A stretch of DNA of 64,000 nucleotides, taken from positions 298 to 64,297 of the forward strand of contig JAWANJ010000001.1 in NCBI GenBank assembly GCA_038895395.1. The letters are read 5' to 3'. The notes below the pieces were generated by a model. The model was given only the letters and a program-made list of their open reading frames with translations. It was not told the DNA's origin and ran no database searches. Both the position numbers and the translations under genes were made by a program. This document shows positions 1-64,000 of the stretch, piece by piece (within the stretch, counting starts at the first letter, position 1; the number at the start of each line of letters is the position of its first letter). Source of the stretch: Candidatus Iainarchaeum sp. GTDB taxonomy: Archaea > Iainarchaeota > Iainarchaeia > Iainarchaeales > DTGL01.

Positions 1-240
1 ATTGGTAAGGCAAAAACCTTTCAGACTATCTTTATTTGTGATGCCATCATTAACCCGATACTTCTTTGCAGGATAATGTGGAAAACTTCCACCACCATGA
101 GCTACTATGAGCCTTTTATATTTCAAAGTTGATCTTATTTCAGAGGCTAACCTTGCAATCATATCTGTTCTAGCTTTTTCCTTAATGCATTTGTTTGTTA
201 TTAGTGAACCGCCTAACTTAACCAAAACCAGTTCTTTCAA
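1..240 (-). CDS. ipk: isopentenyl phosphate kinase (amino-acid-kinase family), partial; C-terminus lies beyond the window start
   Basis: Manual minus-strand translation of 1..255 gives ...DILKELVLVKLGGSLITNK...LIVAHGGGSFPHYPAKKYRVNDG..., matching the IPK/amino-acid-kinase N-terminal motifs (LKLGGS, HGGGSFGH). No stop before position 1. The only start in frame is TTG at 240-238, which overlaps the TGA stop of the upstream gene (TTGA). Confidence 0.6.
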   Translation of the reverse strand, partial: MKELVLVKLGGSLITNKCIKEKARTDMIARLASEIRSTLKYKRLIVAHGGGSFPHYPAKKYRVNDGITNKDSLKGFCLTN

Positions 241-623
241 AATATCACCTTGGCTTTATCAGCGTCAACTGTTACAAACATGCCATTTTTTATTTTCCCT
301 ATCCTTACTTTATCAACGCAGGGTATTTCTGACAATATAGCACCTGCTGCAACTATAGCCTCACATTCTGCTAATACCATAGCAGCCGGCGCTTTGTTGT
401 TTTTCTTTAATCGATATATTGTATAGGTCCCTACTGTAGAACCTTTTCCATGTGGAAATACTAAAACTTTATCCGCAATACATTTTCCTTCAAGCTCATG
501 TCCTTTTTCTATAACTATGCCTGTTTCTGGATCCACACCACCAAAGAATGATATTGGCTGTTTAGTAACTAAGCACTCACCCTTGACTTTTCCAGAAGCT
601 ATCGTACGACCTTTTAAAATCAT
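237..623 (-). CDS. aconitase X small subunit-like (phosphomevalonate dehydratase small subunit, DUF126 family)
   Basis: 128-aa ORF directly downstream of the AcnX catalytic subunit with a 4-nt overlap. Size and operon position match the two-subunit AcnX-type mevalonate-5-phosphate dehydratase. Confidence 0.55.
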   Translation of the reverse strand: MILKGRTIASGKVKGECLVTKQPISFFGGVDPETGIVIEKGHELEGKCIADKVLVFPHGKGSTVGTYTIYRLKKNNKAPAAMVLAECEAIVAAGAILSEIPCVDKVRIGKIKNGMFVTVDADKAKVIF

Positions 624-1795
624 TTTATCGCCTCTTCAATGCACTCTTTTAATGATGCTATTCTAACCTTGAAATTGTTAGAACCCCTACCATAAAAACA
701 TGCCTTTGCAGAATTTGTCAACATATAGCCAAACCTGTTTTTAAGTGGAGCCACGGCTATGCATGTGTCACATATGATTTTTGCGCCTGCTTTTTCAATA
801 ATTTCAGTGTAGCCCATTGAATCAGCGATTTTTTTAACAGGCCTTGCACAAGTTATCCAAAACTCTTTTTTCACTTTTTTTCCTTTTAGCTCTTTTGCAA
901 TCTCACGTATTTCAACAATAGATGCGTGTGGACAACCTATTGCTATTAAATCAACGCTACCAGAATCACTTAAGGATTTTTTTGCTTTTTCAATATCCTT
1001 TCTTGTTATGTACACTTCTTTTTTCGGTGGCTTCACATTTTCAGGGGTTATATTTTCCATATGAAAAAGAGCGGTACCGCCAAAAGTTGCTATGGAAGCA
1101 CAAAAACTCTTAAGCTCATCTAAGCTAGCATGGCTTATGCCTTTAATGTAGGGTATTGAATTACCAATTTTTTCACCCAATGCTTTGCCAAATGCACCAA
1201 AGTCAGCCACGCCTGAAAGCTCAGCCTTTACCAAAACAGAGTACTTTGGCTTGCGATTTTTATCAAGATGAAAACCATATTCTGGTGTTTTGCCTGTAAG
1301 TGCACTAGCCAAACTTGAAAATCCGCTTTCTCTGTTAGTTCTAGCGCCGAGTACAGAGTTTGCGAAGCAAACAGCACTGCTCTCACTCCATGCTATATGA
1401 GAGCCATACTTTGGAATATTCCCTATCAAGTAAGGCGTGCAAGTACATGTGACTATTACCCCCATCTTCTTGAAAGCCTCTAAGATACGTTCTTGCTTTT
1501 CGACAAAATTTTTATCTATGCCTAGATTTTGCCAGTTTTCTAGATCTATGCCAGCGGGGTTTAAAGTTGTAAGTGGAACTCTTACCTTAGCGTCTTGGGC
1601 GAGTTCTTCAAGCAAGCTAAGGCCAGCGTCTCCCAGGTTTTGGTAACTAACGCCAGCAATCTGCACACTTTCAACTGGTATGAGTCTTTTTGCTGAGTAT
1701 ATGTTACCAAGTGCAACAAGCAGTTCCATTGCCTTTTTCGCAGCTTTTCCGTGTTTACCTTTAAGATATTCCTTTTCTTCGAAGCTTAGTTTCAT
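620..1795 (-). CDS. aconitase X catalytic (large) subunit-like; putative mevalonate 5-phosphate dehydratase
   Basis: 391-aa ORF embedded between the UbiD-like decarboxylase and the small-subunit gene inside the mevalonate operon. This is the architecture expected for archaeal AcnX (DUF521) phosphomevalonate dehydratase. Confidence 0.6.
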   Translation of the reverse strand: MKLSFEEKEYLKGKHGKAAKKAMELLVALGNIYSAKRLIPVESVQIAGVSYQNLGDAGLSLLEELAQDAKVRVPLTTLNPAGIDLENWQNLGIDKNFVEKQERILEAFKKMGVIVTCTCTPYLIGNIPKYGSHIAWSESSAVCFANSVLGARTNRESGFSSLASALTGKTPEYGFHLDKNRKPKYSVLVKAELSGVADFGAFGKALGEKIGNSIPYIKGISHASLDELKSFCASIATFGGTALFHMENITPENVKPPKKEVYITRKDIEKAKKSLSDSGSVDLIAIGCPHASIVEIREIAKELKGKKVKKEFWITCARPVKKIADSMGYTEIIEKAGAKIICDTCIAVAPLKNRFGYMLTNSAKACFYGRGSNNFKVRIASLKECIEEAIK

Positions 1796-3111
1796 TTCTT
1801 TTCACCAAGATATTTTTTAAGATCTACCTTTTCATAAGACACTCTCTTAAAATCATCCTTATTTTTGTTGGCGGGTATTGTGAGGTCGAACCCAACCTTG
1901 CATGTTATTCTGGTTTTTTGATCTGCGCTAGGATCAAGACTTGAGCCTTTTTGACCAGGATAGATATATAGTTGCTTGTCAGCTTGGAATCTAGTAGCTA
2001 AGGCCCATTCAACATCTTGCATGTTGTTTGCATCAATATCCTCATCTACAACAAAAACATGCTTGAGTGAACTATGACCTTTGAAAGCAGCTTTGACTAC
2101 TTTTTTTATTTGTTCATCATTTTCTTTGCGTATTTGTACTACAGCATGAAGCCATGAACAACCACCTTGCGTTATGTTTACATTTATGCATTTAGCAACT
2201 TTGTTAACTTCGTTAAATATTGTTGGTTCTCTTGGCATGCCCATAAGCAAGCCATGCTCATTACCACCAGGAAGAAGCGCATGCCAGATAGCATTTTTTC
2301 TGTGTGTTATTTTTTTTACTTTTAGAATAGGTTGCTTTCTAACAAGGTCCCTTGTACCAGTTAAGTCCAGAAACATACCTTCATTGGCAAGTTCATTCAT
2401 AGTAAGGGTGCCCTCAATAACAAACTCAGAGCTTGCCGGAACGTAAACATTTGCGAATTTTGCTTTTACAACATTAAAATCTTCTAAAGCGCTTGCAATT
2501 TCAAATTCAAATTGACCTATTGGTGGGCTGGTTGCACCAGCAAGTAGAACACTTGCTGGATTACCTATACAAACAGCAACGTCAAGCTCTCCGCCAGCTC
2601 TATTCAAAAATTCATATAGATTACGTTCGCAAACCCTTACTGAAAAATTCTTTTTGTCAAGCTGCATACATCTGTGAAATGATGCGTTCATTCCAAGTTC
2701 TTTGTCACGTGCAACGAAAACGCCAGATGTTATGTAGTTTCCACCATCGATTTTTGTATGCTTTAAAATTGGAAGTTTGTCAAGATCTATTTCTTCATCT
2801 TCAATTACAACCTCCTGACAAGGACCTTTCTTTGAAACCTTGAGCTTTTTTGGTTTATTTAGAGCATCAACCAGGATTCTTATTAGATCTTTTTCCTTGC
2901 AGTTAAAATATTTTGAGATGTAACGTTTTGATGAGAAAACATTTCCGGCAATCATAAAGTTGGATTCTCGAATATTTTCGAAAAGCACTGGTTTTCCATC
3001 TAATGCTTTTAGCACAGCTGCAGCTTCTAAATTTTTTGATACAGGCCTACTTATTTTTATTAGATCCCCCTCTTTTTCGAGTTTTTTTAAGAAGCTCCTA
3101 AAGTCCATCAT
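1792..3111 (-). CDS. UbiD-family decarboxylase; putative trans-anhydromevalonate 5-phosphate decarboxylase
   Basis: 439-aa ORF of UbiD size and character, located immediately downstream of UbiX (14-nt overlap) and upstream of AcnX in the mevalonate operon. Confidence 0.7.
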   Translation of the reverse strand: MMDFRSFLKKLEKEGDLIKISRPVSKNLEAAAVLKALDGKPVLFENIRESNFMIAGNVFSSKRYISKYFNCKEKDLIRILVDALNKPKKLKVSKKGPCQEVVIEDEEIDLDKLPILKHTKIDGGNYITSGVFVARDKELGMNASFHRCMQLDKKNFSVRVCERNLYEFLNRAGGELDVAVCIGNPASVLLAGATSPPIGQFEFEIASALEDFNVVKAKFANVYVPASSEFVIEGTLTMNELANEGMFLDLTGTRDLVRKQPILKVKKITHRKNAIWHALLPGGNEHGLLMGMPREPTIFNEVNKVAKCINVNITQGGCSWLHAVVQIRKENDEQIKKVVKAAFKGHSSLKHVFVVDEDIDANNMQDVEWALATRFQADKQLYIYPGQKGSSLDPSADQKTRITCKVGFDLTIPANKNKDDFKRVSYEKVDLKKYLGEKK

Positions 3112-3646
3112 CCCACCTCTTATACAGGTTATTTTTTACTCCAAGCAGATCAAGTATTTTGCCAACTATAAATGCTTCTAGGTCAGCAATGCTGCGTGGT
3201 TTAGAATAAAACCCAGGAGATAATGGAAATACAACTGCTCCATAAAGGGATATCTCATAGAGGTTCTTAAGCGTTGGTGGGCTCAGCGGAGTTTCCCTTA
3301 TGCAAACAATCAGCTTTTTTTTCTGTCGTAGCATGTTATCGGCACACCTAGCAATAAGAGTATCGGTATGTGCATTGGCTATATCACTAACTGTTTTTAC
3401 ACTAGCTGGAATGATTACCATAGCGTCTGTTATAAAACTAGAGCTAGATATGGAAGCTCCCAAATCATTGTTGTCGTGCATCTTTGACGCGTACCTTTCT
3501 AAGTTAGGCGCTTCTATTTCAGAAACTTTTTTAGACCATTCTGACATCACAAGGTGGGTTTCAATTTTTCTTTTTTTAAGTTCTTTGAGAAGCAACTTTG
3601 TATAGTTTAAACCACTTGCACCACATGCTGCAATTATTATTCGCAT
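3098..3646 (-). CDS. ubiX: UbiX-type flavin prenyltransferase (prFMN synthase)
   Basis: 182 aa. N-terminus MRIIIAACGASG... is the typical flavoprotein fold of the UbiX/Pad1 family. Adjacent to the UbiD-like gene. Confidence 0.8.
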   Translation of the reverse strand: MRIIIAACGASGLNYTKLLLKELKKRKIETHLVMSEWSKKVSEIEAPNLERYASKMHDNNDLGASISSSSFITDAMVIIPASVKTVSDIANAHTDTLIARCADNMLRQKKKLIVCIRETPLSPPTLKNLYEISLYGAVVFPLSPGFYSKPRSIADLEAFIVGKILDLLGVKNNLYKRWDDGL

Positions 3647-4629
3647 TCCTTGACACCCTCCACACCTATTTTAGTTATTATTGCTTGTGCCCCTGTTGAT
3701 TCTATGGCTTTTGCTATTTTTTTCTCTGTTCCATTTTTTGCTAGAGCAAACATTACACCGCCCCAGCCACCACCACTTAGCTTAGCGCCAAGAGCACCCG
3801 CATTTAAAGCTTCTTTTATGCAGTCATCGAGCTTTGGATGACTCAGGCCTAGTTTAGAAAGTATCTTTTGATTTTTGTTCATAAGCGAACCTAGTAAAGG
3901 TTCATCTTCCGTTTGAAGAGCTTTTTCTATTGAATTGCAAATCAAAGCAATCTTTTTGAATTGCTTCTGGACAAATTCAGGATATCTTCGAATTAAAGAG
4001 GGCATGTGCATACCAACGGTAAGAGCTGTTGGAGCTCTTATATTGGTGTTTCCTATAACAACACTAAATCTATGTACCCCAAGGTTTTCAAAGCTGAGAG
4101 AAATTTTGCCTTCTGATCCAATCTTTTGAATCTTGTGATAGCCACCAAAAGAGCTTGAAAGAATCTCACTGCCGGAAGCTTTACCACCATGTACCTTAAC
4201 TTGAAGAGGATAAAGATATTTGAAAAAATCTTCTTTTTTTATACCAAAATCAAAAAGAAGATTTAATGCATGTAGAGATGCACTTAGCACAGCAGTGCTT
4301 GAGCTAAGACCAGACTCAACAGGAACATCAGATTCTATGCTTAGCCTAATGCCTCTTTTAATACCATGTTTTTTAATCAGGATCTCAATTAAGTCAAAAA
4401 AGATGTATAACTCCTTTTTACCGTGTCTGTTCAAAACTTTTTCGGATTTTAAGGATGCCTTGGCTTTACCAAGCTCTCTGCTTTCCACTATGATTGATCT
4501 ACTTTTTAAAATTGAGGCTGTGCAATATGCTCTTAGGTCAACTGCGGTCACTACTGCCGGATAACCATAAACGACAGCATGCTCACCAGCAAAAAATATA
4601 TTTCCTGGAGCACTCGCCTTTACAGACAC
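3637..4629 (-). CDS. mvk: mevalonate kinase (GHMP kinase)
   Basis: 330 aa. N-terminal SAPGNIFFAGEHAVVYG matches the MVK motif APGKxxLFGEHAVVYG. GHMP-kinase Gly-rich ATP loop (LSSSTAV) is present. Confidence 0.8.
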   Translation of the reverse strand: MSVKASAPGNIFFAGEHAVVYGYPAVVTAVDLRAYCTASILKSRSIIVESRELGKAKASLKSEKVLNRHGKKELYIFFDLIEILIKKHGIKRGIRLSIESDVPVESGLSSSTAVLSASLHALNLLFDFGIKKEDFFKYLYPLQVKVHGGKASGSEILSSSFGGYHKIQKIGSEGKISLSFENLGVHRFSVVIGNTNIRAPTALTVGMHMPSLIRRYPEFVQKQFKKIALICNSIEKALQTEDEPLLGSLMNKNQKILSKLGLSHPKLDDCIKEALNAGALGAKLSGGGWGGVMFALAKNGTEKKIAKAIESTGAQAIITKIGVEGVKECE

Positions 4630-4655
4630 TTTAGAAACCTCTTTGATTGATAATA

Positions 4656-5057
4656 TTAACTTATAACTTTGAATTTATAACCATAGGTAATAGTGCCATA
4701 TTTGTCTGGTTCACCTACTCTCCTAAAAACCTTTTTTACTTTTGCACCAATCTTTATAGCTTCTGGTTCGGAGTCAACTATTTGTGCTAAAACCCTTGCT
4801 TTGTTTTCTAGCTCTATTAGGGCTAGGTAGTATGGCACCTCGTTTTTGAAACCTTCTGGTGGCACATATACTCTAGTGTAGCTTATTATTTTGCCAAACC
4901 TAGGCATATCCATTTGAACAAGTTTGCCTTTTCTTCTACAGTTGGGACATATTGCTCTGGGCGGGAAAAAAGCTTGCTTGCAGACTTCACAGTAGTTTCC
5001 TCTCAACAAGTATCTTTCAGGAAATCTTCTCCAGTTGAGAGGTGCAACGTTTTGCAC
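4656..5057 (-). CDS. DUF35 OB-fold/Zn-ribbon protein (scaffold partner of thiolase/HMG-CoA synthase)
   Basis: 133 aa with CxxC...CxxC ribbon (CEVCKQAFFPPRAICPNCRRKG). Sits 4 nt downstream of the thiolase, which is the conserved archaeal thiolase-HMGCS-DUF35 triad. Confidence 0.75.
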   Translation of the reverse strand: MQNVAPLNWRRFPERYLLRGNYCEVCKQAFFPPRAICPNCRRKGKLVQMDMPRFGKIISYTRVYVPPEGFKNEVPYYLALIELENKARVLAQIVDSEPEAIKIGAKVKKVFRRVGEPDKYGTITYGYKFKVIS

Positions 5058-5061
5058 AATA

Positions 5062-6231
5062 TCACCCTTTGAATTTTTTATAAATTGTTACAACCGCTGT
5101 AGCACCTGAACCACCGACATTGTGGCTCAAACCTATCTTTGCTTTTTTCACTTGGCGTTCCTCAGCCATCCCCATTAGCTGGTAATAGGCTTCGACTGCT
5201 TGAGCTACACCAGTAGCGCCAACGGGGTGTCCTTTTCCTTTTAGCCCACCACTTGGGTTTATAGGAATCTTTCCTTTAAGCGAGGTATATCCTTTTTCTG
5301 TTGCAATACCACCTTCACCTTTTTCAAAGAAACCAAGATCTTCAATTGCTAAGATCTCCGCTATTGTAAAACAATCATGCACTTCTGCAAAGTCAATATC
5401 CTTTGGGCTTAGCCCTGTTTTTTTGTACGCTTTTTGTGCAGCCATTCTTGTGGCTTTTAGCTCCACCAAACTTTTCCTTCCAGTTATGGCCAAGGTATCT
5501 GAAGCTTGTTCTGATGCAAGTATTTCAACGCCTTTAAGGCCGAGTTCTTCAGCTTTTTGGTTTGAACATAAAATAAGTGCTGCTGCTCCATCCGTTATTG
5601 GTGAACAATCTAGCACTTTTATTGGTTCTGCTACATATCCTGACTTCATAACTTCTTCTATGGTTATTATGCGATGGAACTGTGCATTGGGGTTTAGCAT
5701 TGCATTTGCGTGGTTTTTAACAGCTACAGCTGCCATTTGTTCTTCGGTTGTGCCAAACTCATTCATATGCGCTCTTGCTAAAAGCGCATACAAACTTGGA
5801 AAAGTAGCACCGTGAAAGAGCTCAATCTCTTGGTCTCCTGCGCCACCTAAAGCAAAGCTAACTCCTTCTGTGCTAAGCTCAGTCATCTTTTCAACACCAC
5901 CAACAGCAACAATATCATGGACACCACTTTTTATTGCGAGATAAGCAGTCCTTAATGCAACACCACCAGAAGCACACGCTGCTTCGACTCTTGTACTAGG
6001 TATTGGATTTAAACCAAGCTGGTCTGCTATCAAAGCACCTATGTGCTCCTGCCCTATGAATCTCCCTGATGCCATACAACCGCCATAAATAGCTTCAATT
6101 TTTTCTCCTTGAAGGCCTGAGCTGCTTATTGCCTTTATTGCTGCATCTAGTATAAGTTCCCTAAACGATAGATCCCAGTGTTCATCAAATTTTGTAACAC
6201 CGGCCCCAACTATTACCACCATTTTATTCAC
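5062..6231 (-). CDS. acetyl-CoA C-acetyltransferase (acetoacetyl-CoA thiolase)
   Basis: 389 aa, archaeal thiolase (SCP-x-type) fold with active-site cysteines. Immediately downstream of HMG-CoA synthase. Confidence 0.85.
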   Translation of the reverse strand: MNKMVVIVGAGVTKFDEHWDLSFRELILDAAIKAISSSGLQGEKIEAIYGGCMASGRFIGQEHIGALIADQLGLNPIPSTRVEAACASGGVALRTAYLAIKSGVHDIVAVGGVEKMTELSTEGVSFALGGAGDQEIELFHGATFPSLYALLARAHMNEFGTTEEQMAAVAVKNHANAMLNPNAQFHRIITIEEVMKSGYVAEPIKVLDCSPITDGAAALILCSNQKAEELGLKGVEILASEQASDTLAITGRKSLVELKATRMAAQKAYKKTGLSPKDIDFAEVHDCFTIAEILAIEDLGFFEKGEGGIATEKGYTSLKGKIPINPSGGLKGKGHPVGATGVAQAVEAYYQLMGMAEERQVKKAKIGLSHNVGGSGATAVVTIYKKFKG

Positions 6232-7272
6232 CTACAAACTTTTTATCTTTCGTCTGTGTTTAAGATATATCGCATAGTCAATATACTCTTTTTCTTTTAT
6301 CATCTCAAGCACAGGTATTTTTGCTCTACGCTCAGAGATAGCATCAGTGGTGTTTATAACAAAAGCATCACTGCCAGCACCACTTCCATAGCTAACAGCA
6401 AGTATTTTTTGACCTGGCTTTGCAATATCAAGAATGCTTGCTAAGCCTATCATGGTAGCACCGCTGTATGTATTTCCTATGTAAGGTGTTAGCAAACCTT
6501 GTTCTATTTTTTTTGAATCTATTCCAAGAATGCTAGCAACCTTTAAAGGAAATTTTCCATTTGGCTGATGAAAAACAGCATAGTCAAAATCGGATGCTTT
6601 ATAACCAGTATCTTCAAGGATCATCTTGGCTGCACCCAAAACATGTTTGAAGTAAGCCTCTGCTGTAAATCTGCCTGTATGCTCAGGAAAATCTGCTTTT
6701 GGTCTACGCCAAAAATCAGGCATGTCACTTGTGTAGCTGCAGGTTGCCTCAATTTCGGCAATGACCTCATCTTTGTTATCGCCTATGAAAAAGGCACCAG
6801 CACCACTTGCAGCTGTAAATTCTAAAGCATCGTTTGGTTTGCTTTGGGCTGTGTCAGAACCTATGGCTAAGCCAACATCAATCATCTTTGCTTTTTTTAA
6901 TGCATAGCATATTTGCATACCAGCAGTACCTGCTTTACAAGCAAACTCAAGGTCAACAGCAAAGTATCTGTTTGTTGTACCTATGGCATCACCTACGATG
7001 CTAGAAGTTGGGTTAACTGCGTAGGGGTGACTTTCAGAACCAACATAAATTGCATTAATTCTTTTTGGATCTATAGAGAAGTCTTCTATGCCACGTCTTG
7101 CTGCCTCAACTGCTAAAGTGCATGCATCTTCGTCTATAGCAGCGACAGCTTTTTCATAAACACCAATCCCACCAGAACTCTTTTGCCATACTCGCTCGAT
7201 TTCGCTAACTTTTATTCTTAATTTAGGTATATATGCGCCATACCCAATAATTCCAACGACCATCTCAAGCAC
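6232..7272 (-). CDS. hydroxymethylglutaryl-CoA synthase
   Basis: 346 aa. N-terminal MVVGIIGYGAYIPKLRIKVSEI is typical of archaeal HMGCS. Overlaps the HMGR stop by 8 nt. Confidence 0.85.
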   Translation of the reverse strand: MLEMVVGIIGYGAYIPKLRIKVSEIERVWQKSSGGIGVYEKAVAAIDEDACTLAVEAARRGIEDFSIDPKRINAIYVGSESHPYAVNPTSSIVGDAIGTTNRYFAVDLEFACKAGTAGMQICYALKKAKMIDVGLAIGSDTAQSKPNDALEFTAASGAGAFFIGDNKDEVIAEIEATCSYTSDMPDFWRRPKADFPEHTGRFTAEAYFKHVLGAAKMILEDTGYKASDFDYAVFHQPNGKFPLKVASILGIDSKKIEQGLLTPYIGNTYSGATMIGLASILDIAKPGQKILAVSYGSGAGSDAFVINTTDAISERRAKIPVLEMIKEKEYIDYAIYLKHRRKIKSL

Positions 7273-8530
7273 CTTGCTTAATTTTTTTCAGGATTTCTCT
7301 TGCAAATGCCTCATTTATTTGGTTATTTTCAATCATGGCCATGGCGACCTTTTCTATTTCGTCTCCTGTTGCACCAGCTTGAATTGCTATGTTTTTGGCA
7401 TGAAGTCGCATATGACCATATTGGATTCCTGTTGTTGCGAGAGCGTAGAGTGCAGCAAAATTTTGAGCTAAACCAACAGCACCCATAACTTCTGCAAGTT
7501 CTTTTGCACTTTTTACCCCCAATATCTTTAAGCACAATTTTGCCATTGGATTTACCCTTGTTGAGCCACCCACTATACCAACTTGAATAGGTATTTCAAT
7601 TTCGCCAACCAAGTTGCCTTGTTTATCTTTCCAGTATTTTGTTAGTGGTTTATATTTACCCGACAGGCTAGCATAGCTATGAGCTCCGGCTTCTAAAGCT
7701 CTGAAATCATTTCCAGTAGCTATTGCTACAGCGTCAATGCCATTCATTATACCCTTGTTGTGTGTTGTTGCCCTAAAGCGATCAGCACAAGCAAATTTCC
7801 AAGCTTTTATTATATCTTCCACCACTCCCTTAGAGGAATCTTTTTCTAGCTCTACCTTGGAAAAAACAGCCCTTGCTTTAACCAGTCTATAGATGGCAAG
7901 ATTTGATATTATTTTAATGCCTGTCTTACATTTACAAATCTGTTCTATGTAAGGTGCTACACGCTCACACATTGTATTTATAGCATTTGCACCCATCGCA
8001 TCTTTGACATCAACTAGCAAATGCAAAACCATGAATTCCTTAAATCTCCTGATTTCTATATCTTTTGCACCACCGCCATAAGAAACAAGTATCTTATCTG
8101 TTGAATTTGCAATTTCCAATATCTTTTCTTTGTTCTGTTTTATTAACCTGGTAACCTTTTGCTGTTTGCTGCCCTTTGCAAAGATTTGTACTTGTCCAAT
8201 CATGATTTGCTCTGTTGCTTTAGATTCAAAACCTCCTAAAAACCTAGCAAACTTTGCACCCTTGCTTGCTGCAGCAACAACACTTGTTTCTTCTATGGCC
8301 ATTGGCACAAGATAGTCCTTTCCGTTTATTAGAAAATGGGTTGCAATGCCCAATGGCAAACCAAAAATGCCGACAACATTTTCAATCATCTTGTCTGCTA
8401 TTTGAAAGCTAATAGGTTTAAGTTCTTTAAGCAATGTGACCTCTTCTTCTGAAAGCCCACACACATATTTTAATATTTGAAGCCTTTCTTCAAAAGTTTT
8501 ATTATAAAAACCACTTATTTTAGAACCCAT
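7265..8530 (-). CDS. hmgA: HMG-CoA reductase (class I)
   Basis: 421 aa, class-I-like HMGR in length and character (specific catalytic motifs not traced), first gene of the operon. An archaeal TATA-like element (reverse complement of ~8570-8585) lies upstream. Confidence 0.85.
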   Translation of the reverse strand: MGSKISGFYNKTFEERLQILKYVCGLSEEEVTLLKELKPISFQIADKMIENVVGIFGLPLGIATHFLINGKDYLVPMAIEETSVVAAASKGAKFARFLGGFESKATEQIMIGQVQIFAKGSKQQKVTRLIKQNKEKILEIANSTDKILVSYGGGAKDIEIRRFKEFMVLHLLVDVKDAMGANAINTMCERVAPYIEQICKCKTGIKIISNLAIYRLVKARAVFSKVELEKDSSKGVVEDIIKAWKFACADRFRATTHNKGIMNGIDAVAIATGNDFRALEAGAHSYASLSGKYKPLTKYWKDKQGNLVGEIEIPIQVGIVGGSTRVNPMAKLCLKILGVKSAKELAEVMGAVGLAQNFAALYALATTGIQYGHMRLHAKNIAIQAGATGDEIEKVAMAMIENNQINEAFAREILKKIKQGA

Positions 8531-8785
8531 TAGAACACACCTTGCAATAAATGTGAACCTACGAAAGAAATTAAAATAGTTCGATTTTTGGCTATTGCAA
8601 TTTCGTCAAAAAGCGATTTTATGAATATGTCTCGAGGGTGGCAAAAATTGTTTTTAATTTTCACGCGGGGGGGTTTTAAGATAGGTTTTTATAGTAAAGG
8701 AGTAAATTTAAATGGTAAAGGAGTACTAGCTAAATTTTATTGAATTATTATGGTGTTTTAGTTTTTAATTAAGATTACATTATTT

Positions 8786-9520
8786 ATGGTGCATGTGATG
8801 CCAAAAATCATAGGCAACAAACCCAAGTTTTATGAAAAAGCTAGGGCTTGGTATAAAAAACAAGGCAAGATAGATGTGCCTGGCTTTAAAAGGATTGAAA
8901 TCAAAAACAATAAGAACAGTCTTTTAGTGGTTTTTAATGGCAAGCGTTATGAGCTTAGGAAGTTTGGTCAAGGTTACGCCAACATATTAAGAAAAAAACC
9001 AATATATACATTTGTATCTGAACAAGGACGCATTTTAGTTGTTACAGAGTTTCTCCATAAAACACTCACAAAAGAACTTGTTCTTGAAATTGACGCATAC
9101 CATGCTGATTTACTTGCTGGGGACGTTGGTTTTAGAAGATTGTTGCATACAAACGTAAACATAATACTAGATCTTGAGATAGCGTACGATAGTTACTTCT
9201 ACTGGTGTCAGGGCGTTAACAAAAAACATTTAACAGGGCAAGCACCTGAATGGCTTAAAGGCAAAGGGTTTGGTTTGTTTGTAGAGTCTCTAAGACAAAT
9301 TAGGCTAGCAAAGCTTGGTGTTAGTAAATGGTTTGCTTCAATAATACCTGAAAAAGAAAGTTTGGAATTTGCTGAGCTTAGAGGTTTTCGTAAGCCAACT
9401 TTGGAAGAGATACTTTTGCTAGCGAAAGCAACATTGCGAAAGGAGCCTGACAAACGTACAATAAGACAAATGTTGAAAATCTATCATGTGAAAGACATTC
9501 CACCAATAAAAGGCAAATGA
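8786..9520 (+). CDS. hypothetical protein (244 aa), no recognisable motif
   Basis: Long ORF with coding-like composition, ending 4 nt before the ThyX-like gene. No catalytic motif identified. Confidence 0.4.
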   Translation: MVHVMPKIIGNKPKFYEKARAWYKKQGKIDVPGFKRIEIKNNKNSLLVVFNGKRYELRKFGQGYANILRKKPIYTFVSEQGRILVVTEFLHKTLTKELVLEIDAYHADLLAGDVGFRRLLHTNVNIILDLEIAYDSYFYWCQGVNKKHLTGQAPEWLKGKGFGLFVESLRQIRLAKLGVSKWFASIIPEKESLEFAELRGFRKPTLEEILLLAKATLRKEPDKRTIRQMLKIYHVKDIPPIKGK

Positions 9521-9524
9521 TTTT

Positions 9525-11045
9525 TTGAGGTGTTTTGGTATGTTTTATTCTGATGATGATAAAAAAATTTTGGAAAATTTTGTAACAAACCTTGACAAGA
9601 ATATTTATATCGTACACAATCTGCCGCCAGAGGTTGTTTCAGTGCTATTTGCTTATGTTAGCAGATCTCCAGAGAGCTTTAGGACAAATCTTTTGAAATT
9701 GGTTAAAGAAGGAAACTTAGATTTGCATACTGGAGAAAAAAGCAAGGAGGTTGTTTTAGAAAAAGCAATAAAAAAAGCCTCCGATTTTCAAAGGAAATGG
9801 GTTGTTGGCTTTGGCCATTTTAGCATAGCTGAGCATGCAGTAGTTCATATTGCAATAGAAAACATAAGCATACTTGCTACCAAGATATTGGAAGACAATA
9901 GGCTTGCAAGTTATACGGAAAAAAGCACAAGATATCAAAAATTTGATAGAAACACTTATTACAAACCAAAAAAAATAATTGAGTCGAAATATGGCAAAAA
10001 CTATGAGGAAACCCTAAACGGTTTATTCGATTTTTATGTTGAGAGTTTCCCTGTTGTTGAAAACTATTTCAAAGAGAAATATCCTAAAAAGGAAGAGATG
10101 AGCGAGCAATATTATGCTTCTTATATAAAGTCAAAAGCTTGTGATGTTCTTAGATACTTGCTTCCAACTGCAACGCTCACTAATTTAGGTGCAACTTTCA
10201 ATGCAAGATCTCTTGCTCACGCTATAGAAAAATTATTGTCGCATCCACTAGAAGAAGCTCAGCAAATTGGACAAGATATAAAAGCCGAGGCTACGAAAAT
10301 TATGCCAACACTTGGTGGTTTTGCTGAGAAAAGCACATACATTCAAGAAACTACAAGAGGGCTTCAAGAGTTGGCCAAAAGTGAGATTTCAATGAAATCA
10401 GGTAAAAGGTCTTTAAAAAAACACAATGAAAACAAGGTAAAATTGGTTAACTATACATTGGATGCTGAAGAAAGACTTATAGCTGCAATTATGTATAAGT
10501 TTGTTGATCTACCTTATCAAAAAGTTTTGGAAAAAGTTAAGAAGATGGACAACAAAAAGAAAAAGATTGTTTTTGAAGAATTTTTTAAAAGGATCTCTAA
10601 CAAAGATGCGCCGTTAAGGGAGCTTGAACATTCATTCTACACTTTTGAGATCACAGTTGATTATGGTGCATATAGAGATCTGCAAAGACACAGGATGTGT
10701 ACTCAAACAACACAAATGTTAACAACCAAGCATGGTTTTTGCATTCCAGAAGAGATGAAAAATTTAGGGCTTGAGAAGGAGTTTGTTGATCACATGAAAA
10801 AGGCCAATGAATTATACTTTTCATTGGTTGATGAGTTCCCATATGAAGCTCAATATTGCGTACCGCTTGCATTTAGAAACCGGACAATCTTTACAATGAA
10901 CGCTAGAGAGCTATACCACATAATAAGGCTTAGGTCTGGCAAGGCAGGCCATAAAAGCTACAGAAAAGTTGCTCAGCAGATGTACTTTGAACTACAAAAA
11001 GCACAGCCATTGATTGCGAAATACTTTGCGGTTGATTTGAGCTAA
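9525..11045 (+). CDS. thyX: FAD-dependent thymidylate synthase ThyX, tandemly duplicated (pseudo-dimeric); N-terminal copy degenerate
   Basis: 506 aa, twice the normal ThyX length. The C-terminal half has RHR (DLQRHRMCTQ) and the downstream MNARELYHIIRLRS...AHKSYRKVAQQM ThyX signature. The N-terminal half has GHFSIAEHAVVHIAIENIS and ...NARSLAHAIEKL but with RHR replaced by EDNRLAS. Confidence 0.55.
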   Translation: MRCFGMFYSDDDKKILENFVTNLDKNIYIVHNLPPEVVSVLFAYVSRSPESFRTNLLKLVKEGNLDLHTGEKSKEVVLEKAIKKASDFQRKWVVGFGHFSIAEHAVVHIAIENISILATKILEDNRLASYTEKSTRYQKFDRNTYYKPKKIIESKYGKNYEETLNGLFDFYVESFPVVENYFKEKYPKKEEMSEQYYASYIKSKACDVLRYLLPTATLTNLGATFNARSLAHAIEKLLSHPLEEAQQIGQDIKAEATKIMPTLGGFAEKSTYIQETTRGLQELAKSEISMKSGKRSLKKHNENKVKLVNYTLDAEERLIAAIMYKFVDLPYQKVLEKVKKMDNKKKKIVFEEFFKRISNKDAPLRELEHSFYTFEITVDYGAYRDLQRHRMCTQTTQMLTTKHGFCIPEEMKNLGLEKEFVDHMKKANELYFSLVDEFPYEAQYCVPLAFRNRTIFTMNARELYHIIRLRSGKAGHKSYRKVAQQMYFELQKAQPLIAKYFAVDLS

Positions 11046-11055
11046 CTTATTTAAC

Positions 11056-13332
11056 TTATTTTCTTGCTAACAAATCCGCGTAGTACTGTTTACATTCCAA
11101 TCTCCAGTTCACTGTAAGAACTATTTTTATTCCATCACCCGTGTAAGCCACATTTATATCCTTATCAGATAGTTTATCACACATTGATGCTCCAGTTCCG
11201 CTATAGAAACCATAGTTAGCATAGCATTGTGGCACTTCGTAGATAAAGTAATACTCTTTTGTAGAGGTATATTTTGCCATATTTTCTTCGGTGAATTTTT
11301 TCAGGGCTTCACACAATGGAAGGATATTTTTTGCAGTGTTGGGATCGTAACCGTAGTAAGTTAAAATCCTGCTCAAGCAATATTGCTTAACCGTCAAATC
11401 AGTGGTGTCAGTAAGGCAGCTTTGCACCTTCGCTTCTATGTTTACGTCCTTTGGTGTGACTGTTGGAGATGGCGTTATCGTATAGTAGCCAAATGAAGGA
11501 TAGCATGATGTTTTATCGCATTTCTTGCCTATGCAGACGTTAAGGTATATTGTGCCATAGTCGCTCAGGTTGCTTTCAACATCTGCTGAGACTTTCTTTA
11601 TTTCCCCGGGTTTTATTTCATAGAAGCCAATGTTTTTGTCGAAAATGATATTTTTCCTATAGTAGTCTGAATAGCCCTTTATTGTCAGGTCTCCAGAATA
11701 ATCTTTTGTAGCATATTTGTTATTTAACCTAAAACTTATGTTGTTTTTGTCGCAAGTCAAGTTGTCTATATAAAAGTAGTTGTACGAATAGCTAGTGCTA
11801 CAATAACCATATTTGACACATTCATCTTCAATGCAAACCTCAAGGGACTCGGAGCCAAAAAGCGTGGTGTTTGGGTTAAACTCAAAGCGTTTCTCTTTGT
11901 ATGATTTTAATGAAACATACCCCAGGTCCTTTTCTACTAAAGTTTCACCTGAAAAGCCATCTTTGAGTTTTGCCTTCAAAGTGCCTTGCATTTCCGAGTA
12001 TGGATACAGCACAAAGGAAACATTTTCATCGCTGCAGCTTGCAGAATATATAGTAAATGTGTAAGTGTAGGGGGAGATATAACAACCGTAGCTCCTGCCC
12101 TTTTGGCATTTGTCGCCTACGCACAACTGGACTTCTTTTGAGCCTTCAGACAAATTTTTATCTGGAACAATCTTAAAGTCCCTGGATTCAAATGCTTTTA
12201 GGCTTATTTCACCAAGGTTCTTCTCAAGTTCGATATTTGAGTCAGCCCCATTTGAAGAGTACTCATCATAGTATAGCCAACTAGAGTATCTTAAAAGAGT
12301 TAGCTTTGCCTGCCCTCTTAGATCTTCTAAGGCGGTTAGCTTTATGGAGATCTGTTTTTTGCTGCAGTTTGCATCTATTAAAAAGGGTACTGGGGGCTTC
12401 AAATCTTGCTCATTAACTTTGCCAAACTCTATTTTTTTCAGTTCAAACTTTAATGACATCTCCATCGGCTTTTTTAGACCTTTCATCTTTATAGAAAAGT
12501 TGGAATCCATTAAAGCTAAAATCCCGTGCTCTTTGTCGAGGCAAACCTCGGCGTTAAACTTTATTTCCTCATAAATTGAATCCTTCTCATAGTTGACATC
12601 TGAAAGTAAAGAAAAACCAGTAGGAAACTTTGGCTGTTCCTGTGTTAATGAATTGCTGCTATTTGCTGCTGCCAAATATGCGCTACTGCTAAGCAGCGGG
12701 ACATTTATATCCTTGCCACTGTAAGAAATTGCGTAGCATCTTGTATTCCTTTCAGCTATTTTTTTCTCATTGATAAAAGAGATATTATAATCTGTCTTTT
12801 TTGTCAAATCTGTGCTTTGGGCCATCTTCGATGGGTCAAATGCTGAGTAATAATCTTCCTTGCCAATTTGGCATTCCCATGTACTTTCTTTTGTTGGGCT
12901 GTGTGTTCCATTAATTGATGCATATCTTGTCTTTTGGCAGGTGATTGATTTGTCGTTTATCAGATAAACTTCAGTTTCAGTTTCGATACTGAGAAAACTC
13001 ACAATCAAACTGGTTTTATTTTGTGATCTTGAGAGGTGAGTTTGTGTTATATCAAAACTATAATTAAGGGCCATGCCAGGGCCATATCCTAAATATCCTA
13101 AACTACTAAAGATGTTTTGGTTTTGCATTGAAAGAGACATTATATAATCTGCTTTGTAGGGCGGCGCATCAAGACCTTTTTGTGAAAGCGCTTTGTATTC
13201 TTCTTCAACGCTCATTGGTTTTGGAAGTATAATTTCTCTTAGCTCAGGGATAAGAAATAATGCAGAAATAGCTGCTGCTGAGATAATTATTAAAACAACC
13301 AAAACAATTAATTCTACCCTCATAAAATCCAC
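11056..13332 (-). CDS. secreted/membrane-anchored Cys-rich surface protein with three internal repeats and many N-glycosylation sequons
   Basis: N-terminal hydrophobic anchor (LIVLVVLIIISAAAISALFLI). More than 12 N-x-S/T sequons. Three ~110-aa repeats each containing C-x(2,3)-C-x(n)-C-x-C-like patterns (LCVGDKCQKGRSYGCY..., LEVCIEDECVKYGYCST..., LNVCIGKKCDKTSCYP...). Confidence 0.6.
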   Translation of the reverse strand: MDFMRVELIVLVVLIIISAAAISALFLIPELREIILPKPMSVEEEYKALSQKGLDAPPYKADYIMSLSMQNQNIFSSLGYLGYGPGMALNYSFDITQTHLSRSQNKTSLIVSFLSIETETEVYLINDKSITCQKTRYASINGTHSPTKESTWECQIGKEDYYSAFDPSKMAQSTDLTKKTDYNISFINEKKIAERNTRCYAISYSGKDINVPLLSSSAYLAAANSSNSLTQEQPKFPTGFSLLSDVNYEKDSIYEEIKFNAEVCLDKEHGILALMDSNFSIKMKGLKKPMEMSLKFELKKIEFGKVNEQDLKPPVPFLIDANCSKKQISIKLTALEDLRGQAKLTLLRYSSWLYYDEYSSNGADSNIELEKNLGEISLKAFESRDFKIVPDKNLSEGSKEVQLCVGDKCQKGRSYGCYISPYTYTFTIYSASCSDENVSFVLYPYSEMQGTLKAKLKDGFSGETLVEKDLGYVSLKSYKEKRFEFNPNTTLFGSESLEVCIEDECVKYGYCSTSYSYNYFYIDNLTCDKNNISFRLNNKYATKDYSGDLTIKGYSDYYRKNIIFDKNIGFYEIKPGEIKKVSADVESNLSDYGTIYLNVCIGKKCDKTSCYPSFGYYTITPSPTVTPKDVNIEAKVQSCLTDTTDLTVKQYCLSRILTYYGYDPNTAKNILPLCEALKKFTEENMAKYTSTKEYYFIYEVPQCYANYGFYSGTGASMCDKLSDKDINVAYTGDGIKIVLTVNWRLECKQYYADLLARK

Positions 13333-13468
13333 CCGCTATTTTTTTTACATTGGATTAAAACACATAATTTAATTGTAAACTTATATAAAAAAGTTTCAAT
13401 GATTGGTGCTCTCACAAGCTGTAATCAAAAGGAATAAAAAGCAAACAACACATAAATAAATAGTAACG

Positions 13469-14260
13469 GTGACTTTTATGGGGGAGATTGTCTCTATTAT
13501 TTCTGGTAAGGGTGGGGTTGGCAAAACAACTGTTGCATTGAACCTCGCATCTGCTTTTAACAAGAAGGGCTACAATACTCTTGTTTTTGATGGAAACGTT
13601 ACAAGCCCAACAGGTGCACTTTATTTGGGATATTTGCCTGCCGAAAAAACAATAAATAATGTACTAAAAGGAGAACTTGAGCTTGGCGGCGCAATCTTAA
13701 CGCATGACTCTGGTGTTAAGCTTTTGACATGTAGCTTGGGCCTAGCAGATCTTAAAAGTGACTATAGAAGAGCCTTTGGACTATTAAGGGAGTTAAAAAG
13801 AAACTATGATATTATATTTATAGATGCCGGTGCTGGCCTAGATGAAGAAGCTCAAATGGCTATAGAAGCAAGCGACTATGTTATTGTAGTCACAAATCCT
13901 GAGCTTCCTGCAACTATAGATGCATTAAGGGCTGTGAGATTAGCAAGGGCTTTTAACAAGAAGGTTCTTGGGGTTATTGTCAATAAGGTAAACTATGGAC
14001 GCCCACAGTTACCTGTTGCAGAAGTTGGTAGCATTGCAGAAGCTCCAGTGATTGGTAGCGTAGTTGAAGATGATGCAGTACAAGAGGCTTTCGCATATAA
14101 TCAACCTGTTGTACATATGAGGCCATATGCTAGAGCTAGTGCTGACTTTATGAACATAGCCGCAAAGATCTTAGGAGAAAAAGAAAGCCACAAAAGCAGG
14201 GTATTGATAGATAGAATTTCTTTCTGGCTCCATAAGATTGGGTTAAAATACTTGCCATAG
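13469..14260 (+). CDS. minD: MinD/ParA-family P-loop ATPase
   Basis: Deviant Walker A GKGGVGKTT at the N-terminus. 263 aa. Confidence 0.8.
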   Translation: MTFMGEIVSIISGKGGVGKTTVALNLASAFNKKGYNTLVFDGNVTSPTGALYLGYLPAEKTINNVLKGELELGGAILTHDSGVKLLTCSLGLADLKSDYRRAFGLLRELKRNYDIIFIDAGAGLDEEAQMAIEASDYVIVVTNPELPATIDALRAVRLARAFNKKVLGVIVNKVNYGRPQLPVAEVGSIAEAPVIGSVVEDDAVQEAFAYNQPVVHMRPYARASADFMNIAAKILGEKESHKSRVLIDRISFWLHKIGLKYLP

Positions 14261-14296
14261 CAAAAAAGCATATTTATTCATTTTAGGAGGGATTTT

Positions 14297-16999
14297 ATGG
14301 TCGAGAAATATGTATATGAATTTTCAGAAGGATCTAAAGAAGATAAACTGCTTTTAGGTGGAAAGGGCGCAAACCTAGCCGAAATGACGAAGCTTGGACT
14401 GCCTGTTCCTCCTGGTTTTATAATAACAACAAAAGCCTGTATCCATTTTTTGAAAAATAATTGCCAGTACCCGAAGGGCATGAAAGAGCAAGTTTTACAG
14501 GGTATAAAAAGGCTTGAGAAAAAAACAAAAAGAAAATTTGGTGGTTCACCAGCTCTTCTTGTTTCGGTGAGAAGTGGTGCACCAATTTCCATGCCAGGCA
14601 TGATGGATACAATACTTAACCTTGGGATGAACGATGACGTAGCTGAGCAGATGATCAAAGAAACCAAGAATGAGCGCTTTGTGTACGATCTCTATAGGCG
14701 TTTGATTCAGATGTTTGGTGAAACTGTAAAAGGCATTGATGCAAAAAAGTTTGATTCTGTTCTAGAACATGCAAAAAAGCAACGTGGCTTAAGATTCGAT
14801 TCAGAGCTTGATGCGAAAGAAATGAAAAAGATTGTGGAAAAGTTTAAGGGGATTTACAAAAAAGAAACACATGAAGATTTTCCCCAGGATGTTTATGTAC
14901 AGTTGTTTGAGGCAATAAACGCTGTTTTCAACTCATGGAATAGTAAGAGAGCTATAACTTACAGAAAGTTGGAGGGCATTCCTGATGGTATGGGCACAGC
15001 TGTGAATGTACAGATGATGGTTTATGGAAACAAAGACAATAAATCAGCAACTGGTGTTTTGTTTACAAGGAATCCATCCACTGGTGAAAAGGTACTATAT
15101 GGAGAATATTTAGTGGCGGCACAAGGTGAAGATGTTGTTGCAGGCATAAGAACCCCAAACGATATAAAGATGCTTGCCAAGGAGATGCCAAAAGTATATA
15201 AACAGATATTAAAGCTAGTGAACAAGCTTGAAAAACATTATCGTGATGTGCAAGATGTTGAATTTACAGTGGAAAGTGGAAAGCTTTATGTGCTACAGAC
15301 AAGAGAGGGCAAGCGTACAGCAATGGCTGCAGTAAAAATTGCAGTGGATATGGTAAAAGAAGGGCTTATAAGCAAAGAAGAGGCAATAATGAGAATCAAG
15401 CCAGAACAGATAAATCAACTTCTCCACAAGCAAATAGACCCAGAAGCTAAGCTCAATGTGGTTGCTAAAGGTTTGCCTGCAAGTCCTGGAGCTGCTTCTG
15501 GAAAGGTAGTATTTGATGCTGATGTTGCTGAAGCGATGGGGCGAAACAACGAAAAGGTAATCCTGGTTAGGCCTGAGACAACCCCCGAAGATATTCATGG
15601 GGTTATTGCAGCTAAAGGAGTATTAACCTCAAGAGGTGGTATGACAAGCCATGCTGCTGTAGTAGCCAGAGGAATGGGAAAACCTTGTGTTGCTGGTTGC
15701 GAGGCATTACAAATAGATCTTGAAAAGAAAGAGGCTAGAATAGGTGCCCTGATCATAAGGGAGTTTGACATAATAACAATAGATGGAAACACTGGAAATG
15801 TTATCTTAGGAGAGGCGCCAACTATTGAACCAAAGATAAGTGGGGAACTAAAAACTTTGCTTAGCTGGGCTGATTCAGTTAGGAAACTTGGGGTAAAAAC
15901 CAATGCAGACAATCCTGTAGACTCAGCAAAAGCAAGAGAATTTGGAGCTGAAGGGATTGGCCTCTGTAGAACAGAGCATATGTTCATGGCCAAAGAAAGG
16001 GTCCCAGTTGTGCATGAGATGATCATGGCAACCACGCTTGAGGAAAGAAAAAAAGCTTTGGACAAACTTTTGCCAATGCAAAGGCAAGACTTTTACGAGA
16101 TGTTTAAAATAATGAACAACCTGCCAGTAACAATCAGGCTTCTTGATCCTCCACTACACGAGTTCTTACCAAGCAAGGATGCTCTAATTAAAGAGATAAG
16201 GATGCTAGAATGCGAGCAATGCAAAAAGAATGTTTCTCTGGCTGAAATAAAGGAAAAGGCTTTACTGCTTGAAAAGGCGAGAATGCTTTCAGAAGCTAAC
16301 CCAATGCTTGGACATCGTGGTGTACGCTTAGGGATAACAATGCCTGAGGTTTATGAGATGCAAGTTCAAGCAATAATTGAGGCTGCGATAAAAGCAATTA
16401 GGGAAGGCTATAAGGTAAAGCTTCAGATTATGATTCCTCTCGTAGGTATAGACAAAGAATTAGCTATAATGTCTGAGCTTGTGAGAAAAAAAGCAGAAGA
16501 GGTTTGCGCGAGAGAAAATGTCAAAGTAAACTACAAGATAGGGACAATGATTGAACTACCCAGGGCTTGTGTTGTGGCTGACCAGATAGCAAAGTATGCT
16601 GAGTTCTTTTCTTTCGGAACAAATGACCTAACTCAAACGACTTTCGGTTTTTCTAGAGATGATGCAGAAGCCAAGTTTTTACCATATTATATTTCCAAAG
16701 GGATTCTTGACGAAAATCCATTTGCAGTTTTGGACACAGAAGGTGTTGGAGCCTTAATGAAGATGGCTGCAGAAAAAGCAAAGAAGGTAAACAAGAACAT
16801 AGAGCTTGGAATTTGTGGCGAGCATGGTGGTAATCCACAATCAATAGAATTTTGCCATTTGATTGGACTTGACTATGTAAGCTGCTCTCCTTTCAGGGTT
16901 CCAGTGGCTAGACTTGCTGCTGCACAGGCAGCAATAAAGCACAATAATAAATCTACCAAGGGAGTAAAAAAGAAATTCAAAGATAAAAAGAAAAAGTAA
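14297..16999 (+). CDS. ppdK: pyruvate, phosphate dikinase
   Basis: 900 aa. PEP-utilising enzyme His-domain motif GGMTSHAAVVARGMGKPCVAGC. N-terminal ATP-grasp and C-terminal PEP/pyruvate domain. Confidence 0.9.
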   Translation: MVEKYVYEFSEGSKEDKLLLGGKGANLAEMTKLGLPVPPGFIITTKACIHFLKNNCQYPKGMKEQVLQGIKRLEKKTKRKFGGSPALLVSVRSGAPISMPGMMDTILNLGMNDDVAEQMIKETKNERFVYDLYRRLIQMFGETVKGIDAKKFDSVLEHAKKQRGLRFDSELDAKEMKKIVEKFKGIYKKETHEDFPQDVYVQLFEAINAVFNSWNSKRAITYRKLEGIPDGMGTAVNVQMMVYGNKDNKSATGVLFTRNPSTGEKVLYGEYLVAAQGEDVVAGIRTPNDIKMLAKEMPKVYKQILKLVNKLEKHYRDVQDVEFTVESGKLYVLQTREGKRTAMAAVKIAVDMVKEGLISKEEAIMRIKPEQINQLLHKQIDPEAKLNVVAKGLPASPGAASGKVVFDADVAEAMGRNNEKVILVRPETTPEDIHGVIAAKGVLTSRGGMTSHAAVVARGMGKPCVAGCEALQIDLEKKEARIGALIIREFDIITIDGNTGNVILGEAPTIEPKISGELKTLLSWADSVRKLGVKTNADNPVDSAKAREFGAEGIGLCRTEHMFMAKERVPVVHEMIMATTLEERKKALDKLLPMQRQDFYEMFKIMNNLPVTIRLLDPPLHEFLPSKDALIKEIRMLECEQCKKNVSLAEIKEKALLLEKARMLSEANPMLGHRGVRLGITMPEVYEMQVQAIIEAAIKAIREGYKVKLQIMIPLVGIDKELAIMSELVRKKAEEVCARENVKVNYKIGTMIELPRACVVADQIAKYAEFFSFGTNDLTQTTFGFSRDDAEAKFLPYYISKGILDENPFAVLDTEGVGALMKMAAEKAKKVNKNIELGICGEHGGNPQSIEFCHLIGLDYVSCSPFRVPVARLAAAQAAIKHNNKSTKGVKKKFKDKKKK

Positions 17000-17044
17000 C
17001 GATTGTAGCACAGAGATATAAATTTTGCCGGCATTATTTTTAAG

Positions 17045-18052
17045 ATGGGCCCAATTAGGTTTGAATTCAATGGTTTTAACAAGGATCTTGTAGAGCAACT
17101 TTGCAGTAGGATTGCTGAGGCATTGAAAGAGTATGAATTTGACAGTTTTCTTGTTGGTTGCACTTTTGAGGATTACCTAAGTGATGAAGGCAAAGAAATA
17201 CTAAGAAAAGAATTTCAACCACTTGTAGTGAAGAGGCTGGAGGAATTATTAAAAAAGAAAGCAGACTATTCTAAACCACAAATTGATATTTTGATAAACT
17301 TTAATCAAGATTTAGTTTATTTTTTAGTGCACTCAGTCTATGTTACTGGCAGGTATAGAAAATATGCCAAATTATACCAAACAAGACATTACTGTTATAG
17401 ATGCAAAGGGCGTGGTTGTGACTTTTGCAAGCAAAAAGGTGTTTTAAGCAACGAGTCTGTTGAAGAACTTATTGCAAAATATCTTGTGCCAGCTTTTGAA
17501 GCATTGAGTGCGAAGTTTCATGGTGCAGGCAGAGAAGATGCTGACGTTAGGATGCTGGGACCTGGCAGAGAGTTTGTGATGCAAATCATAGAACCAAAAA
17601 AAAGAAAGGTAGATTTGAGGCATATAGAAAAGGAAATAAATGAAAAAGAAGCTGGAAAAATTGAAGTGATTGGTCTTTCTTTTTGTGAAAAGGAGACTAT
17701 TGCAAAAATAAAAGCTAAGAAAAGCAGGAAGGTTTACGCTGCAACTGTTAAGTGTGAAAATCTTCCTGATGAAGCAAAAGTTGTTGGCCTTTTAGGACAA
17801 TATGTTGTTGCCCAAAGAACCCCAACCAGGGTACTGAGAAGACGTGCTAACATTTTGAGATATAGAAAGGTTGAAATTAAAAAAGCCTTTATTGAAAATG
17901 GGTTTTTGAAACTTGAGATGATAGCTGATTCAGGGCTTTACATAAAGGAATTTATATCTGGTGACAGTGGAAGAACAGACCCCAGCATCTCGAAAATGCT
18001 TCAGCAGAATTGCGAATGTGTTGAACTTGATGTCGTGGACATAATTGAGTAA
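17045..18052 (+). CDS. pus10: tRNA pseudouridine(54/55) synthase Pus10
   Basis: Zn-ribbon CYRCKGRGCDFCKQKG. Catalytic motif GAGREDADVRMLGPGREFV matches the Pus10 GREDxDVRMLGxGRPF Asp motif. Confidence 0.7.
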   Translation: MGPIRFEFNGFNKDLVEQLCSRIAEALKEYEFDSFLVGCTFEDYLSDEGKEILRKEFQPLVVKRLEELLKKKADYSKPQIDILINFNQDLVYFLVHSVYVTGRYRKYAKLYQTRHYCYRCKGRGCDFCKQKGVLSNESVEELIAKYLVPAFEALSAKFHGAGREDADVRMLGPGREFVMQIIEPKKRKVDLRHIEKEINEKEAGKIEVIGLSFCEKETIAKIKAKKSRKVYAATVKCENLPDEAKVVGLLGQYVVAQRTPTRVLRRRANILRYRKVEIKKAFIENGFLKLEMIADSGLYIKEFISGDSGRTDPSISKMLQQNCECVELDVVDIIE

Positions 18053-18090
18053 ATTGTTTTTTGTATCATTAGCACATTCAAAAAGTTAAC

Positions 18091-19155
18091 TTATATATCT
18101 CTGTTTATAGCAAAATCAGCAAATGCTTTAAGCTCTTGCTTGCCATCATTATTTGGAATTTTTTTGTCAATTTTGGCCCAAGCTTTTTTAACTATGGTTC
18201 TGGCTTTATTTATTGAATAATATATAGCACCTGATTTTTTAATCAAAGCTATTGCTCTTAGAATTTTGTCTTTATCCTTTGTGTGCAAGTTTAGTATTTG
18301 CTCAAGCTCTTCAGCTTCTTTTTTAGGTAAATTTTGAAATGCTTTTATTACTAAAAGCGTGCGTTTACCTTCGCTTATGTCTTCGCCTATTTCTTTCCCC
18401 CAATCTGTGCTTTTTGGAGCAATATTCAAAATATCATCTTGTATCTGAAAGGCAACACCTAGAGCCTCACCAAAATTGCCCAATGCTTCGATTTGGGTTT
18501 TTTTAGCATTGGCAAGCACAGCACCTAACTTTGCAGCAAATCTAGCCAAAACACCAGTCTTGTAAGCACACATTTGAAGATAAGCGGATTCGCTAATAAC
18601 CTTGCTTTTACCTTTATGCCACCATATGTCCATTGCCTGTCCAACACTAAGGCGAAGCATTTCTTGGGCATAAATATTGTATATTTTAATAATCTTTTTT
18701 TCTGGTAGATTATATTTGTTGTTATACAGAATTTCAAGCGGTATGAAGTACATGGCGTTGCCAGTGTTAACAGCACAGTCGATGCCGTATATTTTATGCA
18801 TTGCTGGCTTTCCACGCCTTAAATCTGCATTATCTTCAACATCATCCACAAGCAAAGTACCTTCATGTACAAACTCAATTAGCGGTGCAAATTTAACTGC
18901 AAGTTCCTCTGGGCCATTAAGAGCTTTGCAAGCAGAAATCATAAGTGCTGGTCGCCAGCGTTTGCCCCCTCTGTTTAGAAATTCCCAAACTTGATCTGTC
19001 AGGCCTTCTTGTATGGTCTTTGTATCATAGCAATATTTTGGTTCACCAAGAGCTCTTTTAACCCAAAACTTTGCACTTTTTGGAAAAACATTTTCAAGTT
19101 CTTTGTCAATTGCTTTTTTCTTTTCAGATATTATATCCATGGCATCTAAAGTCAT
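18091..19155 (-). CDS. (all-E) polyprenyl diphosphate synthase (GGPP synthase-type)
   Basis: First DDxxD-type motif LLVDDVEDNADLRRG and second FQIQDDILN are present. Confidence 0.85.
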   Translation of the reverse strand: MTLDAMDIISEKKKAIDKELENVFPKSAKFWVKRALGEPKYCYDTKTIQEGLTDQVWEFLNRGGKRWRPALMISACKALNGPEELAVKFAPLIEFVHEGTLLVDDVEDNADLRRGKPAMHKIYGIDCAVNTGNAMYFIPLEILYNNKYNLPEKKIIKIYNIYAQEMLRLSVGQAMDIWWHKGKSKVISESAYLQMCAYKTGVLARFAAKLGAVLANAKKTQIEALGNFGEALGVAFQIQDDILNIAPKSTDWGKEIGEDISEGKRTLLVIKAFQNLPKKEAEELEQILNLHTKDKDKILRAIALIKKSGAIYYSINKARTIVKKAWAKIDKKIPNNDGKQELKAFADFAINRDI

Positions 19156-19209
19156 AAGAATTATAAGCTGGGATTTATTTAATAAGCTTGCTAAGTTTTT
19201 ACTAAAAAG

Positions 19210-20628
19210 TCATTGTATTTCAAGACATCTAAAGATTTGTTCATCAAGTTTTTTATCCAGGATTTCTATGAATTCTTGGAGTTTTTCTCGCGGTATTTTT
19301 GCTCCAGCAGCTACTTGATGGCCGCCACCCTCAGCTTTTGTATCAAGTAATTCGCAACATAGCCTCATTAAAAGCCCAAGGTTCAAACCTTTTTTTACAA
19401 GTTCATAGTTTGCTCTTACACTGACTTTAATAAAGCCATCATCCGTTTCAGCAAAAGCAACTATGGGCTTTGTTGGGGATATCACATTGCTTGAGTAAAG
19501 CATTCCTGCCACAATCCCAATTATAGAATCTTTTATGCGTTTACCTGCGTTAAAATAGTAGAAATTTTTGGCTTCTTGAATGCCTTCCTTTAGCATGAGC
19601 TCTAAACCCTCACGAATGTTTTTTCTGTGTTCAACAAGCATGCTTAAAGCTTGTTTATAGTAATAACCCCTGTCGCCCATGCATATTTCAAATCCAATTT
19701 TTGAAAAGTTGTTCCTGCCACAGGCATTTAGAAGCGTTGCATACTCTTTTGCATCTCTAAGAGGCCCAGAAGACTCTTTGAGTAGTGTGTAAACGTTTCC
19801 GATGAGACGCGTTATTTTCCATTCAGGAACCTCATTTGAGCGCAAGTAAACTATAAGTGCTGTTGCCAATCTTTGTTTTTCTTCTAGCATAAGGTCTTCA
19901 TAACAGAGCCAGTGATCATTTCTTTTTAACTCAAAACCATTTTCTATTAGAAAGTGTGTTGTGTTTTCTTCGTTGCCTGTAAGTCCTGGAAGTATTGGGT
20001 CTAAGGAATATGCAATAAATTGCACTAAAGGCCTTGTAAATCTTCCATAAAGCCTTATGTCTTTTTTTACTTCTATTAGATTTTTGTTTTCAGCCTCTTT
20101 TAGTATTAAATTATTGAGCCCTTTTAGAGAGCCATCAATATCCTGAATGTCCCCCAAAGAACCAATTATGGCAAGATGTGCTGAGTCCTCAACATTTGAA
20201 ATTTTTTTAGCAACCAGGTAAGTAAGGGTTGAGCTACTGGCGTCTGTTGAGCCATTTATGTTAAAGTGCCAACAATTTAGAATATTGTCTGTTTTAGGAG
20301 CTTTTGGCTGATGGTGATCTATCACAACAAAGTTATTGCCAAGGGTTTCTTTTAACTCATCTATGTAGGATGACCCAAAATCTAAAAATACAAAAAATTT
20401 GTTCAATTCTGCGAGCTCTTTAGCAGTGTCTTTGTACATCTGCTTTAGCGCTTTTGAGGAAAAACTTTTGTTTGCATCTTGAAGGGCTTTTGCCATTATT
20501 GCCGCACTTGCTATGCCGTCTGCATCGTAATGGTGAATTATTAGGATGTCATCACTATGAAGTATTTTTTCAGCTACTATAGTTGCATGCAGCTCTAGGT
20601 TTTTTATTTTATCATCTTGGCAAGTCAT
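19210..20628 (-). CDS. DHH/DHHA1 phosphoesterase (RecJ-like / NrnA-like)
   Basis: DHH motifs (IIHHYDADGIASA, VIDHHQP) and the DHHA1 GGGH motif (EGGGHQVAAGA). Confidence 0.7.
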   Translation of the reverse strand: MTCQDDKIKNLELHATIVAEKILHSDDILIIHHYDADGIASAAIMAKALQDANKSFSSKALKQMYKDTAKELAELNKFFVFLDFGSSYIDELKETLGNNFVVIDHHQPKAPKTDNILNCWHFNINGSTDASSSTLTYLVAKKISNVEDSAHLAIIGSLGDIQDIDGSLKGLNNLILKEAENKNLIEVKKDIRLYGRFTRPLVQFIAYSLDPILPGLTGNEENTTHFLIENGFELKRNDHWLCYEDLMLEEKQRLATALIVYLRSNEVPEWKITRLIGNVYTLLKESSGPLRDAKEYATLLNACGRNNFSKIGFEICMGDRGYYYKQALSMLVEHRKNIREGLELMLKEGIQEAKNFYYFNAGKRIKDSIIGIVAGMLYSSNVISPTKPIVAFAETDDGFIKVSVRANYELVKKGLNLGLLMRLCCELLDTKAEGGGHQVAAGAKIPREKLQEFIEILDKKLDEQIFRCLEIQ

Positions 20629-20726
20629 TACTAATATGTGCTTTTATTATTGTTTAAAACTTAATCTTGGTGCTTTTCCCTTAAAAGCCGGAAATAGTTT
20701 AGGTTGGGGTTAAATATATTTTACCT

Positions 20727-22043
20727 TTGTTGAAAAGTTTTTTTATGAGTCTTTTCAAAAAGTTTCTCAAGATTTTCTTTAGAGCACGGAGAGAAAAAAC
20801 TTTAAAGATGAGCGTCGAAAATGCAAAAAAAAGGTTGAGTGATTTAAGAAACAGAAATCGTGCACTCAAAGAAGAAATACCACGCTTATTTTCAGAAATA
20901 AGGGAAGAACTTGCAGAGCTAAGAAAACTCGTCGGTGAGCTTGAATTTGAGTCTCCAGAGATGGAAAACGTGCACTTTAAGAAGGTTGTACAGACTAGCA
21001 AAAAAGATTTTGTGAGAAAGGCTTTGATGCTTTTAGATAAGCTTGAACCACCGCTTAAAATAAATGTGACCTCTGTAAAGAGATACTATGAAAATGCTAA
21101 TAAAGAGATTGAGAGGAGTATTTTCAGCAGCAGAAAAAACATAAGTTATGCTTCTGTAGGGCTTCCAAAACATATGAGGGCTATTGGGCAAAACTTTGAC
21201 TCAATTTCTAAAAGACTTCAAACACTTGGAAGCGTAATCTCAGAAAATAAAGATATTTTTTCTGAAGTTGTTGACATCAAGATTTCTGATTTAGAAAAGG
21301 TTGATGGAAAAATAAAAGAGCTCAACAATGAACTAAAAGAATTGGATGCAAAAATCGCCCCCATAGAAGCTGAGCTACAAATGCTAAATAGAGAGATTTC
21401 ATTACTGATGGAATCAAAAGAAGCAAAAACAGCTTTTGCACTTATTGATGAGAAAAAAAATTTAGAAGAAAAAAAAGCAAAAATCAAAGACGGGGTTGTT
21501 TCTGAGCTAACTTCACTTAGAAGAATGCTGAAGAAGTTTGAAAATTTATGCAAAAAAGGTGGTTATGAGCTAAGCCATGATGTTTTGTCAAATCTTGAAA
21601 AGATGATTCGAAACAGTGAGCTTTTGTTAAAGGCAGATCCCAAGGGCGAAAGCATTAAGCAAGTGCTAAAAGAGCTTAAACACAGCATAGAAACAAGGGC
21701 TTTACCAGTTAAAGAAGAGGAAGTTGAAATTTATCTAAAAAGGGTCGATAACCTATTGGCTAAAGATTTTTTCAGCGATTTCTTTTGGCCTTTAAATGAG
21801 ATTGACGCGAGGATTATACAAATTGATAAGGAACTTAAAGATAATACGACAAGCACAAAAATTGCTGATATTAAGCAAGAGATCTCAAGGTTAGAGCGTG
21901 AGATAAGCTCTTTGAAGCTCAGCAGAGAGAAGATTTATAAAAGCATGGATCTTTTGAATGAAGAACTTAAGAGAAAGGCTGAAGAGCTTTCCGTAGTGCT
22001 TTCAGAGATTTTTTGTCAAAAAGTTTTAGTAGAGGTGCACTGA
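20727..22043 (+). CDS. hypothetical coiled-coil protein (438 aa)
   Basis: Heptad-rich, K/E/L-dominated sequence. No enzymatic motif. Confidence 0.4.
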   Translation: MLKSFFMSLFKKFLKIFFRARREKTLKMSVENAKKRLSDLRNRNRALKEEIPRLFSEIREELAELRKLVGELEFESPEMENVHFKKVVQTSKKDFVRKALMLLDKLEPPLKINVTSVKRYYENANKEIERSIFSSRKNISYASVGLPKHMRAIGQNFDSISKRLQTLGSVISENKDIFSEVVDIKISDLEKVDGKIKELNNELKELDAKIAPIEAELQMLNREISLLMESKEAKTAFALIDEKKNLEEKKAKIKDGVVSELTSLRRMLKKFENLCKKGGYELSHDVLSNLEKMIRNSELLLKADPKGESIKQVLKELKHSIETRALPVKEEEVEIYLKRVDNLLAKDFFSDFFWPLNEIDARIIQIDKELKDNTTSTKIADIKQEISRLEREISSLKLSREKIYKSMDLLNEELKRKAEELSVVLSEIFCQKVLVEVH

Positions 22044-22597
22044 TGGTTTTGGTCGCAATAACAGGAAACATTGCCTGTGGCAAAAGCACATTATTAAATG
22101 AGTTTAGAAAATTAGGAGAAAAATGCATAGATTGTGATGAGATAAGCCGTGAAGTTTATAAGCTAAAAACTGTAAAAAAGATGTTGGTAAAAACTTTTGG
22201 TACTTGTGACAGAAAAAAGATTGCAAAAATTGTTTTCAGAGATCACAAAGCAAGAAAAAAATTGGAAGCCATAATTCACCCATTTATTTTAAGAAGGTTA
22301 AAAAGGTTTATAGATTCGAGAAGTGAAGACAGGTTTTTTATTGAAGTTCCATTATTGTATGAATGCTCACTTGAAAAGTTTTTTGACTATGTGGTTGTTG
22401 TGAAGGCCCCAAAGAAGATACAATTAAAAAGAATTGTCAGCCGTGGGTTAACTGAAGAAGAAGCTTTATTGAGAATCAAAACACAGTTTCCTCTAAGCAA
22501 AAAGATAAAGATGGCTGACTTTGTTGTTGATGGCACTAAAAACAAAAGTCAATTAAAACAGATTGCAAAAGATATTATTGAGAGGGTGAAAACTTGA
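22043..22597 (+). CDS. coaE: dephospho-CoA kinase, bacterial type
   Basis: P-loop VAITGNIACGKST near the N-terminus, ~185 aa. The ATG overlaps the upstream TGA (TGATG). Confidence 0.75.
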   Translation: MVLVAITGNIACGKSTLLNEFRKLGEKCIDCDEISREVYKLKTVKKMLVKTFGTCDRKKIAKIVFRDHKARKKLEAIIHPFILRRLKRFIDSRSEDRFFIEVPLLYECSLEKFFDYVVVVKAPKKIQLKRIVSRGLTEEEALLRIKTQFPLSKKIKMADFVVDGTKNKSQLKQIAKDIIERVKT

Positions 22598-23097
22598 AAA
22601 ACCAAAGCACAAACCCCAAGGTTGCCGTATATCCTGGAACATTTGATCCTATAACTTATGGTCATATTGATGTAATCGAGCGCGCCAGCAAAATTTTTGA
22701 TAAGGTTATTGTTGCTGTAACAAACAATCCTCGGAAACAACCTTTGTTTACAGTAGAAGAGAGGGTTACTCTAGCAAAAGAAGCGTTAAAACACATACCA
22801 AACATCGAAGTTGATAGTTTCGAAGGTTTGCTTGTGAACTATATGAAAAGCAAAAAAGCAAAGACCGTTTTGCGCGGCCTACGTGAAATGAGTGATTTTA
22901 GCTATGAGTTTCAGCAGGCGATAATTAATAGAAAACTCTACGAAGAGATTGACACTGTTTTTATTATGACGAGTCCAAAGTATTTTTACATCAATTCTAG
23001 TGTTGTTAAAGAGCTGGCCTCGTTAGGTGCATGCATCAAAGAGCTTGTACCACCAGTTGTTGAAAAAAAGATTTTTGAGAAATTCAAGAAATCTTAG
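22594..23097 (+). CDS. coaD: phosphopantetheine adenylyltransferase, bacterial type
   Basis: VYPGTFDPITYGHIDVIERA (T/HxGH nucleotidyltransferase motif), 167 aa. TTG start overlaps the coaE TGA (TTGA). Confidence 0.85.
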   Translation: MKNQSTNPKVAVYPGTFDPITYGHIDVIERASKIFDKVIVAVTNNPRKQPLFTVEERVTLAKEALKHIPNIEVDSFEGLLVNYMKSKKAKTVLRGLREMSDFSYEFQQAIINRKLYEEIDTVFIMTSPKYFYINSSVVKELASLGACIKELVPPVVEKKIFEKFKKS

Positions 23098-23929
23098 CAT
23101 GTTTTGTGCCTTTTAACAGGTTATCTTTGTATTTTCTGAATTCGAGAATAATATCAATTGCGCGCTCTCTTTCTCTTTCTTTGTTTAAATATCTTTTTTC
23201 ACGATCAGCAAGCATCAGAAGATGTTTCATTTTTTTCTCTATTTGATATGGTTCCAGAAGTGGTTTTTCAGATTTTTTAATGTTAGATTTAAGCTCTTGT
23301 TCAGTTATGTTATATTTTACCAGGATTTCCTTTTCTATTGCTTCTAGTTGCTCAACTTTTATCTTTTCAAATATGTTACAAAGAGCAATGCTTTGCACGC
23401 CTTTAAAGGGGATTGTTCTTTTGTGCATTGCACTAACAAAAGAAGGCACCTTTTTAAACAATGCTAAGTTGTCCTGTGTTTCCAAGAGTAATTTTTGAAG
23501 TTTGTCTGTACTTAGCTGCAAATATAGGAGCCTTGTTTTTATTGGCTCTATCATGTGTTTGTATTCTCGAATTGTTAAGGACCTCTTCAGGAAATCATGT
23601 TTTAGGGTGGTCTCTATTGACTTTAAGAATTGCATTTCTGATTTATTTTTGTTTATAAGTGTATGGCACACTTTGGCGAGGTTTTCGAAGCCTATCTGCT
23701 CCGTTTTATTCTTTAGAACATCCTTTTTTAGTTTATTGATTTCCTTTATCACATGCTTTTCAATATCCGTGCTAGGAATTTTACTTAGCAAAAAAGCGTC
23801 AATCTCTTTTAGTCGCTGCTGCCTTATACGTTTTAGGGCTTTCTTTAGGTTGTCTTTGTTTGTAAACGCTGTTACAGTCATATATCTAGTAACCTTCTTT
23901 TCTTTAAAAAAATATGTTTTGTTTTTCAA
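23084..23929 (-). CDS. hypothetical K/E-rich alpha-helical protein (281 aa)
   Basis: Long ORF, low-complexity helical. No motif. Confidence 0.35.
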   Translation of the reverse strand: MKNKTYFFKEKKVTRYMTVTAFTNKDNLKKALKRIRQQRLKEIDAFLLSKIPSTDIEKHVIKEINKLKKDVLKNKTEQIGFENLAKVCHTLINKNKSEMQFLKSIETTLKHDFLKRSLTIREYKHMIEPIKTRLLYLQLSTDKLQKLLLETQDNLALFKKVPSFVSAMHKRTIPFKGVQSIALCNIFEKIKVEQLEAIEKEILVKYNITEQELKSNIKKSEKPLLEPYQIEKKMKHLLMLADREKRYLNKERERERAIDIILEFRKYKDNLLKGTKHAKIS

Positions 23930-23970
23930 TGTTTGGTTAAGTCGATTTTTTACAAAAACACAGCAGATAC

Positions 23971-24735
23971 GTGAAAAGCATAATGGTTTTAAGTAGTTTC
24001 ATTCATAATTATGTATATATGGAAAGTGAATGTAAAAACTGTGCAGAACTAAAGCTTAAGATTGCAAAACTTCAAAAAGAATTGAAAGAGAAAGAAAGGG
24101 TGATAAGCGATTTAAAATCAAAGGTTGGATCGGCGAGCCTTTTTGAGTTTTCTGAAAAAGGATTGAGGCTGCAGCTTTATAGGCTTCTTCTAAAAAAATA
24201 TGCCTCGATAATAAATGAAAGGGAAAAGAAAACAGTGGGAGAAATAAAGGGCCTTATAAACAAAGATGACCTTACAGTACAAACATTAGCAGAACAATTC
24301 AAAAAGGATGGCTATAGTTATGAAAAGGATTTTTTGAGTGCAGCAAAAAAGGCCTTTGAGTTTATTAAGAAGGAGGTAAAGTATGTAAGTCTAGACATCG
24401 ACCTAAATTTTTGGCTCACACCAAATGAAATTTTGACTGGAAAGGTCGCAGATGATGAAGACCTAGCTGTTTTTCTTTGTTCTATCCTTTATGCCTTAGG
24501 AAACGAAAACGCAAGCGTCACAATAGCAGAACTTGAAGATTTAAGGACTCACGCTTTTGTTATGTTTGATTACAAGGGCAAAACATATTTTTTGGACCCT
24601 ACACAGGATCACGAGTTTGAACAGTACTCGGGCGATATCTTTGAGCTCTTCCAAAAGTTCTCCTTTGATGGTTTTAAGATAAGACGTCTTCTATACAAGT
24701 TTAACCACTTTGAGTATCGACAATTTATTGAGTAG
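23971..24735 (+). CDS. hypothetical protein, possible transglutaminase-like Cys-His-Asp fold
   Basis: Ordered FLCSILYALG (Cys) ... THAFVMF (His) ... LDPTQD (Asp), reminiscent of transglutaminase-like cysteine peptidases. Weak. Confidence 0.35.
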   Translation: MKSIMVLSSFIHNYVYMESECKNCAELKLKIAKLQKELKEKERVISDLKSKVGSASLFEFSEKGLRLQLYRLLLKKYASIINEREKKTVGEIKGLINKDDLTVQTLAEQFKKDGYSYEKDFLSAAKKAFEFIKKEVKYVSLDIDLNFWLTPNEILTGKVADDEDLAVFLCSILYALGNENASVTIAELEDLRTHAFVMFDYKGKTYFLDPTQDHEFEQYSGDIFELFQKFSFDGFKIRRLLYKFNHFEYRQFIE

Positions 24736-24768
24736 ATTATTTATTACTTTTCAAGAGTTTTCTGTAGT

Positions 24769-25197
24769 ATGAACAAAGAAAAAAGCGCAGGTGCAGTTGT
24801 TTTTTATGGTTTTGACCCTAGATTGTATTTGCTTTTGCATTACTCGAAAGGACATTGGGACTTTCCAAAAGGGCATGTTGAAAAAAATGAAAGCGACCTT
24901 GAGGCAATGCTTCGAGAGCTAAAAGAAGAAACAGGCATAAGTGACGTAGTTGTAATTCCAGGGTTTCGAGAAACTATATCGTATTTTTTTTCAGAAAATG
25001 GAAGAAAGGTCAGCAAAACAGTTACTTTGTTTCTTGTCAAGAGTAAAACACAAAACGTGGTTTTATCTAGCGAGCATGTTGGTTACGCTTGGCTTCCTTA
25101 TGAAGAAGCTTTAAAGAAAATAACTTTTAAGAATGCTGCAGAAGTATTAAAAAAAGCCAACGATTTTTTGAAACAGAAACGCCTTTTTGAGACTTAA
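24769..25197 (+). CDS. Nudix hydrolase
   Basis: Canonical Nudix box GHVEKNESDLEAMLRELKEETGI. Confidence 0.75.
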   Translation: MNKEKSAGAVVFYGFDPRLYLLLHYSKGHWDFPKGHVEKNESDLEAMLRELKEETGISDVVVIPGFRETISYFFSENGRKVSKTVTLFLVKSKTQNVVLSSEHVGYAWLPYEEALKKITFKNAAEVLKKANDFLKQKRLFET

Positions 25198-26221
25198 AAT
25201 TTATTGTTCCTATTTTAAAATTTTTCCATGGTTGCTATATTTCATGCATGAGTATAGGAAAGATTACTTAACCGATGAATGGGTCATAATAGCTACTTCA
25301 AGAATGCAAAGACCTCACCACTTAAAAACAGTAGTAAAGAGAACTCCAAAAAGCAAGTGTCCTTTTTGTCCAGAGCACGAATCTTGGACACCACAGGAAA
25401 TAAAACGTTATCCGGAAGGTTCAAAAAAATGGAGAAAAAGGGTGGTACCAAACAAATTCCCAGCAGTGGTTAATAAAGGGAATATAAACTATGTTAAAGA
25501 AAATTTTTTGGAAAGAATGACTGCTTTTGGCGTACATGAGGTTATTATAGAAACACCGGATCACACGAAAGATTTGTGTGATTTGAGCGAGGATGAAATT
25601 GCGGAGTTATTTTTTGTTTATAAGGAATGTTTCGAAAGAGTAGCAAAGGATAAGAGAATTTCAGAGGTTGTTATTTTTAAAAACCAAGGCGCAAATGCCG
25701 GGGCAAGTCTTTCTCACGCACATTCACAGATAATTGCAACAAACAGGATATCAGAACGCTTTGGCTCAAAGCTTAAGGCATTTGTGAAATACAAGCAAAA
25801 GCACAAGTTTTGCCCATATTGTAAGATTATAGAAATTGAAGAAAAATCAAAACGTGCTGTTTATTCTGGCAAGAATGTTGTTGCTTTTACACCTTTTGCA
25901 TCAAGAGCCGCGTATGAGCTTTGGCTTTTCCCGAGAAAGCACACCCCAAATATTTTGAACCTAGACATTGAAACTATGAAAGAATTTGCTGCAGTGCTTA
26001 AGAGGGTTTTGATTTCTTTAAGAAAAATAAACGCTGACTTTAATTATTTTATCCATATGCCATGCAAGGGCGACTTTCATATGCACATGTGCATATTGCC
26101 CAGAGTTATTCAACGTGCAGGTTATGAAGAAGCAACTGAGTGCGTAATAAATGTCGTTTCTCCAGAAGACGCTGCTGCTTTATATAGAAAAAATATTAAA
26201 GACCTAAAATGCCAGAAGTAA
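25187..26221 (+). CDS. galactose-1-phosphate uridylyltransferase family (HIT-like nucleotidyl transferase/phosphorylase)
   Basis: Zn site CPFCPEHE...RVVPNKFPAV and the active-site SHAHSQII (HxHxQ) motif. Confidence 0.75.
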   Translation: MRLKIYCSYFKIFPWLLYFMHEYRKDYLTDEWVIIATSRMQRPHHLKTVVKRTPKSKCPFCPEHESWTPQEIKRYPEGSKKWRKRVVPNKFPAVVNKGNINYVKENFLERMTAFGVHEVIIETPDHTKDLCDLSEDEIAELFFVYKECFERVAKDKRISEVVIFKNQGANAGASLSHAHSQIIATNRISERFGSKLKAFVKYKQKHKFCPYCKIIEIEEKSKRAVYSGKNVVAFTPFASRAAYELWLFPRKHTPNILNLDIETMKEFAAVLKRVLISLRKINADFNYFIHMPCKGDFHMHMCILPRVIQRAGYEEATECVINVVSPEDAAALYRKNIKDLKCQK

Positions 26222-27606
26222 AATCAGAAATTTTCAGAGAATATGATATCAGGGGCCATGAATCGGAACTTGATGATAAAACCACATATCTTATTGGCAA
26301 AGCATTTGGAAGCTTTGTTTTAAGAACATCTGGAGATGAGATTGTAGTAGGTAGAGACAATAGAAAAAGCAGTGAGAGAATAAAAAAGGCTTTTTGCAAG
26401 GGTGTTATAGACAGTGGATGTAATATCATAGATATTGGCTTGGTGCCTATCCCTGCACTGTATTTTGCAATAATAGAGCTTAACACATACGGCGGCGCGA
26501 TGATCACAGGCTCTCACTTAGCAAAAGATTTTAACGGCTTAAAGCTAAGTGCATCGAAAAACGCATTAACATTGTATGGCCCTCAGATTGCAAAGCTCAG
26601 AGAAATGATCATAGGCGAAGATTTTGAGTCTGGCAATGGTAAATTAGAAAAAAGCGAAATCTTAGACATTTATGTTGAAAATGTTCTAAAGAGAATAAAA
26701 ATTGAGGAGCCTCTCAAGGTTGTTGTTGACTGCGGTAATGGTTGTTCTTCACTTGTCGCTGAACAGATTTTTGAGGGTGCTGGGTGCAAAGCAAAAATGC
26801 TTTTTTGTGAATTGGATGGAAACTTTCCTAATCATCACCCCGACCCAGCGGAGCCAGAAAATTTGCACACTCTAATAAAAGAAGTAAAAAAGCAAAAGGC
26901 GGCCTTGGGAGTGGCTTTTGATGGTGACGCTGATAGAATTGGTGCAGTAAGCGAAAATGGAACAATAGTTGCGGGGGACTATTTATTGGCTATATTTGCC
27001 AAAGATTTACTTAAGAGGAAAAAAAATGCAAAGATAGTCTTTGAGGTGAAGTGTTCCCAAGCGTTAAAAGAAATTATTGAGGCTTATGGTGGCATACCAA
27101 TTATGTATAAGACCGGTCACTCGCTAATAAAAAATAAAATGGTTGAGGAAGGCGCACTGCTAGCAGGAGAAATGTCTGGGCATATGTTTTTTAGGGAAAA
27201 TTATTATGGTTTTGACGATGCAGTTTATGCTTCTATGAAGCTGTGTGAGATCTTGTCTAAAGAGGATAAAAGTTTGAGTAAAATTATTGGTGAGTTACCT
27301 CGCTATTATATTACACCAGAAATTAGACTTTCATGCACTGAGTCTGATAAGTGGAAAATTGTTGAAAAGATAATTGATCACTTTGAAGGAAAATATAATG
27401 TAATAAAAATTGATGGAGCAAGGGTGTTGCTTGATGATGGCTGGTTTTTGGTAAGGGCGAGCAACACCAGCGCAAAGATCATAGTTAGGGCAGAATCAAA
27501 GAGCAAAACTAAATTAAACAACACGCTAAATTTACTTTCTAAAAAGCTCATTGAAATTGGGCTAAAAAAAGAGGAGGCAATCAAGATACTTGACTATAGA
27601 GTTTAA
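26209..27606 (+). CDS. phosphoglucomutase/phosphomannomutase
   Basis: Mg-binding loop GVAFDGDADRIG. Active-Ser loop ITGSHLA, a variant of the canonical TASHNP. 465 aa. Confidence 0.8.
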   Translation: MPEVKSEIFREYDIRGHESELDDKTTYLIGKAFGSFVLRTSGDEIVVGRDNRKSSERIKKAFCKGVIDSGCNIIDIGLVPIPALYFAIIELNTYGGAMITGSHLAKDFNGLKLSASKNALTLYGPQIAKLREMIIGEDFESGNGKLEKSEILDIYVENVLKRIKIEEPLKVVVDCGNGCSSLVAEQIFEGAGCKAKMLFCELDGNFPNHHPDPAEPENLHTLIKEVKKQKAALGVAFDGDADRIGAVSENGTIVAGDYLLAIFAKDLLKRKKNAKIVFEVKCSQALKEIIEAYGGIPIMYKTGHSLIKNKMVEEGALLAGEMSGHMFFRENYYGFDDAVYASMKLCEILSKEDKSLSKIIGELPRYYITPEIRLSCTESDKWKIVEKIIDHFEGKYNVIKIDGARVLLDDGWFLVRASNTSAKIIVRAESKSKTKLNNTLNLLSKKLIEIGLKKEEAIKILDYRV

Positions 27607-27678
27607 CTGCTTTTTTGAAGATGTAATTTGGAGTTTAAGTTGGGGTTATTGGATTAGTTTTAAATTATTTTAGACTGT

Positions 27679-28703
<1,025 letters not shown>

Positions 28704-28707
28704 TTAG

Positions 28708-29944
28708 ATGGCTGGGCTAAAATTAAATGAAATTGTTAAGAACATTGAGGAGGTTAATTTCAGCGAGGTTGAAAACAAGGTTGTTTTGCTAAGAGTTGAT
28801 TTAAACAGCTCAGTTAAGGATGGAAAGCTTCTAAAAAGCCCAAGAATTGTGGGTCACTTTCGTACCATAAAAACCTTTTTAGATCACAAGGCCAGGTTAG
28901 TTATACTAGCACATCAGGGACGAAAAAGGCAGAGAAGATTTTATCTCTTTGAAACAGCATGTTGAAATGTTAAAGCAAATGCTAGGAGATGAAATCGAAT
29001 TCTGTACTTGGGACGAAGATTATGTTGCTAAGATAAAAAACCTTAAACCTGGCAAGGCCTTAATGCTAGAAAACACCAGGTTTTTAGACTTTGAAACCAA
29101 TGAGATAAGCAAAGAAGAGCACGCAAAGAATCCTGTGATTCAGAAGATTGCTTCAGTCAGCGACATGTTTGTGTTGGATGCTTTAAGTGTGTCACATAGG
29201 TGCCATGCGAGCGTTGTTGGTTTTATACCTTTGTTGAAAAGCTACGCTGGGCCTATTTTATATTCTGAACTTAAGGCTTTGGCAAAGATGTCTAAAATAA
29301 AGGGCAAATCAACCTTCGTGTTAGGTGGTATGAAACCGGATGACTCTATTTATATAATGGAAAAGATGCTTAGTTCAGGAAAGGCGAGCAAAGTACTATT
29401 AGGTGGAGGCTTAGGTGAGTTAGCGTTAATTGCTAATGGTGTAAAACTTGGTGGTAAAGAGCAGGTACTTAAAGATAAAGGCATGATGGAATTTGTACCA
29501 AAACTTAGAGATCTTATTAAGAAGTATAAAAAAGAGATTGTATTACCACAAGATTTAGCGATTGAAAAAAACACCCTTCGCGAGGAGGTTTCTATAAAGA
29601 GTTTACCTGTAAACGAAATGACTTTTGACATAGGTGAAAAAACAGCAGACCTATATTCTAAAGAGATAAAAAAAGCGAAGGTTATAATTGCAAACGGTCC
29701 AGTAGGCAAATTCGAAGCAGAGTACTTTTCGTTTGGCACAAGAAAGGTTCTTGATGCAATGGCAAATTCAAAAGGATTTAGTTTGGTTGGCGGAGGAGAC
29801 ACAGTAACAGCGATAGCCAGACTGGGTTTCAAAGAAAGTGAGTTCGACCATGTAAGCTTGGCAGGGAAAGCCTTGCTTGAGCTGCTTGCTGGTGAAGAGT
29901 TGTTTGGTCTTGAAGCTCTTGCCGAAGCAAAGTACAAAAAATAA
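28708..29944 (+). pseudogene. pgk: phosphoglycerate kinase interrupted by a +1 frameshift in an A5 homopolymer (28923-28927); could equally be a sequencing error
   Basis: ORF 28708-28965 is the PGK N-terminus (…VLLRVDLNSSVKDGKL…LVILAHQGR). ORF 28949-29944 is the rest. Removing one A from cgaAAAAAggc restores ...HQGRKGEDFISLKQHVEML... Confidence 0.7.
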
Positions 29945-30048
29945 ATAGCTTGTTTTGTTTTTACTAGTTTTATTTTCACTTATTTTTGAAAGCAATTCTT
30001 TTTAAATCTAAAAGTCATTATTTATTATAAAATCATTTTGTGATATAG

Positions 30049-31236
30049 ATGAATAGTTTTCACGTTTTAATGTTAGGTTGGGAATTTCCACCATTCAAGT
30101 CAGGGGGTCTTGGCACTTATTTGTTGGGTTTCACAAAAGCATTAAACTCCCTAGGCGTTAAAATAACTTTCATTATGCCATATACTGGCAAAAGTTTAAA
30201 ATACGATTTCATTGACATCATACAGGCTGACGGTATTGAAATTTTTGGCATAAGCTCAGGCTTGACACCATACTTTGTAAAAGGTGTTGATGGTGAAAAT
30301 AGAACTTCTGTTAGTAGCGTGTATGGTTGGCGGTTTTTCGATGAGGTGAAATATTACACTCAAAGGGCAATAGCAATAGGATCTAAAATAGAATGTGATG
30401 TGATTCACTGCCATGATTGGATGACTTACATGGCAGGCATAGCGCTTAAGAAGATTCTGAAAAAGCCTCTGGTTGTGACAATACATAGCACAGAATATGA
30501 CCGCACTGGAAACCTTTTTCCCAATGCTGAAATAGTCAGTATTGAAAGACGGGGTCTTACCGAGGCAGATATGGTAATAACAGTGAGTGAATATGAAAAA
30601 AGGCAGATTATTGAAAAGTATGGCATTGAACCAAACAAAGTTGCTGTTGTTTATAACGCCATAGACCTTGAACAATATAAGCGCAAAAATATTGAGAAGT
30701 ATTTGAACGACAGAATTGTTCTTTTCGTTGGGAGGCTTACAGTACAAAAGGGCGTAGATTTTTTCATCGAAGCTGCAAAGAAGGTACTTGAAAAGAATAA
30801 AAGTGTGAGGTTTGTTATTGTTGGCTCCGGAGATCAAATGCCACATCTAATACAAAAAAGCATCAGCTTGGGAATAGCAGACAGAGTACATTTCGTTGGT
30901 TTTGAAAATGATGTTTCTAAGTATTATTCGATTGCTGATGTTTTTGTGATGCCAAGTGTTTCTGAACCATTTGGTTTAACTGCATTAGAAGCACTTGCAT
31001 GTGAAGTGCCTGTGATAATAAGTAAACAGAGTGGAGTTAGTGAAGTTATAAGGAACTGTTTAAAGGTTGATTTTTGGGACACTCAAGAGTTGGCTAACAA
31101 GATAATTGCAATGTTGTATTATCAACCACTGTATGAAGAATTGAAAGAAAGATCAAAAATGGAAATTTTGAAGTATAGAAGTTGGAGGGATGTCGCCATA
31201 GAATGCCTGGAAATTTATCGCTTAGTTGCAAGGTGA
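30049..31236 (+). CDS. glycosyltransferase, glycogen synthase-like (GT5/GT4, KxGGL type)
   Basis: N-terminal MLGWEFPPFKSGGLGTYL resembles the GlgA K-T-G-G-L motif. 395 aa GT-B fold. Confidence 0.65.
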   Translation: MNSFHVLMLGWEFPPFKSGGLGTYLLGFTKALNSLGVKITFIMPYTGKSLKYDFIDIIQADGIEIFGISSGLTPYFVKGVDGENRTSVSSVYGWRFFDEVKYYTQRAIAIGSKIECDVIHCHDWMTYMAGIALKKILKKPLVVTIHSTEYDRTGNLFPNAEIVSIERRGLTEADMVITVSEYEKRQIIEKYGIEPNKVAVVYNAIDLEQYKRKNIEKYLNDRIVLFVGRLTVQKGVDFFIEAAKKVLEKNKSVRFVIVGSGDQMPHLIQKSISLGIADRVHFVGFENDVSKYYSIADVFVMPSVSEPFGLTALEALACEVPVIISKQSGVSEVIRNCLKVDFWDTQELANKIIAMLYYQPLYEELKERSKMEILKYRSWRDVAIECLEIYRLVAR

Positions 31237-32440
31237 TATTTTGAAAAAAATATGTTTTTACTTTCAAGTGCACCAACCTATGCGCATAGGAAAATATTCT
31301 TTTTTTGATATTGGAACAGGTAAAAGTTACTTCGATGAAGAAAAGAACAGGGCGTATTTGGAACGCGTAGTAAAAAAATGCTATGGACCAGCAACTGCAC
31401 TAATAAATGAGCTTATTAATGAAACTGATGGTGCTTTCAAGGTTAATTTTAGTATTACAGGCACTTTAATTGAACAGCTAGAAAAATATTTTCCAAAAAT
31501 TCTTGAAAGCTTTATTGCAGTTGTTGAAACGGGTTGTGCGGAATTGTTTAATGAAACTTATTATCATTCACTTTCCTTTTTGATTTCAGAAAGGGAATTT
31601 AAAGAGCAGATAAAGCTTCACAGAAAAAAGATAAAGGCTGTTTTTGGTGTTAAACCCAAGGTATTTAGAAACACTGAGGCAGTATATAACAATGACATAG
31701 CTAAAATTGTTTCGAAACTTGGGTTTAAGGCTATTGTGACTGAGGGTAGTGAGAAGATATTAGGTTGGAGAAGCCCAAATTACTTGTATAAAGCAAAGGG
31801 AGAAGATATCTTACTTCTTTTAAGAAACTATAGGCTTAGTGATGACATTGCGTTTAGATTCTCTGAGAGAAGCTGGACGGAATATCCTTTGACAGCAGAT
31901 AAGTATGCATATTGGATAGCGGCCACACAAGGAGAATGTGTAAACATATTTATGGACTATGAAACCTTTGGTGAGCATCAGTGGCCTGAAACAGGAGTTT
32001 TTGATTTCTTAAGACATTTGCCAATGGAGATTTTAAAGTATCGTGACTGTGAATTTGCTTGTGCATCTGAAGTTATAAAGAAACTTGAACCAAAAGATGA
32101 GCTGGATGTTCCGTATTTTTTGTCATGGGCTGATATAGATAGAGACTTGTCAGCTTGGCTGGAAAACAGAATACAAAGGCATGCTTTCGAGGAGATCAGG
32201 GCTCTAGAAAAAGCAGTTAGGAAAAGCAAAAATCTGGATATTTTGCATAGCTGGCGCTTGCTGCAAACATCAGACCACTTTTATTATATGTGCACAAAGT
32301 GGTTTGCGGATGGCGATGTACACAAATATTTCAATCCTTACGAGACGCCTTATGATGCATATATAAATTATATTAATGTGCTAAACGATCTAAAGATGCG
32401 CTTAGGTATTAACGCCCAGCAGCAAGCTCATATGCGTTAA
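31226..32440 (+). CDS. glycoside hydrolase family 57 protein
   Basis: N-terminal FYFQVHQPMRI matches the GH57 HxHQP signature. 404 aa. Confidence 0.65.
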   Translation: MQGDILKKICFYFQVHQPMRIGKYSFFDIGTGKSYFDEEKNRAYLERVVKKCYGPATALINELINETDGAFKVNFSITGTLIEQLEKYFPKILESFIAVVETGCAELFNETYYHSLSFLISEREFKEQIKLHRKKIKAVFGVKPKVFRNTEAVYNNDIAKIVSKLGFKAIVTEGSEKILGWRSPNYLYKAKGEDILLLLRNYRLSDDIAFRFSERSWTEYPLTADKYAYWIAATQGECVNIFMDYETFGEHQWPETGVFDFLRHLPMEILKYRDCEFACASEVIKKLEPKDELDVPYFLSWADIDRDLSAWLENRIQRHAFEEIRALEKAVRKSKNLDILHSWRLLQTSDHFYYMCTKWFADGDVHKYFNPYETPYDAYINYINVLNDLKMRLGINAQQQAHMR

Positions 32441-34220
32441 GATAGTTTGTTATTAAATTTGACCAAGACAAGTTGTAACTCAACTGCTTTGCAACTATTT
32501 TTAAGTCACCACGTTCTCTTTTAGGAAGCATGTATATGTACTTCAGATATTCCACAAGCTCAGCCAAAGTTTTCTCGTAAGGTGTGTTTGCTCTTGACAG
32601 CACTTTTATTGCATTTTTTGCAAGATCAGTATTTAGATGGTTCTTTATGTATTGACCAAAACCGCTTAAATCTGTTGTAACTGCCGGTAGACCAAGTGCA
32701 ATGGTTTCTAAAGGTGTGTATCCCCAGGATTCATAATAGCTTGGAAATACTCCTAAATGGCAGCCCATTACTGCTTGATAATATTCAAGACCTAAAAGGC
32801 CATCAGCAGTACTAAGGTAGGTAGGATAATACAGCACTTTAACTTTATCTGTTTCCCTATTGAAAAGATTGTTTTTCTTTATTCTTGTGAGGATTTCATC
32901 ACTTTCATCGACTTCTAGCACACTTATTGGTGGCACTTCATTTTTTTCATGTTTTAGTTCAAACAACATTTTTTTAACTTTATATAAAAATTCGTCATCA
33001 AGCAGATTCTTACCTGTTGGGGGCTCACCTTTTGAAATGCTGTAATAAAGCCTGTTTTTTATTTTTCGTATTTCATCCTCAATTTCGTCCTCTAATCGCT
33101 CATACAATGCCATATGTTTCAGAAGCTCGATGTTTTTGCCTCTGTTAGGCGCTGGGACAAATATAAAAGCGAATATTGTTGTTGTGTTTTTAGTATCTTT
33201 TAACTCATTGTTTAATCGCCCCAAGGCGTCTATAAACAGGTCTATGCCTTTGTTTCTTACCTCATAGCGGCCTGAAAGGAAGTAAAACAGGCTATCTTCA
33301 ACGTTTATGTAATAATATGGTGCAAAGTAGTCAAGCACGAAACGTCTAATGATGTTTCTGTAGATAACATGGAGATTTGCAAGCTCTTCCATAACATAAA
33401 ATTTTTCTACGTTTAGGCCATTTGGGGTTAAAATATCAGGTCTTCTGCCAAGAATGTACTGAGATTCGTTAGCACAAGTCTCGGATACTGTAGTAAACAC
33501 AGTAGCTTTGTGAGCGCATGCTTTTTCTGTAAGATGTTTTGCTTGAACTCCATATTTATATGCACGTTCATTTGGCACTGTTTCATTTGCCTGTATCTTT
33601 GAGATTATTTCTTCGTGCAATGGCTCTCCTGATCCAGCAATGCACCTTCCAAGCACGGTTGCATGTGTTGTAAAAATAGTTTTTATTTCTGGTTTATAGT
33701 GCACTATGTGAAGAAGTGCGCCTCCCGATAGCCACTCATGACAATGAACTATGCATTTTTTTATGTCATGCTCTTTTGCAAAAACAACCGTAATCAATTT
33801 TTCTAATAATAGGCCAACTGCCTTACCCCAAACAATAGGTTCGTTGTAATCATCGCCCGTGCCCAGAGAGTCTATTTGATAAAGATCCCAAAATTCTCGT
33901 TTTATATCATTTGTCTTTGCCTTTAGTTCATTTGGATCAACTAATATGCACTTTGGTCTGCCAGGTACAAGCCAATGGCCAGAATAGCAGTTAATTCCAT
34001 ATGTTTTTTTCAGGTAATCGAATACTTCAGCAAATTCGGGCGATGGTGTTTCTTCTTCAAATTCAACAGCGGCGCTTCTTTTGAAATAAGGACCAATTGT
34101 AAAAAAGTTTTTCAGGGAATTTTTTGCTTCAGCAGCCTTTGTGGATAGGACAGTATATATTCCGCCTACTTTGTTAGAAACTTCCCATCCAACCTCAAAA
34201 ACAGTGAAATCTTTTTGCAT
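32409..34220 (-). CDS. glycogen synthase, eukaryote-like GT3 family
   Basis: N-terminus FEVGWEVSNKVGGIYTVLSTKA is the GT3 glycogen synthase signature (EVSWEVANKVGGIYTV). 603 aa. Confidence 0.8.
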   Translation of the reverse strand: MQKDFTVFEVGWEVSNKVGGIYTVLSTKAAEAKNSLKNFFTIGPYFKRSAAVEFEEETPSPEFAEVFDYLKKTYGINCYSGHWLVPGRPKCILVDPNELKAKTNDIKREFWDLYQIDSLGTGDDYNEPIVWGKAVGLLLEKLITVVFAKEHDIKKCIVHCHEWLSGGALLHIVHYKPEIKTIFTTHATVLGRCIAGSGEPLHEEIISKIQANETVPNERAYKYGVQAKHLTEKACAHKATVFTTVSETCANESQYILGRRPDILTPNGLNVEKFYVMEELANLHVIYRNIIRRFVLDYFAPYYYINVEDSLFYFLSGRYEVRNKGIDLFIDALGRLNNELKDTKNTTTIFAFIFVPAPNRGKNIELLKHMALYERLEDEIEDEIRKIKNRLYYSISKGEPPTGKNLLDDEFLYKVKKMLFELKHEKNEVPPISVLEVDESDEILTRIKKNNLFNRETDKVKVLYYPTYLSTADGLLGLEYYQAVMGCHLGVFPSYYESWGYTPLETIALGLPAVTTDLSGFGQYIKNHLNTDLAKNAIKVLSRANTPYEKTLAELVEYLKYIYMLPKRERGDLKIVAKQLSYNLSWSNLITNYLNAYELAAGR

Positions 34221-34287
34221 CTAATCGCCTTTCAATAGTAATTAAAATAATAAAGGTTAAAATAACTTTCATTTTAACAATTAGAAT

Positions 34288-36168
34288 GTGGTTTCACCGA
34301 TAAACAAAAATTCGGAATTGGGAAAATATTCTTATTTTTTGAGCAATAAGGATTGTTTTTTTCACAGATATTACGATACTGGTTTCAAGACAAAATGGAC
34401 TGGCTTTTGGTCCAATGGCAAAAAGTATATTGAATTTTTTGACTTTAAGGTTTTTGGAAAATATCTTTCAGAGTCAAATTGCATAAAAGCAACATATGAT
34501 TTTACGAAAGCAACTCATGTTCATGCTATTGATGATGGTGTTTTTATTCAATCTGTTTGGACCCCGCTTTCTGGAGCTAAACTAGTTGTAGAGCTCCAAA
34601 GTGCAAACAACAAAAATTTTGAAGCTGAGTTTGAGTTTGCCATTAACATACGAAAGCGAGAAGAAAATTGGCATGATCGCGATTATGTAGTAAAACAGGA
34701 TGAAAATGAAAATTGTATAAATGTTTCTTCTAGTTTGGGTCAAATAAATATTTGTGTTTCTGGAAGCGAAAGCCAGTTTGTGCCTTTGCATCAGTATTTT
34801 GACCATTATCCATCTGGGGAAAAACAGCGATATTTTTTGCCGGGCATACTGAAACTAAAGGGCACAACTGTACGAATATTGTTTTCTTTGGAGAATGAGT
34901 CAGGTTTTGGTGACAACGAGCTTTTAAGCAAAAGAAGCTTTTATCGACAGCTCACCAACTGCATAGAGTGTGATGACCCTTTGATCTCTGGGTTATACAA
35001 AAAAGCCATTTTAAACATGGAGCTGCTTTTTTGTGGTAACTGTTATTACGCGGGTTTGCCCTGGTTTTTGCAGTTTTGGGCAAGAGATATGTTTTGGAGC
35101 TTACCAGCTTTCTTGTATGCGGGTTTTTTAAATCGAGCTAAATCAGCATTAGAGGTTTTTTCAGATAAGGTTATCAATGGAAGAGTTCCAAATTATATCT
35201 ACGGAGATGAAGTAAATTACTCTTCCATTGACTCCAGCATAATGTTTATATCTGCTTTAAGGGATTATATTGCGTTTTCAGGAGACACGGATTTTTTAGA
35301 GAATAAAATCGACTTAGTTTGTGATATAATGCAGAGGCTTCTTGCAGTTACTGACAGCAGAGGGTTTATATCACATGATAGCAAAGAAAACGAAACTTGG
35401 ATGGACAGTCTAAATAGGTATGAAACTGCCATAGAAATACAAGCCCTTTTTGTAAAGGCCCTTTCAGATTTTTCTGAGCTTGTATTTTTGGCAAAAAAAC
35501 CAAGTGGTGCTGCTATGGCCTTAGCATTTGAGGCAGAGGGGCTTGCAAGAAGACAACAGCACTTATTTGAAAAAGTTTTTTACAACGATGGCAAGTATGC
35601 CGACAGAATATGCGGTGAGCAAAAAGATTTCTCTAAAAGGCCAAATGCGCTTGTGCCTATTATGTTGGGGTTAAGCAAGTTTGGAATCGAAGAGTTTGAA
35701 AAGAGCGATATTTTATGCGAAAAAGGTGTAATGAGTCTTTCAAGTGAAAACAATGGATTTGATAGTGCTTCGTATCACAACGGCCAGGCATGGTCTCTTT
35801 GCACTGGTTGGCTTGCATGTGCGGAGTTTGCTATGAATCGGGTTGAAAAAGGCTATGAAATACTTAAGATCATTGATGATTACACTTACGGTGACACGCC
35901 TGGCTGCATAGGAGAATCATGGAATAGCAAAACGTTTGAGCGTATGGGGTGTAATATCCAACTTTGGGGCGCAGCACTTGCTATAAGAGCTATAGATGAG
36001 TTTATGCTTGGGATAAAACCATATGCTCCACGTCAAGAGATAGAAGTTTGCCCAAGGTTACCATCAAGTGTTGGATATGTTAAAAGGACTATAAATTTGG
36101 GTGGAAAAGAAACAAGCATCATTGTTAAGAAACAAGGCACATCAGTGAAAGTAGGCCTTTCACGTTAG
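34288..36168 (+). CDS. glycogen debranching enzyme / amylo-alpha-1,6-glucosidase (six-hairpin GDE C-terminal domain)
   Basis: 626 aa. GDE_C-like (alpha/alpha)6 region (…LPWFLQFWARDMFWSLPAF…). GTG start. Confidence 0.7.
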   Translation: MVSPINKNSELGKYSYFLSNKDCFFHRYYDTGFKTKWTGFWSNGKKYIEFFDFKVFGKYLSESNCIKATYDFTKATHVHAIDDGVFIQSVWTPLSGAKLVVELQSANNKNFEAEFEFAINIRKREENWHDRDYVVKQDENENCINVSSSLGQINICVSGSESQFVPLHQYFDHYPSGEKQRYFLPGILKLKGTTVRILFSLENESGFGDNELLSKRSFYRQLTNCIECDDPLISGLYKKAILNMELLFCGNCYYAGLPWFLQFWARDMFWSLPAFLYAGFLNRAKSALEVFSDKVINGRVPNYIYGDEVNYSSIDSSIMFISALRDYIAFSGDTDFLENKIDLVCDIMQRLLAVTDSRGFISHDSKENETWMDSLNRYETAIEIQALFVKALSDFSELVFLAKKPSGAAMALAFEAEGLARRQQHLFEKVFYNDGKYADRICGEQKDFSKRPNALVPIMLGLSKFGIEEFEKSDILCEKGVMSLSSENNGFDSASYHNGQAWSLCTGWLACAEFAMNRVEKGYEILKIIDDYTYGDTPGCIGESWNSKTFERMGCNIQLWGAALAIRAIDEFMLGIKPYAPRQEIEVCPRLPSSVGYVKRTINLGGKETSIIVKKQGTSVKVGLSR

Positions 36169-36173
36169 ATTGC

Positions 36174-36180
36174 TTTTTTT
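36174..36180 (+). terminator. T7 run immediately after the GDE stop (archaeal oligo-T terminator candidate)
   Basis: TAG stop at 36166-36168 followed by tgcTTTTTTT. Confidence 0.35.
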
Positions 36181-36211
36181 AAATAAAGTTGCTTTTATTT
36201 ATTAGAGCAGC

Positions 36212-37108
36212 ATGGGTATGAACCAAACAAATGAGAACAAGGAAAATATTGGAAACATAGTTGAAAAATATGTTGAGAACTTCAAAAGAGAACTGATTGT
36301 TGGTGGTTTTTCCAATAGGACCATTAAAATGTATCTGCTATATATCCGAGAATTTCTTGAGTTTATAAAAAAAGACCCATTGCTTGCAACTCGAGAGGAT
36401 GTTATAGCATACATGGCACACAAAAAAGAAAATAAGGCCACTGATTCTACGATGTGTTTGGTTTATTCTGCATTGAGACATTTCTTTAAAGAATATTTAA
36501 AAAGCGATGTGATGGAAGATATAAAGAGGCCAAAAAAGGGGACAAAGTTACCAGTTGTGATGACTAAAGAAGAGGTTATACGGATGATAAATGCTGCTGA
36601 AAGAAAAAAAGACAGACTGATAATGATGCTTCTTTACTCTAGCGGTATGCGTGTTAGCGAGGTAACAAAGCTGAAAATAAATGATATTAATTTTGCTGAT
36701 AGAACAGCAATAGTGCGCGGCGGTAAAGGGAATAAGGATAGAATAGTAATCTTGTCTGAGTCTTGGTTAAAAGATTTGAGTGATTATTTGAAAAAAAGAA
36801 AGGCAAAGACAGAATATGTTTTTTCAGATTATTTGGGCAGACCAATTTCAGTGGATACTATTCAGAGAATTGTAAGAAAGGCCAGAATTAAAGCAGGTAT
36901 CGAAAAAAATGTGACACCACACAGTTTTAGACATACATTTGCTACACACCTTCTCGAGCGTGGTGAAAACATTAGAAAAATACAGGAGCTTTTGGGTCAT
37001 AGCAACTTATCTACAACGCAGATATATACAAAAGTTTCTGTAGAGGAATTAAAGAAGGTCAAAAGCCCGTTGGACAATTTAGAAAAATTTGATAAATGCA
37101 ATGGATAA
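36212..37108 (+). CDS. xerA: tyrosine recombinase, XerA/XerC/XerD family
   Basis: C-terminal catalytic region HSFRHTFATHLLERGENIRKIQELLGHSNLSTTQIYTKV (HxxR...H...Y) and the N-terminal SAM-like core-binding domain. Confidence 0.85.
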   Translation: MGMNQTNENKENIGNIVEKYVENFKRELIVGGFSNRTIKMYLLYIREFLEFIKKDPLLATREDVIAYMAHKKENKATDSTMCLVYSALRHFFKEYLKSDVMEDIKRPKKGTKLPVVMTKEEVIRMINAAERKKDRLIMMLLYSSGMRVSEVTKLKINDINFADRTAIVRGGKGNKDRIVILSESWLKDLSDYLKKRKAKTEYVFSDYLGRPISVDTIQRIVRKARIKAGIEKNVTPHSFRHTFATHLLERGENIRKIQELLGHSNLSTTQIYTKVSVEELKKVKSPLDNLEKFDKCNG

Positions 37109-37227
37109 AAACAGCACAGAGGGTATTGTTCCGATAATGAAGCTCTAGCAAAAGTTTTAGGTGAGAAGATTGATTATAAAGATTTGGATCATAAACACAA
37201 AATTTAAATATTAAAAAAACATATATT

Positions 37228-37521
37228 ATGTGGTTCTTAGTTTTATTTATGAAGGGAGGGTTTGAGATGACTGTGAGGCTTTCAGAGCTTTTTGGAAAGG
37301 AGATATATACTGTTGACGGGGAAAGAAAAGGCAAGGTTTTTGACCTTGTAATAAATTTAGAAAAAGGACGTATAGAAACCATAACTACTGAACCTTTAAG
37401 AGCAAGTTCTAAAGCAGAGGCTAGAAAGATAATAACTGAAAAAAGCATACCTTATAGTAAAGTCATATCTGCAAAAGACATATTGTTGATTTCTACAAGA
37501 CAGGAAGTTTCAAAGCAATAA
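37228..37521 (+). CDS. PRC-barrel domain protein
   Basis: 97 aa. LSELFGKEIYTVDGERKGKVFDLVINLEKGRI is typical PRC-barrel. Confidence 0.5.
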   Translation: MWFLVLFMKGGFEMTVRLSELFGKEIYTVDGERKGKVFDLVINLEKGRIETITTEPLRASSKAEARKIITEKSIPYSKVISAKDILLISTRQEVSKQ

Positions 37522-37690
37522 CTCTTTGTTAAGGTTTCAACAATTGCATCTACGTTACTAACGTTAAAATGCTACCATGGTTTAGTAGCCAATTCTAAAA
37601 AGATTGTTATGTACAAAGCAAAGTTTTTAATTTTTTTCAAATATTTTTATACATAAACATCGTCAAAACAATTGTTTTTTATTATCGGAA

Positions 37691-38275
37691 GTGCAGAGGG
37701 GGTCTAAAACGTTAAAAGCACATTTCTTACAATATAAGTTTATTGTGCCAAAAACACTAAGCAGGTCTTCTTACACCTATCAAAAACTTTTTAGAGCGCT
37801 TTACGGTTATACTCAAGTAGTAAATAAATCAAATGGGAAAAGGTATAGGTATCATAGAAAAGGAATACTTTCTGATGTTCCTTTTATAAGGCCTTCTAAA
37901 AATTCCCTTATAATACCAACTGATGCTTTGCAAAAATTGATTAACTTTTTTAATACTGGTGAAAATCCCGCTCATCGATGGACTGCTAAAGGTGATTGGA
38001 AGGCGGTTTATTACTTAAGTGACAAACAAATTAGTGAACAAAGTGTCGCTAGAGCATTTGAGCAAGTTTTGGATAGGCAATGGGTAAACTATGGCGGTGA
38101 AAAAATGCTTTTGGAAGATTTCTTATCAAAATTTGTGCCAAAAAAAGAAGAATTAAAAAATAAAAAAATAGTGCAATTCTGCAATTACTTAACTTCCCAC
38201 GAATGGTTTGCTAAAAGTTATGTATATTCTGACAGACTTAAAAAATTCAAAACTCTCTGCGAAAATCTATCTTAA
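37691..38275 (+). CDS. hypothetical protein (194 aa)
   Basis: ORF only. No motif recognised. Confidence 0.3.
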   Translation: MQRGSKTLKAHFLQYKFIVPKTLSRSSYTYQKLFRALYGYTQVVNKSNGKRYRYHRKGILSDVPFIRPSKNSLIIPTDALQKLINFFNTGENPAHRWTAKGDWKAVYYLSDKQISEQSVARAFEQVLDRQWVNYGGEKMLLEDFLSKFVPKKEELKNKKIVQFCNYLTSHEWFAKSYVYSDRLKKFKTLCENLS

Positions 38276-38278
38276 TGC

Positions 38279-38728
38279 TTATTTGCTTACAAGCTTTTTT
38301 ATTAACTTTTTTTCTTTTTCTTTAGAGTACTCATCAGCATTATTTTCAGATACTGCTATTTCGAATAAGCATTCCTTTTTTCTCCACTTCATCCTACCAC
38401 CTACGCTATGTGTCTCTACTAAGTTAATGTCTACGAGTGTTTTCAAATATGGGTAAAGACTTCTTTCGTTTTTATAGTCAACACCAAAAAGCTCTTTTAT
38501 TCTTCGTCTTATTTCTGGCATGTCAACCCATTCATCAAAGCCAAGTACATTAACTAAATGGTATGCTTGTGTGTTCTCGTTAAAAGACAAAAAATCCCAT
38601 AGGGACCTTATTTCTTTTTTTACTTCTTCTTCAGGTATGCTTTTGTAAATTCGCTCTTCTTCTGTAGCCCAATTTTTTATCCTACTGCCTATTTTTATAA
38701 GAAATCTTATCAATCTTTTCATTACCAT
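38279..38728 (-). CDS. hypothetical protein (149 aa), possible winged-helix
   Basis: ORF only. Weak wHTH-like C-terminal segment. Confidence 0.3.
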   Translation of the reverse strand: MVMKRLIRFLIKIGSRIKNWATEEERIYKSIPEEEVKKEIRSLWDFLSFNENTQAYHLVNVLGFDEWVDMPEIRRRIKELFGVDYKNERSLYPYLKTLVDINLVETHSVGGRMKWRKKECLFEIAVSENNADEYSKEKEKKLIKKLVSK

Positions 38729-39075
38729 ATTTATAGTTAATACTGTATTTACTTAAAAATTTTACTGTAAAAACTAGTAATGTAAGTAATTACAAGTAAT
38801 GATAAAAAGAAAAAAATTACACAGTTTATTCGTCTTTTTTATGATCCCTAACCATAACAAACTTAAAAATCTGTTTGTATTTTATTTTGTAACTTATTTT
38901 TTTACATATTTGAAAAAATGCAAAAAATTTGGTTTTGTAAAAATTAATTAAAAATTACATAGATTAACCACCAAAACATTTTGCAATTTTAATTAAAACC
39001 ATAATTAGCGTGAATTACAAACTACAATAATGAATAATTAAAATTTAGAAATTTCGCTTAGGTGAAATTTTAACT

Positions 39076-39150
39076 TAGCGGGGGATGGATTTGAACCATC
39101 GACCTTCGGGTTATGAGCCCGACGGGCACTCCAAGCTGCCCCACCCCGCT
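39076..39150 (-). tRNA. initiator tRNA-Met (CAT)
   Basis: Reverse complement folds as a cloverleaf: acceptor AGCGGGG/CCCCGCT (A1:U72), anticodon arm TCGGG-CTCATAA-CCCGA with three G:C pairs, T arm GATGG-TTCAAAT-CCATC, discriminator A. Confidence 0.85.
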
Positions 39151-39325
39151 TTTGTTTTTAAATAAAACATCTTTTTGTTTTTCTTTTTAAAATATTTTCA
39201 AATTTATTTTATAACAACCATCAGAGATTTATTAAAACTATTTTTTCTAAAATAAATGTTTTTAGGCGATATTTTTTTAAATCAAATCTTTATTATCTTG
39301 TGTAAAACTTGTCCAATATTTTGTG

Positions 39326-39856
39326 TTATTTTATCTTACTAAGACCATCTATCTGTTTTCTTATCGCACTTATTCTTTTATTTATTTCAGTTTGCATTTT
39401 TCTTGGGTTTAAACAATCCATGTCTAAACCACATTCTGGGCACTTAAAGTTATACTCTGCTGCAATCTCAAAAGGAACCTCACAACAACCTTTTTTACAT
39501 ATAAATAAAGTGTAATTTTCTTTTAATGCTCTTTCTTTTTCAAGTTTTTCAGCAACCTCACAAAGTTCGTTTATAATAAGCTCTACAAGTTTTTTTTTGT
39601 CAATATACCATGTATAGTTATACCAACCGCTTTTCTCATCACGATCTTTTTCATAGTTTACTATCCCTCTATAGTGCAACCTGTTAAGTATGGTTCTTAC
39701 TTCGGTAACCTTTAAACCGGTTTTTTCAGCTATCTTTTCATCTTTTAAAGGCCTCTTACTTTCCCAAAGAACTGCAGCAACTTTTTCAGATCCGACACCA
39801 GCGCTTTTTTGTAGGAAATCAACCAATATTTGTTCCTTATAGATTTTGGATTTCAT
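39326..39856 (-). CDS. tfe: transcription factor E (TFE/TFIIE-alpha homologue)
   Basis: N-terminal winged helix plus C-terminal Zn ribbon (CKKGCC...CPECGLDMDC). ~175 aa. Confidence 0.8.
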   Translation of the reverse strand: MKSKIYKEQILVDFLQKSAGVGSEKVAAVLWESKRPLKDEKIAEKTGLKVTEVRTILNRLHYRGIVNYEKDRDEKSGWYNYTWYIDKKKLVELIINELCEVAEKLEKERALKENYTLFICKKGCCEVPFEIAAEYNFKCPECGLDMDCLNPRKMQTEINKRISAIRKQIDGLSKIK

Positions 39857-40380
39857 TAGCTCAACCCCTGTTTGCATTTTTTTTCTCCAGCTTTTATAAT
39901 TGCTCCATGAAACTCTTTTTTAAGCTCTTTCCCATCAAAATACCAATCTAGAAAAACAGCCAATGCTGCAATCTCGCTATGTGGCTGCTTAGTTATTGCA
40001 ATGTTATAATCACTTTCACAGTAAACGCGTGCTTCAACCTTTTTTGATCCGATTATAACCCCTATTTTTTCATTTTCCCTTATTTTATCAATTTCATTTT
40101 CTATTGGCTTACCATACATTGTGAGATGAACAATTTTATAACCCTGCTTCTTAAGGTTTTTTACCTCTTCTAACCAACTGTTTTTAAATTCTATGCTGAA
40201 AGAACCGCCCCATCTTTTAACAACACTTCTTATGGTTTTTATAATTCCCTCATCTTTTGGACCGAATATGACTATTCCATCTGAGCCAAAAGCTCTTGCT
40301 ACTAAACAGCAATGTGTAGTAACCCTTTCATCCCTTTTTGGTCTGTGTCCATATCTTAGTACTATTACAGAAGGCATCAA
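39856..40380 (-). CDS. trm56: tRNA (cytidine56-2'-O)-methyltransferase aTrm56 (SPOUT)
   Basis: VIVLRYGHRPKRDERVTTHCCLVARAFGSDGIV matches the aTrm56 N-terminus ([23 protein letters not shown]). Confidence 0.8.
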   Translation of the reverse strand: MMPSVIVLRYGHRPKRDERVTTHCCLVARAFGSDGIVIFGPKDEGIIKTIRSVVKRWGGSFSIEFKNSWLEEVKNLKKQGYKIVHLTMYGKPIENEIDKIRENEKIGVIIGSKKVEARVYCESDYNIAITKQPHSEIAALAVFLDWYFDGKELKKEFHGAIIKAGEKKCKQGLS

Positions 40381-40513
40381 AAATTATTTTTCCAGCAAAA
40401 TTATTAATTAATTTTGTATTAAAACTTATTATTGCTAATACCTAGAGCATGCTGTTTTTAAACAGCTTACAGTAAAAATTTTATGTGTTTTCCCCAACCA
40501 AATATGTGTTTAA

Positions 40514-40586
40514 GGGCCCGTAGCTCAGCTGGCAGAGCACTGGACTTTTAATCCAGGTGTCGCGGGTTCAAATCCCGTCGGGCCCA
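40514..40586 (+). tRNA. tRNA-Lys (TTT)
   Basis: GGGCCCG...CGGGCCC acceptor stem, anticodon loop CTTTTAA, T arm GCGGGTTCAAATCCCGT. Confidence 0.9.
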
Positions 40587-40587
40587 T

Positions 40588-40678
40588 GGGGCTGTGGTGT
40601 AGTCTGGTCTAGCATACCAGCTTTGGGAAATTAAATTCAAAAAAGCTGGAGACCCGGGTTCAAATCCCAGCAGCCCCA
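40588..40678 (+). tRNA. tRNA-Pro (TGG) with a ~16-nt intron after position 37
   Basis: Acceptor GGGGCTG/CAGCCCC. Anticodon stem CCAGC/GCTGG flanks TTTGGG + aaattaaattcaaaaa + A. T arm CCGGG-TTCAAAT-CCCAG has one C·A mismatch. Confidence 0.7.
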
Positions 40679-40696
40679 ATAAATTGAGGTGAGTTT

Positions 40697-42187
40697 TTGA
40701 AGGATTTAATCACAGATGAAGAAATTAAAAAACTGGGGTTTGACGAATCTAAATTAAAAAAGCTAAGAGAAATTTTGGCAAAAGGCATAAACCCATATGC
40801 ATATAGCTTTAAAGAAACCACTAAAATAAAGGACATTCTAAAAAAATATGATAAAATAACTCATGAAAAAACAAAAGAAAAGCTGCGCGTAGCAGGCCGT
40901 TTGTATACTATCAGATATCACGGTAAAGCTATCTTTGCAGACATAAGAGATTCAGACGAAAAGATCCAATTGTACCTTAGAGAAGACGAAATTGGAAAAG
41001 ACAAATACTCTTTTTTCAGAAACTTTATAGATGTTGGAGACATAATTGGAGTTGAAGGTCATGTCTTTAGAACAAAGCTTGGTGAGATAACCATATGGGC
41101 CACAAGCTATGAGCTACTTGCAAAGTCTCTTATTGTCATGCCTGAAAAGTTTCATGGTTTGCAAGACATAGAACGACGATATAGAGAAAGATACCTGGAT
41201 CTTATCTGCAATCAAGAAACACGGGAAGTGTTTAAAATAAGAACAAAAATACTCTACCTGATGAGAAAATACTTGATTTCAAAAGGTTTTTTGGAAGTGG
41301 AAACTCCAATCCTCCAACCTTTGTATGGTGGTGCAAATGCAAAACCATTTGAAACGTACCATAATTTTCTCAAACAGAAGCTATACTTAAGGATTGCCCC
41401 GGAGCTTTATTTAAAGCGCCTTGTAGTTGGTGGTTTTGATAAAGTTTTTGAGATAGCAAAAAATTTTAGGAACGAAAGCATAGATACCCTGCATAATCCT
41501 GAATTTACAATGATCGAAATATATGAGGCCTATAAAGACTATGCTGACATGATAGAACTCACTGAAGATATGCTAAGCTATATTGTAAAAGAAACCATAG
41601 GTTCATACAAAGTAAAATTTTTTGAAAATGAGATAGATTTTAAACCAAAATGGAAAGTTGCCACGATGTGTGACTTGATTGAAAGTAACATTGGCATAGA
41701 CGTGACTGGCAAAGAGCTAGCTGAACTCAAAAAATTGGCAGAAAAAAAAGGCATTAGAGACGCTAAAAATTTAAATAACAGGGGTGAAATAATTGTTGCG
41801 CTTTTTGAAAACTTTGTAGAAGATACTTTGATTCAACCAACATTTGTAACTGAGTTTCCAGTAGAGGTATCACCGCTGGCTAAAGAGAGCAGAACTAAAA
41901 AAGGCTTTAGCGAAAGGTTTGAACTTTTTATAAATGGTTGGGAAATAGCAAACGGTTTTTCAGAACTAAACGATCCTATAAACCAAAAGGTAAGGTTTGA
42001 AGAGCAAATTGCTTCTAAAAAAGAAACTCCAAAAGTGCTGGATTATGACTACATCAAAGCATTGGGCTATGGTTTACCGCCAACTGGCGGCGTAGGCATA
42101 GGAATAGATCGCTTTACAATGTTGCTCACAAATAAAAATTCAATAAAAGAAGTAATTTTGTTCCCACACATGAGGCCATCGGAGTGA
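40697..42187 (+). CDS. lysS: lysyl-tRNA synthetase, class II
   Basis: N-terminal OB anticodon-binding domain and class-II catalytic core (FLEVETPILQPLYGGANAKPF, motif-3 region GLPPTGGVGIGIDR). Confidence 0.85.
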   Translation: MKDLITDEEIKKLGFDESKLKKLREILAKGINPYAYSFKETTKIKDILKKYDKITHEKTKEKLRVAGRLYTIRYHGKAIFADIRDSDEKIQLYLREDEIGKDKYSFFRNFIDVGDIIGVEGHVFRTKLGEITIWATSYELLAKSLIVMPEKFHGLQDIERRYRERYLDLICNQETREVFKIRTKILYLMRKYLISKGFLEVETPILQPLYGGANAKPFETYHNFLKQKLYLRIAPELYLKRLVVGGFDKVFEIAKNFRNESIDTLHNPEFTMIEIYEAYKDYADMIELTEDMLSYIVKETIGSYKVKFFENEIDFKPKWKVATMCDLIESNIGIDVTGKELAELKKLAEKKGIRDAKNLNNRGEIIVALFENFVEDTLIQPTFVTEFPVEVSPLAKESRTKKGFSERFELFINGWEIANGFSELNDPINQKVRFEEQIASKKETPKVLDYDYIKALGYGLPPTGGVGIGIDRFTMLLTNKNSIKEVILFPHMRPSE

Positions 42188-42189
42188 TG

Positions 42190-42198
42190 TTTAAAAAA
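42190..42198 (+). promoter_or_regulatory. TATA-like box (TTTAAAAAA) ~24-32 nt upstream of tRNA-Phe
   Basis: A/T box at the position expected for an archaeal promoter relative to the tRNA 5' end. Confidence 0.3.
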
Positions 42199-42221
42199 TC
42201 TATAAACAATTTCTATCTTAT

Positions 42222-42293
42222 GGGGCGGTAGCTCAGAGGGAGAGCACACGGCTGAAGACCGTGGTGTCGCGAGTTCGAGTCTCGCCCGCCCCA
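42222..42293 (+). tRNA. tRNA-Phe (GAA)
   Basis: GGGGCGG...CCGCCCC acceptor, anticodon arm CACGG-CTGAAGA-CCGTG, T arm GCGAG-TTCGAGT-CTCGC. Followed by a T6 run at 42300-42305. Confidence 0.9.
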
Positions 42294-42325
42294 ATAATAT
42301 TTTTTCAAACAGTAATAGGCTGGTT

Positions 42326-43060
42326 TTACACATTAGGCTCTTCAATTTTTTTGACTTCGATGCCCCTCTTTGTTATTTCCATTGGGTGTATGTACTCCGA
42401 ATGTTTAGATCCACGCATTTTAACAACTTGTATAGCCCTAGTTATTCCACCACCAACACCTATGTAATGAAGTAGTATAACCCCATCACATAGAAACTCT
42501 TCAATTCCATACTTGCTAAACTTTTTGTCATCAACTTCAACCTCAGATATTAAAACAGAAGTAGTCCCAGCTTTTCCCAACAAATAGCTTAACTTCAAAA
42601 GGCCACGCCTTATTTCATCTTCAGATCGCATGCTAAGACCTAAAGCCGCTACGGAGTCAATCACAATTCTTTTTGCGCCAAATCTTTTTATAGAAGCAAT
42701 GATTTCAAGTAACAGTTTGTCCAAATCTAAAGTGCTGCTTGGTAATGCAAATTCTTCTTCACTAGGAAATCCCAGCCTTGCAACAGTGCCATCTATGATT
42801 CTAATCATATTTTTGTTTTCAAGCTCTCTCAGATCCCAACCAAAACTTAAACAATCTTCACGAAGAAGGGACGGTCTCTCATCAAGCGTTACGTATATAC
42901 CTGGCTCATCATATAGCACAGCACCATTATAGATGAACTGCAAGCCAAAAGTAGTTTTTCCAGAGCCACAAGAACCACTTACTAATATTGTTCTACCTGT
43001 GGGAAAACCCCCCTCTATTAACTCGTCAAGACCATATATGCCAGTTTTGGTTCTTTTCAT
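42326..43060 (-). CDS. KaiC-like/RecA-superfamily ATPase (COG0467-type)
   Basis: GIYGLDELIEGGFPTGRTILVSGSCGSGKTTFGLQF (Walker A). Confidence 0.7.
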   Translation of the reverse strand: MKRTKTGIYGLDELIEGGFPTGRTILVSGSCGSGKTTFGLQFIYNGAVLYDEPGIYVTLDERPSLLREDCLSFGWDLRELENKNMIRIIDGTVARLGFPSEEEFALPSSTLDLDKLLLEIIASIKRFGAKRIVIDSVAALGLSMRSEDEIRRGLLKLSYLLGKAGTTSVLISEVEVDDKKFSKYGIEEFLCDGVILLHYIGVGGGITRAIQVVKMRGSKHSEYIHPMEITKRGIEVKKIEEPNV

Positions 43061-43123
43061 TAATATCACCAAAAAAATTATATGCATACAACAATATATA
43101 TTTTTACCCCTATAGACACAAAA

Positions 43124-44950
43124 TTAGACTCTTTTTACATAAATTATATTCTGTATTTTTTGTAGGTTTTCAATTATCTGCTCTAAATGTGTTCTATCTT
43201 TTATATACAAATCAAATAACCCTTTTACTATGTTCCCAGATTCAACCATAAGCTCACTTCTAACGATTTTCGCATCCATTTTTTTTAATTCTTCTAAAAG
43301 ATCCCTTAAAAGCACACCGCTTTCAAATGCCTTGATTTCAATTCTAATCACATATCGGTTCATTTCAAGTAAATGGGTTGCAATTAAAAATTTCTTTTTT
43401 TTAGGTAAACAGAAAAGCAATCTACAGTCAGTTCTGTGCACTGTTATTTTATCTCTCGAAGTTTTATACGCAACTACATCATCTCCAGGGAGGGGATTGC
43501 AGCACTTTGCAAAAATTATGTCACTTCTGTTGGCTTTATTTGGATTAAAAACCCTAAAACCTTTTGTACTTTCAAGTTCCTTCCTTATTGCAGACCTTGC
43601 TTTTGATGTTCTTGCAAAGTTTAACCAACTAGCTTTTACTGTTTTTTTTGTATCAACAAAAACACGGATTTTATCACCACTTTCTAAAACATAATTGGCT
43701 GGCCTCCTTACTCCATTTACATTTGCAAACTTAAACCTATTCCCTAAATCAGTATGAACAGCATATGCAAAATCTAAAACTGTTGCCTTTTTAGGTAAAG
43801 CAATAATATCGTGCTTTGGTGTTAGAACAAATATTGTGTTGTCAGTTAGTTTAAATTTAACATAGTTTAAGAGTCCCTTCATGTCTTTTTGCTGAAGTTC
43901 AAATAATTTTCTAGCAGCCAAAAGCGCCCCATCAAAATTAGTATATTGTTCACCTCTCTTATAACGCCAGTGAGCAGCAGCACCATACTCTGCTTCTCTG
44001 TGCATATGCACTGTCCTAATCTGTACTTCTACAGGTATGTTGGAAACTTTTGTCATAACATGTATTGACTGATAATTATTTTCCTTTGGCTTTTTAATGT
44101 AGTCATAGATTTTCCCATGTATCCCAAAATTTTGTTTTATAATGTTTAACACCTTATAGCAGTCTTCTACAGAATCGCACACCACCCTAACCCCGATGAT
44201 GTCTTTAATCTTATCGATCTCTAGATTTTCTTCAATGCTTTTTCTATAGATGCTGTAAACCCCTTTTACACGCCCCTGTACTAAGGCCTTTATTCCAAAC
44301 ATTGAGACTAACTTTTCAATATCACATTTTGCCTTCGCAAGTACTTTTTCCCCACAAACAATCTTTTCATAAATTAGCGCTTTTGTTTTTTTGTACTCTT
44401 TTGGCATAAGTATAGCCATACCCAAATCTTGTAATTCCTTACACATTTCAACTAGACCTAGTTTTTGACATATATTTGAGTAAACCTCAAGTGACAGTTT
44501 TGCTGCACGTAGTTCTCTTACGCTTGGTTTCTTTGAAGTTTTGTATATCTGACGCATTTCATCTAGGTGTGAAGCAAGCTCAACAATTATACTTCTTAAA
44601 TCCTTTGATATCGCAAGAAGTATGTTTGCCAAACCAACACTGTTTAAGTGCTCAATATTTCTTTCTTTGGCTTCGTAAATCTTGTTAACCTCCATCACAA
44701 TTTCCCTTACGTCTTCATCTACGGGTGCTAAGTTTATACAGTCCTTAAGTTCATGCAACAGTGCGGCAGAAATAGATTTTTGATCAAGACTCAAATCAAA
44801 AACAATTTTTGCAGTTCTTAGCTGATGCAAAAACCGTGTCCTTTTAGAGTTTTTCTTTGAAAACTCTAATACTTCAATAATTTTCGCAGCGTCTTTATCG
44901 AACTCTCTAAATAGCTCATCTTCTGTGAGATATAAACCACTGCCTTTCAC
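43124..44950 (-). CDS. long RelA/SpoT homologue (HD-like + (p)ppGpp synthetase + TGS + ACT domains)
   Basis: Synthetase motifs GRVKGVYSIYRKS...IGVRVVC...YQSIHVMT...RTVHMHREAEYGAAAHWRYK. TGS region VFVLTPKHDIIALPKKATVLDFAYAVHTDLG. N-terminal HD-like region with ALLHELKD (HD altered to HE). 608 aa. Confidence 0.85.
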   Translation of the reverse strand: MKGSGLYLTEDELFREFDKDAAKIIEVLEFSKKNSKRTRFLHQLRTAKIVFDLSLDQKSISAALLHELKDCINLAPVDEDVREIVMEVNKIYEAKERNIEHLNSVGLANILLAISKDLRSIIVELASHLDEMRQIYKTSKKPSVRELRAAKLSLEVYSNICQKLGLVEMCKELQDLGMAILMPKEYKKTKALIYEKIVCGEKVLAKAKCDIEKLVSMFGIKALVQGRVKGVYSIYRKSIEENLEIDKIKDIIGVRVVCDSVEDCYKVLNIIKQNFGIHGKIYDYIKKPKENNYQSIHVMTKVSNIPVEVQIRTVHMHREAEYGAAAHWRYKRGEQYTNFDGALLAARKLFELQQKDMKGLLNYVKFKLTDNTIFVLTPKHDIIALPKKATVLDFAYAVHTDLGNRFKFANVNGVRRPANYVLESGDKIRVFVDTKKTVKASWLNFARTSKARSAIRKELESTKGFRVFNPNKANRSDIIFAKCCNPLPGDDVVAYKTSRDKITVHRTDCRLLFCLPKKKKFLIATHLLEMNRYVIRIEIKAFESGVLLRDLLEELKKMDAKIVRSELMVESGNIVKGLFDLYIKDRTHLEQIIENLQKIQNIIYVKRV

Positions 44951-45071
44951 AAATGAATTTAATTAAATAAACAATAAAAAGCGATATTTGTATAAAACTC
45001 TTTTACAGATATTTTCTTCAAATGTGAGCTTACAGTATGCTTAAAAAATCATTTAAACAATATTTTATTGT

Positions 45072-45318
45072 GGGCTAGGCTGGGGAGCTAGCGGTTCCCT
45101 GTATCGGAAATCCGCTATATGCCGGGCCGAAGTTCTGGGGAAGGCTTTAGGCTAAAGGCAAAGCCATAGCATCACGTTGATGCTTTGACCCCATTGACTT
45201 CACTTTGTGGTGAACCCGCTAGGCCTGGAAGGGAGCAACGGTAGCCACACTGTGAGGTGCTATGGGAAATCAGAGCTGAGTGTTGCTATGGGGTTAACTT
45301 GTCTTTAGCCTATTGTCG
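45072..45318 (+). ncRNA. signal recognition particle RNA (7S/SRP RNA) candidate
   Basis: GC-rich structured 250-nt island in an otherwise AT-rich 385-bp intergenic gap. Contains the helix-8 signature AGGCCUGGAAGGGAGCAACGGUAGCC (compare AGGUCCGGAAGGAAGCAGCC). Also has a GNRA-capped hairpin and 5'/3' complementarity (UAGGCU...AGCCUA). Confidence 0.6.
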
Positions 45319-45336
45319 ACTTCAGAACGTGCCCAC

Positions 45337-46458
45337 TCATACTCTTTTTTTCAAACGTTCTTGTTTCCCTTTTTTTAAAGCTTCTTTAAAAAGCAAGTCA
45401 AGGCAATCCTCAAGTGCTGTTAAAAAATTCCAAGACTCAGAAAAAGCATTCAAAGAAATATTTCCGCAGGAGACTTTTGCTTTTACTGAATGTTTAACTC
45501 TCATACCTTGCTTTTTACAAGATTTAAAATGTATTGCTAAGCTAAACTCTCCTGGCAGTATCCTACTAAGCTTTTCATACATCATATTTATTTTTCTTAA
45601 AGCTCTTTCTTCATCTGGTTTTGTAAGCGGTGGCATATTTGAAAGCTGTATTTTAACTCCCTCTTTTCCCAAAGAAATTATTGCCCTTAACAAATCTTTT
45701 GTTGTAACAATTCCCTTTACCTTTTTATCATCCACCAGTAGTATGCTATCAGACTTTACTAATTCGCTTTTTGCATCAGCAACTTTTTGTGTAGGTCTAA
45801 AGCTTTTAGCTTCTTCGACAATGTCTCTAAGCCTAACTTTCAATATTTTTTTTGCTTCAGGTTCATGTCCAGTTAATGAAAAAAGACCACGTTTTGGATC
45901 CTCATGAATGAAGTACTTTTCTATTAGCCCTTCTAAAGTTATCACGCCAATGCAATTGTTTTCTCTATCAACTATTGGCACCTGCTTTATTTCATTTTTA
46001 CGCATAACTGACAAAACCTTCGCTAAATTATCATCTTCATTTAGTGTTATCGCCTCCGAGCTAAGTGCTTTCAGTTCTTTTCTAGCAAGATCTTCATCTT
46101 CTAGTGCCTTTGCCAAAATATCTTCAACTCGAACAAACCCGACTAGTGTACCACCCCTAAAAACAGGCAATATTCTCGCATTTGAGTGGTACATCAAACT
46201 TGCAATTTTTAATAGATCATCTTTTTCCGAGATACTCGGAACCTTGGTGTCAGCGATAGTTTTTACCTTCGCTTCAGAGTAAATCCTCTTTCTTTTAATG
46301 AGTTCTCTCTGAGTTAATATGCCAAAATAAGATCCATCTAAAAAAATAACCAAGTTTTTTTCTTTATTCTTCAGCATTAAACTAAATGCTTCAGAGATCT
46401 TAGATTCCCCACCTACTTGAATAATTTTAGAAGTAACCAAATCGGATGCTAAAACCAA
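45337..46458 (-). CDS. CBS-domain protein (tandem CBS pairs)
   Basis: 373 aa with four CBS-like repeats. Not checked by motif. Confidence 0.65.
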   Translation of the reverse strand: MVLASDLVTSKIIQVGGESKISEAFSLMLKNKEKNLVIFLDGSYFGILTQRELIKRKRIYSEAKVKTIADTKVPSISEKDDLLKIASLMYHSNARILPVFRGGTLVGFVRVEDILAKALEDEDLARKELKALSSEAITLNEDDNLAKVLSVMRKNEIKQVPIVDRENNCIGVITLEGLIEKYFIHEDPKRGLFSLTGHEPEAKKILKVRLRDIVEEAKSFRPTQKVADAKSELVKSDSILLVDDKKVKGIVTTKDLLRAIISLGKEGVKIQLSNMPPLTKPDEERALRKINMMYEKLSRILPGEFSLAIHFKSCKKQGMRVKHSVKAKVSCGNISLNAFSESWNFLTALEDCLDLLFKEALKKGKQERLKKRV

Positions 46459-46467
46459 AAAATCACC

Positions 46468-47145
46468 TCATTTGAAACCAGCAAGAAGATCAATAACTGC
46501 TGCTTTTTTGTCCTTAGCTTTCATAATACCTGAAGCCACAAATATGCCCTGACACCCAAGCTCTAATGCCTTTTTTACATCTGCTGTGTTCTTTATTCCA
46601 GCACCGGCTATTATTGGTATGCCACTCTTTTTACCAACTTGCAAAACCACATCGGTTATTAGCTCAGGTCTTGCTGTTGAAACTGATATGTCGCCGGATA
46701 TAAGCTCTGGAGGCTCAATTGCAATCAAATCTGGCTTTACCTCAAAGGTCACTATTTTTTTAGCTCTCTCTAGTGACTCAGCACAAGCCATAACAATTAG
46801 GCCTGCTTGCTTAGCTCTTTTTACAGCCTCGGATAAAAAATCGTCATTTTTTTTGTTTTCCGCATGGTTCAATATGGTTCCGATAGCTCCTGCCTCTTTA
46901 ACTGCTTCAGGCAATATGTGTCCCGTATACGCACCATAACTTATTGGATCTACGTGCTGAGCAAAAACAGGTAACTTGACCTTCTGTGCAATAAGCCTTA
47001 TATCGCAAGCTTGTACAACTAAAACAGTAGTTATGCCACTGCCCTTTGACGTTTGTTCAATAATCTTCGCTGTTTCAACTGCTTTAGATCCAGTGCCAGT
47101 TTCATATGTTTTAAAATTTACAAAAAGCGCTGGCAGTTTAAACAT
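46468..47145 (-). CDS. tpiA: triosephosphate isomerase, archaeal short type
   Basis: 225 aa. N-terminus LPALFVNFKTYE matches archaeal TIM. Confidence 0.8.
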   Translation of the reverse strand: MFKLPALFVNFKTYETGTGSKAVETAKIIEQTSKGSGITTVLVVQACDIRLIAQKVKLPVFAQHVDPISYGAYTGHILPEAVKEAGAIGTILNHAENKKNDDFLSEAVKRAKQAGLIVMACAESLERAKKIVTFEVKPDLIAIEPPELISGDISVSTARPELITDVVLQVGKKSGIPIIAGAGIKNTADVKKALELGCQGIFVASGIMKAKDKKAAVIDLLAGFK

Positions 47146-47215
47146 GTATCTAATTTAGGATATTAGTTTTAATAAAACTTTTGTTTGAAGTCTCATATTG
47201 TTTTTGCCACTGTCT

Positions 47216-48175
47216 TTATTCATCCACATCTTCTATTCCACGTTCGGTTATTTTATAAATAGCTTCACCATCCGGAAGGCTTGGCGAGTCAATAAGTCTT
47301 GCTATTCTCTTTTCACCCTTGCTTTGTCTTAAGTATAATCTTGTTTTTGATGCATGACCTACTATGTTTCCTCCAACAGGTGCTGTTGGGTCTCCAAAAA
47401 GTATGTCAGGTCTTTCCATTACTTGATTTGTAACCAGAACACAAAGGTTATGCATTTCAGCCATTTTTGCTAACTGGTGCATATGCTTATTCAATTTTTG
47501 TTGTCTTTCAGCTAACATGCCACGCCCAATATACTCTGCCCTGAAATGTGATGTTAATGAATCTACAATTACTAGCTTTACTCCCTCTTTTTTGACCAAA
47601 TCTTCCGCTTTTTCGGCAAGAAGTATCTGATGATCTGCATTGTAAGCCCTTGCAACAAATATGTTCTTTAGAACAGTTTTTGGGTCTAAGCCTCTTGCTT
47701 CTGCAATCTGAACTATACGTTCAGGTCTAAAACTAGACTCCGAATCAATATAAACAACCTTTCCACCCAACCCTCCTTTTTCTGGAGGTAATTGTACCAT
47801 AACACTTAATTGGAAACACCACTGAGTTTTACCTGATGCCATTTTTCCATAAACTTCTGTTATGCTCTGACTTTCAACACCACCACCTAAAAGAGCATCG
47901 AGTTCCTTGCTGCCTGTGCTTATGCGACCTATTTTTGCTCTTCTTTCATGAACCCTGTCAGCAGTTTCAAACCCCATACCAAGAGCTTCTCTAGCAGCAT
48001 TTATGGCCTTTTCAGCAGTCTTTTCTCCAAGCCCCGCTATTTCAGTAAGCTCAATAGGTGAAGCAATTGCTATGCTTTCTAATGTTTTGTAGTTCGCAGC
48101 GAAAAGCTTTTCAGCTGCTTGTGGCCCTATTCCTGGAAGATCAGTAATATCTTTGATTTTCTGTGATGAAGCCAT
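47216..48175 (-). CDS. radA: DNA repair and recombination protein RadA
   Basis: N-terminal HhH ([13 protein letters not shown]) plus RecA core with Walker A (GKMASGKTQ). 319 aa. Confidence 0.9.
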
Positions 48176-48241
48176 AAAATAACACCTGCTTCAAATATTT
48201 CATTATGTAATTATTACACCAAATATCTTTTTAAGTGGTTT

Positions 48242-49630
48242 TCAAGAGGTGGCTTCCGATAAAAGAGCAAATCTTCTTTCAATCTCCTCTTTTATTTTTA
48301 AAGGCAAGATGTCATCGGCAACCAACTCGTACTCTTCGTTGTCTCCTAGCTTTCTACGCGCACTTCCACGTACTAAAATAAAGGCACCGAGAAACCTTTG
48401 CCTTAATTTTTCAGTTAATGCTTCAGCACCCTCTTTGTCAATCCCATCAAAAATTTCACTAGCGCTAAGGCCTAGCAAGTTTTCAGCATTTCTTCCAAAA
48501 AAGATGCAATCAAGTGAGCCACTACCATCATCAAGTCTGACAGAAATTAACAATCTCTTTCTTGTTTTAGTGCCACATATCTCGCAAGTGTCTCCAGACG
48601 CTTTGCTTTTACAGCTTGGGCAAAACATATAAAAAAACCTCCCACGTGCAATATCTACTATTTCGGCAAAGATTTCAAAATAACCCTCTTTATTTATATT
48701 GCTAATTTTAGTTTTCTCATAACTCTTACCACCAACTAATTCTATGCTTGGGAGTTCAAAGTCACAATTGGGTTCTTCGATAATTCTTGCTTTTGAGCCA
48801 AGATGAATCTCCAACCCATTTGTACCCTCTTTTACATCGGCACCTTCTACCTTTATAAGCTCCCCCGCATATAATCTTTTAGCCTTAAATGCCAAGTTGC
48901 GCCAGGCTACCGCCTTAAATTTAGCTGTTCCATCCCACACTTCAAAATGTATTGTAGTAGCTTTTTTACCATCACGTTCAAATTCGATAGGGTCAAAAAC
49001 CCTCACCACACGAGAAAAAAAATCTAAATTTTTGATTGGTTTTTTTATTTCTGAAAGTTTGACAGTTTGCAGACTTACTTCTGGTAAACCACTAACATCA
49101 ATGCTTGGATCAGCACGCCTTATTTTCCCATTTGAATGAAGCGAAAGAGAAAGAGAACCATTGAACTCAGTTACATAGCAACCATCAGCAACAATTGCGT
49201 CACCTTTGCATATGTTGTTGGATTCAATCATTCCTATTTTTTTGTCCCAAAGAGTGAGGGTTGTTTCCCCAGTAGAGTCAGCAATCAAAATCTTGCAGTA
49301 ATTTCCCTTTCTATCCCCCTTCTGGAAAATCCTTGCCTCGCTTATTCCTGTAACCCTGGCTAAAACACATATGTTTTTCATCCCATTCTTTAGTTCACCA
49401 ATTTTTACAAATCTGCCTTTTTGTGGTTCTAGTTCAATGTCCAAGCCAAGCTCTTTTGCAACCATGAACGCAGCACCCTCTTCTGTAAGTAGCCCAGCAA
49501 ATCTATCTATCTTGTCGCTTATCATTCCCCTGACTTCGTTTTCACTTTTACCTGTTGCATTTACTATCTTTTCTACAATCTTTTTGTAATCCAAAAGTTT
49601 TGTCATAAAATAAGTTTTGCTAGAAACCAT
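48242..49630 (-). CDS. rpa: replication protein A (multi-OB-fold ssDNA-binding protein with Zn ribbon)
   Basis: Repeated OB-fold modules and a C4 ribbon CPSCKSKASGDTCEICG. Confidence 0.75.
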   Translation of the reverse strand: MVSSKTYFMTKLLDYKKIVEKIVNATGKSENEVRGMISDKIDRFAGLLTEEGAAFMVAKELGLDIELEPQKGRFVKIGELKNGMKNICVLARVTGISEARIFQKGDRKGNYCKILIADSTGETTLTLWDKKIGMIESNNICKGDAIVADGCYVTEFNGSLSLSLHSNGKIRRADPSIDVSGLPEVSLQTVKLSEIKKPIKNLDFFSRVVRVFDPIEFERDGKKATTIHFEVWDGTAKFKAVAWRNLAFKAKRLYAGELIKVEGADVKEGTNGLEIHLGSKARIIEEPNCDFELPSIELVGGKSYEKTKISNINKEGYFEIFAEIVDIARGRFFYMFCPSCKSKASGDTCEICGTKTRKRLLISVRLDDGSGSLDCIFFGRNAENLLGLSASEIFDGIDKEGAEALTEKLRQRFLGAFILVRGSARRKLGDNEEYELVADDILPLKIKEEIERRFALLSEATS

Positions 49631-50354
49631 TTTTATTTTGATGCCGAATTTAGTTTACGTAAAGAATAAAAACAATAAACAGTATCTCTTAAATATGCTT
49701 GAAAAACTCTCCAAAAATCTTTTCGTGTTTTATTCTCCAAACATAGGCAGTAATGTTTATGTTTTGTGCGGCAAGCAAGTGGCTTTAATTGACACAAGTA
49801 TAGGCGCCAATGAAAAACTGCTTTTAGATTCTTTAATGGATATAAAAATTGATCCAAAAGAGGTATCTCTTATATTATTCACTCATGTACACATAGATCA
49901 CATTGGTTGCACCCATCTCTTCAAAAATGCTGAAAAAAGGATGCACAAAGCAGATGCTGAAGCCATAGAGCTTCAAGATTCTCATTACACTCTTGGAAAT
50001 GTAACTGGTCAAATAAACTTTTTTGAAATAAACAACTATCTTAAGGATGGTGAAATAATAAAGTTAGAACCATTTTCCCTTTTAGTTATTCACACCCCCG
50101 GTCATACAAAAGGTTCAGTCTGCTTCTATGATCAGCACAACAAATTGCTTTTCTCTGGTGACACTTTGTTTGCAGGCGCTTGTGGAAGAACCGATCTTCC
50201 AGGCGGTGATGAAAAAAAGTTAATAAACTCAATATCAAAACTTCAAGAGTTGGATTTTAAGTTGCTTTTGCCTGGTCATGGCAAAATACTCGATGAAAAC
50301 CAAAAAGAGAATATTAGCTTTATATTAAAAACTCTTAAGAGCAGATATTTATGA
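49617..50354 (+). CDS. metallo-beta-lactamase-fold hydrolase
   Basis: THVHIDHIG, HTPGHTKGS and LPGHG metal-binding motifs. Confidence 0.7.
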   Translation: MLETIFILMPNLVYVKNKNNKQYLLNMLEKLSKNLFVFYSPNIGSNVYVLCGKQVALIDTSIGANEKLLLDSLMDIKIDPKEVSLILFTHVHIDHIGCTHLFKNAEKRMHKADAEAIELQDSHYTLGNVTGQINFFEINNYLKDGEIIKLEPFSLLVIHTPGHTKGSVCFYDQHNKLLFSGDTLFAGACGRTDLPGGDEKKLINSISKLQELDFKLLLPGHGKILDENQKENISFILKTLKSRYL

Positions 50355-50364
50355 GTGGTGTTAT

Positions 50365-51159
50365 ATGAAAAAACTTGAAGAACATTTTGGCAGAGTCTAC
50401 AAATACATACTGGAAAAGATTGAAAGAAAAGAGGGGCTTGTTTTTCTTGTGATTGACCCTCCAAATCAAACACCTGAAACAGCCGGCTTTCTGGCAAAAA
50501 TTGCAGAGAGAGCTGGAATTTCTGCAATAAGCGTAGGTGGCTCAATAGGAGCACAAGGAACATTGCTTGATGACACTATATCAGCAATAAAAGAAAACTG
50601 CAATATACCTGTTATACTTTTTCCAGGAAATATAGCAACTTTATCATCTAAAGCAGACGCGATCTATTTTATGAGCATGCTTAATTCCCTTGATCCTTAC
50701 TATATAAGCGGGGCTCAAATAGCTTCAAGTTACCCTGTTAAAAAATCAGGATTAGAAGTTATACCAACATCTTATGTACTTATTGAGCCTGGGAGAGCAG
50801 CTGGCTGGGTTGGAAGGGCCAAGCTCATCCCGAGAGATATGCCTTATTTGGCAGCATATACTGCCTTAGCAGGGCAATACATGGGTTCTCACATCGTTAT
50901 ACTCGAAGCTGGTGGTGGCGCCAAAGAACATGTGCCACTAGCAATGATTTCAGAAACAAGAGCAACAGTAGACATCCCTATTGTTGTTGCAGGTGGGATA
51001 AAAACAAGCAAACAGGCTTATAACTGTATAAAAGCTGGTGCAGATATAATACACGTGGGAGCAATAATTGAAAAATTGTCTAATGATCCAAAAAAAGCAG
51101 AAAAACACATGCAAAGCCTAGTCAATGCTGCAAAAAATGCAGCAAAAGTTAGAAAATAA
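50365..51159 (+). CDS. geranylgeranylglyceryl phosphate synthase (PcrB/GGGPS family)
   Basis: TIM-barrel PcrB-like sequence with ...VILEAGGGAKEHV... and ...IVVAGGIKT... phosphate-binding segments. 264 aa. Confidence 0.75.
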   Translation: MKKLEEHFGRVYKYILEKIERKEGLVFLVIDPPNQTPETAGFLAKIAERAGISAISVGGSIGAQGTLLDDTISAIKENCNIPVILFPGNIATLSSKADAIYFMSMLNSLDPYYISGAQIASSYPVKKSGLEVIPTSYVLIEPGRAAGWVGRAKLIPRDMPYLAAYTALAGQYMGSHIVILEAGGGAKEHVPLAMISETRATVDIPIVVAGGIKTSKQAYNCIKAGADIIHVGAIIEKLSNDPKKAEKHMQSLVNAAKNAAKVRK

Positions 51160-51197
51160 TGTTTTGGCTTTTTGTAAAAAATCACGAAGGTTAAAAA

Positions 51198-52295
51198 ATG
51201 CCTAACATATTAAGGGCTTACGCGGACCTTAGAGGAATTCCAATAGAAGAAAATGTAGAAGATACTCTAAACAATATATTAGTCAGCTTACAAAATGAAC
51301 CTGAAAATGTTTTTGAGGGTCCTTTCAGAAAAGAGCTGTTGTCTGCCTGTGCAGTTGTTTTAAACGGAATGCCAAAAATAAAAGATCCAGTAAAGCTATT
51401 CAAAAATTTAGTGCTCGCATTCGAAAGGAGGGGCTATTGCATATTTACTAACACAGTCCGACTAGCTTTCAAAAGGCTTTGGGCTGTTGCTAAAAAGCAG
51501 AATAGAACCAATGAAATGATTGCAATATGGCGCACAATAAAAAATCCTTTTGCAAGAGGCGAAAACGCAAGATACTTGCCAAGAGAAGAACTTTTACAAG
51601 CATTAAAAACTAGAGATGATTTTGTGAAAGAAATTGCAGCAGAAACCCTTGTGTCAAGAAAAGATTTTACAATAAAGGAAATTAAAGCACTGCTTTCAGA
51701 AAAAAATTTTTTTATTGTTAAAGGTGCTGCAAATGGCCTAGCTAAAAGACCCGATCTTCCATTGCGCTTTCTTGAAAGCCTACTGTCACACCCTTCAGAA
51801 GAAATTGCTGCCAAGGCCGCATTTGCAATCGCAATTAGAAAAGATATAAATCCAGACTATCTCGAGAAATTAATTTTTTGTAGCAAGTCAAAAAGGTCAA
51901 AGATCAATCATTGCGGTGTTTTATATGGAATTGCCGATGCTATTAGAGAAAGAAAGGATTTGCCTGAAAAGTTTCTGCTAAAACTAATAACCATAAAAAT
52001 TCCAGACAAAGATCTGCTTTATTTGAACTATTATCTCATAAGATACAATGCTGCTTATTCTTTAGCAATGAGTGGTGTCTCTAAAAGCTTTATAAACAAC
52101 CTTTTAAATAGATTTCCAGACGAGTCAATCAGGCGTGCTATAATCGATGCTGAAAAAGCAAAACAAAGAAAAGCAGAAGAAGCTAAGATTGCTATTCTTA
52201 AACACATCAGAGGCAGTCGTGGCAAAAGGAAACGTACAATGGAAAAGCTAACTTCACCTTTAAGAACCAAAAAAATAAAACCTAAGCATGCATAG
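51198..52295 (+). CDS. hypothetical alpha-helical protein, possibly HEAT/PBS-lyase-like repeats
   Basis: Repeated ~30-aa helical units with small-residue cores (VKGAANGLAKR, AAKAAFAIAIRKD). Weak. Confidence 0.35.
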   Translation: MPNILRAYADLRGIPIEENVEDTLNNILVSLQNEPENVFEGPFRKELLSACAVVLNGMPKIKDPVKLFKNLVLAFERRGYCIFTNTVRLAFKRLWAVAKKQNRTNEMIAIWRTIKNPFARGENARYLPREELLQALKTRDDFVKEIAAETLVSRKDFTIKEIKALLSEKNFFIVKGAANGLAKRPDLPLRFLESLLSHPSEEIAAKAAFAIAIRKDINPDYLEKLIFCSKSKRSKINHCGVLYGIADAIRERKDLPEKFLLKLITIKIPDKDLLYLNYYLIRYNAAYSLAMSGVSKSFINNLLNRFPDESIRRAIIDAEKAKQRKAEEAKIAILKHIRGSRGKRKRTMEKLTSPLRTKKIKPKHA

Positions 52296-53202
52296 CTTCT
52301 TCTTTTTTAAAGATTTTGGCAACCTCTCTTACGCCTTTTTTAGCATCCCATTTTGGTTTCCAACCAAGGCTCTTTATCTTGTCTATAGAATAGCACCTGT
52401 TTCTTACAAGTCTTTCAATGTGCTCTGGTGTTACTATAGACTTTCTAAAAAAAATTATGTATAAATAGGCAATAAGTTTGCCGATAAAAATCGGTATCTT
52501 TCTGACTCTGGGCTTTAAGCCAAGTGCCTTTCTAATCTCTATGTAAATTTCTTCTAAAGAGAGCGCATCATCTTCAGCAACAATAAATTTTTCCCCTTCG
52601 GTTGAATCATTCTCAATGCAAAATTTGATAGCATCTACTAGATCATCTATATATATAATTTGCCATTTGTTCTTTCCACTTCCAATTAAAGGAAAACCTT
52701 TCTTCACCAAAGCAAATATCTTTTTCCAATATTCGTTGTTACCTAGCACGATTGCAGGCCTAATTATCGTTACATTTATAAGCTCTTGGTATTCCTCTAC
52801 CTTTTGTTCAGCCAAAGCCTTAGATTTTTCATATCTTGTTTCCGGTTTCAAAGGACTTTCTTCAGTTATCGTTCCTTTTTGATCACCATGTACGCCTGCA
52901 GTGCTTATAAAAATAAATCTATCAACCTTTGATTCGCAAGCAGCCCTTATAATGTTTTCAGTGCCATCAACATTGACACTGAAAAGCATTGGCGAATGCT
53001 CGTCAAGTATTGCCGCGCAATGTACTACGGCATAACAACCTTTTACAGCCTCTTTGCACTCATCGTAGTTCAATATGTTGTTGCCTCTTTTGTAGTCAAA
53101 TTCCTTTACAACAAAACCAACTCTTTTTAGTTCTTTCACAAGTCTCTCTCCAACAAAACCGCTGCTCCCTGTAACAAGGATTTTTTTCTCTTTTGTAGGC
53201 AT
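52282..53202 (-). CDS. NAD-dependent epimerase/dehydratase (extended SDR)
   Basis: N-terminal Rossmann motif VTGSSGFVGERL. Confidence 0.8.
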   Translation of the reverse strand: MPTKEKKILVTGSSGFVGERLVKELKRVGFVVKEFDYKRGNNILNYDECKEAVKGCYAVVHCAAILDEHSPMLFSVNVDGTENIIRAACESKVDRFIFISTAGVHGDQKGTITEESPLKPETRYEKSKALAEQKVEEYQELINVTIIRPAIVLGNNEYWKKIFALVKKGFPLIGSGKNKWQIIYIDDLVDAIKFCIENDSTEGEKFIVAEDDALSLEEIYIEIRKALGLKPRVRKIPIFIGKLIAYLYIIFFRKSIVTPEHIERLVRNRCYSIDKIKSLGWKPKWDAKKGVREVAKIFKKEEAMHA

Positions 53203-53279
53203 ACTAAAAATAAAATGGCAAATTATTAATAAGACTTCTTAAATTCTTGTTAAAAAAATATTCGCCCTGAAACAATATT

Positions 53280-54329
53280 ATGGAAGAGCTTGATTGTTCA
53301 TTTGGTGAAGGCGGTGGACAGATAGTCAGAACAGCGCTTGCTTTGGCTGCTCTAACCGGGAAAAGCATAAAGTTAAAAAACATAAGAGCAAAAAGGCCTA
53401 AGCCAGGCCTAATGCCACAGCATCTAACAGCAGTAAAAACACTTGCAAGCATATGTGGTGCCGAACTTAAAGGCGCTTACCTCGGAAGTGAAAATCTTAC
53501 CTTTATACCGAAAAAAATTCATAGCGCCAATCTAACTGCAAACATAGGCACTGCAGGAAGTACTTCTCTTTTAATTCAGCAAGTTTTGCCCGTATCACTT
53601 GCAGCTTATATAAAATTGCGAGTTTTGGGTGGTACTGACGTAAACTTTGCTCCAAGTGCAAAATATCTTCAAAAGGTTACTTTTAGCTTTCTGAGTAAAA
53701 TGGGGGCTAAGATATCTTTAGATATTATTTCTAGAGGCTATTTTCCAAAAGGTAAAGGGTCTGTTATATTTCAATCAGAGCCAAGCTTTCCATTAAAACC
53801 TTTAAATTTGACTTCTAGAGGTGAGTTAATCTCAATACATTGCTTTTCTCACTGTGCAGGTATGCCTTCAAAAGTTGCAGCAGATATGGCAAAGATTGCA
53901 AAAAAGTACCTTCAAGATTTTGTTGGGGACTTTGAATGGCAAGAGACAATAGAAGCAAAATCCGAAAGCAAAGAAATAAAAGGTTTAGGTATTGATATTT
54001 TCGCAAACTACAGAAACTGCGTACTTGGGGCTAGTTATTCCGCACCACAAGGCACCTCTGCAGATAGTGTTGCAAAAAAAGCAGCCTTTGAACTTGTAAA
54101 TGAAATTAATTCACTTGCACCTTTTGACTCGCACATGATTGATCAAATAATACCTTTTTTAGCACTTGCACAAGGCAAAAGCATGGTATACGGTAAAATG
54201 ACAGACCACACAAAAACAAATATAGAAATAACTGAAAGATTACTTTCAGTCAAGTTTGATATTAAAGAAGATAATGGTTTCGCTTTAATCTCAGTTGACG
54301 GTGTTTCATTCACTAACCCTTCGTTGTAA
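53280..54329 (+). CDS. rtcA: RNA 3'-terminal phosphate cyclase
   Basis: FGEGGGQIVRTALALAALTGKSIKLKNIRAKRPKPGL matches the RtcA N-terminal signature. Confidence 0.85.
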   Translation: MEELDCSFGEGGGQIVRTALALAALTGKSIKLKNIRAKRPKPGLMPQHLTAVKTLASICGAELKGAYLGSENLTFIPKKIHSANLTANIGTAGSTSLLIQQVLPVSLAAYIKLRVLGGTDVNFAPSAKYLQKVTFSFLSKMGAKISLDIISRGYFPKGKGSVIFQSEPSFPLKPLNLTSRGELISIHCFSHCAGMPSKVAADMAKIAKKYLQDFVGDFEWQETIEAKSESKEIKGLGIDIFANYRNCVLGASYSAPQGTSADSVAKKAAFELVNEINSLAPFDSHMIDQIIPFLALAQGKSMVYGKMTDHTKTNIEITERLLSVKFDIKEDNGFALISVDGVSFTNPSL

Positions 54330-54393
54330 AATAATAACATTAACTAATAAAAATAAAAATTTCACAAAGTGTTGAAATGTTTTTATCTAAAAA

Positions 54394-56415
54394 ATGAGCT
54401 ATTTATCTTGCGATAACTTTTTATATACCTGTGGTATATATGTGTATAGAATTTTAAATGGTGATTTAATGGTCCAGCTTTTTGTCCCTGGGAAGAAAGA
54501 TGTAATTTCTGAAAAGATAAAACCTTTGGAAGAAAAATTTGATCTCATAAAGCAAAGGATTATTGATGAAAACATACAAGATGATAATGTAAGTGCCTTT
54601 CTCTATCAATTCGAAAAAGAGCTAGAAAAAGCCAGAGCAGGTGATGAAAGTGCTTTGAAGAGAGCTGCACTAATTGCAAACACACTAGAAGAACAAATAC
54701 AACAATTATCCCAAAAATATACTTTGGATGAGCTTAGAAGTAAAATAAGGAAACCAATTATTGAGGCACAAGTAAATGCAGAAATCACCCAAAAGCAAAC
54801 CCAGCCTAAAGAAGAGGTTTTTAATAATGCGCAAGGCGTAGTAAAACCAACTGAAGAAGAAATTAAAACAAAAGAGGCCTTGCCTAAAGAAGAGCCTAAA
54901 ACACCAAAAACTTCTTTAAAGGAACAAGAAACTGAAGCAAAGGAAGAACTAGCTAAATACACCAAAGATATTTTTGAACCTATAATTGAAGAGAAGCCAA
55001 CATATGAGGCTGAAAAGGAAGAGATTCCTGAGGAGCTTTTGGAGAAACCTTTGACTGCAGAGGAAATTGAAGAGGAAGAACGACTAACTCGTGCTTTAAA
55101 AGAAGAGGCAGAAGAACTTGTAGAAAATGTTGAAGAAGAACAAAAAGAAGAGCAAACACTATCTGAAGAACAACCTTTGATACAAACTGAGAAAAAGCCA
55201 AAGAAAAGCAAGCACAAGCCAAGCATTTCAATAGCATCTTTTGACAAGGAAACTGCTGAAGCTATATTTAAAAAATCACTGGATCTTATCAAAAAGTCTC
55301 AGCTAGAAACAGGTGGTATAACAGTAGGTACAACCACATCTCTTCACTATATTTATCCAAGAGCTCACTTGCTATCGACTCTTGGGTTGATTCGTGCGGG
55401 AAAATATGAAGAAGCAAAGAAAGCATTGCTGTTTGCAATAAAGGGTCAAAACAAGCATACGGGTGCACTGCCTCAAAGATGGGACTATAATGGTAATGAT
55501 GTAAGTTATCGCAAAGTAGAACCTGACTGTACAGCACTTTTCTTGTATGTTTTTGCAGATTATGTACTGAAAAGCTCTGATTATGAATTTGCAGAACATT
55601 ACTGGGAAAGAATTGAAAAGGCCATCGACTTTATTGATTCTAAGATAGTACCTGGCAAAAACCTTGTGTTAACTCCAGCATCTATTCACGAATATCCTCC
55701 AATGGATGCAGGCTATGAAATTTGGTGTAATGCAGTTTGTGGAGCGGCTTTTAGAGACATAAGCATTGTTGCTGACAGAATAAGACTCCAGCATCGTGCC
55801 TTAGATAAGCAAAATCTCTTACGTGAAGCCATAATGTCTTTCATGTGGAACAGTCGCTTAAACACATTCATAAAAACAATAAAGGTCGAAGACGCTACGA
55901 GTGTTATCCTAGGTCCAGACGCTTCTGTATTGGCTCTTTCCTTCTTTAATATATTCCCACCAACAGATGATAGGCTAAAGAGCACAGTGGAATTTACATC
56001 AAAGAACTTGAAATATCAGCCATTAGGTGGCATAATGGATTATCCACCAACTTATGGCCAAGAGAATAGTGGCACAGGAGCAAACACTCTATTTACGCTA
56101 CTCCTTACAGATTATTACATCTCTCAAAACAACTTTGAAGAGGCAAAGAGCTACCTGCAATGGGCTCTAAGTGTAGCTTATGATGGAAAACTTCCAAAGT
56201 ATATAGCAACGGTAGAGGATTTCGAAGCACTTGTTTCCGACCTCAACGATGCTGGCCTATTAGATCGAGAAACCCTTTCTATGATTGAAAACACAAGAAA
56301 GCATCCTGACTATTCAAATAGCATAGCACACATACTCGAACCATACTTGCCAGCACATAGCATGTACGTAGTTGTGTGGGAGCATTTCAAGTCACAATTT
56401 GGAGACAAAATATAA
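54394..56415 (+). CDS. fusion protein: N-terminal coiled coil + E/K-rich acidic linker + C-terminal six-hairpin (glucoamylase/GH15-like) glycosidase domain
   Basis: Residues ~120-270 are low-complexity EEKPKT-type. The C-terminal 400 aa shows (alpha/alpha)6 glucoamylase-like character. The true start may be the Met at 54469. Confidence 0.45.
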   Translation: MSYLSCDNFLYTCGIYVYRILNGDLMVQLFVPGKKDVISEKIKPLEEKFDLIKQRIIDENIQDDNVSAFLYQFEKELEKARAGDESALKRAALIANTLEEQIQQLSQKYTLDELRSKIRKPIIEAQVNAEITQKQTQPKEEVFNNAQGVVKPTEEEIKTKEALPKEEPKTPKTSLKEQETEAKEELAKYTKDIFEPIIEEKPTYEAEKEEIPEELLEKPLTAEEIEEEERLTRALKEEAEELVENVEEEQKEEQTLSEEQPLIQTEKKPKKSKHKPSISIASFDKETAEAIFKKSLDLIKKSQLETGGITVGTTTSLHYIYPRAHLLSTLGLIRAGKYEEAKKALLFAIKGQNKHTGALPQRWDYNGNDVSYRKVEPDCTALFLYVFADYVLKSSDYEFAEHYWERIEKAIDFIDSKIVPGKNLVLTPASIHEYPPMDAGYEIWCNAVCGAAFRDISIVADRIRLQHRALDKQNLLREAIMSFMWNSRLNTFIKTIKVEDATSVILGPDASVLALSFFNIFPPTDDRLKSTVEFTSKNLKYQPLGGIMDYPPTYGQENSGTGANTLFTLLLTDYYISQNNFEEAKSYLQWALSVAYDGKLPKYIATVEDFEALVSDLNDAGLLDRETLSMIENTRKHPDYSNSIAHILEPYLPAHSMYVVVWEHFKSQFGDKI

Positions 56416-56432
56416 TATAAGCATTTTTTTTA

Positions 56433-57044
56433 CTAGGTCTTTATTACCTTACCAACCTCTCTTTTTACGCTTTCAAAAACTTCGTCAGTTGTTTTGTTTG
56501 CATCAATTATTTTTATGTTCTCATCTGGCAAAATGTCTGGAAGTCTCAAATAAACACTTCTTACGTCTGCCAAGAAATCTTTTTTTTCAAATTTTTCCCT
56601 GGTTTTTCTTTCTGCACTCATTCTTGCCATAGCAATGTCAACATCTACGTCGAGTATAAGCACAAGATCTGGGATAAGCATCCTTTTATGTGCTGCTATG
56701 ATTTTTTCTATGGGAATTCCTTGTGTGTGCTGATAGCATATTGTAGAATACTTGTATCTGTCGCATAAAACTATTGAATTCAAACGAAGTGCCGGTTTTA
56801 TCACATTTTCAATATGTTGTTTTCGATCTTCTAAATATAAACTTAGCATGAGCTTTGCCTTTTCACTAGGCTCTTTATCCAACCTCAATATATTCCTTAT
56901 ATGTTTCCCAGCACCTGAATAAGTGGGCTCTCTGGTCAGCAATATATTGTCAAATTCCATAGAAAAAAGCCACTTTGCTGTAAGACTTAACATAGTACCT
57001 TTTCCACAACCGTCTATACCTTCAAAAACTATAAACTTTCCCAT
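56433..57044 (-). CDS. tmk: thymidylate kinase
   Basis: P-loop FIVFEGIDGCGKGT. Confidence 0.85.
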   Translation of the reverse strand: MGKFIVFEGIDGCGKGTMLSLTAKWLFSMEFDNILLTREPTYSGAGKHIRNILRLDKEPSEKAKLMLSLYLEDRKQHIENVIKPALRLNSIVLCDRYKYSTICYQHTQGIPIEKIIAAHKRMLIPDLVLILDVDVDIAMARMSAERKTREKFEKKDFLADVRSVYLRLPDILPDENIKIIDANKTTDEVFESVKREVGKVIKT

Positions 57045-57123
57045 CCCAACCACAAGAGTATTAGAACAAAAATATATAAAAATCAATTCAATAAAGAATC
57101 AATAAGTAAAAATAAAAATGCAA

Positions 57124-57195
57124 GCGGCTGTGGTCTAATGGCAGGATACCAGCTTCCCAAGCTGGTTGTCCGGGTTCAAATCCCGGCAGCCGCAA
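57124..57195 (+). tRNA. tRNA-Gly (CCC)
   Basis: GCGGCTG...CAGCCGC acceptor, anticodon arm CCAGC-TTCCCAA-GCTGG, T arm CCGGGTTCAAATCCCGG. Confidence 0.9.
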
Positions 57196-57214
57196 AATTT
57201 GGTGGTGTTTTAAA

Positions 57215-57757
57215 TTGGATGACTTTTTCAATGATGAAAATGAAGAACTTGAGTATTTTGACTCTGCAGGATTTTTCAAAGGTTTTTCGAATAGAAAAAC
57301 TATCCATGAAAATGGCTTTTGGCATAAAGGGGTTCATGTTTGGGTTTTTAACAGCAAAGGACAACTTTTCCTAAAAAAAAGATCTAAATACAAGAAGATA
57401 CACCCTTTACACTGGGAAGACGTTGGAGAACACCTAAAACCAAATGAAGACTTTAAAGACGCGGCGTTAAGGGGCTTAAAAGAGGAACTTAACGTTGATG
57501 AGAGCAAAATAAAAGAATTGTATAAAGTTAAAAGTTTGAAGATGGAGTTTGGTAAAGATCGCGAGTTCATAGAGCTTTGGTTTTGCGTATATGATGGTCC
57601 TTTACAAGAATCTAAAGAAAGTTTTGGTGGGAGATTTTTTGAAATTGAAGAAATTAAAAACATGCTAAAAAACAGATCGATGATTACACCATGGTTTAAG
57701 GAACTTTTTTACTGGTGTTTGAAGGAAGTAGCATGGCCAAAGAAAAAATTTCAATGA
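57215..57757 (+). CDS. Nudix hydrolase with features of type-1 isopentenyl-diphosphate isomerase
   Basis: Nudix-like box GEHLKPNEDFKDAALRGLKEELNV. N-terminal H-x2-G-x3-H (IHENGFWHKG), KRSKYKKIHPLHW, EFIE and C-terminal ITPWFKELFYW parallel IDI-1 landmarks. The IDI-1 catalytic Cys is not present. Confidence 0.5.
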   Translation: MDDFFNDENEELEYFDSAGFFKGFSNRKTIHENGFWHKGVHVWVFNSKGQLFLKKRSKYKKIHPLHWEDVGEHLKPNEDFKDAALRGLKEELNVDESKIKELYKVKSLKMEFGKDREFIELWFCVYDGPLQESKESFGGRFFEIEEIKNMLKNRSMITPWFKELFYWCLKEVAWPKKKFQ

Positions 57758-58098
57758 AGGAAGAGATGCGCATAGTTGCCTTGAATCGAATCCACAAACT
57801 TTTTGAACAAGCTGAAAAAAATTTTACTCAAAGGCCTGACAGAAGCAAGCGTTATGTTGAACTTGCAAGAAAAATAGCAATGCGCCATAATATTAAATTT
57901 GATGTTAAGCTTAAAAAAAAGTTTTGTAAAAAATGCGGTGCATATCTTGTAATTGGAAAAAACGCAAAGATCAGAGTTTCTGGAAGATTATTAAAGATAA
58001 CATGTTGCGAGTGTAACTTCACGAGAAAAATTGGGTTAAAAGAGAAAAAGAGCACTAAAGATGTCGGGAAAAACATACGAAATAACGATCCCAAATAA
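57733..58098 (+). CDS. rnp4: RNase P protein component 4 (Rpp21/Rpr2)
   Basis: ...RYVELARKIAMRHNIKF...CKKCGAYLVIGKNAKIRVSGRLLKITCCECNF, the Rpr2 Zn-ribbon signature. Confidence 0.7.
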   Translation: MAKEKISMKEEMRIVALNRIHKLFEQAEKNFTQRPDRSKRYVELARKIAMRHNIKFDVKLKKKFCKKCGAYLVIGKNAKIRVSGRLLKITCCECNFTRKIGLKEKKSTKDVGKNIRNNDPK

Positions 58099-58863
58099 AA
58101 GAAAAGGAGCAAAAGGTGGTAGATTCCTGTAAACAGGAACTTTCTTTACGCCTTTTCTTTTCAAAAGCTTTTTGTCTTTTTCTGAGATTACTCCCTTAAA
58201 ACCACCAAATAGCTTTGCTAGATTAGTATCCAAATGTTCCTTGGCTATGATTTCGTCCTCTTCAAGTGCATCCACATTTACCCAATGAAGAAACAAAGTA
58301 TCTTGTATCTGTGTTCTGAAAGATAAAAAAATAATTGATAAAAATAGTGGTATTGACATAAGCGCAAGCGCGACTATGCTAATTGCGTTAAACACAAAGT
58401 AAAGCAAGTAAAAATAAAACATCAAAAATAGCCCCAAAATCGAAGCAATAAAAAAATCTTTTCCTATGATTAACTTTTTTTTCTTATTATTCAAAAACTT
58501 TACAATGCTTGCTGCAGATATTATGCCTGTACTCGTAAGTGACGCAACTAGCACAACATTGAAAAAAAATGGTTGTCCTTTGTAAAAAGGTAACAAAAGC
58601 GATAGCCCCACTAAGAACTTTACATCTCCTCCGCCTATTTTGCCTGCATAATATAGCAAATAAGTAAAACAAAAAACAAAGGCGGGTATCAAAAGAACGA
58701 TCGGATCTTCACCTAAAAAAACATCCAGGATAATAAAAAGCAACCCACTTGTTATCATTGGATACGTAACCTTATCATATATTAAGCCTTTTCTTATGTC
58801 GGTATATGCTGACACTAAAGCACAAATAAATGCAATAAAAAACCTTGCCTCTTCAAGCAACAT
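58036..58863 (-). CDS. A24-family prepilin/preflagellin peptidase-like membrane protein
   Basis: Polytopic membrane protein with the two catalytic-Asp contexts: ...AYTDIRKGLIYDKV... and ...GKIGGGDVKFLVG... (GxGDxK). Confidence 0.55.
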   Translation of the reverse strand: MLLEEARFFIAFICALVSAYTDIRKGLIYDKVTYPMITSGLLFIILDVFLGEDPIVLLIPAFVFCFTYLLYYAGKIGGGDVKFLVGLSLLLPFYKGQPFFFNVVLVASLTSTGIISAASIVKFLNNKKKKLIIGKDFFIASILGLFLMFYFYLLYFVFNAISIVALALMSIPLFLSIIFLSFRTQIQDTLFLHWVNVDALEEDEIIAKEHLDTNLAKLFGGFKGVISEKDKKLLKRKGVKKVPVYRNLPPFAPFLLFGIVISYVFPDIFSALFLF

Positions 58864-58864
58864 G

Positions 58865-60241
58865 CTATCGCCAGAACTTTTTTCTCTTCTTTATTGAAAA
58901 TTTTTTAAGAATCTTTTCCATATCAATATCTTCTAAAGACTCTCTATTTGCAAACTTTTTCAATTTATTAAACATCCTTTCCATCTTTTTGTAATTTCTT
59001 AGAAGCTCTCTAACACTGGCCTCAGTGCTTCCAGAACCTCTGGCTATGCGCTTTATTCTGCTACTGTTTATTATATCTGGGTTTTTTCTTTCTTGTATTG
59101 TCATTGAATCCATTATTATTTTAAATCTCTTAAGTTTTTCTTCAGTTATTTCAATTTCCTCCTTTGGTAGTGCTTGCTTAAGGCCGAGCATCTCAGCTAT
59201 TTTGTCCAACGGACCCATGCTCATTGTAGCTTTCAGTTGCTTATAAAATATATCTAAGTTAAAGTCCTCCCCAATAAGCTCCTCTGGGCTTTCTATATCA
59301 ATTTCTTTAGCCTTTTCTAGTAAACCTTGAAGATCGGGGTACCCCATTATTCTTGCAATATATCGTTTTGCATCAAAAATTTCCAAGTCCTCTATCTTTT
59401 CACCAGTTCCTATGAAATAAACAGGTGCTTTTGTTTCTGCACATGCTGCTAAAGTGCTTCCAGCTTTAGCCGAGCCATCTGCTTTGGCTATTATTATTCC
59501 GTTAACACCAACAGCTTCGTGAAATGCCTTTGCTTGTTTTTTAGCTAACTGTCCAATATCAGCACTGAGCACAAGCCAAATCTGATCTGGTTTTAGTACA
59601 TCCTTTACTTCTTTAATCTCTTGAACCAACTCAGGGTCAAGTGCTGATCTTCCTGCAGAGTCGACAATTATAAGGCCTTTCTTTTTGAAAACTTCAACTC
59701 CTTGTTCAACAATCTTTTTAGCGCTTTTTTCACCTTTTATGCCAAAAAAATCAACTTCAATCTTCTCTGCAAGCTGTTTCAGTTGTTCGTAACTAGCAGG
59801 CCTATGAACATCAGCACATATCAATGCAACACTCAGGCCCCTCTTTTTGTAAAACCTCGCGAGCTTTGCAGCAGTTGTTGTCTTCCCTTGACCAAACAGG
59901 CCTAGCAAAAGTATGGTCTTAGGCCTTTCAGGAACTTTTGGAGAACCACCCAAAAGAGCAGAAAGTAGCTCATAGGTATTCTTTATTATAAATTCTTTTC
60001 TAGTGAGATTTTCAGGTGGTTTTTTCTTTGACAGAGCACGAATCTCATTGGTTAGGTTATATACTAGGTTTACATCAACGTCACTGGCAATTAGTGCTCT
60101 TTGAATATCTCTTATAGATTCCTCAATAGTGTCATCACTTAAAAACTTAGCACTGCTGATCTTGTCTATTGCTTTTCTAAGACCTTCGCCAAGCATAATG
60201 AAATAAGCAAGGCAAAATATTAAAATAAGGTCTTTAATCAA
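58865..60241 (-). CDS. srp54: signal recognition particle protein SRP54
   Basis: NG domain with GLFGQGKTTTAAKLA, DTAGR motif and a Met-rich M domain. Confidence 0.9.
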   Translation of the reverse strand: MIKDLILIFCLAYFIMLGEGLRKAIDKISSAKFLSDDTIEESIRDIQRALIASDVDVNLVYNLTNEIRALSKKKPPENLTRKEFIIKNTYELLSALLGGSPKVPERPKTILLLGLFGQGKTTTAAKLARFYKKRGLSVALICADVHRPASYEQLKQLAEKIEVDFFGIKGEKSAKKIVEQGVEVFKKKGLIIVDSAGRSALDPELVQEIKEVKDVLKPDQIWLVLSADIGQLAKKQAKAFHEAVGVNGIIIAKADGSAKAGSTLAACAETKAPVYFIGTGEKIEDLEIFDAKRYIARIMGYPDLQGLLEKAKEIDIESPEELIGEDFNLDIFYKQLKATMSMGPLDKIAEMLGLKQALPKEEIEITEEKLKRFKIIMDSMTIQERKNPDIINSSRIKRIARGSGSTEASVRELLRNYKKMERMFNKLKKFANRESLEDIDMEKILKKFSIKKRKKFWR

Positions 60242-61224
60242 ACGATTTTACTTATAATTTCCTCAGAATTAAACTCTTTAAGTGCATCGTAGTTCTGACC
60301 AGTTCCTACAAATATAATCGGCTTTTTAAGTTCGTATAAAATGCTTAGCATTGTGCCACCTTTCGGGTCTGCATCAACCTTTGTCATTATGAACGCATCA
60401 ACGCCTATTGCTTCATCAAATGCTTTTGCTTGGTCTAAAAGTGCTTTGCCAGCAAAAGCTTCACCTACAAAAATTTTAATGTCCGGTGATGTAACCCTTG
60501 CTATTTTCTTTAGCTCCTGAACAAGGTTTACATTGGTTTCTTGCCTCCCAGCGGTGTCAATCATTACAACATCGATTTTCTTTGCTTTTGCAGAGCTTAT
60601 GGCATCAAATGCAACTGCTGCTGGATCTGCACCGTAGCGATGTTTCACAACAGGAATATCCAACCTTTTGGCGTGCTCTTCAAGCTGTTCTATAGACGCC
60701 GCTCTAAAGGTATCACTAGCTGCAAATATTGTGCTTAGCCCATTTTCTTTGAACTTCATGGCAAGCTTTGCCATTGTGGTTGTTTTCCCCGCACCATTTG
60801 GGCCTAAAAAGAGAATCTTGAATGGTTTCTGCGCCTTTTTTGCCATTTCTACTATGTCAATACGCTCAGTTTCTGTAAGTTCTTTTAATGTATCTTTTAT
60901 AGTGTTTCTGACAAATTCATCCAGATTTTTCTTTGGTACACTTTTGCTTGTAAGTCTATTCTTTATTTCTTCGCAAAATTTTTTAGCAGTTTTGTCATTA
61001 ACATCTGCTTCTAGCAATGCGAGCTCTAGCTCTTCTATAGATTCTTTTACATCAGCTTCCCTGAGTTTTAGCTCAGCCCCAAAAACAGACTTAACCTTTG
61101 TAACTGCTTTTAGCTCTGGTGTAAAATCACGCTTTTCGATGTTTTCCACTTCTTTTAGCTCTGGGGCTTTTCTGATAATATTTGAAACAAAAGAAGAGAG
61201 CTTGTTTTTTAAAACATCAAACAT
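60238..61224 (-). CDS. ftsY: SRP receptor FtsY
   Basis: NG domain with LFLGPNGAGKTTTMAKLA and DTAGR. 4-nt overlap with srp54. Confidence 0.9.
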   Translation of the reverse strand: MFDVLKNKLSSFVSNIIRKAPELKEVENIEKRDFTPELKAVTKVKSVFGAELKLREADVKESIEELELALLEADVNDKTAKKFCEEIKNRLTSKSVPKKNLDEFVRNTIKDTLKELTETERIDIVEMAKKAQKPFKILFLGPNGAGKTTTMAKLAMKFKENGLSTIFAASDTFRAASIEQLEEHAKRLDIPVVKHRYGADPAAVAFDAISSAKAKKIDVVMIDTAGRQETNVNLVQELKKIARVTSPDIKIFVGEAFAGKALLDQAKAFDEAIGVDAFIMTKVDADPKGGTMLSILYELKKPIIFVGTGQNYDALKEFNSEEIISKIV

Positions 61225-61232
61225 CTTAGCAC

Positions 61233-61730
61233 CTAAGCTACGCCAGGGGTGCTTTTTTCAGCAATTTTTCTTTGTGCTTCATTTATCAATCTCTCTAATT
61301 GAGCCAGCGATGCTATGGTTTGTTTCCTTCTTTTTGAAATCTCTTGTAGATTTGCCCTGAGTTGTGCTTTTCTTGCTTCAAGCCTTTCAATAGCTTTCAA
61401 AATTGGCATACGCTCAAAATAATTTGCCCCTATATCTAACTTCACCATTGTGTTGTCAACTATCTTAGCATAAGCAAAAACACCTGCACCTAAAGGCACC
61501 AAAATGTTTACATCTTTTTCAGCAGCTTTTAGTTCCCGCATGCAATCCTGTGAAGCTTCTATCTCTGCTATTATTGTGTTAAGAAGCTGTTCTTGTGAGA
61601 TCAAAGACTCCAAAGCTTGCTTATTTTGTTGATACATTCCAAGGACTTGATCAAAAGTTAACCTAATTTCTTTCTTTTTTGATTTTTCTTCTTCAGCATT
61701 AATTTCAGCAGATTCTTTCTTTTTAGCCAT
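61233..61730 (-). CDS. pfdA: prefoldin alpha subunit
   Basis: 165-aa coiled-coil with central beta-hairpin region. Conserved position between rplX and ftsY. Confidence 0.7.
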   Translation of the reverse strand: MAKKKESAEINAEEEKSKKKEIRLTFDQVLGMYQQNKQALESLISQEQLLNTIIAEIEASQDCMRELKAAEKDVNILVPLGAGVFAYAKIVDNTMVKLDIGANYFERMPILKAIERLEARKAQLRANLQEISKRRKQTIASLAQLERLINEAQRKIAEKSTPGVA

Positions 61731-61734
61731 GAGA

Positions 61735-61932
61735 TCACTCCTTTTTGTTTTTAGTATCTTCTTGCTTAATTACAGATTCAATCTTCACAAATCTTCTGGG
61801 AATCCCATGTTCAGATCCAAATAACCCATAAAGCTTTTCTCTTGCGAAATTCTCTGTAGATGCTTTTATCAATCTTGTGAAAGGTCTCCATTCACCCTTA
61901 ATCCTTATCTTCCCCTTAAATTCAAATTCCAT
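61735..61932 (-). CDS. rplX: 50S ribosomal protein LX (L18Ae/L20A)
   Basis: 65 aa basic protein in the conserved aIF6-LX-PfdA-FtsY position. Confidence 0.6.
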   Translation of the reverse strand: MEFEFKGKIRIKGEWRPFTRLIKASTENFAREKLYGLFGSEHGIPRRFVKIESVIKQEDTKNKKE

Positions 61933-61936
61933 ATTA

Positions 61937-62593
61937 TCACCCTAAAACATCCTGAATCCTAAGCAGCTCATATGTTGTTGTTTTATCACCTAAAAGTGCA
62001 CCACATGAGTTCATTACTGCGTTGTTTCCTACAAATTTATCACCATAGTTTAATGTGACCGCTGTGCCTTCAACCCCAAATGCTTTTTTAAGAACTTCAA
62101 ATTCCTTTGGTGTTACTGCCGGATTAACAATAAAACATGAATCTGAAGCTAAAACAGAAGAACCAACAATATCCAGTGATGCTATCTTTGTCTGATAAAA
62201 TTTAACCCCTAAAAAATCCTCTATTTCATTAATCTGTTTTTTTGTGAGAACCATGCTTGCTACTCCTCCTTTTCTGTTGGCCCTTATTAAATTTCCTATT
62301 GCAGTAGCGCCTTCGATCCTCTTTACCTTAATACCAATTGACTCAAGATACTCAATTTCAGAGTCAAGTGCTAACTCTGAAACCACTAGTCTATCATCAA
62401 TGCCGGAGCATAGAACACCAAGCAAGGTACTGTCAGCAAGCTTTGTCTTTATGAATTCAGTGTCAAATGTTTTTTTTATCTTTAGCTCTTCTTTTTGCAT
62501 TATGTTTGGAGGCATCAGTGTTATCTTCTCGGTTACAACCAAAAAAACCCCTACAAAAGGGCTTGAATTAACAGTACCTTTGTTTATCTTCAT
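61937..62593 (-). CDS. eif6: translation initiation factor 6 (aIF6)
   Basis: 218 aa with five pseudo-repeats. Confidence 0.85.
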   Translation of the reverse strand: MKINKGTVNSSPFVGVFLVVTEKITLMPPNIMQKEELKIKKTFDTEFIKTKLADSTLLGVLCSGIDDRLVVSELALDSEIEYLESIGIKVKRIEGATAIGNLIRANRKGGVASMVLTKKQINEIEDFLGVKFYQTKIASLDIVGSSVLASDSCFIVNPAVTPKEFEVLKKAFGVEGTAVTLNYGDKFVGNNAVMNSCGALLGDKTTTYELLRIQDVLG

Positions 62594-62601
62594 GTTGGAA
62601 C

Positions 62602-63099
62602 CTATTTATCTTGCCTTCTCTTTATTGCAGTTCTTTGCGCTGCTTTTTCCATCTCTTTTTTTTCTTCAAGCTTTTTTTTCTCTGCAACTTCTTCGACTTC
62701 CTTAACCTCTTTTTTCGACTTATCTTCCTTGCTTTCATCTTTCTTTTCAGAGGCCTCCTTTTTCACTTCTTTTGTTTTTGCCGCCTCCTTTTCGACTTCT
62801 TTTCCTTTTGTTGCGACCTTTTCTTCAACAACTACTTTTTCATCAGCCAAGTATGCTTTTATCTTTTCACCGTCTTTTAATACCTGAATTGACAAGCTAC
62901 GTGGGATCTTTTGAGGCCCTCTTGCAAAGATTGTTTCATTTATCTTTTGAGATATGAAAACTTTATCTTCAACCACTTTGTATTTCTTTGCAAGGTAACG
63001 CCTTAGCCTTAGCATAGCACGTCTTGCTCTTTTAGTGCACGGGTGATTGAAAAGCTCCTTAAGAGGAAAAACTATACTTTCTATTTTGTTTTCTGCCAT
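62602..63099 (-). CDS. rpl31e: 50S ribosomal protein L31e with ~75-aa K/E-rich C-terminal extension
   Basis: N-terminal 90 aa matches L31e (…HPCTKRARRAMLRLRRYLAKKYK…). The rest is KEVEKEAAKTKEVKKE…-type low complexity. Confidence 0.8.
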   Translation of the reverse strand: MAENKIESIVFPLKELFNHPCTKRARRAMLRLRRYLAKKYKVVEDKVFISQKINETIFARGPQKIPRSLSIQVLKDGEKIKAYLADEKVVVEEKVATKGKEVEKEAAKTKEVKKEASEKKDESKEDKSKKEVKEVEEVAEKKKLEEKKEMEKAAQRTAIKRRQDK

Positions 63100-63100
63100 A

Positions 63101-63313
63101 TCATGCCTCCTTTCTCAGTTTTTTCCTTTTTTTTATCTTTCTGTACAATTTTCCGAAGTCGCAATTTTTCCAACTTCTCTTTTGCTTTGGGGTGAATATC
63201 CTTTTGTTTGCTTTTTGGAATATCCAAACAGGTGCACTTCCTATGCCTGACTTTATGCTTTTTCTTTTGCTTATTATAAAATCCTTAAACTCCTTCTCCT
63301 TGTTTGAGCTCAT
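63101..63313 (-). CDS. rpl39e: 50S ribosomal protein L39e
   Basis: 70 aa, very basic, ...KRSWKNCDFGKLYRKIKKRKK... Confidence 0.7.
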   Translation of the reverse strand: MSSNKEKEFKDFIISKRKSIKSGIGSAPVWIFQKANKRIFTPKQKRSWKNCDFGKLYRKIKKRKKLRKEA

Positions 63314-63317
63314 ATGA

Positions 63318-63650
63318 TCACTTTCTTATAATTCTTGTCTCTCTTTTTTCTGAGAACTTGAGCAGTAATTTTTTCAAAAGCTCATCATCTACAGGTTTTG
63401 AAATCTGGCCTGCCTGTGCAGCAGCAATAATTGATTGTACGACCTTGTAGTAAAGCTCTTGATTAACTAAACGCACATTTTTTAGACGCTCTCTTGCAGG
63501 AGCTGTAAGCAACTTTCTTAGCAGTAGATTGATCTTTCTTTCGGCCTCGATTTGCTTAGCAAGCTCCTTTTGCATATTATAATATCTTTTTACTTCTTCA
63601 GCTTGGTGTTCTTCCGTTTCCATATCGGTACCTTTACAAATTTTCAGCAA
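63318..63650 (-). CDS. PDCD5/TFAR19-family dsDNA-binding protein
   Basis: 110 aa helical. Lies in the conserved rps19e-PDCD5-rpl39e-rpl31e archaeal cluster. Confidence 0.55.
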   Translation of the reverse strand: MLKICKGTDMETEEHQAEEVKRYYNMQKELAKQIEAERKINLLLRKLLTAPARERLKNVRLVNQELYYKVVQSIIAAAQAGQISKPVDDELLKKLLLKFSEKRETRIIRK

Positions 63651-64000
63651 GCTTTTCTTTGAGCTCAGAAACTATTTCCGCCTTCTTCTTGCTCTTTTCT
63701 TCTGATTTATCTTCAGATGATTTAACTGCTTGAGCCTTTTCTAGTGCTGACTTATCATCTTTTTTTGCGCTTTGTTTCTCTTCTAATCTCTTCTTTGTTT
63801 TTAAAGCCATCCTTGAAAGATATGAATGTCCCTTTGGTGTTAATGTTCTGCCTTTTTGCACCTTTTTAACCAAACCCAAGCTCTCAAGCTGCTGTAGAGC
63901 ATACCTTATGATTTTTCCACCAGCTCGCCTAAACTTGTGCTTTCGTCTTCCACGGTTTTTGCGACCACCATAATAAGTTCTCAAAGCACCTGTGCCAAGT
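63634..64000 (-). CDS. rps19e: 30S ribosomal protein S19e, partial (N-terminus beyond window end), with K/E-rich C-terminal tail
   Basis: ...LRTYYGGRKNRGRRKHKFRRAGGKIIRYALQQLESLGLVKK... matches the S19e C-terminal half. The reading frame is open through position 64000. Confidence 0.75.
   Translation of the reverse strand, partial: LGTGALRTYYGGRKNRGRRKHKFRRAGGKIIRYALQQLESLGLVKKVQKGRTLTPKGHSYLSRMALKTKKRLEEKQSAKKDDKSALEKAQAVKSSEDKSEEKSKKKAEIVSELKEKLAENL

What the first reader, a model, noticed from the sequence alone, without database searches (positions are those of the whole stretch)
44951..45336. Candidate SRP (7S) RNA in a GC-rich island within an AT-rich intergenic gap
Positions ~45072-45318 jump to high GC and contain AGGCCUGGAAGGGAGCAACGGUAGCC. 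This closely matches the universally conserved SRP RNA helix-8 (domain IV) motif that binds the SRP54 M domain. A GNRA-capped hairpin and 5'/3' complementarity are also present. SRP54 and FtsY are encoded at 58.9-61.2 kb in the same window. No ORF explains this region. The listed 45257..45907 + ORF is antisense to the CBS gene.
Basis: seen in the sequence. Interest (0 to 1): 0.5.

Follow-up and report, generated by a model that had tools for sequence, protein, structure and literature searches.

The report
Archaeal SRP RNA lacking helix 6
The GC-rich island is the signal recognition particle (7S) RNA gene of a DPANN archaeon (Candidatus Iainarchaeum), an ordinary housekeeping gene, except that it and all 14 relatives examined lack helix 6, the hairpin that binds the SRP19 protein in other archaea.

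Summary
Window 45068-45338 (+) is an SRP RNA: Rfam Archaea_SRP RF01857 scores 146.3 bits (gathering score 96.5, E 1.4e-33) over the full model. RadA places the window in Candidatus Iainarchaeum (Iainarchaeota/Diapherotrites, DPANN). SRP54 and FtsY are encoded at 58.9-61.2 kb.

One feature is not ordinary. The roughly 40 model positions for helix 6, the SRP19-binding hairpin, are filled by 1 nt. Helix 5 stacks directly onto helix 8, giving a 271-nt unbranched rod plus an Alu domain.

The same deletion is present in all 14 other Iainarchaeota SRP RNAs I recovered, which sit on several RadA branches. Covariation strongly supports the unbranched fold: 94.6% of cells pair, 57 of 88 pairs show compensatory changes, and no shuffle reaches these values. 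The SRP54-binding loops and the GGAA tetraloop are invariant.

The architecture matches the Bacillus-type large bacterial SRP RNA. The sequence is nevertheless archaeal, because RF01857 wins for the whole RNA and for each half scanned alone.

I found no description of a helix-6-less archaeal SRP RNA in the searchable literature. Whether SRP19 is also lost could not be tested genome-wide. Verdict: a known gene family with a probably unreported structural variant, of moderate interest.

The parts
45041..45048 (+). TATA-box-like promoter element (TTAAAAAA), 20-27 nt upstream of the modelled 5' end
   Evidence: An A/T box (TTAAAAA, TTTTAAA or ATTAAAA) lies at the same distance upstream of all 15 Iainarchaeota SRP RNAs, while the surrounding sequence has diverged. 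Assigning it as an archaeal TATA box, with transcription starting near G45070, is inference from the spacing.
45068..45338 (+). SRP (7S) RNA gene, 271 nt, helix-6-less archaeal type
   Evidence: RF01857 scores 146.3 bits, E 1.4e-33, over model positions 1-317. MFE is -132.3 kcal/mol with z = -8.25. Orthologues were found in 14 other Iainarchaeota loci.
45070..45075 (+). Helix 1, 5' strand (pairs with 45331-45336)
   Evidence: Six base pairs. Two of the pairs show compensatory changes in relatives (helix 1; coordinates).
45078..45128 (+). Alu 5' domain: helix 2 (45078-81 with 45126-28), helix 3 (45082-88 with 45094-100), helix 4 (45104-07 with 45122-25), loop-loop pseudoknot AGCG(G) 45090-94 with (C)CGCU 45112-16, and the UGU linker 45101-03
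   Evidence: Helices 2, 3 and 4 each contain pairs with compensatory changes, and 96-100% of their cells pair. The pseudoknot is invariant. This region scanned alone is best matched by RF01857 (38.5 bits, E 2.8e-8).
45132..45203 (+). Helix 5, 5' strand (pairs with 45252-45328)
   Evidence: About 50 pairs in four segments. 43 of the 51 alignment pairs show compensatory changes (helices 6-9; coordinates).
45204..45205 (+). Junction where helix 6 branches off in canonical archaeal SRP RNA; here 2 unpaired nt on the 5' strand (45204-45205) and 2 on the 3' strand (45250-45251)
   Evidence: The 40 helix 6 model positions are filled by 1 nt. The last helix 5 pair is alignment columns 140-190 and the first helix 8 pair is 143-187.
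45206..45249 (+). Helix 8: proximal stem 45206-11 with 45244-49, asymmetric loop, middle stem 45216-18 with 45239-41, symmetric loop AGG/AGCA, apical stem 45224-26 with 45231-33, and GGAA tetraloop 45227-30. This is the SRP54 M-domain binding site.
   Evidence: The loops and tetraloop are invariant in 14 sequences, while the proximal and apical stems covary, for example CC/GG changing to UU/AA.
45252..45328 (+). Helix 5, 3' strand
45331..45336 (+). Helix 1, 3' strand
45345..45351 (+). T7 run, a candidate oligo-T termination signal. It lies inside the 3' end of the convergent CBS gene.
   Evidence: Seen directly in the sequence. T-rich sequence follows the RNA in most relatives but not all. Its role as a terminator is inference.
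58865..60241 (-). SRP54, the protein partner of the RNA
   Evidence: Pfam SRP54_N, SRP54 GTPase (E 6.5e-65) and SRP_SPB M domain (E 1.6e-28).
60238..61224 (-). FtsY, the SRP receptor. It overlaps SRP54 by 4 nt, so the two are probably co-transcribed.
   Evidence: Pfam SRP54_N and SRP54 GTPase. NCBIfam TIGR00064 ftsY scores 307 bits, above its cutoff of 260.7.

Best explanation
This is the single-copy SRP RNA gene of a Candidatus Iainarchaeum (DPANN) archaeon.

How it is made (inferred): transcription starts about 25 nt downstream of a conserved TATA box, near G45070, and probably ends around the downstream T-run.

How it folds (shown):
- A protein-free Alu domain: helix 1 closes the 5' and 3' ends, and helices 2-4 carry a loop-loop pseudoknot.
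- A long helix 5 that runs straight into helix 8.

How it works (inferred from the known SRP mechanism):
- The invariant symmetric and asymmetric loops of helix 8 bind the M domain of the SRP54 encoded 13.5 kb away.
- The GGAA tetraloop promotes docking of the SRP54-FtsY GTPase complex.
- The Alu domain contacts the ribosomal elongation-factor site.

Unlike every archaeal SRP RNA described in the literature I could read, it has no helix 6, and the same holds for the 14 Iainarchaeota relatives examined. The particle therefore has no primary SRP19 binding site. It should work as a two-component SRP (RNA plus SRP54), as in Bacillus-type bacteria. I predict that SRP19 has been lost or is unused in this lineage, but I could not test this.
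For: - Family assignment: RF01857 scores 146.3 bits against a gathering score of 96.5, E 1.4e-33, over the full model.
- Helix 6 deletion: 40 model positions are filled by 1 nt in the window. They are filled by 0 nt in L001, L050, L054 and L056, L025, and L002, L004, L005 and L028 (alignments shown). L003, L014, L122 and L130 hit RF01857 at the same short length, 274-276 nt. L023 (282 nt) was placed by motif search and homology to L005 and aligns to the same unbranched fold. Canonical archaeal hits in the same searches are 308-315 nt.
- Fold: the MFE structure is a single unbranched rod, z = -8.25. RNAalifold on 14 sequences gives 84 pairs, 51 of them compensatory.
- Covariation with a hand-specified structure: 94.6% of cells pair against 81.4% in shuffles. 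57 of 88 pairs have double changes against 28.4 in shuffles. No shuffle in 500 reaches the observed value on any measure. Register slides fall to 40-52% paired.
- Functional core: the SRP54-binding loops and the GGAA tetraloop are invariant while the neighbouring stems covary.
- Expression signal: a conserved TATA-like box lies upstream in all 15 loci.
- Partner proteins: SRP54 with its M domain and FtsY are in the window.
- Host: archaeal, Iainarchaeota.
- Sequence signature: the Alu 5' domain and the S domain are each best matched by RF01857 when scanned alone. Bacterial large SRP RNAs with the same architecture and the same helix 8 motif are correctly assigned to RF01854.
- Spread: helix-6-less RNAs fall on several RadA branches.
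- Prior knowledge: SRP19 was reported in all archaeal subgroups known in 2010 and co-occurs with helix 6 (PMC2905702). SRP19 is dispensable in Haloferax according to that review and PMC6098224.
Against: - There are no expression data, so the transcript ends are inferred.
- SRP19 absence was tested only in this 64-kb window and in about 0.95 Mb of fragments from other Iainarchaeota genomes. It was not tested genome-wide.
- A second, canonical SRP RNA elsewhere in the genome cannot be excluded from a 64-kb window.
- The UGUNR motif of the Alu domain is imperfect here (UGUAU) and eroded in some relatives (UGCUC, UAUUC), so Alu function may be altered.
- The T-run lies inside the CBS coding region and is not conserved in all relatives.
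- The deepest RadA branch (L039, L043, L057) and the cluster containing Ca. I. andersonii were not sampled for SRP RNA.
Confidence: 0.9

Rival explanations
1. It is a bacterial-type large (Bacillus-like 6S) SRP RNA that Iainarchaeota acquired horizontally and that replaced the ancestral archaeal 7S RNA. On this reading it is not an archaeal RNA that lost helix 6.
For: - The architecture is identical to RF01854-type RNAs: helix 1, helices 2-4, helix 5 and helix 8, with no helix 6, at about 262-271 nt (sequences).
- Helix 1 and the protein-free Alu fold are shared by bacteria and archaea (PMC4231752).
- The helix 8 sequence GAACCCCGCUAGGCCCGGAAGGGAGCAACGGUA is nearly identical to that of several bacterial large SRP RNAs.
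- The adjacent gene is a long RelA/SpoT homologue of bacterial type, which suggests gene transfer in this neighbourhood.
- The window RNA also passes the gathering score of two other SRP-clan families, which the tool hides as lower-scoring overlaps.
Against: - RF01857 outscores all other clan members for the whole RNA despite the 40-nt deletion penalty.
- RF01857 also wins for the Alu 5' domain alone and for the S domain alone.
- In the same scans, true bacterial large SRP RNAs carrying the same helix 8 motif are assigned to RF01854 with 105-174 bits, so the models do discriminate.
- The metagenome hits were selected by that helix 8 motif, so similarity in that region is partly a selection effect.
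Confidence: 0.07
2. It is a decaying or secondary SRP RNA copy, and the working canonical 7S RNA with helix 6 lies elsewhere in the genome.
For: Only 64 kb of the genome is visible. The UGUNR motif is imperfect.
Against: - It is conserved in 15 independent assemblies with strong compensatory covariation and invariant protein-binding loops.
- The upstream promoter-like box is conserved.
- No Iainarchaeota SRP RNA with helix 6 was seen in any held locus.
- Archaeal genomes normally carry one SRP RNA gene (general knowledge).
Confidence: 0.02
3. It is a chance GC-rich island or another structured RNA that merely contains an SRP-like motif.
For: The short loop motif alone is not statistically significant in 64 kb (1 match against 0.32 expected).
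Against: The full-length covariance-model match has E 1.4e-33. All domains are present in the canonical order, and covariation across 14 orthologues supports them.
Confidence: 0.01

Closest known systems
Canonical archaeal SRP (7S) RNA, Rfam RF01857 (for example Methanocaldococcus jannaschii, Archaeoglobus fulgidus)
   Same: - Best-scoring family for the whole RNA and for each half.
- Helix 1, helices 2-4 with the loop-loop pseudoknot, a long helix 5, and helix 8 with the AGG/AGCA symmetric loop and GGAA tetraloop.
- Archaeal host, with SRP54 and FtsY as partners.
   Different: Helix 6, the roughly 40-nt SRP19-binding hairpin with a GNAR loop, is absent. With it goes the helix 6-helix 8 adenosine clamp that the 2010 review expected in all archaeal SRP RNAs (PMC2905702). 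The RNA is 271 nt, against about 300-317 nt. The UGUNR motif is imperfect.
Bacterial large SRP RNA (6S/scRNA, Bacillus subtilis type), Rfam RF01854
   Same: The same set of helices (1, 2, 3, 4, 5, 8; no helix 6), similar length, and a protein-free closed Alu fold with helix 1 (PMC4231752). The particle is built with SRP54/Ffh only and no SRP19. This is what the Iainarchaeum RNA most probably works like.
   Different: It scores lower than RF01857 on this RNA in every scan. The host is an archaeon, and the gene sits among archaeal genes (RadA, archaeal TIM). It is therefore not a member by sequence.
Other non-canonical archaeal SRP RNAs: the permuted, circularised SRP RNA of Thermoproteus (PMC4731332)
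   Same: An example of lineage-specific remodelling of the archaeal SRP RNA.
   Different: According to its abstract, Thermoproteus species keep SRP19 and SRP54, and circularisation restores the function of the rearranged RNA gene. In Iainarchaeota the gene is collinear and a whole helix is deleted.
Bacterial 4.5S RNA, Rfam RF00169
   Same: Helix 8 and SRP54/Ffh binding without helix 6 or SRP19.
   Different: 4.5S RNA has no Alu domain and is about 100-115 nt. The window RNA keeps a complete Alu domain.

Membership tests
Archaea_SRP (Rfam RF01857) | Covariance-model score at or above the curated gathering score (96.5 bits), and best in clan CL00003 | tested here: met
   146.3 bits, E 1.4e-33, model positions 1-317, not truncated. 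RF01857 is also best for each half scanned alone.
Archaea_SRP (Rfam RF01857) | Helix 8 with conserved symmetric (AGG/AGCA) and asymmetric loops and a GNRA tetraloop (the SRP54 M-domain site) | tested here: met
   45206-45249, with GGAA at 45227-30. The loops are invariant in 14 orthologues while the stems covary.
Archaea_SRP (Rfam RF01857) | Alu domain: helices 2, 3 and 4 with a loop-loop tertiary pairing, closed by helix 1 (5'/3' pairing) | tested here: met
   Helix 1 is 45070-75 with 45331-36. Helices 2-4 lie at 45078-45128. The AGCG(G)/(C)CGCU pseudoknot is invariant. Covariation occurs in helices 1, 2, 3 and 4.
Archaea_SRP (Rfam RF01857) | UGUNR motif linking helices 3 and 4 | tested here: inconclusive
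   The window has UGUAU and L001 has UGUAC, so the fifth base is a pyrimidine. L054 has UGCUC and L130 has UAUUC. UGU is kept in most sequences but the full consensus is not.
Archaea_SRP (Rfam RF01857) | Helix 6 (the SRP19-binding hairpin, GNAR loop) forming a three-way junction with helices 5 and 8 | tested here: not met
   The 40 model positions are filled by 1 nt in the window and by 0 nt in every relative whose alignment was shown. Only 2 unpaired nt per strand separate helix 5 from helix 8. It is therefore an atypical member, assigned by model score but lacking one canonical helix.
Archaeal SRP particle | SRP54 and FtsY encoded in the genome | tested here: met
   SRP54 at 58865-60241 (N, G and M domains) and FtsY at 60238-61224.
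Archaeal SRP particle | SRP19 (PF01922) encoded in the genome | not testable with these tools
   No SRP19-like ORF was found in the window or in about 0.95 Mb of Iainarchaeota fragments, while a spiked control was recovered at 1e-41. No whole genome could be searched. Database routes gave no taxonomically usable answer.
Bacteria_large_SRP (Rfam RF01854) | Best-scoring clan member, in a bacterial host | tested here: not met
   RF01857 outscores it on the whole RNA and on both halves. The host is Iainarchaeota. Bacterial large SRP RNAs are correctly assigned in the same scans.
Bacteria_large_SRP (Rfam RF01854) | Architecture: Alu domain with helix 1, helix 5 and helix 8, without helix 6 | tested here: met
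   This is a resemblance in architecture and probable mode of action only.

The most novel reading that the evidence does not exclude
Iainarchaeota, and possibly other DPANN lineages, have lost both SRP RNA helix 6 and the SRP19 protein. If so, they run a two-component SRP (7S-like RNA plus SRP54) of bacterial composition on an archaeal sequence background. They would be the first archaeal lineage known to lack the helix 6/SRP19 module, and a natural experiment showing that the module is dispensable for the archaeal SRP.
Probability: 0.55. Interest if true: 0.55.

Novelty: new variant of a known kind. Interest (0 to 1): 0.42.

Why it matters
As a gene call, this fills in an ordinary housekeeping RNA that protein-centred annotation of metagenome-assembled genomes often misses. 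That alone has little interest.

The structural variant is more informative. Reviews treat helix 6 plus SRP19 as a universal feature of the archaeal and eukaryotic SRP, one that separates it from the bacterial particle. Genetics in Haloferax showed that SRP19 is dispensable in the laboratory.

A whole archaeal lineage that has deleted the SRP19 docking helix, while keeping the Alu domain and the SRP54 site under strong purifying selection, would show the same dispensability in nature. It would give a clean system for asking what helix 6 and SRP19 contribute, whether RNA pre-organisation, thermostability or assembly. It would also add a marker of reductive evolution in DPANN.

On the practical side, covariance-model pipelines that require full-length architecture, and completeness estimates that expect SRP19, should allow for this variant.

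Tried and rejected
1. Exact-sequence look-ups of the window's CBS and RadA proteins found nothing, so the source assembly is not in the gene index.

2. My first helix 8 motif search, which allowed up to 2 substitutions, missed half of the relatives because the apical stem has covaried from CC/GG to UU/AA. A first relaxed regex was off by one base and found nothing. The corrected version worked.

Most of the helix-6-less hits turned out to be bacterial large or small SRP RNAs, not archaeal ones. Only L122 and L130 were Iainarchaeota.

4. RNAalifold and the MFE fold merge helices 3 and 4, because the loop-loop pseudoknot competes as a helix. I replaced that part with the Rfam arrangement before counting pairs.

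5. The bacterial-HGT hypothesis was considered seriously and then downgraded after the split Rfam scans.

6. NCBIfam could not type SRP54 as archaeal or bacterial: ffh scored 357 bits and SRP54_euk 345 bits, both below their cutoffs.

7. SRP19 attempts:
- Local HMM searches were negative but cover little of any one genome.
- The k-mer-seeded homologue search reached only Methanocaldococcus, Archaeoglobi and vertebrates.
- The full HMMER search gave 1,977 clusters but shows only 150, without names.
- Names for the ten most AT-biased hits pointed to Methanobacteriaceae, Thermoproteota and Bathyarchaeota.
- A bait search returned five unnamed hits.

8. Literature: no paper in the library links SRP19 or helix 6 loss to DPANN. 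The supplements of PMC7414124 do not list SRP19. The Diapherotrites genome paper PMC4303637 is not held.

Full report
**Observation**

All of this is present.
- GC content in 100-nt windows rises to 0.45-0.53 across 45050-45349. The flanks are 0.21-0.36 and the window mean is 0.365.
- The 26-mer AGGCCTGGAAGGGAGCAACGGTAGCC lies at 45221-45246, with the GGAA tetraloop at 45227-30.
- The 5' and 3' ends pair: GUGGGC 45070-75 with GCCCAC 45331-36.
- Pfam confirms SRP54 (58865-60241, N, G and M domains) and FtsY (60238-61224). It also confirms that the gene abutting the island (45337-46458) has four CBS domains. The antisense ORF 45257-45907 matches nothing.

**Identity**

A scan of the whole window against Rfam 15 gives one non-tRNA hit: RF01857 Archaea_SRP at 45068-45338 (+). 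It scores 146.3 bits against a gathering score of 96.5, with E 1.4e-33, over model positions 1-317 without truncation. The plus strand folds to -132.3 kcal/mol, z = -8.25 against dinucleotide shuffles.

**Organism**

RadA (47216-48175) retrieved 57 loci from Candidatus Iainarchaeum / Iainarchaeota (Diapherotrites, DPANN) MAGs at 65-92% identity. The next-best hits were Asgard loci at 42-44%. The rest of the window is archaeal:
- an archaeal-type TIM;
- by my reading of the ORF list (only prefoldin, FtsY and SRP54 were checked with profile searches), the conserved archaeal cluster rps19e, rpl39e, rpl31e, eIF6, prefoldin, FtsY and SRP54.

**The unexpected feature**

In the Rfam alignment, the roughly 40 model positions between the 5' strand of helix 5 and helix 8 are filled by a single nucleotide. 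In one alignment this hidden segment is bracketed as a hairpin. It corresponds to helix 6, the SRP19 binding site. The RNA is 271 nt rather than about 310, and its MFE structure is one unbranched rod from helix 5 into helix 8.

This is not an assembly accident, because I recovered 14 further Iainarchaeota SRP RNAs.
- L001, L050, L054 and L056 score 140-162 bits.
- L122 and L130 come from metagenomes and score 163-167 bits.
- L025 is cut at the 3' end by the locus boundary and scores 87 bits.
- L002, L003, L004, L005, L014 and L028 score 137-152 bits.
- L023 was located by motif and homology.

Every alignment shown has the helix 6 segment at 0 nt. All full-length copies are 269-282 nt. Canonical archaeal SRP RNAs picked up in the same scans are 308-315 nt and have a hairpin loop about 40 nt upstream of the helix 8 motif.

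**Fold support**

The 14 full-length sequences (alignment A2, 75% mean identity) give an RNAalifold consensus of 84 pairs, 51 with compensatory changes, and no branch at the helix 5/helix 8 junction. I then specified the Rfam-style Alu domain by hand (helices 2, 3 and 4 plus the loop-loop pseudoknot) and kept the rod. The pair counts on that structure were:
- 94.6% of 1,226 cells form standard pairs, against 81.4% in shuffles.
- 57 of 88 pairs carry changes on both sides, against 28.4 in shuffles.
- The covariation score is 0.525 against 0.26.
- No shuffle in 500 reaches the observed value on any measure.
- Sliding the 3' partners by 1-3 columns drops pairing to 40-52% and the covariation score to 0.10-0.20.

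The continuous stack across the junction (alignment columns 127-148 with 182-204) has 14 of 17 pairs with double changes. It leaves only 2 unpaired nt per strand where a three-way junction would sit.

The helix 8 loops and tetraloop (AA.CCGC.AG....GGAAG..AGCAACGGU) are invariant, while the apical stem switches from CC/GG to UU/AA. That is the expected signature of a conserved protein-binding site flanked by structurally constrained stems.

**Expression signals**

All 15 loci have an A/T box (TTAAAAA, TTTTAAA or ATTAAAA) 20-27 nt upstream of the modelled 5' end, within otherwise diverged sequence. In the window it is at 45041-48. With the usual archaeal spacing this places the start near G45070, the first base of helix 1 (inference). 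A T7 run follows at 45345-51. Downstream T-richness is common among the relatives but not universal.

**Archaeal RNA or bacterial import?**

Without helix 6, the architecture (helices 1, 2-4, 5 and 8; about 270 nt) is that of the Bacillus-type large SRP RNA. Helix 1 and a protein-free closed Alu fold are shared by bacteria and archaea (PMC4231752). The upstream neighbour is a long RelA/SpoT homologue of bacterial type. I therefore tested horizontal acquisition.
- RF01857 wins clan competition for the whole RNA.
- It wins for the Alu 5' domain alone, at 38.5 bits and E 2.8e-8.
- It wins for the S domain alone, at 50 bits and E 4.4e-11, even with the deletion penalty.
- As an internal control, metagenomic RNAs with the same helix 8 motif and the same architecture but bacterial sequence are assigned to RF01854 at 105-174 bits.

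I conclude that this is an archaeal SRP RNA that lost helix 6, and I give about 7% to the HGT rival.

**Phylogenetic spread**

On a RadA neighbour-joining tree, the loci with a recovered SRP RNA fall on several branches: the clade holding the window, L001, L050, L002-4, L028 and L005, and separately L025, L023 and L014. No Iainarchaeota SRP RNA with helix 6 was seen. The deepest branch (L039, L043, L057) and the cluster containing Ca. I. andersonii (L052) are unsampled, because their SRP RNA is not within 10 kb of RadA.

**Mechanism**

Shown:
- the fold and its conservation;
- SRP54 and FtsY in the window;
- the absence of helix 6.

Inferred from the established SRP mechanism:
- The SRP54 M domain binds the helix 8 loops.
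- The GGAA tetraloop assists assembly of the SRP54-FtsY complex.
- The Alu domain occupies the ribosomal factor site.

SRP19 binds primarily to the helix 6 tetraloop, and it co-occurs with helix 6 (PMC2905702). Archaeal SRP54 binds 7S RNA without SRP19, and SRP19 is dispensable in Haloferax (PMC2905702, PMC6098224). The particle here should therefore be RNA plus SRP54 only. I predict that SRP19 has been lost.

**What could not be settled**

SRP19 status is the main gap.
- Local profile searches find no SRP19-like ORF in the window or in any held locus, while a spiked control is recovered. This covers only a fraction of any one genome.
- The database routes did not give taxonomically resolved answers.
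- The literature available here is silent on the question.
- A second SRP RNA copy elsewhere in the genome is unlikely but has not been excluded.

**Novelty and score**

The gene itself belongs to a well-known family. The helix-6-less archaeal architecture contradicts the generalisation in the 2010 review that the helix 6-helix 8 clamp exists in all archaeal SRP RNAs and that SRP19 is found in all archaeal subgroups. I found no later description of it.

I rate it a new variant of a known kind and set interest at 0.42. It would be modestly surprising to SRP specialists and is directly testable, but it is mechanistically unsurprising given that SRP19 is known to be dispensable in archaea.

Noticed in passing
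window 43124-44950 (-): A full-length long RelA/SpoT homologue (HD_4, RelA_SpoT, TGS and ACT_4 domains; TIGR00691 at 390 bits, below its cutoff) lies divergently next to the SRP RNA. Long (p)ppGpp synthetase/hydrolases are typical of bacteria and uncommon in archaea. tblastn finds it near TIM, CBS and the SRP RNA in 10 Iainarchaeota loci at 28-51% identity. It may reflect an old bacterial-to-DPANN gene transfer.
   Followed up: partly
window 40514-40679 (+): tRNA-Lys (40514-40586) is followed, without a spacer, by a 91-93-nt tRNA-like gene. ARAGORN cannot type it ('tRNA-???') and Rfam scores it at 50.9 bits. It is probably an intron-containing or otherwise atypical archaeal tRNA. The same pair occurs in L050.
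   Followed up: no
window 45101-45105; alignment A1 columns 33-38: The UGUNR motif of the Alu domain is imperfect in the window (UGUAU) and eroded in one subclade (UGCUC in L054, UAUUC in L130). The rest of the Alu domain stays strongly conserved. The 2010 review links UGUNR loss to 'hinge-impaired' SRP RNAs.
   Followed up: partly
L025 20889-20905: In this Iainarchaeota MAG the otherwise invariant AGCA of the helix 8 symmetric loop reads UGCA (AGGCCUGGAAGGGUGCA). This is a change in the core SRP54-binding motif.
   Followed up: no
L056 10001-14651 and L028 14128-18252, compared with window 43124-48175: The block TIM-CBS-SRP RNA is inverted relative to RadA and the RelA/SpoT gene between Iainarchaeota sublineages, but the SRP RNA stays next to the CBS gene. 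In the window's clade the RNA's 3' end abuts the CBS stop codon, so the two genes converge.
   Followed up: partly
window 58865-61224 (-): FtsY and SRP54 overlap by 4 nt (60238-60241) and follow prefoldin alpha and a run of small ORFs that look like ribosomal-protein genes. They probably form one operon. SRP54 scores almost equally on the bacterial ffh model (357 bits) and the SRP54_euk model (345 bits) in NCBIfam, below both cutoffs.
   Followed up: partly
L069 1077-1314 (-): This hot-spring metagenome contig carries an archaeal SRP RNA hit that covers only model positions 65-308 (131 bits, not cut by a contig end). It has helix 6 but apparently lacks the Alu 5' domain, which is a different kind of reduced archaeal SRP RNA.
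   Followed up: no
L106, L121, L137 and others (metagenome loci): Many bacterial large SRP RNAs (RF01854) share an almost identical helix 8 sequence with Iainarchaeota (GAACCCCGCUAGGCCCGGAAGGGAGCAACGGUA), including GGGAGCA in place of the GGAAGCA that I recall as the usual bacterial form.
   Followed up: no

What the first reader, a model, noticed from the sequence alone, without database searches (positions are those of the whole stretch)
57215..57757. Nudix protein resembling type-1 isopentenyl-diphosphate isomerase but lacking the catalytic cysteine; no type-2 IDI seen in window
The protein shares several IDI-1 landmarks with the E. coli enzyme. These are the paired N-terminal His (IHENGFWHKG versus EAHRQGLLHRA), a KRSKYKKIHPLHW segment, a Glu-x-Glu segment and the C-terminal TPW motif. 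Where IDI-1 has NSxCxHP it has VGEHLKP. The window carries the whole mevalonate pathway but no FMN-dependent IDI-2, which archaea normally use. This Nudix enzyme could be a divergent IDI, or an isoprenoid-phosphate or IPP-related hydrolase. It sits between tRNA-Gly and the RNase P protein gene.
Basis: inference. Interest (0 to 1): 0.5.

Follow-up and report, generated by a model that had tools for sequence, protein, structure and literature searches.

The report
IDI-like Nudix hydrolase, not the isomerase
This archaeal gene encodes a Nudix protein that looks like type-1 isopentenyl-diphosphate isomerase but is most likely a hydrolase, and it is not the cell's missing isomerase, because a normal type-2 isomerase lies just beyond the window's edge in close relatives and is on record from what is probably the same genome.

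Summary
The ORF (57215-57757, +, 180 aa) and the quoted motifs are real. The host is a Candidatus Diapherotrites (Iainarchaeota, DPANN) MAG.

The protein passes Pfam NUDIX. It scores far below both IDI-1 cut-offs (48 vs 127 bits; 42 vs 105.8). It keeps the IDI-1 metal and pocket residues (H31, H37, H73, D115, E117, W160). It lacks Cys67 (Gly71) and Tyr104.

It keeps both Nudix "EE" glutamates. It also has an invariant Glu72 that covaries with loss of the "RE" glutamate (E/G 104, G/E 26, mixed 5).

The "missing IDI" premise fails:
- The mevalonate operon runs off the window's left edge; bases 1-240 encode the start of IPK.
- Two close relatives continue with IPK and a bona fide IDI-2.
- One of those contigs also carries the Nudix ortholog.
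- An IDI-2 (MEM4662967.1) probably belongs to this same MAG.

The protein belongs to a large uncharacterised subfamily (more than 12,000 hits). In DPANN, CPR and Archaeoglobi its members sit inside mevalonate operons, beside true IDI-1, IPK or UbiD.

Best reading: an IPP/DMAPP-type diphosphatase, possibly supplying DMAP to UbiX. The substrate is inferred, not shown. Interest is moderate.

The parts
57215..57757 (+). IDI-like Nudix gene (180 aa, TTG start). It belongs to the 'EH...RG' subfamily.
   Evidence: ORF. Pfam NUDIX 51.7 bits. IDI-1 models are sub-threshold. 100% identical to MEM4662452.1. AF2 model pLDDT 93 with a Nudix fold.
57305..57325 (+). His31...His37, equivalent to the IDI-1 metal ligands His25 and His32.
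   Evidence: Alignment to the verified E. coli IDI sequence. H37 is invariant and H31 is kept in at least 90% of the clade.
57428..57496 (+). Modified Nudix box E72-x5-E78-x7-R86-G87-L88-x-E90-E91-x-N93-V94. Gly71 precedes it at the Cys67 position. His73 corresponds to IDI-1 His69.
   Evidence: Read directly from the sequence. G71, E72, H73, E78, R86, G87, E90 and E91 are invariant in 23 relatives. Positions 72 and 87 covary across the family.
57557..57574 (+). D115-R116-E117...E120, the segment aligned to IDI-1 E114-N115-E116.
57686..57694 (+). T158-P159-W160, equivalent to the IDI-1 S/T-P-W161 pocket tryptophan.
   Evidence: Invariant in the clade. Trp is kept in 89/104 EH/RG members but only 4/26 GH/RE members.
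57124..57194 (+). tRNA-Gly(CCC), 20 nt upstream. It is part of a conserved tRNA-Gly - Nudix - Rpr2 block (context only).
57715..58098 (+). Rpr2/RPP21 RNase P protein gene, co-directional and overlapping the Nudix 3' end (context only).
   Evidence: Pfam Rpr2. The same gene pair is found in L001, L002, L003 and L127.
3098..3646 (-). UbiX-family flavin prenyltransferase (prFMN synthase). It is the proposed consumer of DMAP; the link to the Nudix is inferred.
   Evidence: NF004685 192 bits (cut-off 188) and TIGR00421 177 bits (cut-off 108.9).
1792..3111 (-). UbiD-family decarboxylase, placed in the operon as anhydromevalonate phosphate decarboxylase. It needs prFMN.
1..240 (-). First 80 codons of isopentenyl phosphate kinase, cut by the window's edge. 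This shows the mevalonate operon continues outside the window.
   Evidence: NF040647 E=4.6e-19, and 75% identity to the IPK of L005.
237..8530 (-). Archaeal-type mevalonate operon: AcnX small and large subunits, UbiD, UbiX, MVK, DUF35, thiolase, HMG-CoA synthase and HMG-CoA reductase.
   Evidence: The gene order is identical in L005 and L006, where IPK and IDI-2 follow.

Best explanation
The gene encodes a Nudix-fold enzyme from the IDI-1/YfcD/DR_0079 branch of the superfamily. It belongs to a large, unnamed and uncharacterised subfamily defined by the motif x-[G/A/S]-E-H-x4-E-x7-R-G-L-x-E-E-L-G. It is not the organism's isopentenyl-diphosphate isomerase. That role is filled by a type-2 IDI encoded after IPK, at the end of the same mevalonate operon that runs off the window.

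Proposed mechanism (inferred, not shown):
- The protein binds a small diphosphate ester in an IDI-like pocket. Arg27, Arg56 and Lys60 would hold the diphosphate. Trp160 would line the hydrophobic end. The His31/His37/His73/Asp115/Glu117 metal site is retained.
- It hydrolyses the diphosphate to a monophosphate, using divalent metals held by the Nudix-box carboxylates Glu90 and Glu91 plus Glu72.
- Glu72 appears to replace the lost glutamate of the 'RE' position, because the two positions swap together across the family.

The most likely substrates are IPP and DMAPP, giving IP and DMAP. The products could feed the UbiX flavin prenyltransferase, which makes the prFMN needed by the UbiD-type decarboxylase of this archaeal mevalonate pathway. 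With IPK they could also balance the IP/IPP pool.

Confidence differs by step: 'not the IDI' about 0.9, 'a hydrolase' about 0.7, 'the substrate is IPP/DMAPP' about 0.45.
For: Not the IDI:
- IDI-1 models score 48.3/127 and 42.3/105.8 bits.
- The Cys67 position is Gly in all 23 clade members. Only 1 of 135 top family members has Cys there. Tyr104 is not kept.
- Relatives with the same operon order have IPK followed by an IDI-2 that passes TIGR02151. The Nudix ortholog and the IDI-2 lie on one contig, JAOAJX010000001.1. Contig-length matches give two further cases (105,952 bp and 277,387 bp).
- MEM4662967.1 is an IDI-2 (383 bits). It lies within 565 accession numbers of the window's MEM4662402/452.
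- In Aenigmatarchaeota operons the EH/RG protein sits directly beside a protein that passes the IDI-1 cut-offs (178.4 > 127). The two are therefore distinct functions.

A hydrolase:
- Pfam NUDIX is passed.
- Glu90 and Glu91 are both invariant, whereas IDI-1 keeps only one of these.
- Box positions 0 and 15 covary: E/G 104, G/E 26, mixed 5, and never G/G or E/E.

An isoprenoid substrate:
- The IDI-1 diphosphate-binding residues, metal ligands and Trp161 equivalent are conserved. Trp is kept in 89/104 EH/RG members against 4/26 GH/RE members.
- 8 of 20 archaeal loci and 1 of 6 CPR loci from a genome scan place a family member in or next to mevalonate genes, in at least five different arrangements: HMGCS-Nudix-thiolase, (MVD-like)-IPK-Nudix, Nudix-IPK, DMD-MVK-PMK-Nudix-IDI-1, and UbiD-Nudix-HAD.
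- Natural fusions of a bona fide IDI-1 with an IDI-like Nudix domain exist (P0025).

Precedent:
- Nudix enzymes NudJ, NudB, NudF and NudI dephosphorylate DMAPP to the DMAP used for prFMN (PMC12359138).
- Plant Nudix hydrolases and IPK cycle IP and IPP (PMC6779861).
- From my own knowledge, not verified here: a Methanosarcina mazei Nudix hydrolase was reported as IPP/DMAPP-specific (Ishibashi et al., Biosci Biotechnol Biochem 2022). NCBIfam has a Methanosarcina Nudix model, NF041653, which archaeal EH/RG members match over its full length at 52-63 bits, below its cut-off of 300.
- The window encodes UbiX and UbiD.
Against: - No member of the EH/RG subfamily has been assayed, and no solved structure belongs to it. 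The best PDB profile hits are YfcD, IDI-1 and DR_0079, all remote.
- The target clade is tight (at least 54% identity internally) but only 30-42% identical to every other member. The mevalonate-operon copies are 30-36% identical. The context argument is therefore family-level, not ortholog-level.
- In the target's own lineage the gene is never next to mevalonate genes. It sits in a tRNA-Gly - Nudix - Rpr2 - SRP54 housekeeping block.
- In 94 bacterial loci the recurrent neighbours show no isoprenoid theme: PLP enzyme, aminotransferase, HAD, PHO4.
- The target scores only 17 bits on the Methanosarcina Nudix model.
- The only characterised hydrolase in this branch, DR_0079, prefers cytidine nucleotides.
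- Members also occur in operons of the eukaryote-type pathway, which needs no prFMN. DMAP supply therefore cannot be the universal role.
Confidence: 0.5

Rival explanations
1. It is a house-cleaning Nudix hydrolase that acts on nucleotides, for example cytidine di- and triphosphates as in DR_0079, or other NDP/NTP derivatives. Its metabolic role would be unrelated to isoprenoids.
For: - DR_0079, the one biochemically characterised hydrolase in the IDI-like branch, prefers CDP/CTP (PMC5389931). It is a structural neighbour (TM 0.78-0.86).
- Bacterial family members have no isoprenoid neighbours.
- In its own lineage the target is not near mevalonate genes.
Against: - DR_0079 has the canonical G...RE box, not the EH...RG form.
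- The EH/RG group keeps the IDI-1 pocket Trp and the full His/Glu metal site, which GH/RE members largely lack.
- Family members are repeatedly embedded in mevalonate operons in DPANN, CPR and Archaeoglobi.
Confidence: 0.25
2. It is a divergent, cysteine-independent type-1 IDI that interconverts IPP and DMAPP, or the monophosphates IP and DMAP. Glu72 or another residue would replace Cys67.
For: - All IDI-1 metal ligands, Glu116 and Trp161 are retained.
- A Glu is invariant next to the Cys67 position.
- The best-scoring named families are the IDI-1 models.
- Family members associate with mevalonate genes.
Against: - The scores are less than half of the IDI-1 cut-offs.
- Cys67 and Tyr104 are both absent across the family.
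- A bona fide IDI-2 co-occurs in the same genomes, and a bona fide IDI-1 in the same operons.
- Both 'EE' carboxylates typical of hydrolases are kept, whereas true IDI-1 keeps only one.
Confidence: 0.07
3. It is an RNA-directed Nudix enzyme, for example a 5'-end pyrophosphohydrolase, functionally tied to tRNA processing and RNase P.
For: The block tRNA-Gly - Nudix - Rpr2, co-directional and abutting or overlapping, is conserved from 100% down to 42% protein identity within Diapherotrites.
Against: - RppH models score only 14-23 bits.
- The fold neighbours are YfcD, IDI-1 and DR_0079 rather than RppH.
- The block lies in a generally syntenic housekeeping region (SRP54, prefoldin, eIF6, ribosomal proteins), so adjacency may be historical.
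- Other family members lie in mevalonate operons.
Confidence: 0.08
4. It is a non-catalytic ligand-binding or regulatory Nudix-fold protein.
For: The canonical Nudix box is broken at two positions. Non-enzymatic Nudix proteins are known.
Against: All the putative metal-binding carboxylates and histidines are invariant or nearly so across thousands of homologues, and they show compensatory covariation. This is typical of an active site.
Confidence: 0.05

Closest known systems
Type-1 isopentenyl-diphosphate isomerase (E. coli Idi, PDB 1NFS/1I9A; TIGR02150, NF002995)
   Same: - Same Nudix-derived fold with the N-terminal extension (Foldseek TM 0.70-0.83).
- Same metal ligands: H25/H32/H69/E114/E116 correspond to H31/H37/H73/D115/E117.
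- Same diphosphate-binding Arg and Lys residues, and the same pocket tryptophan (W161 corresponds to W160).
   Different: - No catalytic Cys67 (Gly71) and no Tyr104.
- Keeps both Nudix-box 'EE' glutamates and adds Glu72.
- HMM scores are less than half of the cut-offs.
- Co-exists with a genuine IDI in the same genomes or operons.
E. coli YfcD (PDB 2FKB, putative Nudix hydrolase, function unknown)
   Same: It is the best structural match (TM 0.79/0.88, rmsd 2.0 Å) and the best PDB hit for the subfamily profile (101.6 bits). It is an IDI-like Nudix without the catalytic Cys.
   Different: YfcD has the canonical G...REAEEELG box, and the position equivalent to His69 is not a histidine (alignment). 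The target scores 22.6 bits against the YfcD cut-off of 152.
Deinococcus radiodurans DR_0079 (PDB 1Q27/2O5F), a pyrimidine (d)NDP/(d)NTP Nudix hydrolase
   Same: It is in the IDI-like branch of the Nudix fold (TM 0.78-0.86; 76.8 bits) and is a proven hydrolase.
   Different: It has the canonical box GX5EX7REX2EEXNU and a nucleotide substrate. The pocket Trp and the EH...RG signature are not shared by the GH/RE group, whose box form DR_0079 has.
Methanosarcina-type Nudix hydrolase (NCBIfam NF041653). From my own knowledge, reported as IPP/DMAPP-specific and proposed to supply DMAP for prFMN.
   Same: It is an archaeal, IDI-like Nudix protein. EH/RG family members align to the model over its full length at 39-63 bits. 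The genomic background is the same: an archaeal mevalonate pathway with UbiX and UbiD.
   Different: The target scores 17.1 bits against a cut-off of 300, so it is not an ortholog. The biochemical report could not be read in the library.
Functional analogues: E. coli NudJ/NudB/NudF/NudI and plant AtNudx1/AtNudx3
   Same: They are Nudix enzymes that convert DMAPP or IPP to DMAP or IP. They feed UbiX/prFMN, or balance the IP/IPP pool together with IPK (PMC12359138; PMC6779861).
   Different: They are ordinary short Nudix proteins without the IDI-like N-terminal extension, His triad or pocket Trp. They are only distantly related (NudJ 23 bits, AtNudx1 25 bits to the subfamily profile).

Membership tests
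Type-1 IDI (TIGR02150 / NF002995) | The whole-protein HMM score reaches the curated equivalog cut-off. | tested here: not met
   42.3 vs 105.8 bits and 48.3 vs 127 bits. As a control, an Aenigmatarchaeota xCCSHP paralogue passes (151.3 and 178.4 bits).
Type-1 IDI (TIGR02150 / NF002995) | Catalytic cysteine (E. coli Cys67, motif NSxCxHP). | tested here: not met
   Gly71 in the target. Gly is invariant in 23 clade members. Among 135 top family members the position is G, A or S, with one Cys.
Type-1 IDI (TIGR02150 / NF002995) | Tyr104, which assists Glu116. | tested here: not met
   Leu108 in the target, and the position is variable in the family.
Type-1 IDI (TIGR02150 / NF002995) | Metal site His25/His32/His69/Glu114/Glu116 and pocket Trp161. 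| tested here: met
   H31, H37, H73, D115 (conservative change), E117 and W160.
Type-1 IDI (TIGR02150 / NF002995) | IPP-DMAPP isomerase activity. | not testable with these tools
   Needs an enzyme assay or complementation.
Nudix superfamily (Pfam PF00293) | The Pfam NUDIX score is above the gathering threshold, and the protein has the Nudix fold. | tested here: met
   51.7 vs 21.1 bits. AF2 pLDDT 93, and all top Foldseek hits are Nudix-fold proteins.
Nudix hydrolases (canonical) | Nudix box GX5EX7REUXEEXGU. | tested here: inconclusive
   The target has E72-X5-E78-X7-R86-G87-L88-X-E90-E91-X-N93-V94. The first G is replaced by E, and the E after R is replaced by G. The final G is N in the target but G in most relatives. 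The first two changes covary across the family (104 E/G, 26 G/E, 5 mixed), which suggests compensation. Catalytic competence was not shown.
Methanosarcina-type Nudix hydrolase (NF041653) | The HMM score reaches the equivalog cut-off. | tested here: not met
   17.1 vs 300 bits. Other EH/RG members score 39-63 bits.
YfcD (NF011922) | The HMM score reaches the equivalog cut-off. | tested here: not met
   22.6 vs 152 bits.
Type-2 IDI (TIGR02151), as the organism's real isomerase | An IDI-2 gene is present in the window. | tested here: not met
   tblastn with a close relative's IDI-2 gives no hit in the window. No FMN_dh domain was found in the 50 ORFs scanned with Pfam.
Type-2 IDI (TIGR02151), as the organism's real isomerase | An IDI-2 gene is present in the genome or lineage. 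| tested here: met
   L005 and L006 carry IDI-2 at 378.7 bits (cut-off 281.3), downstream of IPK in the same operon order. MEM4662967.1 scores 383.1 bits and lies in the same accession block as the window's proteins. That it comes from the same assembly is inferred, not proven.

The most novel reading that the evidence does not exclude
The EH/RG proteins are cysteine-independent isomerases acting on the monophosphates. They would convert the pathway intermediate isopentenyl phosphate directly into dimethylallyl phosphate for UbiX. They would use the retained IDI-1 metal site and Glu117, with the relocated Glu72 standing in for Cys67. This would be a new enzyme activity and a dedicated branch from the archaeal mevalonate pathway to prFMN.
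Probability: 0.05. Interest if true: 0.8.

Novelty: new variant of a known kind. Interest (0 to 1): 0.35.

Why it matters
For this window the practical result is negative but useful. The apparent hole in the pathway (no IDI) is an artefact of where the window ends, and the Nudix protein should not be annotated as an isomerase. JGI pipelines already label some family members 'isopentenyl-diphosphate isomerase'.

Beyond that, the gene belongs to a very large, unnamed subfamily, with more than 12,000 representatives at E<=1e-3. The subfamily combines the IDI-1 metal site and pocket with hydrolase-type carboxylates and a relocated Nudix-box glutamate. In DPANN archaea, CPR bacteria and Archaeoglobi it is built into mevalonate operons.

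If these proteins are the dedicated IPP/DMAPP diphosphatases, two things would follow. They would explain where UbiX gets DMAP in organisms that use the UbiD-dependent archaeal mevalonate pathway. They would also add an accessory step (IP/IPP cycling with IPK) to pathway reconstructions and to engineered archaeal mevalonate pathways.

Tried and rejected
- **Exact look-ups.** Look-ups of the target, of AcnX, of P0001 and of P0296 in the contig index found nothing. The window's own contig beyond the 64 kb, and the 15,331-bp contig with the IDI-2, could therefore not be read. The same-genome claim rests on accession numbering and on relatives.
- **The search for related loci.** A degenerate DNA pattern for the EH...RGLxEELG motif was used instead.
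- **Literature.** Searches for the Methanosarcina Nudix paper failed. It is cited from memory only.
- **Bacterial neighbours.** Clustering of bacterial neighbour genes gave lineage-specific neighbours with no common theme.
- **Covariation tree.** A crude NJ tree needed 15 EG/non-EG changes. I do not trust this topology enough to claim many independent swaps.
- **Structure.** The afdb50 fold library was unavailable. Model coordinates are not exposed, so the Glu72-Gly87 distance could not be measured.
- **HAD homology.** I asked whether ORF 8786-9520 is the HAD hydrolase that flanks the operon in relatives. It is not homologous.
- **Generic Nudix reading.** 'Generic ADP-ribose pyrophosphatase' was considered and rejected. 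No ADP-ribose family scores, and the fold neighbours are IDI-1, YfcD and DR_0079.
Full report
**Observation.** The ORF at 57215-57757 (+) is real. It has a TTG start and encodes 180 aa. It is identical to GenBank MEM4662452.1, 'MAG: NUDIX domain-containing protein [Candidatus Diapherotrites archaeon]', on a 69,991-bp contig. tRNA-Gly(CCC) lies 20 nt upstream at 57124-57194. A co-directional Rpr2/RPP21 gene overlaps the 3' end.

The protein passes Pfam NUDIX (51.7 bits, E=1.2e-13). Its best-scoring named families are the two IDI-1 equivalog models, but at 48.3 and 42.3 bits against cut-offs of 127 and 105.8. E. coli IDI-1 is the best PDB sequence match (E about 5e-5). In that alignment Cys67 is replaced by Gly71 and His69 is kept as His73.

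- The 'E. coli' string EAHRQGLLHRA is not the E. coli sequence.
- The residues aligned to E114-x-E116 are D115-R116-E117.
- The window does not contain the whole pathway (see below).

**What the window encodes.** The minus strand from 8530 down to 237 holds HMG-CoA reductase, HMG-CoA synthase, thiolase, DUF35, mevalonate kinase, a UbiX flavin prenyltransferase, a UbiD-family decarboxylase, and the large and small AcnX subunits. By established knowledge of the pathway (Hayakawa et al. 2018; summarised in PMC11816158), this is the archaeal anhydromevalonate-phosphate version of the mevalonate pathway.

Bases 240-1 on the same strand encode the first 80 residues of isopentenyl phosphate kinase. 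They match NF040647 at E=4.6e-19 and are 75% identical to a relative's IPK. The operon therefore runs off the left edge of the window. No IDI-2 is present in the 64 kb. tblastn with a close relative's IDI-2 gives no hit, and no FMN_dh domain was found in the 50 ORFs scanned with Pfam.

**The 'missing IDI' is an edge effect.** Homologues of the AcnX small subunit led to two closely related MAGs. In GCA_026413945.1 (L005) and GCA_038886995.1 (L006) the gene order is the same as in the window. In both it continues with IPK (NF040647, 218 bits in L005) and, 0.2-0.9 kb further on, a 334-aa protein. That protein passes the type-2 IDI equivalog TIGR02151 (378.7 bits, cut-off 281.3).

The L005 contig, JAOAJX010000001.1, also carries the 76%-identical ortholog of the Nudix gene (L001/L124). 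Two further cases follow from matching contig lengths:
- Nudix P0015 and IDI-2 P0305, both on a 105,952-bp contig.
- Nudix P0018 and IDI-2 P0308, both with a 277,387-bp longest contig.

For the window's own MAG the evidence is indirect. The AcnX small subunit is MEM4662402.1 and the Nudix protein is MEM4662452.1. They are 50 accession numbers apart, which matches the roughly 50 genes between them. MEM4662967.1, on a 15,331-bp contig, is a Diapherotrites type-2 IDI (383.1 bits) and is 80% identical to the L005 enzyme. That it comes from the same assembly is an inference from the accession block.

Independently, a published survey lists an Iainarchaeota genome with the archaeal-type pathway as IDI2=1 and IDI1=0 (PMC11052028, Table S3).

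**What the protein is.** Twenty-two close homologues, almost all from Diapherotrites, form a tight clade. Invariant residues are H37, G71, E72, H73, E78, R86, G87, E90, E91, E120 and T158-P159-W160.

A profile search of 1.8 billion representative proteins found 12,339 relatives at E<=1e-3. I aligned the 135 single-domain proteins among the top 150 to the verified E. coli IDI sequence. The results by IDI-1 position:

| IDI-1 position | Residue in the family (n=135) |
|---|---|
| Lys21 | Arg in 125 |
| His25 | His in 124 |
| His32 | His in 132 |
| Arg51 | Arg in 135 |
| Lys55 | Lys in 112 |
| His69 | His in 130 |
| Glu87 | Glu in 135 |
| Glu116 | Glu in 107 |
| Trp161 | Trp in 96 |
| Cys67 | Gly, Ala or Ser (one Cys) |
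| Tyr104 | not kept |

Unlike IDI-1, the family keeps both glutamates of the Nudix 'EE' pair.

Box position 0 (Gly in canonical Nudix enzymes and in IDI-1) and position 15 (the Glu of 'RE') covary. The counts are E/G in 104 proteins, G/E in 26, and mixed in 5, with never G/G or E/E. I read this as relocation of a metal-binding carboxylate. That is an inference, because the model's coordinates could not be inspected. A crude NJ tree cannot tell how many independent swaps occurred. The pocket tryptophan is kept in 89/104 E/G proteins but only 4/26 G/E proteins.

The AF2 model is confident (pLDDT 93). Its nearest solved structures are YfcD, E. coli and human IDI-1, and DR_0079, all at 17-24% identity. 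The subfamily profile hits the same three groups at 77-102 bits, and nothing else above 38 bits. All EH/RG members tested fail the IDI-1, YfcD and Methanosarcina Nudix cut-offs. The subfamily is therefore unnamed and has no characterised or crystallised member.

**Genomic context of the family.** All 120 contain a true family member. They come from Pseudomonadales and other Gammaproteobacteria, Chloroflexota, CPR bacteria, DPANN archaea, Archaeoglobi and Thermoplasmata.

In bacteria the recurrent neighbours are lineage-specific and show no isoprenoid theme. In archaea and CPR bacteria, 8 of 20 and 1 of 6 loci respectively carry mevalonate genes within the 8-kb locus. The arrangements differ:
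- HMGCS - Nudix - thiolase - DUF35, with overlapping genes, in two Iainarchaeum MAGs (L025, L116).
- MVD-like - IPK - Nudix (L064).
- Nudix - IPK in Micrarchaeota (L060, L083; these are weak family members).
- UbiD - Nudix - HAD, with UbiX nearby, in Archaeoglobi JdFR-42 (L069).
- DMD - MVK - PMK - EH/RG Nudix - IDI-1 in two Aenigmatarchaeota (L053, L073).
- A complete mevalonate cluster followed by two IDI-like genes in a Daviesbacteria MAG (L036).

In the Aenigmatarchaeota operons the adjacent xCCSHP protein passes the IDI-1 cut-offs (178.4 > 127). The EH/RG protein is therefore a separate function that accompanies a real isomerase. Natural fusions of a bona fide IDI-1 with an IDI-like Nudix domain also exist (P0025).

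**Limits of this inference.** The target clade is only 30-42% identical to any other member, including the mevalonate-operon copies. In its own lineage the gene always sits in a tRNA-Gly - Nudix - Rpr2 - peptidase A24 - SRP54 block. This holds even for a 42%-identical Diapherotrites homologue. The link to isoprenoid metabolism is therefore family-level.

**Mechanism proposed.**
- Shown: Nudix fold; retained IDI-1 metal site and pocket residues; retained and relocated hydrolase carboxylates; absence of the isomerase Cys and Tyr; co-existence with genuine IDIs.
- Inferred: the enzyme binds a C5 prenyl diphosphate as IDI-1 does, but hydrolyses it to the monophosphate.

Nudix enzymes that make DMAP from DMAPP for UbiX/prFMN are known in E. 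coli (PMC12359138). Nudix/IPK cycling of IP and IPP is known in plants (PMC6779861). From memory, not verified here, a Methanosarcina mazei Nudix hydrolase was reported as IPP/DMAPP-specific. The window's UbiX and UbiD give an obvious need for DMAP.

Rivals are a nucleotide-directed hydrolase like DR_0079 (0.25), a Cys-independent isomerase (0.07), an RNA-directed enzyme linked to RNase P (0.08), and a non-catalytic protein (0.05).

**Verdict.** The headline interpretation, that this protein might be the organism's IDI because IDI-2 is absent, is refuted. The fallback reading of an IPP-related hydrolase is the best-supported one but remains untested. The protein is a member of a large, uncharacterised variant of the IDI-like Nudix hydrolases. 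Interest is moderate (0.35).

Noticed in passing
window 1-240 (-): This stretch encodes the N-terminal 80 residues of isopentenyl phosphate kinase, cut by the window's edge. The mevalonate operon continues outside the window. In relatives it ends with IPK and then IDI-2.
   Followed up: yes
L019 5153-5692 (+); L036 7012-7545 (-); L064 2737-3297 (-): These are a third kind of IDI-like protein. It lacks Cys67 (motifs TASTHP and SPVSHV; the L019 copy has no His there) but has a Cys immediately before the E-N-E motif (CENE). It always sits next to an EH/RG Nudix gene in CPR bacteria and Iainarchaeum. It scores 76-78 bits on NF002995, below the cut-off. It might be an isomerase with a relocated cysteine.
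   Followed up: partly
P0025, P0042 (IDI-1 + IDI-like Nudix); P0024 (tandem EH/RG + EH/RG; L128 8001-9023): Two-domain proteins exist in the family. Some fuse a bona fide IDI-1 (SCCSHP; 270 bits on NF002995) to a canonical-box IDI-like Nudix domain. Many other top hits are tandem duplications of 320-360 aa.
   Followed up: partly
window 57124-58098; L001 9913-10908; L127 7192-8820; L066 2761-4131; L002 9244-10853: The block tRNA-Gly - Nudix - Rpr2 (RNase P protein) is conserved in Diapherotrites down to 42% Nudix identity. In the window and in L001 the tRNA is only 16-20 nt from the Nudix start codon. This suggests a shared transcript.
   Followed up: partly
L069 1349-4069 (+); 13 Chloroflexia loci such as L027 6225-7771; L053 4569-5806 (-): EH/RG or GH/RE Nudix genes are repeatedly paired with a HAD-family phosphatase on the same strand. 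In L053 a HAD domain and a GH/RE Nudix domain look like one gene split by a frameshift, inside a mevalonate operon. A Nudix plus a HAD enzyme could take a diphosphate all the way to the alcohol.
   Followed up: no
window 24769-25197 (+) and 25187-26221 (+): There is a second, ordinary 142-aa NUDIX gene (no family cut-off reached). It overlaps the start of a GalT/HIT-like nucleotidyltransferase gene, which is sub-threshold for galT.
   Followed up: partly
window 40587-40679 (+): ARAGORN reports a 93-nt tRNA of undetermined identity, with a two-base 'anticodon' gg. It starts directly after tRNA-Lys (40514-40586). It may be an intron-containing or otherwise atypical archaeal tRNA.
   Followed up: no
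window 28949-29944 (+): The phosphoglycerate kinase ORF matches the Pfam PGK model only from position 68 of 379. There is a 245-nt gap after the upstream GAPDH gene. The true start, or a frameshift, may lie upstream.
   Followed up: no
window 9525-11045 (+): The ThyX (Thy1) ORF is 506 aa with two matched stretches, about twice the usual length. The relatives in L005 and L006 have the same long form (497-498 aa).
   Followed up: no
window 8786-9520 (+): This 244-aa ORF lies between HMG-CoA reductase and ThyX and has no Pfam or NCBIfam match. Relatives have an unrelated HAD hydrolase at this position.
   Followed up: partly
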